DNA of 20,000 bases. Origin: an uncultured virus (IMG/VR IMGVR_UViG_3300034283_002562) (lineage: Duplodnaviria > Heunggongvirae > Uroviricota > Caudoviricetes). The position numbers were made by a program, and so were the translations under genes. Location of the stretch: IMG/VR virus record IMGVR_UViG_3300034283_002562. One strand, written 5' to 3'. Numbering within the stretch: the stretch's first letter is position 1; each line of letters starts with the position of its first letter. The notes under the pieces were generated by a model. That model was not told where the DNA came from and made no database searches. It was given only the letters and a program-made list of their open reading frames with translations. Below are positions 1 to 20,000 of the stretch, in pieces.

Positions 1-1157
1 CTGTATTGTTCACGGTTTTTTATTTGATTAACAATCTGTCTACTTTGTTTCATCCTAGGATCACATAATATTGATCTATTTCCTAATGCACGTGGACCAA
101 CTTCGCCATTTCCTTGATACCACCCAATAACCTTACCATCTGCTAACATTTTAGCAGCTATTTTGATCGTATCAATTTCAGGTGTAGTACTGGGTTTGAT
201 ATCGGATTGACTATATGGAAAATTGTTTAGTACAAATTTAGGTAATTCATTTTTTATTCGTAACCATTCAATACCGCCTAAACTAGTTCCTTCATCAGAT
301 GAATGAGGAGGAATGATAACATTTTTATAATGATTTCGTATCTCCGTATTCCAGATCACATTTTGAGCAACACCACCTGAATAAGTTATACAATCGTCAG
401 GAGACGCATACTGTTTAAATAAATCAACTATAAGTTCACCAACCCTAAAATGAACGGTATGAATCCAATCCAGTAATGTATTTTGTGAAATGGATCTGTC
501 ATTCACAAAATTATGCCATGTATCAGGAGAAAAGATTTTATTAATAGAATCTATTTCAAAATTACGTAAATATTCAAGAAAATTGGAATGTAACTTCCCA
601 TATGATTGGAGGGCCATGACTTTTCCAGCAATATCATTGTAATGCCCAGCAGAGATACCTAAATACTTACCAGCATCTCGCATCCCCCACCCAATTGATC
701 CATTAGCTATATTTCCAAATGCCACAAGAGAATTATCTTTATACACCGACCATGGTCTTGCATCACCCAACCCATCAATTACAATATGCGTAGAAGGAGT
801 TAACGGTGTCATCATCCATGAACTTAATGCATGTGAGTAGTGATGACCAATATACCAAATTTCTTTTTCATACGGAAATCCATTTATTTTCAATGTTGCG
901 GCATCTTTATATTTTTGAGAAATATTGAGGATTTGGTATTTTGATATGTCCACATCTATTATTATTTCATCAATTTCAGATAACTCAAGATTCCATAGTT
1001 GATTTATTTCATTAACCCATGATAGTAAATCTTGATTTCTATATCGTTTTATCTGTTTAGTTCTTTCTAATTTATGATAATGAAGTCGTGTTCCATCATA
1101 GTAACATATATTATGGTCATGGTTCAATGCCGATATTGACAATAGTTTCATATTCAT
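1..1157 (-). CDS. Carbamoyltransferase (NodU/CmcH family), runs off the left edge
   Basis: Manual minus-strand translation: (MN)MKLLSISALNHDHNICYYDG..KLERTKQIKR, GHHYSHALSSW, IVIDGLGD, AGKVMALQSYG, YSGGVAQNVIWN, SSDEGTSLGG, GWYQGNGEVGPRALGNRSIL. The ATG at 1157 overlaps the upstream stop (ATGA); alternative start 1151. Not in the ORF track. Confidence 0.92.
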   Translation of the reverse strand, partial: MNMKLLSISALNHDHNICYYDGTRLHYHKLERTKQIKRYRNQDLLSWVNEINQLWNLELSEIDEIIIDVDISKYQILNISQKYKDAATLKINGFPYEKEIWYIGHHYSHALSSWMMTPLTPSTHIVIDGLGDARPWSVYKDNSLVAFGNIANGSIGWGMRDAGKYLGISAGHYNDIAGKVMALQSYGKLHSNFLEYLRNFEIDSINKIFSPDTWHNFVNDRSISQNTLLDWIHTVHFRVGELIVDLFKQYASPDDCITYSGGVAQNVIWNTEIRNHYKNVIIPPHSSDEGTSLGGIEWLRIKNELPKFVLNNFPYSQSDIKPSTTPEIDTIKIAAKMLADGKVIGWYQGNGEVGPRALGNRSILCDPRMKQSRQIVNQIKNREQY

Positions 1158-1597
1158 CCTGTATAAATTGCTTCCCATCCATCTTTTTCAGTAAAAAATC
1201 TTACTGCCTTGATATTTGGATATTCACCAGCATCGAACCAATGTTTTACATTAGCAGGAACACTGATTAAATCATTTGGTCCCACATCAAGTTCATAAAC
1301 AGTATCAGATACATTAAAAAAGAACTTTGCAGTACCATGAGTAAATAAACGCATTTCATAATCAGTATGATAATGCTCTTTTTTAAACTGCTCTCTTAAT
1401 GATTGATAGTTTTTAGTTGAACTATCTAATACAATAGTATCATTGTAAGGAACATCATAATCATATTTTATTTGTTCTATAATGTTCTCATCTGTTGGAA
1501 TTCGAACATATAATACATGAATATTATCTAATTGTCTAGCAATTTCTTCATAATTCGTGTAAGTAGTAAAATCTTCTTTATCATAAATTTTTAACAT
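1154..1597 (-). CDS. mtnD: Acireductone dioxygenase (ARD, cupin)
   Basis: EHYHTDYEMRLF, DLISVPANVKHWFDAG and AVRFFTEKDGWEAIYTG match ARD metal-binding and C-terminal motifs. Start moved to MLKIYD because the upstream extension overlaps a tRNA remnant. Confidence 0.88.
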   Translation of the reverse strand: MLKIYDKEDFTTYTNYEEIARQLDNIHVLYVRIPTDENIIEQIKYDYDVPYNDTIVLDSSTKNYQSLREQFKKEHYHTDYEMRLFTHGTAKFFFNVSDTVYELDVGPNDLISVPANVKHWFDAGEYPNIKAVRFFTEKDGWEAIYTG

Positions 1598-1635
1598 ATT
1601 ACTACTTATCTTTAGCACTATTATAATGCTAAATT

Positions 1636-1708
1636 TGACAGCGCGGGTTAGATTTGAACTCCCAAGAGCGAGTTTGGGCTCGTCATGATACCATTTCATC
1701 ACCGGGCT
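1636..1708 (-). pseudogene. Degenerate tRNA, probably tRNA-Trp(CCA)
   Basis: Acceptor AGCCCGG..CCGCGCT with one mismatch, intact D-arm ATGA/TCAT, 6-nt anticodon loop CCCAAA, broken T-stem around TTCAAAT, ends G-TCA instead of CCA. Confidence 0.6.
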
Positions 1709-1845
1709 AAAAAAATAAATTCCAGGATAGTTTAATCTCTATGAAACCTCTATCTTCCTATTGAAAGTTATCTGGAACGGGCTAACTCACTCTTGTTTAT
1801 TTTAATAGGTTAAGAGCTTAACCGCCACAAAGGGCTCCTATTGTT

Positions 1846-1935
1846 TGGAGGAAGCGGTGAGATTCGAACTCACGGAACCTTGCGGTTCGCCAGTTTTCAA
1901 GACTGGTGCAATAGGCCATGCTCTGCCACACTTCC
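1846..1935 (-). tRNA. tRNA-Ser(TGA)
   Basis: Full cloverleaf, CCAGT-CTTGAAA-ACTGG, long variable arm, encoded CCA. Confidence 0.97.
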
Positions 1936-1972
1936 ATAATTTGGAGGCCGGTCTATGACCTGCCTCAATAAT

Positions 1973-2050
1973 TGGTACCCTCTCTCAGATTCGAACTGAG
2001 ACTATACGGTATCTAAAACCGTCTCCTCTACCAGATTGGGATAAGAGGGC
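1973..2050 (-). tRNA. tRNA-Leu(TAG), short variable arm
   Basis: ACGGT-TTTAGAT-ACCGT, T-arm CTCAG-TTCGAAT-CTGAG, CCA. Confidence 0.92.
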
Positions 2051-2137
2051 AAAATTTATTTATTCTAGTTTGCATAAACTATAGAATGCTAGATGTCGGT
2101 TGTTTTTAATACAAATCATGGATCTATATTAAGTGCT

Positions 2138-2743
2138 TTACTTTATAATTCTTTCAAAATGCACATCTGCCTCATTACCGGTATGACATTCGAGCTCTAT
2201 AAAGCATCTAAATCCTCGCTCTTCTAACCATTTAACCACATCTTCAGTTCGGTTGTCTGTATTTTTATACAAATCTGCTTTATATGCGGTTTCACACTTT
2301 CCACGTTTAATATTGGTTATTTTATCACCTAAACTACGCAAAACATTAAAATCATTACCTTGTGCATCAATCCACAAATATTCTACTTCACCTATACCAT
2401 ACATTTCCATAAATGTATCTAGCCGAAGAGTCATCACTCGTGCAATATCAGTGATTTGTAGATTCCTACCAGGCCAGTGCTCATAACGATCTTCTTTGAA
2501 TTCAAATAATGAAGAACAACCCCAATCTTCGACGCCTGCAATATTAAATTGTTTAAATCCATTTGTTAAATCAACAGCAGCTGGAATTAGATTCCAATTT
2601 GAATTGAATTTAAATTTATTTTGTAAATTTACAACTAATGCTGGCGTTGGCTCGAATGAATACACTATATTCCCAGGATCTTGAAGAAAAGTAGCGGTAT
2701 CATGCCCATCTTTTGCACCTATTTCTATAATTGTTTTATTCAT
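2138..2743 (-). CDS. FkbM-family SAM-dependent methyltransferase
   Basis: IIEIGAKDG, YSFEP, TLRLDTF, YLWIDAQGNDFNVL. Start trimmed to MNKTII because the extension overlaps tRNA-Arg. Confidence 0.9.
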   Translation of the reverse strand: MNKTIIEIGAKDGHDTATFLQDPGNIVYSFEPTPALVVNLQNKFKFNSNWNLIPAAVDLTNGFKQFNIAGVEDWGCSSLFEFKEDRYEHWPGRNLQITDIARVMTLRLDTFMEMYGIGEVEYLWIDAQGNDFNVLRSLGDKITNIKRGKCETAYKADLYKNTDNRTEDVVKWLEERGFRCFIELECHTGNEADVHFERIIK

Positions 2744-2761
2744 AATTCCCTTTTTTATGTT

Positions 2762-2840
2762 TGGCACCCTTGGAAGGACTTGAACCTCCGACAAACCCAC
2801 GTTCGTAGCGTGGTGCTCTAATCCACTGAGCTACAAGGGC
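2762..2840 (-). tRNA. tRNA-Arg(ACG)
   Basis: CCACG-CTACGAA-CGTGG, full cloverleaf, CCA. Confidence 0.96.
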
Positions 2841-2892
2841 TTTATTTCATCAGGATCTGCTTTTTACGGTTTCCTATCCACTAGAAGAACTC

Positions 2893-3573
2893 TTAAAGTT
2901 TGTGTTTGCAATTATCAAAGTGATATCGTTTCATATTTCCAATTCCACCTATTATATCACAATGAGGACAGCATACTTTAACTTGTGGTCCGCTTTTTAT
3001 ATCTTTGTTCCATGGAGTTTGCAATCCTGTTTTACCTTTATTCCATGGGGTTTGTCCAGTTTTTCCTTTCTTAATAGCAGACATTTTAGCTCTTTCTGCT
3101 GCTGTCCATATTTTTTTAGGTTTATTAGATCTTTGTTCTTTCAATATTGGCATTACTCTACCCAATCTCCAATTGTCAGGAATTGCAGTGTCAATATCAA
3201 TAGATCTATTTTCATGTCCGTTTGTTATCCAGCGTCTTCCATACATCGAGTTGTTGTGACCAGTTCTAGTTTTGGCAGCCAGCTGCATCTTTCGACGTAA
3301 CCAACCATATAACTTATTATTTCTATTTTGATTATCACTGGTCACAGTCATCATAGTAGCAGCATATACTAGTGAGTAATTATCATATATTTTAACCAAC
3401 AATAGATGTGCTACATAATGTTCTTCTGGCGTTAATTTAACCACATTGTCCGGGTCATCTTTCCCGCCCATACATCGTGGAATAATATGATGTTTCTCAA
3501 AGTATTCATTATCGAGAAACGTTCTATTTTTTCCACGATGTATTAATTTTTCATATATAATTTTATAGTTCAT
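2893..3573 (-). CDS. Free-standing HNH homing endonuclease (Mob-like) with PWNKG repeats and C-terminal Zn ribbon
   Basis: EKHHIIPRCMGGKDDPDNVVKLTPEEHYVAHLLL; WITNG; QTPWNK twice; CPHC..MKRYHFDNCK. Confidence 0.93.
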   Translation of the reverse strand: MNYKIIYEKLIHRGKNRTFLDNEYFEKHHIIPRCMGGKDDPDNVVKLTPEEHYVAHLLLVKIYDNYSLVYAATMMTVTSDNQNRNNKLYGWLRRKMQLAAKTRTGHNNSMYGRRWITNGHENRSIDIDTAIPDNWRLGRVMPILKEQRSNKPKKIWTAAERAKMSAIKKGKTGQTPWNKGKTGLQTPWNKDIKSGPQVKVCCPHCDIIGGIGNMKRYHFDNCKHKL

Positions 3574-3594
3574 ATAGTATTTATACTTATGAAC
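3568..3594 (-). promoter_or_regulatory. T4-type late promoter inside a hairpin masking the HNH start codon
   Basis: GTTCATA-AG-TATAAATA-CTA-TATGAAC; TATAAATA at 3585-3578; ATG lies in the 3' arm. Confidence 0.75.
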
Positions 3595-3648
3595 CTACGT
3601 TCCCGGCCTGGAATGCTAATTGTATGCGGTATAGATCCTAAAATTGTT

Positions 3649-3924
3649 TTACTTCAATTGTGACTTTCTAAACATTCGGTCCAATTTAGTATTGATATCT
3701 TTGCAGAGTTGTTCAGATCGTTCTGCTGCTTTTACTGCATTATCAACTTTTGAACTAACAGTTGATAGAGCGCGATTAGTATCTACTAATCCAGTACTCA
3801 ATGTTTTTTGATTTGTAGTAATTACATCGATTTCACCTTGTAATTTGGCGATATCTGTGTTTGTTGCACATCCAGTAACCAATGCTAAAGCACCAACCAT
3901 GAATAACATATTTAATTTTCTCAT
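3649..3924 (-). CDS. Lpp/OprI-like outer-membrane lipoprotein (coiled coil)
   Basis: Signal peptide with lipobox LVTG-C, heptad coiled coil, C-terminus KLDRMFRKSQLK ending in Lys. Confidence 0.8.
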   Translation of the reverse strand: MRKLNMLFMVGALALVTGCATNTDIAKLQGEIDVITTNQKTLSTGLVDTNRALSTVSSKVDNAVKAAERSEQLCKDINTKLDRMFRKSQLK

Positions 3925-3949
3925 TTTACACCTTTGTTAATTAAAATCA

Positions 3950-4040
3950 CAGGATGATATATTGTTTCGGAGCCGGGAGATTCGAACTCCCAGAAGATAC
4001 CCGCTTATCGGCTTCGGCATTTTTGTGCTGTAATCACCCT
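3950..4040 (-). ncRNA. Scaffold RNA copy 2 with tRNA-like insert lacking an anticodon arm
   Basis: AGGGTGATTACAGCA...TATCATCCTG. Insert: CGAAGCC/GGCTCCG stem, GATA-AGCGGG-TATC hairpin, T-arm GGGAG-TTCGAAT-CTCCC. Confidence 0.7.
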
Positions 4041-4050
4041 TATTAATCAG

Positions 4051-4464
4051 TTAAGATAATCGTTCTTTTTCTGATTCCATAAAGCGTGTTCGTTTTACAA
4101 GTGATAAAACGAATTCTGACTCAGCGATTGATTTGGAATCAAGATCAACTCGCAAGTTCAAGAAGTAAGAAACATCATTATGAACCAGTTTAATGGAACT
4201 ATAGTCTGTTACTTCCGCAGTGAATGATTTTGGAATTTGAATTACAACATCCATCAATCGTTCGAAATGTTTATCCGCATCAACAAAGTATTGTTCAACA
4301 AATGTTTTTAAGTGATGTGGTGTATTTCTTAATGTTTCGGATTTATAGTTTCTATAATTTCCGACTGAAACTGTTACCGCTTCAATAAGGTCAGTACCAG
4401 TGTATCTAGGATACTCAGGGATTAAGTTGTAAGGTTTTTTTACTTCTTGTTCAATTACTAGCAT
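4051..4464 (-). CDS. Hypothetical protein
   Basis: Open frame from MLVIEQ with GGA upstream; the longer ORF-track start overlaps tRNA-Gln. Confidence 0.75.
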   Translation of the reverse strand: MLVIEQEVKKPYNLIPEYPRYTGTDLIEAVTVSVGNYRNYKSETLRNTPHHLKTFVEQYFVDADKHFERLMDVVIQIPKSFTAEVTDYSSIKLVHNDVSYFLNLRVDLDSKSIAESEFVLSLVKRTRFMESEKERLS

Positions 4465-4492
4465 TATATCATTCCGATAATAGTTAAAAAAT

Positions 4493-4566
4493 TGGCAGGG
4501 ATACACGGATTCGAACCATGGATGACTGGATCAAAACCAGTTGTGTTACCACTACACCATATCCCA
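4493..4566 (-). tRNA. tRNA-Gln(TTG)
   Basis: ACTGG-TTTTGAT-CCAGT, cloverleaf, CCA. Confidence 0.96.
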
Positions 4567-4576
4567 ATTGTTATTA

Positions 4577-4695
4577 CAGGTTAGCATTTTAAGTTTTCCC
4601 AATTAAACTACATTAGTGACCAACCCTAACGCTGGGATTCGAACCCAGAACTTTCTTTTACAATAAGATTTAATAAAATTGCTGAAACTAACCTA
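4577..4695 (-). ncRNA. Scaffold RNA copy 3 with circularly permuted tRNA insert (YrlA-like topology)
   Basis: TAGGTTAGTTTCAGCAA...AAAATGCTAACCTG. Insert order: TCTT-ATTGTAA-AAGA, T-arm CTGGG-TTCGAAT-CCCAG, loop-closed acceptor CGTTAG/CTAATG, TA, D-arm GTTT-AATTGGGA-AAAC. Confidence 0.8.
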
Positions 4696-4734
4696 TTGGT
4701 CTTATTCGCTGGTGACTAGCCTCGAATATTCTGT

Positions 4735-4798
4735 CAGGATACACATTTTACGGGTTTGATTAGCTGTCAAATGTATGATTGTTGCTGTAGGTATCCTA
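4735..4798 (-). ncRNA. Scaffold RNA copy 4 with anticodon-like stem-loop (GCT)
   Basis: TAGGATACCTACAGCAA...AAAATGTGTATCCTG; TTTGA-CAGCTAA-TCAAA. Confidence 0.78.
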
Positions 4799-4816
4799 GA
4801 ACTGTTTATGCTATGT

Positions 4817-4844
4817 ATTATACATCATTTTTATTCATTGTCAA
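4817..4844 (-). promoter_or_regulatory. sigma70-type promoter
   Basis: TTGACA-16nt-TATAAT directly upstream of scaffold copy 4. Confidence 0.8.
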
Positions 4845-4853
4845 TATTTATTT

Positions 4854-4928
4854 TGGAGCGGGTAATGAGATTCGAACTCACGACATTCAGGTTGGCAACT
4901 TGAAGCTCTACCACTGAGCTATACCCGC
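4854..4928 (-). tRNA. tRNA-Gly(GCC)
   Basis: TCAAG-TTGCCAA-CCTGA, cloverleaf, TCCA end. Confidence 0.95.
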
Positions 4929-4935
4929 TCAAAAT

Positions 4936-5010
4936 TGGCGGACTGTACGGAATTTGAATCCGTGATACCACCGTGACAGGGTGGCGTGATAACCGCTTCA
5001 CTAACAGTCC
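4936..5010 (-). tRNA. tRNA-Asp(GTC)
   Basis: CCACC-CTGTCAC-GGTGG, GCCA end. Confidence 0.96.
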
Positions 5011-5132
5011 AAAATTGTTGAGTATCTAACATCATACAATACTCGGGAGACCTCTACCAGCCTCGTTTTTATTACTGAGCCTATCCGAAGATAGTGTTTA
5101 AAATGATATTAAGGTTGCCCAGCTCTAGAGTT

Positions 5133-5209
<77 letters not shown>

Positions 5210-5215
5210 ATAATT

Positions 5216-5380
5216 CTATTTAAACGGAGTTTTTTCACAGGCTAATGCATGATGATATGCTATTTTCATAGACTCATATTTTTCCGTTGCTTCGCTTAAT
5301 TGTTGCTGTAATTTTAGCATATCTTGTTCTACATAATCAAGATTTCTTTTAACGATATCCGATGTTCTTTTACCTGCCAT
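5216..5380 (-). CDS. Small coiled-coil hypothetical protein
   Basis: MAGKRTSD..LKLQQQLSEATEKY; AAGG upstream; start overlaps the end of 5370-5513. Confidence 0.6.
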   Translation of the reverse strand: MAGKRTSDIVKRNLDYVEQDMLKLQQQLSEATEKYESMKIAYHHALACEKTPFK

Positions 5381-5513
5381 ATATAGACCTTTTAGAAATA
5401 AAAGAATCACCCCAGTCGGTAGCATGAAATACCGCATATTTTTTAGATTTTTCACCATGTTTTTCATGGAATTTTTTAGTAGCTTCTTCGTTTACTATTG
5501 CGGTTCTTTTCAT
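5370..5513 (-). CDS. Small hypothetical protein (47 aa)
   Basis: Manual translation MKRTAIVNEEATKKFHEKHGEKSKKYAVFHATDWGDSFISKRSIYGR*; starts 2 nt after the upstream stop with GAGG RBS. Confidence 0.6.
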   Translation of the reverse strand: MKRTAIVNEEATKKFHEKHGEKSKKYAVFHATDWGDSFISKRSIYGR

Positions 5514-5515
5514 AC

Positions 5516-5890
5516 TTACCTCGCAAATCCACGATTTCTCAGTAATTGTGATAATTCATATTCGAATGTACCAAAATCAGACCTTTCACGCCCATAAATT
5601 GTATCAGGAACAATAATACCAATACTAGTCAATGCATTGTCAATCGATGGTTCATTAAAAATCGCCCATGGATATTCGTTTGTTTCATTGTTTAACAAAT
5701 TGACAATGTTTGCCATCTGTTCACTAGTACCACCATTCAATACAATTGCAGTTTTGTGGTTTTCAGCCCAATCTACCAATAGTTCGTTAGTTGTACCATA
5801 TTTGTTGTTGATCTCTTGCAGTGCATGCAAAGATTGTATACCGTGTTGTATAGAACTCAGGTACATGTTTGTTAAAAAATAAGCTCTCAT
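5516..5890 (-). CDS. Peptidyl-tRNA hydrolase 2 (PTH2)-like phage protein
   Basis: SSIQHGIQSLHA, DWAENHKTAIVLNGG and FNEPSIDNALTSIGII resemble the PTH2 pattern (Q..HA, W...K.IVL, T.IGI). Confidence 0.65.
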   Translation of the reverse strand: MRAYFLTNMYLSSIQHGIQSLHALQEINNKYGTTNELLVDWAENHKTAIVLNGGTSEQMANIVNLLNNETNEYPWAIFNEPSIDNALTSIGIIVPDTIYGRERSDFGTFEYELSQLLRNRGFAR

Positions 5891-5965
5891 AGTTTTCCTA
5901 TATGTTACTGAGTATTTATTATTTGAGGTTATCAATCATCTGGGTAGTTACCAAAACTAATTAGG

Positions 5966-6039
5966 GGTGACCGATAGGACTTGAACCCATAAAATTCTGA
6001 ATCACAATCAGGGTCGTCTACCAATTCCGACACGGCCAC
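5966..6039 (-). tRNA. tRNA-His(GTG), no encoded CCA
   Basis: Acceptor GTGGCCG/CGGTCAC, C73, CTGA-TTGTGAT-TCAG; followed by CCT; flanked by an ACTAATTAGG inverted repeat. Confidence 0.85.
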
Positions 6040-6057
6040 ACCTAATTAGTCTAATTT

Positions 6058-6542
6058 TATAATAAACCACACTACGGAAGGATTCGAACCTTCGGTTGCC
6101 GTCGCACTCAACACGCCAGTGTACCTCGATACGAATCGAACGTATCTTACCACCATTTATAGTGTAGTTTATTATATAATCATATAGTAAAGTGCATTAA
6201 ACGAGGGAACACGAATGCTACACATCCTCCTGTCTCCGGCCCTCAAGCTTAACATCCTTCTGGCCAGTGATGTTAAGGTGACTGATTAATACACTTTAAT
6301 ATAAAATTATATAGAAACACATGCTGAAGGACGAACGGCGTATTTCCATCGAAGAACTATATCTTTCTCATCGCCGTATAGCTTCCCGCACGATATAGTC
6401 TGAGTTGCGCTTCAGGATGTGTTTTTATATAATCATATAATAAAGCATACTACACGGAATTGAACCGTCTTCATTCAAGCCCGGAGCTCAAACTGTGATC
6501 CACACAACGCTGATCAGACGCTAATATGCTTTATTATATGAT
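6058..6542 (-). repeat. Four tandem long-stem cassettes with variable inserts (6058-6176, 6182-6303, 6307-6432, 6432-6542)
   Basis: Each is closed by a 16-19 bp AT-rich inverted repeat (e.g. TTATATAAAAACACAT/ATGTGTTTCTATATAA). Mismatches in the first two read as G-U on the minus strand. Confidence 0.8.
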
Positions 6543-6543
6543 T

Positions 6544-6619
6544 TGGTAGGACCGCCGAGACTCGAACTCGAATTCCCGGATTAAAAGTCCGGTGTTCTAA
6601 CCAATTGAACTACGATCCC
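6544..6619 (-). tRNA. tRNA-Lys(TTT)
   Basis: CCGGA-CTTTTAA-TCCGG, cloverleaf, CCA. Confidence 0.97.
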
Positions 6620-6662
6620 AAATTTTCTTGCCTTCTTTTTCTGTTTTTGTCTTTCGTTTCAT
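6597..6662 (-). CDS. Putative Lys-rich leader peptide running into tRNA-Lys
   Basis: AGGA RBS, MKRKTKTEKEGKKIWDRSSIG*; the TAG stop lies inside the tRNA D-loop. Confidence 0.5.
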   Translation of the reverse strand: MKRKTKTEKEGKKIWDRSSIG

Positions 6663-6685
6663 AATTATTTCCTATGTTGTTATAG

Positions 6686-6748
6686 CAGGATACGTTTTTA
6701 CTAGTTGAATTAAAAGTTCAGTGTAAATTGTTTGCTGAATGTATCCTA
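6686..6748 (-). ncRNA. Scaffold RNA copy 5 with Lys(UUU) anticodon stem-loop
   Basis: TAGGATACATTCAGCAA...AAAAACGTATCCTG; TGAA-CTTTTAA-TTCA. Confidence 0.8.
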
Positions 6749-6766
6749 AAACTGTTTATGCTGTTA

Positions 6767-6794
6767 ATTATACAGCATTTTTATACGTTGTCAA
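6767..6794 (-). promoter_or_regulatory. sigma70-type promoter
   Basis: TTGACA-16nt-TATAAT upstream of scaffold copy 5. Confidence 0.8.
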
Positions 6795-7107
6795 TTATTT
6801 TATCTGGATATTGTGCATCACGGCGTTCAATTTCAGCATATGGACTGTAGCCAGGCTGTAATTCCGTGATATTAGTAAATCCATTGGTTTCTGTAATCAA
6901 ACTATCATTAGAATCGATAGAACCACGATATTTACTACCATAACTACCTTCTAATTTACCAGTACTCGGATTAAGATCACCCCATTTAGTGTGATTACCA
7001 CCGATAACTTCAATATAGTAGGTTTTACCAGTTCGGTATGAATAAACAACATGTCTACCGGTATCTTCAGTTTTTGTAAAAAATTTCTTTCGGGTTTCTT
7101 CGTCCAT
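6781..7107 (-). CDS. Hypothetical phage protein
   Basis: MDEETRKKFFTKTEDTGRH..WGDLNPSTGKLEGSYGSKYRGSI; AAGGA RBS. Confidence 0.8.
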   Translation of the reverse strand: MDEETRKKFFTKTEDTGRHVVYSYRTGKTYYIEVIGGNHTKWGDLNPSTGKLEGSYGSKYRGSIDSNDSLITETNGFTNITELQPGYSPYAEIERRDAQYPDKIIDNV

Positions 7108-7125
7108 AATAGTTTCCTTTGTGTT

Positions 7126-7160
7126 TGGTGCTTTAGAAATGAATCGAACCTCTGTCTGCA
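7126..7160 (-). pseudogene. 3' remnant of a tRNA (T-loop, acceptor strand, ACCA)
   Basis: AGAC-AGAGG-TTCGATT-CATTT-CTAAAGC-A-CCA. Confidence 0.65.
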
Positions 7161-7201
7161 GTAAGTATAAATACAATAATATATTTATTAAAGGTTCGAT
7201 T
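7142..7201 (+). promoter_or_regulatory. Late promoter inside an RBS-sequestering inverted repeat
   Basis: AATCGAACCT (7142-7151) / AGGTTCGATT (7192-7201), with TATAAATA at 7166-7173. Confidence 0.72.
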
Positions 7202-7202
7202 T

Positions 7203-7913
7203 ATGCCAACTAAAATTTGCCCAAAATGTCAAAACACCCATATAAAACCTGGAATATTTTGTTCTCGATCCTGTGCCAATTCAAGAGGACCAAGATCAGA
7301 CGATTTTAAACAAAAAGTGTCAGATAAACTTAAAGGTACTCATTATCAAACAGAAGATGCTATAAGAAAACGAATTACATCTAGAGGATATACAGTAAGA
7401 TTTGACAAACCTAATCTAGTGTGTAAAGTATGCAACACTGATACCCTATCAAAATATAAGAAAACATGTTCTAAAGAATGTTATGACCTATTAAATAAAT
7501 CAAAATCACAACAACATCCAAATTGTGGCGGACAAAAACATACCCATCGTTCTAAAATAGTAAATATTAAAAATGAAGTATTTACTGCTGAAAGTTCTTA
7601 CGAAGTAAGATTATCTACTATTTTAAACGAATTAGATATTTATTGGGTAAGACCGTCATTTATGTGGTATGTTGATGACAAACTCCAAAAACGTCGATAT
7701 TATCCTGATTTCTTTTTACCACAGTTTAATGTGTATCTTGATCCGAAAAACGAATACCTCATTAAATCCGATATACAAAAAATTATAAAAGTCTCCGATC
7801 AAAATAAATTAAACATTGTAGTAATTGGTGATCGACACATCAATGCTGCATCAATTCATCATTTAATTTATAATATGTTTTCAGATACTACCGGAGTTCT
7901 CCTCTACTATTAA
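7203..7913 (+). CDS. Putative homing endonuclease: Cys-rich Zn-finger repeats plus PD-(D/E)xK nuclease domain
   Basis: CPKC..FCSRSC, CKVC..TCSKEC; ESSYE..RRYYPDFFLP..VYLDPKN. Confidence 0.82.
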   Translation: MPTKICPKCQNTHIKPGIFCSRSCANSRGPRSDDFKQKVSDKLKGTHYQTEDAIRKRITSRGYTVRFDKPNLVCKVCNTDTLSKYKKTCSKECYDLLNKSKSQQHPNCGGQKHTHRSKIVNIKNEVFTAESSYEVRLSTILNELDIYWVRPSFMWYVDDKLQKRRYYPDFFLPQFNVYLDPKNEYLIKSDIQKIIKVSDQNKLNIVVIGDRHINAASIHHLIYNMFSDTTGVLLYY

Positions 7914-7927
7914 CTAAATCTGTAAAC

Positions 7928-8004
7928 TGGTAGGACCATTCAGATTCGAACCGAAGACATCCTGCGTGTAAGGCAGGTGCTCTAACCAACTGAGCTATGG
8001 TCCT
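7928..8004 (-). tRNA. tRNA-Val(TAC)
   Basis: CCTGC-CTTACAC-GCAGG, cloverleaf, CCA. Confidence 0.97.
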
Positions 8005-8035
8005 GTTTATAGTTACAGTTAGTAGGGCTTAAATT

Positions 8036-8058
8036 GCCTACCATTAGACGACTAAAGC
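8036..8058 (-). pseudogene. 5' remnant of a tRNA (acceptor strand and D-arm)
   Basis: GCTTTAG-TC-GTCT-AATGGT-AGGC; GCTTTAG is complementary to CTAAAGC of the 7126 remnant. Confidence 0.5.
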
Positions 8059-8059
8059 T

Positions 8060-8237
8060 ATAATTGTTGCTTTCTTATTCCCGGCTATCACAGAGGTTGC
8101 CACTTGTACTTCATGGTTCTCAACTTGCAGGTTCTGGCGGAACAGAATTCTCGTATTGCCAACGTGCTTTTGGTTCAAAGCATACCACCCGTGTGTATCA
8201 CCACACTTCTTATCCTCTGGGTCAGAGTATCCGTTGA
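8060..8237 (-). ncRNA. Candidate structured ncRNA
   Basis: GC-richer intergenic stretch; CAGAGG/CCTCTG long-range pair, GTGTG-GTGA-TACAC and TTCTG-TTCCGC-CAGAA hairpins. Confidence 0.45.
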
Positions 8238-8516
8238 TTAGACGGTTCGTTCTTCAAGTACTTGTTGTTCCCATTTACTTTTTAAATAGATTTTTTTACC
8301 ATGCAACCAATATTCTTCTTCTGTGAAATTAGTAATAACAGCAGGGCCGTGTTCATTATGATATTTCCCATCTTGGCAATAACAAGTTCTGCGGCCATCA
8401 TATCTAATAATTGCTGGTCCATCTGTGTTATGCGATCTTCCATTTTTCATAAAAACTGTTGTTGTATCAGATACGCTAATAGTGAGTTCAGGATTGTCTG
8501 GGTTAATATATTCCAT
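8238..8516 (-). CDS. Hypothetical protein with H-x-x-x-GPA repeats
   Basis: GRSHNTDGPAII and GKYHNEHGPAVI..EYWLHG, a repeat type common in large phages. Confidence 0.8.
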   Translation of the reverse strand: MEYINPDNPELTISVSDTTTVFMKNGRSHNTDGPAIIRYDGRRTCYCQDGKYHNEHGPAVITNFTEEEYWLHGKKIYLKSKWEQQVLEERTV

Positions 8517-8541
8517 AATTACCAAATTGTAAAGTTAAAAT

Positions 8542-8617
8542 TGGTGCTACCGACTGGGATCGAACCAGTATAGCTGGATTTTCAGTCCAGTGCATGAACC
8601 ATCACTGCCACAGTAGC
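8542..8617 (-). tRNA. tRNA-Phe(GAA)
   Basis: CTGGA-CTGAAAA-TCCAG, CCA. Confidence 0.94.
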
Positions 8618-8625
8618 AAAATTAT

Positions 8626-8680
8626 CAGGATACGCTTTTTCATTTTTCAAGAATGTTTTTTAATTGCTGCATGTATCCTA
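8626..8680 (-). ncRNA. Scaffold RNA copy 6 with Ser(UGA)-like anticodon stem-loop
   Basis: TAGGATACATGCAGCAA...AAAAGCGTATCCTG; CATT-CTTGAAA-AATG; TTGCAA-17-TATAAT at 8720-8692 upstream. Confidence 0.78.
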
Positions 8681-8702
8681 AAACTGTGTAAATTATAACG
8701 TA

Positions 8703-9233
8703 TTATTTGAACATTTGCAAGATATTTTTCATAGCATCTGTATTACTATCCCATGTTTGTCCGCCAAATCGTCCGTATTCTATACGGTTATCAGCAGACC
8801 ATTTATTATAATAATCGGACAATTCACCATTGCATTCCAATAGTGTATCACCGTAATTGATTATCATTACATTAGGATTCATGCAATCACGAATTGAATA
8901 AACCTTCTCAAACGCTTCTTTAATACCCATGCCATGTTGTATTAGTACTAGAATAGCAGTTGCTGTACTTCTACTAACACCAGCATGACAATGAATTAAA
9001 ACTTTATCAGTATCAGTAAATGTTTTACTGAATTCTAAAATATTTTCAATATTTTGTAAAGTAGGATGTTGATATCCTTCTAATGGTACTTCAATATCAT
9101 GAAATCTTTCTACGTGATGTTCCACATCACAATCAAATACTTTGGTATTTGGATCAACAATGCTAATGACTTTAGTATGGGTTGGTGCCCATAAACTTGC
9201 TTCGTATAATCCTGATATAGTTATATCTAACAT
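8703..9233 (-). CDS. Cys-based protein tyrosine / dual-specificity phosphatase
   Basis: VLIHCHAGVSRSTA (CX5R), FHDI acid loop, R..MNPN. Confidence 0.92.
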   Translation of the reverse strand: MLDITISGLYEASLWAPTHTKVISIVDPNTKVFDCDVEHHVERFHDIEVPLEGYQHPTLQNIENILEFSKTFTDTDKVLIHCHAGVSRSTATAILVLIQHGMGIKEAFEKVYSIRDCMNPNVMIINYGDTLLECNGELSDYYNKWSADNRIEYGRFGGQTWDSNTDAMKNILQMFK

Positions 9234-9313
9234 TTTTTACCTCAAAAATTGGCGGGGCTATGGTTGCTGTTAAAATCCACAACTGGATTTCATCTTTTTT
9301 GCCCCATTATATT

Positions 9314-9389
9314 TGGCGACCCTACCCGGTGACGATCCGGGTTTACTATCGTGAAAGGATAGTGTTCTACCAACGTAAACTATAGGGTC
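9314..9389 (-). tRNA. tRNA-Glu(TTC) with atypical T-loop and bulged acceptor
   Basis: CTATC-CTTTCAC-GATAG; T-arm CCCGG-ATCGTCA-CCGGG; acceptor GACCCTA/TAGGTC; 5' end overlaps the endonuclease stop. Confidence 0.85.
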
Positions 9390-10216
9390 TTATTTTTCGT
9401 ATATTGGTTTCTACCCGTAATATTCCCAGGTGTTACCCGTTTTCCATTACAAGTTCTTGAACAATATACATTAATTGTTTTTAATTTTTTATCACGTGTA
9501 AAATTTTTACCACAATGTGAACATGTGTACTCGTATAAAGGTTTATACCCATCGTATAGTGTATAATATTTTTCAGTATTATAAGTTTCTTTTACATATG
9601 TAAAAGCATATTTCAAATCATTAAATCGTAAAACATGTACATTATATCCAAAACTTTCAGCAACCTGTGTTTTTAAATCCACTGATTTTTGATTTTCATA
9701 ACCTTTTGTTTCTATTATAGTTTTATTATCCGATAAAATAAAATCAGGGTAATATTTAATACCATTTCTTTCCAAATAACCGTCAAATCTAGAAAATTTA
9801 ATATTATGATCTAAATTGTATATTACCCAGCATAATTCATATGTTGATCCACAATAAATGCCATTATAATATCCTGATTTTGATCTACCAGAACCATTTC
9901 TATATCCACCTATGTGTTTGGAACTACATTCTTTTGAACAATATTTTTTATTACTCGTTTTTATTATTCTAAAATCTGTTCCACACTCTACACATTGTCT
10001 AATCTCACGAATAGCAAATTCTTTGCCTTTTGTAGAGGCAGGTTTAATACCTAGCTTCTTAAATGTAAGAGATGTTTTTATCTTTTGTTCTTCACTTGGT
10101 TTCCATCCAGAGTCTTTCCGTTTTCTGTTATTATATTTCGCTGAACACGATCTATTACAAAACTTTTTTGCATCTTTACTGATTAAAGTGTTTCCACATT
10201 CTAAACAATTATTCAT
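9380..10216 (-). CDS. Putative homing endonuclease: Zn-finger repeats plus PD-(D/E)xK nuclease domain
   Basis: CLEC..FCNRSC, CVEC..YCSKEC, CSHC..YCSRTC; GSTYE..YYPDFIL..IIETKG. Same architecture as 7203-7913. Confidence 0.85.
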   Translation of the reverse strand: MNNCLECGNTLISKDAKKFCNRSCSAKYNNRKRKDSGWKPSEEQKIKTSLTFKKLGIKPASTKGKEFAIREIRQCVECGTDFRIIKTSNKKYCSKECSSKHIGGYRNGSGRSKSGYYNGIYCGSTYELCWVIYNLDHNIKFSRFDGYLERNGIKYYPDFILSDNKTIIETKGYENQKSVDLKTQVAESFGYNVHVLRFNDLKYAFTYVKETYNTEKYYTLYDGYKPLYEYTCSHCGKNFTRDKKLKTINVYCSRTCNGKRVTPGNITGRNQYTKNKTL

Positions 10217-10224
10217 CTGTAATC

Positions 10225-10247
10225 TCCATATAGAGTATTTATATGGA
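10225..10247 (-). promoter_or_regulatory. Late promoter inside a hairpin masking the GGAG RBS
   Basis: TCCATATA-AATACTC-TATATGGA(G); TATAAATA at 10243-10236. Confidence 0.78.
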
Positions 10248-10303
10248 ATTGAACTTTATTGCATTTTTTGATTATAGTGTTCTAACCATTAAACTACCAG
10301 GAT
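10246..10303 (-). pseudogene. tRNA remnant resembling the 5' half of tRNA-Glu
   Basis: ATCCTGG-TA-GTTT-AATGGTTA-GAAC-ACTAT...AAGTTCAATTC; shares TAGAACACTAT with 9314-9389. Confidence 0.65.
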
Positions 10304-10310
10304 ATAAACT

Positions 10311-10422
10311 TTTATATAGAAACACACTCGTTTCTGAGCTTTCGGTATGTATGCCTACACTTTAGGATAGCCCCTGCGTCCAGTTGCTCAGTATCCCTAC
10401 CGTGAATGTGTTTTTATATAAA
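10311..10422 (-). repeat. Long-stem cassette with the same arms as 6307-6432
   Basis: TTTATATAAAAACACA...TGTGTTTCTATATAAA around an unrelated GC-richer insert. Confidence 0.8.
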
Positions 10423-10423
10423 T

Positions 10424-10502
10424 TGGTCTCCGTGGTAGGATTTGAACCTACGAATCCTCTCGATCCCAAATCGAGCGCTCTACCAAACTGAGCTACACGG
10501 AG
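10424..10502 (-). tRNA. tRNA-Pro(TGG)
   Basis: CTCGA-TTTGGGA-TCGAG, CCA. Confidence 0.96.
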
Positions 10503-10515
10503 ATAATTAAAAAAT

Positions 10516-10608
10516 TGGTGGGTGTCCACGGATTCGAACCGCGAATGTTTACCACGAGGGACTTGATTTACAGTCAAGAGAGGCACACGCCATAGCCTCA
10601 AGACACCC
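10516..10608 (-). tRNA. tRNA-Tyr(GTA) with extended D-arm
   Basis: CTTGA-CTGTAAA-TCAAG, long variable arm, D-arm GAGGC-TATGGCGTGT-GCCTC, CCA. Confidence 0.9.
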
Positions 10609-10614
10609 AATAAC

Positions 10615-10820
10615 TTATAACACTCTCCTGCTATGCATTTTAACTGATTCGTAGTCAGTGAAGAGTGTATATTAAAACATACTCACTTTAACTTGTCAAG
10701 AACCGTAATTCTTAATGCTGATCTAGTATGTTTTAATATTAAAACACACTGGTGGGTCGTTCAAATCCACTGTCTACATTCCGTAGAAATCAAATTCTAC
10801 TATTCTCAATGTGTTTTAAT
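10615..10820 (-). repeat. Three tandem stem cassettes (10615-10670, 10671-10737, 10738-10820)
   Basis: ACACTCT/AGAGTGT; ATTAAAACATACT/AGTATGTTTTAAT; ATTAAAACACA/TGTGTTTTAAT. The first contains ACTGA-CTACGAA-TCAGT. Confidence 0.75.
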
Positions 10821-10963
10821 ATTTCTAGGTTTTTCCACACACCACACAAGGTGCTTCTCATCCCCTAGACCGCCCTCATTAATAGCTCATTTTTATAGTG
10901 GTGAGCAGAATCGCGTTTTCTAATAGAGACCAATATTTCATTCTCTATACCACTGTACTTCAT

Positions 10964-10992
10964 ATTATAATCTGTGTTTCTGTGTCTGTCAA
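10964..10992 (-). promoter_or_regulatory. sigma70-type promoter
   Basis: TTGACA-17nt-TATAAT. Confidence 0.8.
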
Positions 10993-11018
10993 CTACTTTT
11001 TTTAAGGAGTCTAAAACT

Positions 11019-11050
11019 AAAAAACCCTGAAAGTGAAAACTTTCAGGGTT
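11019..11050 (-). terminator. Intrinsic terminator (attenuator)
   Basis: 12-bp stem AACCCTGAAAGT-TTTC-ACTTTCAGGGTT followed by a T-tract. Confidence 0.9.
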
Positions 11051-11078
11051 CTTTGAAAAATTAACTTATAATATTAAA

Positions 11079-11216
11079 TTATGTCTTCAAAGAACCCTCA
11101 CGATACTCCGGTGTGCGATCATTAATTAAACTAAATGCACACCATACAGACGCAATCGAGCCGCCTTTTAAGGTTGATTGTAGTTTAAATTGTTGATGTA
11201 ATGATTGCATTTCCAT
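11079..11216 (-). CDS. Putative attenuator leader peptide (45 aa, all 20 amino acids)
   Basis: MEMQSLHQQFKLQSTLKGGSIASVWCAFSLINDRTPEYREGSLKT*; AAGGA upstream; its last codons are complementary to the terminator 5' arm. Confidence 0.75.
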   Translation of the reverse strand: MEMQSLHQQFKLQSTLKGGSIASVWCAFSLINDRTPEYREGSLKT

Positions 11217-11267
11217 TTGTATCAATTTTCCTTTAATTTCATCGGTTGACCCCAACTGATGAAGCGT

Positions 11268-11296
11268 ATTATACAATTATTTAGTTTCTTTGTCAA
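11268..11296 (-). promoter_or_regulatory. sigma70-type promoter of the leader/tRNA operon
   Basis: TTGACA-17nt-TATAAT. Confidence 0.82.
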
Positions 11297-11392
11297 GCAC
11301 TTTTTAAAAAAGTTTTTATTTTTTTTATAATTGTATTTTTATTTAGTAAAAATTCTTATTTACTAGTCAAAATAGCTGTTTTTCAGCATATT

Positions 11393-11845
11393 TTAGTAGA
11401 GTGTTAAGAATTCTACTACATTGGTGTGAAGTTCATTATAAATTTTATCACCCCATGTTACAGCATCTTGTTCAGTAACCCTAAAATTATAGTTTTCTGG
11501 TTGAATGAACAATTTATTTGTATCATTGTATCTGCTTTTTTCAATGGTGTCAACCCATATTGTGATAGTTGGGTTAATAATTTCCCTAAATTCAGGTAAT
11601 GGTGCTACCATATCTATTAGTATATAGCCATTTTCAACCTCATCAGCAAAATTTTTCATTCGTTGTGCTTGACGAAGTCTCCCATCATATGAAAAATCCC
11701 AATCATTAAATTTTTCTCTTACTTCATCGGCATTGTACCAATGAACTTGGTAATCTGCAAGTTCTAATTTCTTTTTTAGTTCATTGGCTAGGGTAGTTTT
11801 ACCAGAGCCCGGTAATCCCATGATCAAAATTGTTTTTTTACTCAT
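11393..11845 (-). CDS. Adenylylsulfate-kinase-like P-loop kinase
   Basis: ILIMGLPGSGKTTLA, NADEVR, WDFSYDGRLRQAQRM, VAP...RE. Confidence 0.85.
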   Translation of the reverse strand: MSKKTILIMGLPGSGKTTLANELKKKLELADYQVHWYNADEVREKFNDWDFSYDGRLRQAQRMKNFADEVENGYILIDMVAPLPEFREIINPTITIWVDTIEKSRYNDTNKLFIQPENYNFRVTEQDAVTWGDKIYNELHTNVVEFLTLY

Positions 11846-11944
11846 ATAATTCATCAGTTTCTGAAAAATGGCTTCAAACAAGCCTTACGAATGTATTTAG
11901 TACCATTTGGTTGACTGTCTATTAAAAAATCAGATTTTTTTACA

Positions 11945-12523
11945 TTACAAAGATACAGGATCCAACAATACCGGTGTATCACCACGTACCATAATGTTAG
12001 ATTCTCTTAAATCTAAATCATAGACGATATTATCGCACCAATACTTCAAAAATTTGTAAATCCACGGGAATTTATTGATTGATCTCTTTTGATGATTACT
12101 GAGTTCATGATATGATCGTCGATCAATCAAAGAATAGGCCATATCATCTATAACAACTGAAATCTTATCATATTCACCAGGTAATAACGGGTGTAGTTTC
12201 TCTAATCTCACCAGATATGTATCTGAAGTAATTTGTATTATCCCACCTTTAATTTTAGGTAGATTAGGATTGTCCTGATTGCTTAATACGTATCTAATGA
12301 AGCACAAATAGGCATCATCACCACGAAATATCTTAAACACCCAAGAATAACCAGGATACATATATGCAGAACCATTTGAACCACTACCAAGATGTTCAAA
12401 ACCATAATGATTCATTACATCTTTCCATTGTTCGAATTGATCATCTAATTTTACATCCCTACAATCTTGCTCAAATATTTCTTTAGCTTTAATGTATAAA
12501 GAATTTCTTTTATACCCAATCAT
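11945..12523 (-). CDS. Protein-kinase-like enzyme (phage Ser/Thr kinase type)
   Basis: LGSGSNGSAY, VFKIF, LEKL, DLDLRESNIM, LLDP. Confidence 0.85.
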   Translation of the reverse strand: MIGYKRNSLYIKAKEIFEQDCRDVKLDDQFEQWKDVMNHYGFEHLGSGSNGSAYMYPGYSWVFKIFRGDDAYLCFIRYVLSNQDNPNLPKIKGGIIQITSDTYLVRLEKLHPLLPGEYDKISVVIDDMAYSLIDRRSYHELSNHQKRSINKFPWIYKFLKYWCDNIVYDLDLRESNIMVRGDTPVLLDPVSL

Positions 12524-12544
12524 ATAATTCTCATGATGTATTTT

Positions 12545-13076
12545 ATAATACTAAAGGAGAACTAACGTTCTCCTGTTCTTCGCTATCGCTCATCACATTT
12601 TTTATAATTTCTATCTTACCTATTCAACTAGATTACGATTTACTTTTGCCCCCATAAAGGGAGCAAAAAAATAATTTCAACTGAGTTGACTTCATTAGTA
12701 GAGTTACACTGGTTACAGAGGCGGTTGGCCGATACCTCGAAGTGCGTTTTTGTTTCTGTTGTCCAACGGTGGCATTAGGAAAATACTCTACCATATTCCT
12801 AATACGTCCAGGAATTACCTGGTCATTTAGCCTTTTTATCTTTTGTTTAAACATTCGAAATTGGTTGTACGTAGGCGTATCCAATCATCATTTGCATCAC
12901 AATGTGCAAGTAGTCGAATGAGTCGCTGCTTCTACTCAGCTGTTTCCCTCCATGCGAAGAACATTCCATTTCCTGGGGCACCTGTCAAACCACCGGTGCG
13001 AGTGTATCAGAAGTGTATAGCCTGAAAAAGTGCCTGTGAAATCATATTTATCGTTGCCTAAATTTATTTGCCTAAT
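12545..13076 (-). other. Approximately 500-nt structured intergenic element (candidate large ncRNA or origin)
   Basis: GC-richer, many hairpins, no convincing ORF; TAGACA-17-TATAAT promoter at 13111-13083. Confidence 0.45.
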
Positions 13077-13119
13077 GCAAGCATTATACACCAGCTGATC
13101 TCAAATGTCTAGTTATTTT

Positions 13120-13662
13120 TTAGAAATCTTCATCGTCATCAAAGTCTGACTCTGGGTCATCATAATACCTGTAATAACTTTCATTTTCTTTCAAAACTCT
13201 AACTTTATCTCCTAATTGAATTTGTAAAACTGTCAAATGCTCAGGTTTTAAAATCTCTGTAATGAACCATAAAGTACCACAACCGCCACCATATGTTCTA
13301 ATGGGACCATGTTTTATTTTTGTTTGAGCTAATGCTTCGCGTAATGAATTACCATATTCTGTAATAATTCTAGAAATACCCTTTTCACGATTTTTTAATC
13401 TGGATTTATCAAACTCAGTTAGATCATCAATGATAGCGGTATTAGAATCATCAATAACCAGTAAACAATCTTTGATTTTGATGGATCCTTTTGTGTGACT
13501 GGAATCTGGTGTTTCTTTTGTACACCACCCTTTACGACAATCTACGTGATCAATATAAAATGAGTCACCTTTTGCTTTAATAATCCACATTGGGATATTA
13601 GCGTCTTCTAAATGTTTTTTATTGAAGTGGAATACCACATCATCACATGCTAATTCTATCAT
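13120..13662 (-). CDS. Hypothetical phage protein
   Basis: MIELACDDVVFHFNKKHLED..TKETPDSSHTKGSIK; AAGGA RBS; acidic tail. Confidence 0.8.
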   Translation of the reverse strand: MIELACDDVVFHFNKKHLEDANIPMWIIKAKGDSFYIDHVDCRKGWCTKETPDSSHTKGSIKIKDCLLVIDDSNTAIIDDLTEFDKSRLKNREKGISRIITEYGNSLREALAQTKIKHGPIRTYGGGCGTLWFITEILKPEHLTVLQIQLGDKVRVLKENESYYRYYDDPESDFDDDEDF

Positions 13663-13688
13663 AATTTTTCCTTGAATAATTTTTGGCA

Positions 13689-13733
13689 TAAAAAAACCCA
13701 AGCCAACTTGATGGATCAAGCCGATACTTGGGT
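13689..13733 (-). terminator. Terminator-like hairpin in the 5' leader of 13120-13662
   Basis: ACCCAAG..CTTGAT-CC-ATCAAG..CTTGGGT-TTTTTT, downstream of TTGACA-17-TATAAT (13824-13796). Confidence 0.55.
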
Positions 13734-13833
13734 AAAAAAAGGAGTTTTTTAAATTGTTAAAAAGTCTTGTAATCTATAACTGTTTCATAATTCTTATTAT
13801 ATCAAATTTTATATTGTATGTCAATTACTATTT

Positions 13834-14040
13834 ATAGTAACAGTCTTGGGGTTCTAGATATTTCCTCTCAATAGGTTTCACAGCTTTTCCATAGCTCTAC
13901 CTATATTATGCACTTTTTCCTGACTGTGACAGGGAACACAGTAACTTAAGCATACTATACACAGTCTAACTGTTCTCTATGAAAACTCTCTGTTTACCCT
14001 TTGCTACGGGCGTGTTCCTTACCGTGCTGGTCTATACTAT
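13834..14040 (-). ncRNA. Candidate structured ncRNA
   Basis: Terminal stem ATAGTATAG/CTGTTACTAT, internal hairpins; shares a 15/16-nt motif with 1736-1751. Confidence 0.45.
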
Positions 14041-14051
14041 AAAAATAAAAT

Positions 14052-14414
14052 TTACATCAATGATTTATATAATGAACCAGACAGTTGAAAGTTTGACTTC
14101 CAATTCCATTCATCTAACACTAATTGATTAAACGTGGTGTCATCTAACTCAATGACATCGTCGATACTTAATTCGAGCATTCTGATTGCACGAGTGTAGC
14201 TTTGTTCATATGAACTAGGAACAGATGGTAAGTTTTTAACTTTTGCAATATTGTTCAAATCGCCTGTATTGACAAGTTTTAAGTTATTTTTAGTAATGAC
14301 TACCACTGCTTTTTTGAAATCTTCAACTGATTCGTTGAATTCAACAATATGTTTTTCTTTGTTTTCACGAACTACTGCGAGTAATTCTTCTCTTTTAATT
14401 TTTACTGTTTTCAT
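14052..14414 (-). CDS. Hypothetical phage protein
   Basis: MKTVKIKREELL..PSSYEQSYTRAIRMLELS..LVLDEWNW. Confidence 0.8.
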   Translation of the reverse strand: MKTVKIKREELLAVVRENKEKHIVEFNESVEDFKKAVVVITKNNLKLVNTGDLNNIAKVKNLPSVPSSYEQSYTRAIRMLELSIDDVIELDDTTFNQLVLDEWNWKSNFQLSGSLYKSLM

Positions 14415-14453
14415 AACGTTATTTTCAATGTTTCTCATATAAAATGTATTGGT

Positions 14454-14528
14454 TGGTGCACCCGATGGGATTCGAACCCATTGTCGCAAGTTTTAGAGGC
14501 TTGTGCTATACCTAGTAGCTTCGGGTGC
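14454..14528 (-). tRNA. Amber suppressor tRNA (anticodon CTA)
   Basis: GCACCCG/CGGGTGC-A-CCA; D-arm GCTA/TAGC; CAAGC-CTCTAAA-ACTTG; T-arm ATGGG-TTCGAAT-CCCAT. Confidence 0.85.
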
Positions 14529-14535
14529 AAAAAAG

Positions 14536-14904
14536 TTAATCATACGAACTGGATGAGCCTGAATCACTTGAAGAACTGTAGTCATGCGAACTATGAGAAT
14601 GACTAGAGGAACTACTATGTGATGATCCATAATCATGCGAACTATATGAACTATATGAACTATGTGAGTGGTTAGCATTGTGTGAACTTGAGTCTACACT
14701 CTTTGCCGCAGCATATGAATCCCACACGTCAACTGATGCTTTGATTACGTTATCCACTGTTTCTGAATCTATATCAAGATCATGCTTTTGTGATTTATTT
14801 CGTTTATCACTATTTGAAACATACTTCGAAGACACATTAGATTTAGTATCTACTTTCTGAATTGGTTGTTTTTTAGTAAAAAAACTTTTGATTTTTTCTA
14901 ACAT
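14536..14904 (-). CDS. Hypothetical protein with Ser/His-rich low-complexity tail
   Basis: AAGGA RBS; C-terminal SHSSYSSYSSHDYGSS..SSSSYD. Confidence 0.8.
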   Translation of the reverse strand: MLEKIKSFFTKKQPIQKVDTKSNVSSKYVSNSDKRNKSQKHDLDIDSETVDNVIKASVDVWDSYAAAKSVDSSSHNANHSHSSYSSYSSHDYGSSHSSSSSHSHSSHDYSSSSDSGSSSSYD

Positions 14905-14916
14905 AATTTTCCTTAT

Positions 14917-14947
14917 GAAAAATGTGGGGGAATTACCCCCACAAAAA
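14917..14947 (-). terminator. Intrinsic terminator after the ter cassette
   Basis: TGTGGGGG-TAATT-CCCCCACA-TTTTT. Confidence 0.85.
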
Positions 14948-14951
14948 TGGA

Positions 14952-15521
14952 TTATTGATAACCGCTGACGATATCGCCTAACTCAAGACCATCGAACCCG
15001 GCTCCAATTGCCTGGAATGAGAATTGTCCATCACGTTTGAAGAATGATCCAACTTGAACGGCTGTTTCATTTTTGTAGTCAGCATCTAGATCATAGAATG
15101 CAATTTCCTCATTGGTATCAGCATTTAAGATTTTGATACCTGCTTCAGGTACCTGACCAAAAGACTGACCACGAGATACAGCTTCATGGATGGTTACAAC
15201 AATTGAAATTTCATCAACTGTTGCTGGTAACGTATTGATATCGATGAAAACCTCTTCGGTACCACCTTGACGCATATCTGGTGTTTTTGAAACACTTTTT
15301 TCAGGTGTCGCTTCATTGTTATAGAACACTAAATAGTCATCACCTAACAACTTCGGACCATTATCGGTTGTTTTCAAAACAAACGCTGATACATCTAAAT
15401 CATATTTTGGATTGTTATCTGGAACATTCCACCATAATACTGCCTTTACCTTTCCCATGGCAGGTTGTGATTTGGTTAGGTTGATACCTTTATTTTCAGA
15501 TTTTGCAAGATTAATTGCCAT
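14952..15521 (-). CDS. terD: TerD-family stress/tellurium resistance protein
   Basis: INLTK, YDLDVSAF, VFYNN, VVTIHEA..RGQSFGQV, ETAVQVG, FQAIGAG. Confidence 0.93.
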   Translation of the reverse strand: MAINLAKSENKGINLTKSQPAMGKVKAVLWWNVPDNNPKYDLDVSAFVLKTTDNGPKLLGDDYLVFYNNEATPEKSVSKTPDMRQGGTEEVFIDINTLPATVDEISIVVTIHEAVSRGQSFGQVPEAGIKILNADTNEEIAFYDLDADYKNETAVQVGSFFKRDGQFSFQAIGAGFDGLELGDIVSGYQ

Positions 15522-15544
15522 GTTATTACCTCTTGGTAGTTTAA

Positions 15545-16552
15545 TTAAATTGATTTGTGTTTGATTGAAGAGATCAATGATGCACCAATGAATGCAGCAC
15601 CGATCAACCCTGTAATGCTTTCTGGAATTTCGTATACAGTATTTACGAACATGATGATAGCCAATCCAAATATTGCATAGAATGCACCATGCTCTAGGTA
15701 AATGAATTCATCAACAGTGCCCTTATCTACCATTAGTAATGTTAAACTTCTTACGAATAACGCACCGATACCAAGGCCAATCATGATGATGAAAATATTG
15801 TTTGTCAATGCTAATGCACCTAATACTCCGTCGAAACTGAAGCTTGCATCTAATACTTCCAAGTAAAGAAACGATGCTAACCCGGATTTGGCTACTGCAC
15901 CTGTAACCGTGCCATCATCAGTCCCGATTACTGCTTCTAAACCATCGACAAGAATGTACGTTACTAATCCGAATACACTTGCGACCAAGAATGCTGATGC
16001 TTCTGTTTCATTATGTGTGGATCCGATGATTTTGTAAACAATATATACCAATACTAATGTAATTGCAGATTGTATTGCTTCAATTTTGCCTAATTTAGTG
16101 AATCTTTCTTCAATTGGTTTAAGCCAATGCGTATCTTTGTCATGATCGATGAAAAACTTTAATGCAACCATCATTAGGAATGTGCCACCGAAACCCATGA
16201 CTGAGGTATGGACTGATTCTAGCGCATGAGAATACTGTTCTGGGTCATTAACTGCTAACATGAATGATGAATATGGGTTAATTCCCAATGCAACTGATAC
16301 AATTGCTAATGGAAACACCATTCTCATACCAAATACAGCAATAGCCATACCCCAGGTAATGAAACGATGACGCCATATATCATCCATTCCTTTTAGAACT
16401 TGTGCATTCACGACGGCATTATCAAAACTCAAACTAACTTCAAGAATTGATAGAACTAACGTGATCCAGGCTGCTTCGAGCCCACCGATCAAAAATGCTA
16501 GTACGATACCGATACCAGCAATCAAAAAAGAACCTTTAAAATATTGTAACAT
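15545..16552 (-). CDS. DUF475 / TerC-like integral membrane protein
   Basis: LEVSLSFDNAVVNA, FLYLEVLDASFSFDGVLGA, YLEHGAFYAI; multiple TM helices. Confidence 0.93.
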   Translation of the reverse strand: MLQYFKGSFLIAGIGIVLAFLIGGLEAAWITLVLSILEVSLSFDNAVVNAQVLKGMDDIWRHRFITWGMAIAVFGMRMVFPLAIVSVALGINPYSSFMLAVNDPEQYSHALESVHTSVMGFGGTFLMMVALKFFIDHDKDTHWLKPIEERFTKLGKIEAIQSAITLVLVYIVYKIIGSTHNETEASAFLVASVFGLVTYILVDGLEAVIGTDDGTVTGAVAKSGLASFLYLEVLDASFSFDGVLGALALTNNIFIIMIGLGIGALFVRSLTLLMVDKGTVDEFIYLEHGAFYAIFGLAIIMFVNTVYEIPESITGLIGAAFIGASLISSIKHKSI

Positions 16553-16615
16553 TGATTATTACCTGTGTGTTTGTTGAAAGAATCTTCATTATACCTGTAA
16601 ATTCAGGTATGTCAA

Positions 16616-17296
16616 TTATTTTTTAAACTTTCCGACCCAATCAGCAAATTCTTGGCTGATAATGTCTTCATATAAGTCTTCATCACTGATACTTTCGATA
16701 TCATCTATCTTCAAATAACCGGCATTTGGGTATTTTTCGCCCAAATATTCGATAAATGAGAAGTTCCCACCACCAATACCGATCAAAACCCAATATAAAT
16801 CTTTAGATTGTGATTCTATGATAACCTTTTCAGTTGCTTGTTGATCGAAATTCTCGCCATCGGTGATGAAAATAGCTAATGATGGGTCAGTTGAATTAGA
16901 TTTCTTCCCAAACAACTTCCCAAATAGGCCAGTTTGTACTGGTGCGGCACTATTAACGATGTCTTTCATGACTGGTGCATACTCTGTACCACCTTCACTA
17001 ATTTTTTTGACGATTTCACGGTCAACAAAGTCTTCGATGTTGCTAATATTGACTGATGGCAGCTCAAATGAATCATTATGAAATGCCCAAATGTCAATAA
17101 TTTTATCTTTATCGATGTTCATACCAATTGCTAGCACTCGTTCTACCACATCTTGAACGACTTTGTTGCGATATAGGGTATTCATGGACCCACTGCGATC
17201 AATTGCCAGTTTTACTTGGCATGGAATGTCACGGATTTGTTTTTTAGTTAGGATGATACCTACTTTTTCTGCTCTTTTAGTTAAATCAATAGCCAT
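16616..17296 (-). CDS. vWA-domain protein (ter-associated)
   Basis: MIDAS DRSGSM, GGTEYAPVM, FITDGEN; N-terminal IDLTK as in Ter proteins. Confidence 0.92.
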   Translation of the reverse strand: MAIDLTKRAEKVGIILTKKQIRDIPCQVKLAIDRSGSMNTLYRNKVVQDVVERVLAIGMNIDKDKIIDIWAFHNDSFELPSVNISNIEDFVDREIVKKISEGGTEYAPVMKDIVNSAAPVQTGLFGKLFGKKSNSTDPSLAIFITDGENFDQQATEKVIIESQSKDLYWVLIGIGGGNFSFIEYLGEKYPNAGYLKIDDIESISDEDLYEDIISQEFADWVGKFKK

Positions 17297-17326
17297 TTTT
17301 ACTTATCTCGGTTGATTGTTAAAAAA

Positions 17327-18466
17327 TTAATGGGTTTTTGGTCCTGCAATAGTGGTCCGTCCAGCATTAGATGAAATGGAAGCATACATGCGCTTCATTT
17401 CATCCATTCTCGATGCACTTTTAATTCTAGTTTCTTTACCAGTATTGTTTATTTGCACAATTTCTCCTAATGTACTGATTAGGTTTTGATGTACATGTTC
17501 TATTGTAGCATCATCTATCAATGAACGTTGGTTTAATTTTGCTGATTCAATTGAATTAGCACTAATGATGTTTGAATTGGTTTTAATTAGAGTATTGTTT
17601 GCATCATCTACTGCTGCTGCTAATGCTGCACTTTTTCTTAATTCTTGACCATCTATATACATTCTGATTTGTCTTTTCCATAATGGAATAGTCATAGTTT
17701 TGATATCATGGAATTTTTGGAGTAATGTTGCAGCACTATCTTCCATTTGACTAATTGAAGGTGCATTTTGAATAGCCATCATTTGAAATTTCTTCAAATA
17801 ATCGATTTTCTTCTCCAATCGATCTAAATTTTTTGTACTTCTATTAACTTCTTCGGCGGCAAGGAGATCTGATGCGTTAACCCGCATTTTTTCAATTTCT
17901 TTTGCCATTATTTGGTATGCTTCTTCTGCATCTTTGATCAAATTTTCTAATCTGTGATATTCATTCAAATTTTCACGGTATTGCACTTGCAGACCGTTTA
18001 ATTTGGCAATAATTCTGTGATTGGCTTGATCAATTTCGTCAATAATTTTGTCCATTTGTGTGGACACATCAGTGAATTCTGCTGAAAGTTGTTCACGGAC
18101 ATTAATAAACTTTTCTTTGATCTTTCCAAAGAGTTTTGAGATATTTGAATCTGAATTATTGTTCGTATTCAGGTGAAATGTCTTCGCCATTGTTAGAATA
18201 CTAGTTAACTGTTGTTCAACGAAGTCAACGTCAGCATCTTTGACTTCATTTAATAAAGCTTCTGATTTTTTGGCAATATCTGACATAACATCCGCCCCGT
18301 AATCGATAATCCCGGTTGGTGAATCAAATGTTGAAAGTAATTGGAGTACACGAGGATTGGATGCGCCTAAATCTGACAATTGTTTAGGTGAAACTGGTGT
18401 AAATGACTGTTTAACTGAAACTTCAGTACCAGATGATGACACTTGAACAGGTTTAAAAGACTTCAT
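17327..18466 (-). CDS. TelA-like toxic anion resistance protein
   Basis: IIDYGAD, long coiled coil, MTIPLWKRQI, DDANNTLIKTNS; upstream of vWA/DUF475/TerD; sigma70 promoter at 16615-16588 within the cassette. Confidence 0.85.
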   Translation of the reverse strand: MKSFKPVQVSSSGTEVSVKQSFTPVSPKQLSDLGASNPRVLQLLSTFDSPTGIIDYGADVMSDIAKKSEALLNEVKDADVDFVEQQLTSILTMAKTFHLNTNNNSDSNISKLFGKIKEKFINVREQLSAEFTDVSTQMDKIIDEIDQANHRIIAKLNGLQVQYRENLNEYHRLENLIKDAEEAYQIMAKEIEKMRVNASDLLAAEEVNRSTKNLDRLEKKIDYLKKFQMMAIQNAPSISQMEDSAATLLQKFHDIKTMTIPLWKRQIRMYIDGQELRKSAALAAAVDDANNTLIKTNSNIISANSIESAKLNQRSLIDDATIEHVHQNLISTLGEIVQINNTGKETRIKSASRMDEMKRMYASISSNAGRTTIAGPKTH

Positions 18467-18492
18467 AATACCCTTTTGAATGTGAATGTGTA

Positions 18493-18520
18493 AAAAGATA
18501 GTAGGGATTTCTCCCTACTA
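18493..18520 (-). terminator. Terminator after tmRNA
   Basis: TAGTAGGGA-GAAA-TCCCTACTA-TCTTTTT. Confidence 0.75.
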
Positions 18521-18868
18521 GGTATTTTTGGTTATAAGGTATTTCCTACCTCAGAATTCGCTGGTTATTAAGCAGCGATAGCATCAAAGATGCCATCTAC
18601 AGTGTAGAATTCAAATTTAGAATCGTTTGCGATTACTATGTTTATGCTGATTAGGTCAGTCATCTCTCCTGTTGCCTTCTCTAACTCTTCGCCCAATCGA
18701 ATCCAATACAGCCCCATCATAAAAACATAGATACTCCCCTTTTAAGGGGCAGGGAGTTTATGGCTATGGCCCCACTCTGATACCAACCTATGTTCTTATG
18801 GTGGAGCTGGCGGGTTTCGAACCCGCGTCTTGAACGCTTCCTCGTTGAAGGAATTACAACAATTCTGT
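18521..18868 (-). ncRNA. ssrA: Permuted two-piece tmRNA; tag ANDSKFEFYTVDGIFDAIAA
   Basis: The acceptor piece ..GACGCGGGTTCGAAACCCGCCAGCTCCACCA (ends 18799) precedes the coding piece GGGGCTGTATTGGATTCGA (starts 18715). G3-U70 pair; tag ORF 18630-18568 ending AA-TAATAA; TTGACA-16-TATAAT at 19072-19045. Outer boundaries approximate. Confidence 0.95.
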
Positions 18869-19075
18869 ATATCTATACCGCACACCCTTGCGACTTCAGC
18901 CTGTTAAGGTAGAGCTACTAAATAGAACTCTATGACTTCTATATGTTAGCATAGATAAATTAAATATCTAACTATGGTTCAATAATGGCGTACCACTCCT
19001 GATCATTTATACTATGTACCAGATTTAAGTTAGACTATTTGCTTATTATAGCATTATATTTATATTTGTCAAGAA

Positions 19076-19147
19076 TTATTTGTTACGTTTTACACGTGCT
19101 TTTGTTCTTGGTTGACCGGTTACTTTGTTATTTCTACTTCTAGCCAT
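19076..19147 (-). CDS. Very basic 23-aa peptide
   Basis: MARSRNNKVTGQPRTKARVKRNK*; GAGG RBS; own TTGACA-16-TATAAT promoter (19206-19179). Confidence 0.6.
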   Translation of the reverse strand: MARSRNNKVTGQPRTKARVKRNK

Positions 19148-19232
19148 TTTCGGTACCTCTGTTGTTTAAGATGAGCTTATTATACATCAGCCAAACGTGA
19201 TGTCAAGCATTTTTTAATAAATACTACTATTA

Positions 19233-19682
19233 ATGGAGAAGTATGTGGACATAGGTATCCCTAATTTTGATTTTTTTAGTCTGGTACAACAAGCAGGATT
19301 CCCAATAGCCCTTGCAGTCGTGTGTGGCTGGTTTGTTATGCAAGCAATTCAGCTGGTGTTGGGTTCAGTGGTCAAATCCATTAAGAAGATGACATTTTTA
19401 ATTAAATCAATGGATGGACGAGTGAAACAGATGAATGTTGATATTATTGAGATTGATAAATTGATTTCACAAGCATTAAATGTTCAATCATTGCCAGAAA
19501 AAATACATCATGAAGTAGCAGCGGTAATGAATAGTCATGATGTGAAACAACCAATACAAACTAACCCAGCTCCTGAGATTCCTAAAAAATCAATTCGTGA
19601 GAAACTTAAGAATGCGGTTGATAATGCAATCGATAAAAACGTTGATTCAATTATGGAAAAAGTAGAAGGAATTACAAAATGA
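19233..19682 (+). CDS. Single-TM membrane protein (holin-like N-terminus)
   Basis: LVQQAGFPIALAVVCGWFV then coiled coil; likely start 19245 (GGAG RBS); AATAAATA late-like promoter upstream. Confidence 0.8.
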   Translation: MEKYVDIGIPNFDFFSLVQQAGFPIALAVVCGWFVMQAIQLVLGSVVKSIKKMTFLIKSMDGRVKQMNVDIIEIDKLISQALNVQSLPEKIHHEVAAVMNSHDVKQPIQTNPAPEIPKKSIREKLKNAVDNAIDKNVDSIMEKVEGITK

Positions 19683-19960
19683 GCCCAGAATATATAAAAT
19701 TTTTTTCTGATACAATAACCCCAATTCTTGGTAGTTGTGTGTTAGGTGCATTTATATTCACCGCATTAAAATTTGTACTTGGTGATGTAATTACATCTGT
19801 TAGGACATTTGCTAGTATAGTTACTGCATTAGAGAACAGAGTTAGAATAACATCTAATGAATTGGTAAAAATCGATGTTACAGTTTCTGCAAAACTGGGA
19901 TTACGCCCTGATTTGGACAGAATTGCGAGATCAGTTAGAGATGATTGTAGGAGAGATTAA
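19679..19960 (+). CDS. Single-TM membrane protein, paralog of the upstream gene
   Basis: LKFVLGDVITSVR..LENRVR..ELVKID aligns with IQLVLGSVVKSIK..MDGRVK..DIIEID; ATGA overlap. Confidence 0.82.
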   Translation: MSPEYIKFFSDTITPILGSCVLGAFIFTALKFVLGDVITSVRTFASIVTALENRVRITSNELVKIDVTVSAKLGLRPDLDRIARSVRDDCRRD

Positions 19961-20000
19961 ATGGATATAACACAAATAGCAGATATTATAAATCGTTATG
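19961..20000 (+). CDS. Start of next CDS (MDITQIADIINRY), truncated at the edge
   Basis: ATG directly after the stop, AGGAG RBS. Confidence 0.6.
   Translation, partial: MDITQIADIINRY

Follow-up and report, generated by a model that had tools for sequence, protein, structure and literature searches.

The window analysed here (the whole stretch of 20,000 nucleotides from an uncultured virus of the Caudoviricetes, IMG/VR record IMGVR_UViG_3300034283_002562) is a phage tRNA region in which ARAGORN identifies 15 tRNAs and a tmRNA, all encoded on the minus strand, with small ORFs scattered among them. Reading TAG as Gln, an idea prompted by a tRNA with the anticodon CUA, brings no meaningful gain in ORFs and was discarded. 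The 251-nt stretch considered below encloses one complete unit, which we read as an autonomous transcription unit of the phage for tRNA-Lys(UUU) and which consists of a promoter, a short-form scaffold RNA, a 66-nt A-rich leader with a small ORF, and the tRNA itself (Table 1).

Table 1. Features of the tRNA-Lys(UUU) unit, with positions counted from the first letter of the window
Feature	Position	Strand	Details
Complete unit: promoter, scaffold, leader with ORF, tRNA-Lys(UUU)	6544..6794	-	251 nt
Sigma-70-type promoter	6767..6794	-	TTGACA 6794-6789, 16 nt, TATAAT 6772-6767; 12/12 matches
Short-form scaffold RNA copy	6687..6747	-	AGGATAC 6747-6741 ... GTATCCT 6693-6687; CAGCAA after 5' arm
Possible 4-bp hairpin TGAA[CTTTTAA]TTCA within scaffold	6706..6720	-	sequence reading
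SD, start and first four codons (MKRK)	6651..6676	-	AGGA 6673-6670, 7 nt, ATG; match to the tRNA-Lys-linked start profile
21-codon ORF MKRKTKTEKEGKKIWDRSSIG	6597..6662	-	ATG 6662-6660; TAG 6599-6597
tRNA-Lys, anticodon UUU	6544..6619	-	ARAGORN; Rfam RF00005, 67.8 bits

The promoter, which bears out the claim of an earlier, sequence-only note that the tRNA-Lys unit possesses a promoter of its own, is the sole perfect one among the 10 promoter-like sites in the interval 5900-8100; the number of such sites is itself not in excess (9.9 +/- 3.4 in shuffles), and the -35 element overlaps the final codons of an upstream ORF of 108 aa. A scan of the same interval found no minus-strand terminator-like site between the ORF and the tRNA, the sole terminator-like site being located on the plus strand, at 6758-6778. 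The gene both matches the cloverleaf model RF00005 and receives an anticodon call, Lys(UUU), from ARAGORN. Metatranscriptome contigs that overlap the unit (one spanning 6482-8100, one ending at 6617 and one ending at 6626 beside adapter-like letters) come from three runs of one sample and one probable DNA run, and are uninformative on RNA ends, strand and level.

The scaffold RNA is characterized by an outer helix (AGGAUAC/GUAUCCU), followed by NNN-CAGCAA and then by a variable inner part. Scaffold-like motif matches occur in the window at eight places (3649, 4040, 4694, 4797, 6747, 8679, 9279 and 13785), and the copy at 6747 is the fifth when counted from the low-coordinate end, as previously numbered. 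The motif CAGTTNTAGGATACNNNCAGCAA is present in 72 stretches of viral contigs, and all 42 viral records examined (42/42) carry the scaffold motif, in 1-7 copies each and always on a single strand, compared to one match for the reversed control pattern. The outer helix covaries, with both variable pairs intact in 75 of the 80 copies and 10 dinucleotide types represented. In most phages, the scaffold starts immediately 3' of the CCA of one tRNA, and its end lies no more than 15 nt from the next tRNA in 48 of the 77 copies that have a downstream tRNA, the next tRNAs belonging to 16 kinds; compared with this spacing, the leader in the window is unusually long. These sequence patterns mark the scaffold as generic, a spacer RNA of the tRNA arrays of phages.

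Within the scaffold copy, a possible hairpin exposes a CTTTTAA loop whose letters are identical to those of the anticodon loop of the window tRNA-Lys and which had been taken for a mimic of the Lys anticodon. The letters are present as described, but the specificity for Lys fails: CTTTTAA occurs in five distinct scaffold sequences that precede tRNA-Glu, Pro, Leu, His and Lys, and therefore is not tied to tRNA-Lys. The 4-bp hairpin is absent from the predicted minimum-energy fold, which does contain the outer scaffold helix, and the 141-nt leader folds no better than its shuffles (z 0.01; 93 of 200 shuffles fold as well). The same idea was considered for the scaffolds of the window that precede tRNA-Phe and a tRNA-like element, and was dropped, the inner loops showing, by eye, no in-register match to the downstream anticodon.

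The ORF in the leader (hereafter uORF) starts with an ATG 7 nt downstream of an AGGA and has no stop codon before the tRNA; its TAG corresponds to nucleotides 21-23 of the tRNA, at the edge of the D-loop and the D-stem. The AGGA-ATG start and the peptide reading into tRNA-Lys are thus as the earlier note had them. A search with a synonymous-degenerate pattern recovered the identical uORF in six related viral contigs, among which the leader differs by one substitution directly after the scaffold, in two of the six (L084 and L085), and the flanks are ~100% identical; given that these contigs are near-identical, neither decay nor selection is readable from them. In L084 and L085, another tRNA-Lys(UUU) allele replaces that of the window, exactly from the first base of the tRNA, and the ORF becomes MKRKTKTEKEGKKIWWV, ending in ...IWWV at a stop formed by U8-A9-G10 of the tRNA. 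The 108-aa upstream neighbour, when used as a bait, returned only the same six near-identical contigs, and the phages in GenBank yielded only tRNA-length matches and no relative. The nearest record (G001, a 14.8-kb piece) agrees with the window at every one of the 501 bases compared.

To place the uORF in a broader context, 20 tRNA arrays were fetched from divergent scaffold-bearing contigs, and every region upstream of a tRNA-Lys gene was inspected. Two conserved units emerged that share a common start, namely, an SD followed by ATG-AAR-CG (MKR). In the arrays, this start is specific to tRNA-Lys: all 14 SD-bearing short ORFs starting with ATGAARCG in 21 arrays are located just upstream of tRNA-Lys, a tRNA that accounts for 31 of the ~676 tRNAs.

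The first unit (class A) is a gene of about 43 codons, represented by 90 protein clusters, all unnamed and mostly of 43 aa, with relatives encoded by 179 viral contigs. Its consensus, MKRKxIVxERNCFVRLALFRKAGxHRKSNKALRKAQNQ, includes 11 invariant columns and a variable end. The column entropies at codon positions 1, 2 and 3 are 0.45, 0.37 and 1.04 bits, respectively; thus, the third position varies two to three times more than the others, indicating that class A is a real protein gene. We fetched the best 80 class A loci and recovered the ORF in 74 of these. In 66 of the 74, the ORF has no stop before a tRNA-Lys(UUU) gene and terminates within it, most often at an offset of +7 from the first nucleotide of the tRNA (U8-A9-R10; 38 loci), followed by +18 (15 loci) and +27 (4 loci), and more rarely at +23 (3 loci), +13 and +20 (2 loci each), and +5 and +10 (1 locus each). 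The tRNA located upstream of the class A gene belongs to at least 11 kinds. Among the other eight loci, four have an end resembling a tRNA that escaped calling, two lack a tRNA altogether, one has a stop 79 nt before tRNA-Lys(CUU), and one has a stop 14 nt before tRNA-Cys.

Searches of Pfam, NCBIfam and PHROGs yielded nothing meaningful that could name the class A protein, and a profile search against PDB produced 0 matches. In the protein atlas, the family corresponds to unnamed viral clusters only, in one of which 26% of the members are annotated with DUF7230 (score 0.88). The 43-aa protein also has bacterial homologues, in Burkholderiales (including Thiomonas) and Pseudomonadales; in the nine loci that were fetched, these genes have their own stop codons, there is no tRNA, and no terminator was seen within the frame.

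The second unit (class B) consists of a mini-ORF of 6-8 codons (MKR-x(1-4)-K-x), the TAG of which forms the base of a long hairpin (GUGUC...GGCAC), followed by a second hairpin and then by tRNA-Lys. It was found in 44 fetched loci, 40 of them unique, including 33 before tRNA-Lys(CUU) and 7 before tRNA-Lys(UUU). When loci were defined by the hairpin alone, ignoring the ORF, the TAG and an in-frame ATG were present in 9 of 9, with ORFs of 6, 7 or 8 codons. The 3' strand of the hairpin has a second complementary partner, made up of the final three or four leader bases and the first bases of the tRNA. The duplexes formed with the strand's own junction have a mean energy of -10.0 kcal/mol, compared to -7.26 +/- 0.37 kcal/mol for permuted combinations (0 of 5000 permutations as low), and, in the 33 unique leaders, one pair spanning the RNase P site is A:U in 14, U:A in 17 and G:C in one, with a single exception; the sequences are related, so this covariation reflects few independent events.

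RNAalifold applied to a MAFFT alignment of class B, in which the inner pairs are obscured by indels, recovers no more than the base of hairpin 1, and we therefore relied on per-sequence duplex calculations and constraint folding. In the minimum-energy folds of the free RNAs (unique leader plus tRNA), the acceptor stem is formed in 29 of 32. When the ORF and the 10 nt past its stop were kept single-stranded, as a stand-in for a terminating ribosome, the junction paired with the hairpin strand in 29 of 32, and the acceptor stem survived in only one of 32. It is therefore plausible that a ribosome positioned at the class B stop hides the 5' end of tRNA-Lys(CUU); both the covariation and the folding models fit such ribosome-dependent masking. 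If this is the case, the ribosome at the stop would melt one strand of the hairpin, and the freed strand would pair across the RNase P site of tRNA-Lys.

To assess the relationship of the uORF to these units, we built a profile from 93 unique tRNA-Lys-linked starts of class A and class B from other phages and searched both strands of the window with nhmmer. The top match is the start of the uORF, at 6676-6651 (E 0.018, 10.4 bits), with the runner-up at E 0.81. The two best matches of the full class A DNA profile in the window also both fall in the uORF (E 1.5 and 4.5), with profile positions 11-36 aligned to its 5' end, positions 134-164 aligned to its 3' end and the start of the tRNA, and the middle unmatched. 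The homology of the uORF depends on a short match of 26 nt in A-rich sequence (E 0.018), the second segment overlapping the tRNA, where similarity is present anyway. The first 12 nt of the uORF are identical to those of ORFs that precede tRNA-Lys in two distant phages (L105 and L106).

The features shared with class A extend beyond the start. The uORF places its SD and an MK[RK]K start immediately before tRNA-Lys(UUU), runs into the tRNA without a stop, and takes its stop codon from the tRNA; furthermore, in L084 and L085, both the phase and the stop at U8-A9-G10 agree with the majority of the 43-aa genes. Thus, judging by the shared start, the link of the uORF to tRNA-Lys is real and inherited, the start matching a module that, in divergent jumbo-phage contigs, is found only with tRNA-Lys, and the stump is related to class A by its start, partner tRNA and stop-less layout and, in two relatives, also by its phase. 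The earlier note proposed, as a check of its model, to look for conserved MKR-type uORFs before the tRNA-Lys genes of phages, and at the family level such conservation is seen (14 of 14 ORFs, 179 contigs and 44 loci).

The remaining features of the two classes are missing from the window. The class A core, ERNxFVxLALFRKAGxHRKSNKALRKA, is absent from the window peptide, which begins with MKRKTKTEKEGKKIW, and the profile of the 43-aa family has no match in five related records. The window ORF, with its 21 codons, is not a class B mini-ORF, there is no TAGTGTC...GGCAC hairpin between 6597 and 6690, and inspection of the leader sequence revealed no partner strand complementary to the leader/tRNA junction.

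Because neither the protein core nor the switch hairpin is present in the window copy, we read this copy as a relic of the conserved 43-aa stop-less phage gene, devoid of a lysine-sensing function of its own, an explanation for which the sequence comparisons give about an even chance of being correct. Under this scenario, the RBS and the MKRK start of the uORF would go back to a start module that many jumbo-phage genomes have exclusively before tRNA-Lys and that heads either the gene for the basic 43-aa protein, which runs into tRNA-Lys(UUU), or the mini-ORF and hairpin before tRNA-Lys(CUU). In the lineage of the window, the middle of the gene, with the conserved core, would have been lost, leaving a stop-less stump of 21 codons. 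Once RNase P had cut at the 5' end of the tRNA, the upstream RNA would have no stop codon, and ribosomes starting on the stump would either run to the cut end and require rescue or run into tRNA that is still unprocessed. No intermediates with a partly deleted 43-aa gene were found. Their absence and the shortness of the A-rich match speak against the relic interpretation, and the good SD, with its proper spacing and an intact start codon, may indicate that the stump remains in use.

Continued use is the essence of the model put forward in the earlier note, in which the Lys-rich stump is translated, ribosomes entering the nascent tRNA delay its folding or its processing by RNase P, and pausing at Lys codons under scarcity of Lys-tRNA frees the tRNA, resulting in feedback control of its maturation. 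The translation signals of the uORF (a good SD 7 nt from an ATG, and a frame that stays open up to the tRNA) and the inherited pairing of such ORFs specifically with tRNA-Lys are compatible with this model, as is the behaviour of class B, where the hairpin strand covaries with the leader/tRNA junction, forms duplexes stronger than those of the permutations and, when the ORF and the 10 nt past its stop are masked, displaces the free acceptor stem and covers the RNase P site in 29 of the 32 RNAs modelled. However, the window copy has neither the switch hairpin nor a partner for the 5' end of the tRNA, the part of the ORF inside the tRNA varies between tRNA alleles, and the 43-aa form is under selection at the protein level, which a pure codon sensor would not need. 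RNase P cleavage is generally fast, and therefore ribosomes may only rarely meet the tRNA.

The lysine content of the peptide adds little to this model. There are indeed 6 Lys within 13 codons, as claimed, but a specific lysine theme is not upheld: the 36 nt after the ATG comprise 25 A and no T, among 20,000 mononucleotide shuffles of these 36 nt, 33% have at least 6 Lys in codons 2-13, and frame +1 of the same stretch contains 5 Lys codons. The Lys-richness is thus no more than expected by chance given the A-rich composition. The CTTTTAA loop and the Lys-richness are best regarded as coincidences of a generic scaffold and an A-rich sequence. Altogether, translation-controlled maturation of the tRNA finds no support for the window copy but is plausible for class B, on the strength of the covariation and folding models; as modelled, the proposed mechanism is a much better fit to class B than to the window. 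We consider it unlikely that the stump itself acts by lysine sensing, and similarly doubtful that phage tRNA-Lys genes carry dedicated ribosome-sensing leaders of which the window stump would be a minimal working version.

The same composition raises the question of whether the uORF is an ORF at all, rather than an A-rich, T-poor spacer that is bound to read as Lys, Glu and Arg and in which the AGGA and the ATG are accidental. Without T, the 36 nt cannot contain a stop codon, and an open frame is therefore expected too; ATG frames continuing into a tRNA are frequent in the arrays, many of them without an SD, and the leader, as noted, does not fold better than its shuffles. The position of the profile match argues against an accident: in the 40 kb searched, the best match falls exactly on the SD and the start, with a positional chance of ~0.2%, and this is compounded by the identity of the first 12 nt with ORFs in distant phages and by the location of every SD-bearing MKR short ORF of the arrays upstream of tRNA-Lys. 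A chance ORF thus appears rather improbable.

Least probable, and in our estimate a long shot, is a reading by analogy in which the stump, like its 43-aa relatives, is stop-less by design, with RNase P producing a non-stop mRNA whose product, or the mere stalling of ribosomes on it, is coupled to trans-translation by the phage tmRNA, as for arfA and brfA: the design is kept in the 66 loci even though the last codons before the tRNA vary, the phage encodes its own tmRNA and the basic tail (...HRKSNKALRKA) seems to resemble those of rescue factors, but there is no PDB match, the nine bacterial homologues have their own stops and neither a tRNA nor a visible terminator inside the frame, the ArfA model PF03889 matches none of 42 family members at E <= 10 and nothing in four complete phage genomes, and the window stump, being devoid of the conserved core, cannot share the function of the protein.

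The comparison with known systems is instructive for both classes. ArfA and BrfA are ribosome-rescue factors that are produced from stop-less mRNAs, the truncation being caused by RNase III or by a terminator. The class A gene resembles these in being a small basic ORF with a usable message that would lack a stop and in being located beside translation-rescue genes (tRNAs and tmRNA); it differs in that the truncation would, by analogy, come from RNase P acting at the tRNA, and the window copy differs further by its missing core. The window peptide, too, has no match to PF03889 at E <= 10. If the likeness nevertheless extends to function, RNase P would create, for the 43-aa form, a stop-less message encoding a protein similar to rescue factors.

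Leader-peptide attenuators, such as trpL, hisL and thrL, contain a short upstream ORF with codons for the cognate amino acid. The units described here share the short upstream ORF with cognate codons, and class B, as modelled, also shares the choice between two mutually exclusive helices that depends on the position of the ribosome. The output of class B would be different: a masked tRNA 5' end and RNase P site in place of a terminator, with a tRNA as the regulated gene; moreover, class B has only two Lys codons, and the window copy has no alternative helices. The terminator and antiterminator hairpins of attenuators have no counterpart between the uORF and the tRNA, where there is no minus-strand terminator-like site, and the leader has no stable fold.

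In mitochondrial tRNA punctuation, the excision of a tRNA sets the 3' end of the upstream message, which is possibly stop-less (PMC9674279). This is a general mode of organellar RNA processing, whereas the case considered here is a gene-specific pairing with tRNA-Lys in phages.

The scaffold invites comparison with YrlA, one of the bacterial Y RNAs (Rfam RF02553; PMC4201824). Long forms of the scaffold in other phages enclose within the closing helix a T-arm, a capped acceptor-like stem and a D-arm, and match RF02553 over the full length of the model; they differ from YrlA in their scores, 29-37 bits compared to a gathering score of 69, and in the outer helix. Five phage records were searched for a Ro60/TROVE gene without a match, and the short form in the window, from which the tRNA-like module is absent, has no match to the YrlA model. 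For each of the families tested, a defining feature failed, so these likenesses are functional analogies rather than memberships.

A possible reason why tRNA-Lys, in particular, might carry its own control or a partner gene is offered by counter-defence, phage tRNA-Lys having recently been connected with escape from host nucleases that cleave tRNA-Lys (PMC10264068, PMC11464382, PMC11555353). The available portions of these sources make no mention of upstream ORFs or leaders, and a literature search, within the parts of the sources that were available, returned nothing that describes ORFs entering phage tRNA-Lys genes or tRNA processing under the control of translation. The two tRNA-Lys-specific conserved ORF modules thus appear to be undescribed.

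The window taken by itself yields a modest result, a real unit whose supposed lysine theme is in part inherited and in part coincidence. At the level of the families, the specific pairing of small reading frames with lysine-tRNA genes may couple translation to the processing of tRNA. If the sensing scheme is true, the phage tRNA-Lys would be made only when the decoding of Lys (and Arg) codons falters, for example, when tRNA-Lys has been cut by an anticodon nuclease of the host; and should either the hairpin switch or the stop-less arrangement operate in the way modelled, the ribosome would directly control the processing of a tRNA. Elsewhere in the window, comparable units of promoter and scaffold are located at ~4845 and ~8720.

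The RNA that follows tRNA-Lys(UUU) is predicted to be strongly structured, with a fold energy of -40.8 kcal/mol (z -4.67) that was reached by none of 200 shuffled sequences. Three hairpins, one of which resembles a T-arm, are enclosed by a closing stem roughly 22 bp long, and a related copy of the element, assigned to the same repeat family (D15), was detected near window positions 6169-6300. The coordinates of this and the other features considered here are collected in the table.

Additional features of the window and related loci
Feature	Position	Strand	Details
Extended -10-like sequence, 13-codon ORF, scaffold-like 3' arm	2850-2950	-	TGTGATATAAT, then MKRYHFDNCKHKL, then GATCCTGAT
tRNA-like element	4620-4700	-	AGGTTAGTTTCAGCAA ... 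T-arm CTGGGTTCGAATCCCAG ... GGTTGGTC; not called by ARAGORN
Structured element	6431-6543	-	Immediately downstream of tRNA-Lys; from folding
Truncated tRNA 3' remnant	7125-7155	-	Upstream of the 108-aa ORF
236-aa ORF	7203-7913	+	Weak DUF7487 match; adjoins the tRNA remnant
176-aa ORF	8703-9233	-	Dual-specificity phosphatase domain (PF00782, E 9.7e-12)
Match to the Polynucleobacter-1 RNA model (RF01718)	12849-13004	-	64.6 bits, threshold 37
Consensus-like promoter, degenerate scaffold copy, terminator-like hairpin with T run	13690-13830	-
tRNA with CUA anticodon	14454-14528	-	Amber suppressor type; ARAGORN label Pyl
tmRNA, phage-encoded	18477-18891	-	Permuted model 134 bits; beta-proteobacterial model 116 bits
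Class B loci	L098, L101-L103, L108, L110, L115, L197-L314

In many contigs of jumbo phages, tRNA-Lys(CUU) is preceded by a leader that combines a mini-ORF of 6 to 8 codons with a bistable hairpin (class B); folding models of this leader suggest that the RNase P site would be masked in a ribosome-dependent manner. Within the window, the second-ranking match to the profile of tRNA-Lys-linked Shine-Dalgarno and start sites (E 0.81) is the unit with the 13-codon ORF at 2850-2950, whose scaffold-like 3' arm lies 9 nt upstream of tRNA-Arg(ACG).

Elements similar to the uncalled tRNA-like element of the window fill long spacers of other phages (L018, L052 and L055), and the long-form copies of the scaffold, the hairpin RNA repeated in phage tRNA arrays, enclose a permuted-looking tRNA-like module in four contigs (L012, L017, L028 and L043). 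When compared with YrlA, these long forms gave full-length matches at sub-threshold scores; no Ro60 gene was found in five phage records. The promoter, degenerate scaffold copy and terminator-like hairpin at 13690-13830 may together represent a stand-alone small RNA gene.

At the site of the truncated tRNA remnant, the related contig L069 carries an intact-looking tRNA 3' end, with T-arm, acceptor strand and CCA. The 236-aa ORF is the sole sizeable plus-strand ORF near the remnant, and the two adjoining features may reflect a tRNA broken by insertion. The phosphatase ORF is located among tRNA genes.

The predicted tag of the tmRNA is ANDSKFEFYTVDGIFDAIAA. Decoding TAG as Gln did not meaningfully lengthen the ORFs of the window. 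The RF01718 match sits within the phage tRNA region.

Follow-up and report, generated by a model that had tools for sequence, protein, structure and literature searches.

A candidate ribosome-dependent attenuator with a near-complete amino-acid leader precedes tRNA gene arrays in uncultured phages

Introduction

Leader-peptide attenuators are exemplified in enterobacteria by trpL, hisL, leuL and pheL and by the multivalent thrL and ilvL. T-box riboswitches are antiterminator/terminator switches that sense tRNA charging and regulate genes for the translation machinery; each binds one specific uncharged tRNA directly, and no ribosome is needed. Phage tRNA genes have been proposed to compensate for codon mismatch, loss of host tRNAs and tRNA-cleaving defences.

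Closest to the element described here is the uORF of whiB7 (wblC) in mycobacteria and actinobacteria, which one report presents as a general sensor of translation stress coupled to an antiterminator and a terminator (PMC10274678). According to that report, whiB7 is activated when genes serving 18 of the 20 amino acids, tRNA genes or synthetase genes are knocked down, and the composition of the uORF sets the amino acids that are sensed (PMC10274678). The uORF encodes 19 of the 20 amino acids in M. smegmatis, is variable and alanine-enriched, lacks several amino acids in M. tuberculosis, and has already been subjected to the dropping of single residues (PMC10274678). Completeness is not reported as a conserved property of the whiB7 uORF, unlike in the phage leader (PMC10274678). 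The likeness between the two systems is functional only: no sequence similarity was detected, no WhiB-like gene follows the phage leader, and the whiB7 uORF controls a cellular drug-resistance transcription factor whereas the phage leader precedes tRNA genes.

Here we analyse a 20,000-nt stretch of an uncultured Caudoviricetes virus (IMG/VR IMGVR_UViG_3300034283_002562; hereafter the window), in which a sequence-only reading had placed an attenuator at the head of the tRNA cluster, together with its relatives. Like trpL-type attenuators, the element combines a short, putatively translated ORF, an intrinsic terminator and an antiterminator that shares bases with the terminator 5' arm, and in a folding model a ribosome at the leader end favours termination and a stalled one favours readthrough. 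Unlike them, it has no run of regulatory codons (its 45 codons are of 31 kinds and supply each of the 20 amino acids roughly once, eight of them as singletons), carries its stop codon in the tip of the antiterminator, and is followed by phage tRNA genes (plus a structured RNA or a 53-residue ORF) and not by amino-acid biosynthesis genes. The His_leader model of Rfam scores 25.1 bits against a threshold of 49 and aligns to the terminator only, which indicates no sequence relation. The phage element differs from T-boxes in having a conserved open frame, and the T-box model gave no match at the gathering score, nor at E up to 10 in 10600-11400. A full-text literature search found no published account of attenuators before tRNA genes.

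Results

Leader transcript of the window

The following features of the leader transcript were located upstream of the switch helices.

11268..11296, minus strand: promoter P1, sigma-70 consensus TTGACA-17-TATAAT, 12/12 match in the consensus scan
11239..11262, minus strand: 5'-terminal hairpin of the leader transcript, predicted by folding
11229..11233, minus strand: Shine-Dalgarno-like AAGGA, 12 nt 5' of the ATG, read from the sequence
11079..11216, minus strand: leader ORF, 45 codons plus TAA (ATG at 11216, TAA at 11081-11079), by conceptual translation; all 20 amino acids, 31 distinct codons
11110..11143, minus strand: hairpin inside the ORF, GGTGTGC (11143-11137) with GCACACC (11116-11110), read from the sequence

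The consensus promoter that the earlier reading gave at 11296-11268 is a full 12/12 match, one of eight perfect matches in the window, every one of them on the minus strand. Among related leaders, a promoter with at least 11/12 matches lies 25-124 nt (mostly 44-62 nt) 5' of the leader ATG at 35/47 distinct loci. Conceptual translation and residue counts likewise agree with the proposed 45-codon ORF containing every one of the 20 amino acids, with H, V, W, C, N, D, P and Y present in one copy each, and the GC-rich codons ascribed to it are present (38.5% GC in the leader vs 34.75% in the window). The duplex of the window leader with the anti-Shine-Dalgarno sequence was calculated at -5.6 kcal/mol; values of -4 kcal/mol or below were found for 46% of 41 leaders vs 36% of 396 long-ORF starts. 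Across the family the Shine-Dalgarno-like element lies 10-14 nt from the ATG or is missing (L044 group), and with its long spacing we regard it as neutral evidence on translation.

The whole leader transcript folds at -70 kcal/mol vs -46.5 ± 3.8 for shuffles (z -6.2). In the close relatives L018, L020 and L022 the stem of the 5'-terminal hairpin differs and pairing is mostly kept (read by eye), and among distant relatives no such hairpin was seen. The hairpin inside the ORF, possibly a pause or spacer hairpin, retains a G-U pair in L018 through a C-to-T change; the TGG...GATCG.ACACCA blocks of the family are nearly invariant, so they afford no covariation test of this hairpin.

Contigs from three runs of one freshwater metatranscriptome sample match the window from 11085/11096 to 11265/11268 without difference, a hint of expression. 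Their ends at 11265-11268 in all three runs are a weak hint of a 5' end; these data are assembled contigs from one sample that show neither strand nor ends and may include DNA carry-over. One RNA-library contig (10765-11003) spans promoter P2, described below; none in four RNA runs covers 11004-11084, which proves nothing. From small shares of the wastewater runs X4-X6, X4 gave three pieces with 90-99% likeness elsewhere in the stretch, a result with no bearing on habitat.

A family of leaders upstream of tRNA arrays

Viral and metagenome contigs yielded 59 loci with 45 distinct peptides, and a profile search of 1.84 billion proteins added 16 small peptides; the family comprises 59 loci and 55 distinct peptides from uncultured phages. 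Clustering at 70% identity gave 24 groups of peptides, and 18 of these include a member with all 20 kinds of amino acid; the sequences share ancestry, and family counts are therefore not independent. Two long proteins from the profile search (P0009, 1219 aa; P0010, 559 aa), which matched in several short stretches, were set aside as presumed spurious.

Same-strand tRNA arrays follow the leader at 52/52 loci. The first same-strand tRNA lies within 1100 nt in 50 of these and at 1156 nt in the other two; within 3 kb of the leader there is a median of 11 tRNAs, none on the opposite strand, and no tRNA occurs within 1 kb upstream at 47/59 loci. Synteny of the upstream kinase gene was found at 16 loci, with the leader element only in the near-identical L001, whose terminator differs from that of the window only in the loop and at one stem position. 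The design of the leader switch recurs across dozens of uncultured phages, and its occurrence in the window is not an isolated case.

Searches for described relatives were negative. GenBank phages gave no DNA match and only chance-level tblastn hits (E 0.7-0.9), and 34 pattern matches in prokaryote species genomes included no relative. No Rfam family matched the element at the gathering score or with the E-value limit relaxed to 10, and none matched its relatives; the sub-threshold matches to SQ1002, the trpB motif and His_leader were rejected, their alignments being confined to the terminator. No PHROGs family was found for the leader peptide, and its homologues carry no precomputed Pfam domain.

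Reading frame and conserved blocks

The leader ATG is invariant in 40/40 aligned sequences. From the ATG to the Gly-Phe-Met block, indels are multiples of 3 in 44/44 sequences (four lengths), and from TGG to GATCG in 42/44 (six lengths), the two exceptions (8 nt) probably reflecting a mis-set anchor. The stop is TAA in 44/44, and the alternative frames are open in 0/44 (+2) and 6/44 (+1). Changes are spread over codon positions as 41/42/53, with 27 synonymous vs 72 non-synonymous, so that third-position bias gives no significant proof of coding in the family leaders (p 0.38); by this evidence the leader peptide does not look like a conserved protein. Two blocks inside the ORF, GCCAAACAGGCAGGCTTTATGCC and ATGATCGYACACCAGAG, are nearly invariant, third codon positions too. 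Codon sampling alone would not account for this invariance, which suggests that the RNA or peptide is also read by something else. A SecM-like arrest motif (F-x4-W...P) was considered and dropped, the W-to-P spacing differing among members.

Mutually exclusive helices

The end of the leader ORF and the sequence 3' of it contain the elements of the proposed switch.

11084..11098, minus strand: region 2, antiterminator 5' strand formed by the last leader codons, 15-bp helix with 11059-11045, flanking pairs included
11062..11081, minus strand: antiterminator apical stem (inner 7-bp stem, by folding), its 5' strand starting with the TAA stop
11045..11059, minus strand: region 3, antiterminator 3' strand, of which 11050-11045 is also part of the terminator
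11019..11050, minus strand: intrinsic terminator, 12-bp stem, TTTC loop and T6, by folding, -18 to -21 kcal/mol

The perfect 13-nt complement reported between 11098-11086 and 11057-11045, overlapping the terminator 5' arm, is present in the sequence, AGGGTTCTTTGAA being the exact reverse complement of the downstream strand. The region 2/3 duplex covers 13 of the 16 nt of the terminator's extended arm, and six bases (11050-11045) are common to antiterminator and terminator. The 12-bp terminator proposed after the leader could also be verified, with arms AACCCTGAAAGT and ACTTTCAGGGTT (11050-11039 and 11034-11023) and T6 at 11024-11019; it is absent from the 24 sites of the consensus scan, and our guess is that pairing of the A-tract with the T-run uses up the T-run.

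The antiterminator was calculated at -24.0 kcal/mol and the terminator at -18.4. Folding with and without masking of the leader end, as the earlier reading had suggested, gave the two alternatives: unmasked, the minimum-energy fold of the window keeps the antiterminator and reduces the terminator to a 6-bp remnant, and with region 2 masked the terminator forms at -20.9 kcal/mol. The duplex of the ORF tail with downstream RNA has an energy (-22.5 kcal/mol, z -5.2) reached by 0/200 shuffles.

All 40-42 distinct sequences have the antiterminator/terminator alternative, and its helices show compensatory as well as three-way covariation. In 42/42 distinct 3' parts the strongest duplex of ORF tail and downstream RNA overlaps the terminator 5' arm by 4-14 nt (median -26 kcal/mol, median z -5.3, 200 shuffles each), and all 42 have a terminator hairpin plus T-run (-12.6 to -20.9 kcal/mol); L056 is a deletion variant without the terminator. 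The family antiterminator, GGGGTCC..GGAG with CTCC..GGACCCC, pairs in 40/40 distinct sequences, with 6-7 of 7 pairs in helix P1. At position 1 of this helix (n = 40) the pairs are G-C in 22, A-T in 14, G-T in 2 and C-T in 2. Where the base common to both helices is C, its partners are G and G (22/22); where it is T (n = 18), region 2 has A in 14, and region 4 has A in 12 and G in 5. These counts come from our per-sequence parsing and not from alignment columns, because MAFFT shifts the registers of helix P1 and of variant terminators, making RNAalifold and column pair counts unusable.

In the lineage of the window all strands are remodelled (AGGGTTC/GAACCCT, new terminator) and the architecture is kept. 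The sequence of the apical helix is wholly replaced between lineages, yet it is still paired and contains or abuts the stop codon, and helix P1 begins 21-25 nt 5' of the stop in 32/39 sequences. The conservation among related phages that the sequence-only reading had asked about was thus found for the ORF, for the exclusive helices with their covariation, for completeness far above chance (below) and for the position before tRNA arrays, which is invariable.

Predicted effect of ribosome position

We modelled ribosome position by equilibrium folding of 39 sequences with a ribosome footprint, a model and not a measurement. With the A site placed between 11 codons and 1 codon ahead of the stop, the terminator was favoured in 90-100% of sequences, and with the stop codon in the A site in 77%. 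A stall at least 13 codons before the stop favoured the antiterminator in 62-85%, the favoured helix changing sharply 12-11 codons before the stop. The polarity claimed by the earlier reading (ribosome near the stop, terminator; ribosome absent or stalled early, antiterminator) agrees with this model. Its trp/his-type geometry stands in part: the antiterminator does share bases with the terminator, but no conserved 1:2 hairpin was found, the mean probability that region 2 pairs upstream before region 3 exists being 0.28. In the model without a ribosome the antiterminator was favoured in 30/39 sequences and the terminator in 9/39, again unlike trpL-type attenuators. With no 1:2 hairpin, a silent leader should therefore read through and not super-attenuate.

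The further claim that stalling at any tRNA gives readthrough is not borne out by the model. It is too strong because a modelled ribosome that stalls within the final ~10-12 codons favours termination, and the window's only Pro and Tyr are in this tail. In the family, all 20 kinds occur before the last 11 codons in 11/55 peptides and before the last 9 in 29/55, and Glu is confined to the tail in 35/55.

Amino-acid completeness

Of the 55 distinct peptides, 42 contain 20 kinds of amino acid, 12 contain 19 and one contains 17. Chance expectation across our null models is 4-17%: with the conserved core fixed, 9.3/55 complete peptides would be expected from the family's variable-residue pool and 3.9/55 from phage proteome composition, and stop-free nucleotide shuffles of the family leaders are complete in 4.2% vs 36/44 observed. 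For a single 45-residue peptide, all 20 residues are rare but not extreme (0.5-1.3% of phage ORF windows, 1.6-2.3% of random draws). His is present in exactly one copy in 53/55 peptides, over six alignment columns, and Cys in one copy in 41, two in nine and none in five, over 13 columns. Such patterns indicate that leader composition is under selection for a near-complete amino-acid set, as far as comparison of sequences can tell.

Leaders have 35.05 distinct codons on average vs 27.4 ± 2.8 in genes and 32.2 ± 2.4 in random sequence, a diversity far above genes that exceeds random sequence by just ~1.2 sd. The leaders showed no enrichment of codons that the tRNAs encoded downstream can read (0.418 vs 0.442 in background genes; the leader had the higher value at 12 of 28 loci, with tRNA sets truncated at 3-kb flanks), and the idea of a leader composed in the codons of the phage's tRNAs was rejected.

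Genes downstream of the terminator

Three further features follow the switch.

10964..10992, minus strand: promoter P2, just 3' of the terminator, 12/12 consensus match
10609..10957, minus strand: conserved structured RNA between switch and tRNA-Tyr, first after the terminator, from a 12-locus alignment
1846..10608, minus strand: tRNA array of 14 same-strand genes with interspersed ORFs and internal promoters, from tRNA and promoter scans

The structured RNA has compensatory changes in two hairpins (12 loci, read by eye) and no Rfam family match. The array encodes tRNAs for Tyr, Pro, Glu, Phe, Val, Lys, His, Ile, Asp, Gly, Gln, Arg, Leu and Ser. At 38/59 loci a conserved basic ORF of 53 residues lies directly 3' of the terminator; it has no homologue in the window.

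The second consensus promoter noted after the terminator (10992-10964) was recovered as a 12/12 match. A promoter of this kind is restricted to the sub-lineage of the window (5/47 distinct loci); two other loci reach 10-11/12 after the terminator and 40/47 have 9/12 or less. Further perfect promoters lie within the tRNA array of the window, at 6794 and 4844, and together with P2 they imply that gating in the window is at most partial. Of the readthrough into about 9 kb of tRNA cluster that had been proposed, the same-strand array is there, but the reach is limited by these three promoters.

Discussion

Proposed mechanism

The element is, in our judgement, likely to be a ribosome-dependent attenuator that gates, or in the window supplements, transcription into the tRNA array, with timely translation leading to termination and slow or absent translation to readthrough. 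Polymerase would initiate at promoter P1 and transcribe the 45-codon leader. Region 2, the last codons, could then pair with region 3 into a long antiterminator hairpin with the TAA stop in its tip, or alternatively region 3 could pair with region 4 into the terminator. A close-following ribosome that occupies the stop or one of the final ~11 codons as regions 3 and 4 emerge would cover region 2, the terminator would form, and a leader RNA of ~245 nt would be released. With no ribosome, or with one held up anywhere in the first ~33 codons, the antiterminator would form first and polymerase would continue through the conserved RNA to the tRNA genes. We infer leader translation, terminator function and coupling kinetics here, as well as a trigger such as host tRNA decay, anticodon nucleases, starvation or codon mismatch.

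Since selection maintains one of nearly every amino acid in the leader, slow decoding of almost any type of codon would count, and the element would therefore report general decoding speed and not one amino acid. That the leader is a 'one of each' test strip for host decoding capacity, complete by selection and switching on the tRNA array upon delay at nearly any codon, is a tentative proposal to which we give slightly less than an even chance.

Alternative explanations

The near invariance of the two ORF blocks, third positions included, would also be expected of an RNA switch controlled by a factor, with a protein, tRNA or small molecule binding these blocks and translation secondary or incidental. 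The transcript is far more structured than its shuffles (z -6.2), changes are not skewed toward third positions, and the 53-residue basic ORF after the terminator (38/59 loci) could be the factor. Yet such a switch would not predict completeness above all three nulls, nor His and Cys that relocate between columns without loss; in-frame indels, the invariant ATG and the TAA placed in the apical helix speak against it too, as do the lack of any Rfam match, T-box included, and the lack of a homologue of the 53-residue ORF in the window. We consider this explanation unlikely. Frame, completeness and the fixed position relative to tRNA arrays count against a stand-alone small regulatory RNA of ~245 nt, in which the frame would be tolerated or dual-function and readthrough would be noise. 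Its promoter and terminator do resemble the neighbouring Polynucleobacter-1 RNA unit, its structure is strong, and word depth of RNA-library contigs is higher on the leader (4-11) than on the flanks (2-6), contig depth being a poor measure; but disruption of the terminator by the antiterminator in the minimum-energy fold would be odd for a plain sRNA terminator, and we hold this to be the least probable of the explanations weighed here.

An ordinary small gene, with the 45-residue peptide as product and the long hairpin stabilising the mRNA 3' end, would account for the element having its own consensus promoter and terminator, for the peptide motifs AKQAGFMP.W and NDRTPE conserved across 55 sequences, and for promoter P2 serving the downstream genes in the window; trans-active leader peptides such as peTrpL have been described. 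What weighs against a gene of this type is the absence of a third-position or synonymous excess (41/42/53; 27 vs 72) and of any Pfam-type or PHROG family match. Moreover, three-way covariation of the common base favours two alternative helices over one stabiliser, the element invariably stands before tRNA arrays, and 40/47 distinct loci have no promoter above 9/12 after the terminator, which leaves their downstream genes dependent on readthrough. On balance the small-gene explanation appears quite improbable, if a little less so than the small RNA.

Implications for phage biology

Under the attenuator reading, the switch probably raises tRNA gene transcription in this lake phage when ribosomes slow, to judge from its sequence and predicted folding. 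A ribosome-speed switch of this kind would give simple feedback, with tRNAs made when decoding is slow. If the test-strip reading is true, the delays could stem from decay of host tRNAs once the host is shut off, from anticodon-nuclease defences, from starvation or from codon mismatch, and the element would be the first known case of attenuation of tRNA genes and the first natural translation sensor selected for completeness itself. The family would then represent a compact, naturally occurring sensor of overall translation capacity built on one rule, one of each, with rare residues relocated and not lost, and its small size makes it amenable to coupled in vitro transcription-translation with defined tRNA sets.

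Anatomy of the leader ahead of the tRNA array

The sequence observation at 11296..11019 on the minus strand was confirmed: the consensus promoter, the 45-codon ORF using all 20 amino acids, the 13-nt complement and its overlap with the terminator were all present as described in the sequence-only reading.

11296-11268 (-), sigma-70 promoter, TTGACA-17-TATAAT, perfect 12/12 match
11262-11239 (-), 5' hairpin of the leader transcript, from the predicted fold
12 nt 5' of the leader ATG (-), AAGGA, from the sequence
11216-11079 (-), leader ORF of 45 codons, TAA included in the span, all 20 amino acids in the product
11050-11023 (-), terminator AACCCTGAAAGT-TTTC-ACTTTCAGGGTT, with a T6 run to 11019, from sequence and fold

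The ORF-terminal codons, AGGGTTCTTTGAA (11098-11086), are exactly reverse-complementary to 11057-11045, and with flanking pairs the antiterminator becomes a 15-bp helix carrying a 7-bp stem, the 5' strand of which is opened by the stop codon. Bases 11050-11045 are common to this helix and the terminator (predicted energies -24.0 and -18.4 to -20.9 kcal/mol, respectively). Masking the last leader codons (region 2) gave the complete terminator, whereas the unmasked fold retained the antiterminator and reduced the terminator to a 6-bp remnant, as the sequence-only reading had anticipated. The duplex between ORF tail and downstream sequence beat 200 of 200 shuffles (z -5.2), and the whole leader folded 6.2 standard deviations better than shuffles.

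A consensus scan of the 20-kb window found eight 12/12 sigma-70 matches, every one on the minus strand (19206, 19072, 16615, 13824, 11296, 10992, 6794 and 4844); weaker promoter-like matches were at shuffle level (97 versus 92.3). Contigs from three freshwater metatranscriptome runs of one sample are identical to 11085/11096-11265/11268, with strand and ends not visible in the contigs and DNA carry-over possible; at their upper ends they come to within 4-7 nt of the expected transcript start. One metatranscriptome contig (10765-11003) crosses the second promoter, at 10992-10964.

A family of related leaders

There was no DNA match among GenBank phages, following the synteny of the upstream kinase gene turned up just one near-identical contig, and a word-based protein search returned four small peptides. 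A profile search of 1.84 billion representatives (E up to 0.001) gave 18 matches, 16 of them peptides of 43-72 residues, and back-translated patterns yielded 5 + 2 + 51 loci in contigs of viral and metagenomic origin. Including the window, the family comprises 59 loci with 45 distinct peptides, or 55 distinct uncut peptides after database peptides were added. Neither GenBank phages, at the protein level, nor 185,579 prokaryote species genomes contained a member. All members share a consensus of approximately M-Q/K-x..H..C.AKQAGFMPxxW.AI.S..NDRTPE..G(S/V).E; the window lineage diverges from the rest, with 48% identity to the related locus L023.

One relative (L056:3001-3156) is a deletion variant in which region 3 (the 3' antiterminator strand) and the terminator 5' arm are absent, so that the frame passes from region 2 directly into the terminator 3' arm (52 residues, ending at TAG). 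Such a copy could be naturally 'always on', dead, or the product of an assembly error. Another locus, L063, has the same start and is cut by the contig end.

Amino acid completeness is retained among relatives

For the single window leader, completeness is only mildly above chance: all 20 amino acids occur in 0.5-1.3% of 45-residue stretches from phage ORFs, 1.6-2.3% of random draws and 4.2% of leaders shuffled at the nucleotide level without stops. The question was therefore taken to the relatives. Among the 55 distinct peptides, 42 contain 20 kinds of residue, 12 contain 19 (missing L, V or C) and one contains 17, against 9.3 complete peptides expected when 16 conserved columns are fixed and the rest redrawn from the family's own variable-residue pool, or 3.9 with phage proteome composition. 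These sequences are related and the trials not independent; at 70% identity they form 24 clusters, 18 of which have a complete member. Histidine is present in exactly one copy in 53 of 55 peptides, spread over six columns, and cysteine, over thirteen columns, in one copy in 41, two in 9 and none in 5. Rare residues relocate without loss, and completeness is a family trait. Leaders use 35.05 distinct codons in about 46, a value far above that of gene windows from the same loci (27.4 ± 2.8) and only about 1.2 standard deviations above random sequence (32.2 ± 2.4); we make no strong claim for codon diversity.

The reading frame is maintained

All 40 aligned sequences keep the leader ATG, and the stop is TAA in 44 of 44. 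Between the ATG and the Gly-Phe-Met block four spacings occur (45, 48, 51 and 54), every one a multiple of three, and between TGG and GATCG six (18-33), likewise multiples of three, apart from 8 nt in two sequences, probably a mis-set anchor. Alternative frames are open in 0 of 44 (+2) and 6 of 44 (+1) sequences. Changes have no third-position skew (41/42/53, p 0.38), and non-synonymous changes (72) exceed synonymous ones (27). This pattern speaks against a conserved protein and would fit a frame that needs only to be read, with translation predicted. Shine-Dalgarno strength is similar to that at other ORF starts, the spacing is long, and one leader group has no such site. Two blocks within the ORF are nearly invariant, third codon positions included, and are left without explanation by the attenuator model.

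Covariation in the overlapping helices

The best duplex between ORF tail and downstream sequence overlaps the terminator 5' arm in all 42 distinct 3' parts (median -26 kcal/mol, median z -5.3). Three tiers recur in 40 of 40 distinct hairpins, namely P1 (GGGGTCC/GGACCCC), P2 (GGAG/CTCC) and an apical P3, which differs wholly in sequence between lineages, is still paired, and contains or adjoins the stop codon. The P1 helix starts 21-25 nt 5' of the stop in 32 of 39 sequences. The final base of the P1 3' strand is shared with the terminator, and its two partners track it: where it is C, region 2 and region 4 (the terminator 3' arm) both have G (22/22), and where it is T (18 sequences), the region 2 base is A in 14, G in 2 and C in 2, and the region 4 base is A in 12 and G in 5. 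The overlap noted in the window extends to its relatives, and the predicted switch is conserved with covariation. Pairing was counted with each sequence parsed singly, as MAFFT columns shift by one base between lineages; RNAalifold and column-based counts were of no use because of these register slips.

Ribosome position and the predicted outcome

We computed pair probabilities in 39 sequences with 30 nt hidden per ribosome at each codon, an equilibrium model of a decision that is in reality kinetic. When the A site was 11 to 1 codons 5' of the stop, the terminator's shared pairs prevailed in 90-100% of sequences, and when it held the stop codon, in 77%; without a ribosome, the antiterminator prevailed in 30 of 39. 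The proposal that a stall at any codon gives readthrough stood in part: the antiterminator prevailed in 62-85% of sequences for stalls at least 13 codons upstream of the stop, but stalls in the last 10-12 codons favoured termination. All 20 kinds precede the last 11 codons in only 11 of 55 peptides and the last 9 in 29 of 55. Glutamate is restricted to the tail in 35 of 55 peptides, and the sole proline and sole tyrosine of the window leader lie within it.

Genomic context

Of 52 loci with enough sequence, 50 have the start of a same-strand tRNA gene no more than 1100 nt away, and in the remaining two the distance is 1156 nt; the median number of tRNAs within 3 kb is 11, with none on the opposite strand, and in 47 of 59 loci the 1 kb upstream is free of tRNAs. 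The leader has a promoter of at least 11/12 ahead of it in 35 of 47 distinct loci. Past the terminator, the best promoter is at most 9/12 in 40 of 47, and a 12/12 match is restricted to the window's sub-lineage (5/47). The second promoter flagged by the sequence-only reading is indeed there (12/12) and, given also the perfect promoters at 6794 and 4844, the switch in the window could only add to tRNA transcription.

10957-10609 (about; -), conserved structured RNA, compensatory changes in stems of at least two hairpins
11393-11881 (-), P-loop kinase
11945-12523 (-), protein kinase like the T7-type inhibitor of host transcription
9380-10216 (-), HNH endonuclease ORF
12849-13004 (-), Polynucleobacter-1 RNA, 64.6 bits (threshold 37)
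14454-14528 (-), tRNA with anticodon CTA, ARAGORN call 'Pyl', amber-suppressor type
18532-18912 (-), phage-borne tmRNA, matching permuted and betaproteobacterial models

Between switch and tRNAs lie a conserved basic 53-residue ORF and/or the structured RNA. The latter (about 230-350 nt, between terminator and first tRNA) also occurs in L020, L023, L029, L040, L042, L058, L059, L061, L065-L068 and L070, has invariant loops (AACGNGA, CACTNTAAACAT, GGGCGG, GGATG) and matches no Rfam family. It starts at the second promoter in the window; elsewhere it is reached only via switch readthrough. In 38 of 59 loci the ORF (52-57 residues) comes immediately after the terminator, behind a strong Shine-Dalgarno site; in L024-L074 (for example L051:3185-3343) it lies about 70-83 nt past the leader stop. 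Its product is probably helical and belongs to no family (best PHROG E 0.007); the window holds no homologue.

In three close relatives (L018, L019 and L022), about 120 nt past the leader stop, the second consensus promoter has the ATG of a 176-residue ORF 4 nt after its -10 hexamer, which would give a leaderless mRNA replacing the conserved RNA. Transcripts from 6794 and 4844 share similar starts of ~100 nt (6660-6767 and 4700-4817, minus strand; ..CATAAACAGTT.TAGGATAC...GTATCCTG..), which form a long hairpin ahead of tRNA-Lys and tRNA-Gln and are possibly paralogous leader or processing elements. The P-loop kinase (PHROG 'kinase', E 2e-22) and the protein kinase (E 1e-8) are directly upstream of the switch, and the HNH ORF is within the tRNA array. 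The CTA-anticodon tRNA lies upstream of the switch, and L020 and L021 carry one too. The tmRNA has a perfect promoter ahead (19072) and tag peptide ANDSKFEFYTVDGIFDAIAA; in L056 and L063 a tmRNA lies about 900 nt upstream of the leader. An 11/12 promoter (13111-13083) precedes the Polynucleobacter-1 RNA, which hints at a freshwater betaproteobacterial host.

Relation to known attenuators

The putative mechanism belongs to the class of ribosome-dependent attenuation. The trp/his-type geometry first suggested holds in part: unlike the narrow trp/his type, the family has no codon run, no conserved 1:2 hairpin and no biosynthetic genes. Region 2 is not regularly sequestered by upstream RNA (probability 0.28), so an untranslated leader should read through, in contrast to trp. 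Functionally, the nearest known system is the whiB7 uORF attenuator, whose response to the loss of many different amino acids, tRNAs and synthetases depends on uORF composition, the Mycobacterium smegmatis uORF containing 19 of 20 amino acids (PMC10274678). A search of full-text literature, with subscription journals mostly outside it, yielded no account of an attenuator ahead of tRNA genes. We regard a putative pan-amino-acid leader attenuator before phage tRNA genes as the best reading, and a rather probable one. Codons that the phage's own tRNAs read are not over-represented in the leader (0.418 versus 0.442), and the element therefore looks like a general sensor of decoding speed rather than feedback on the phage tRNA set.
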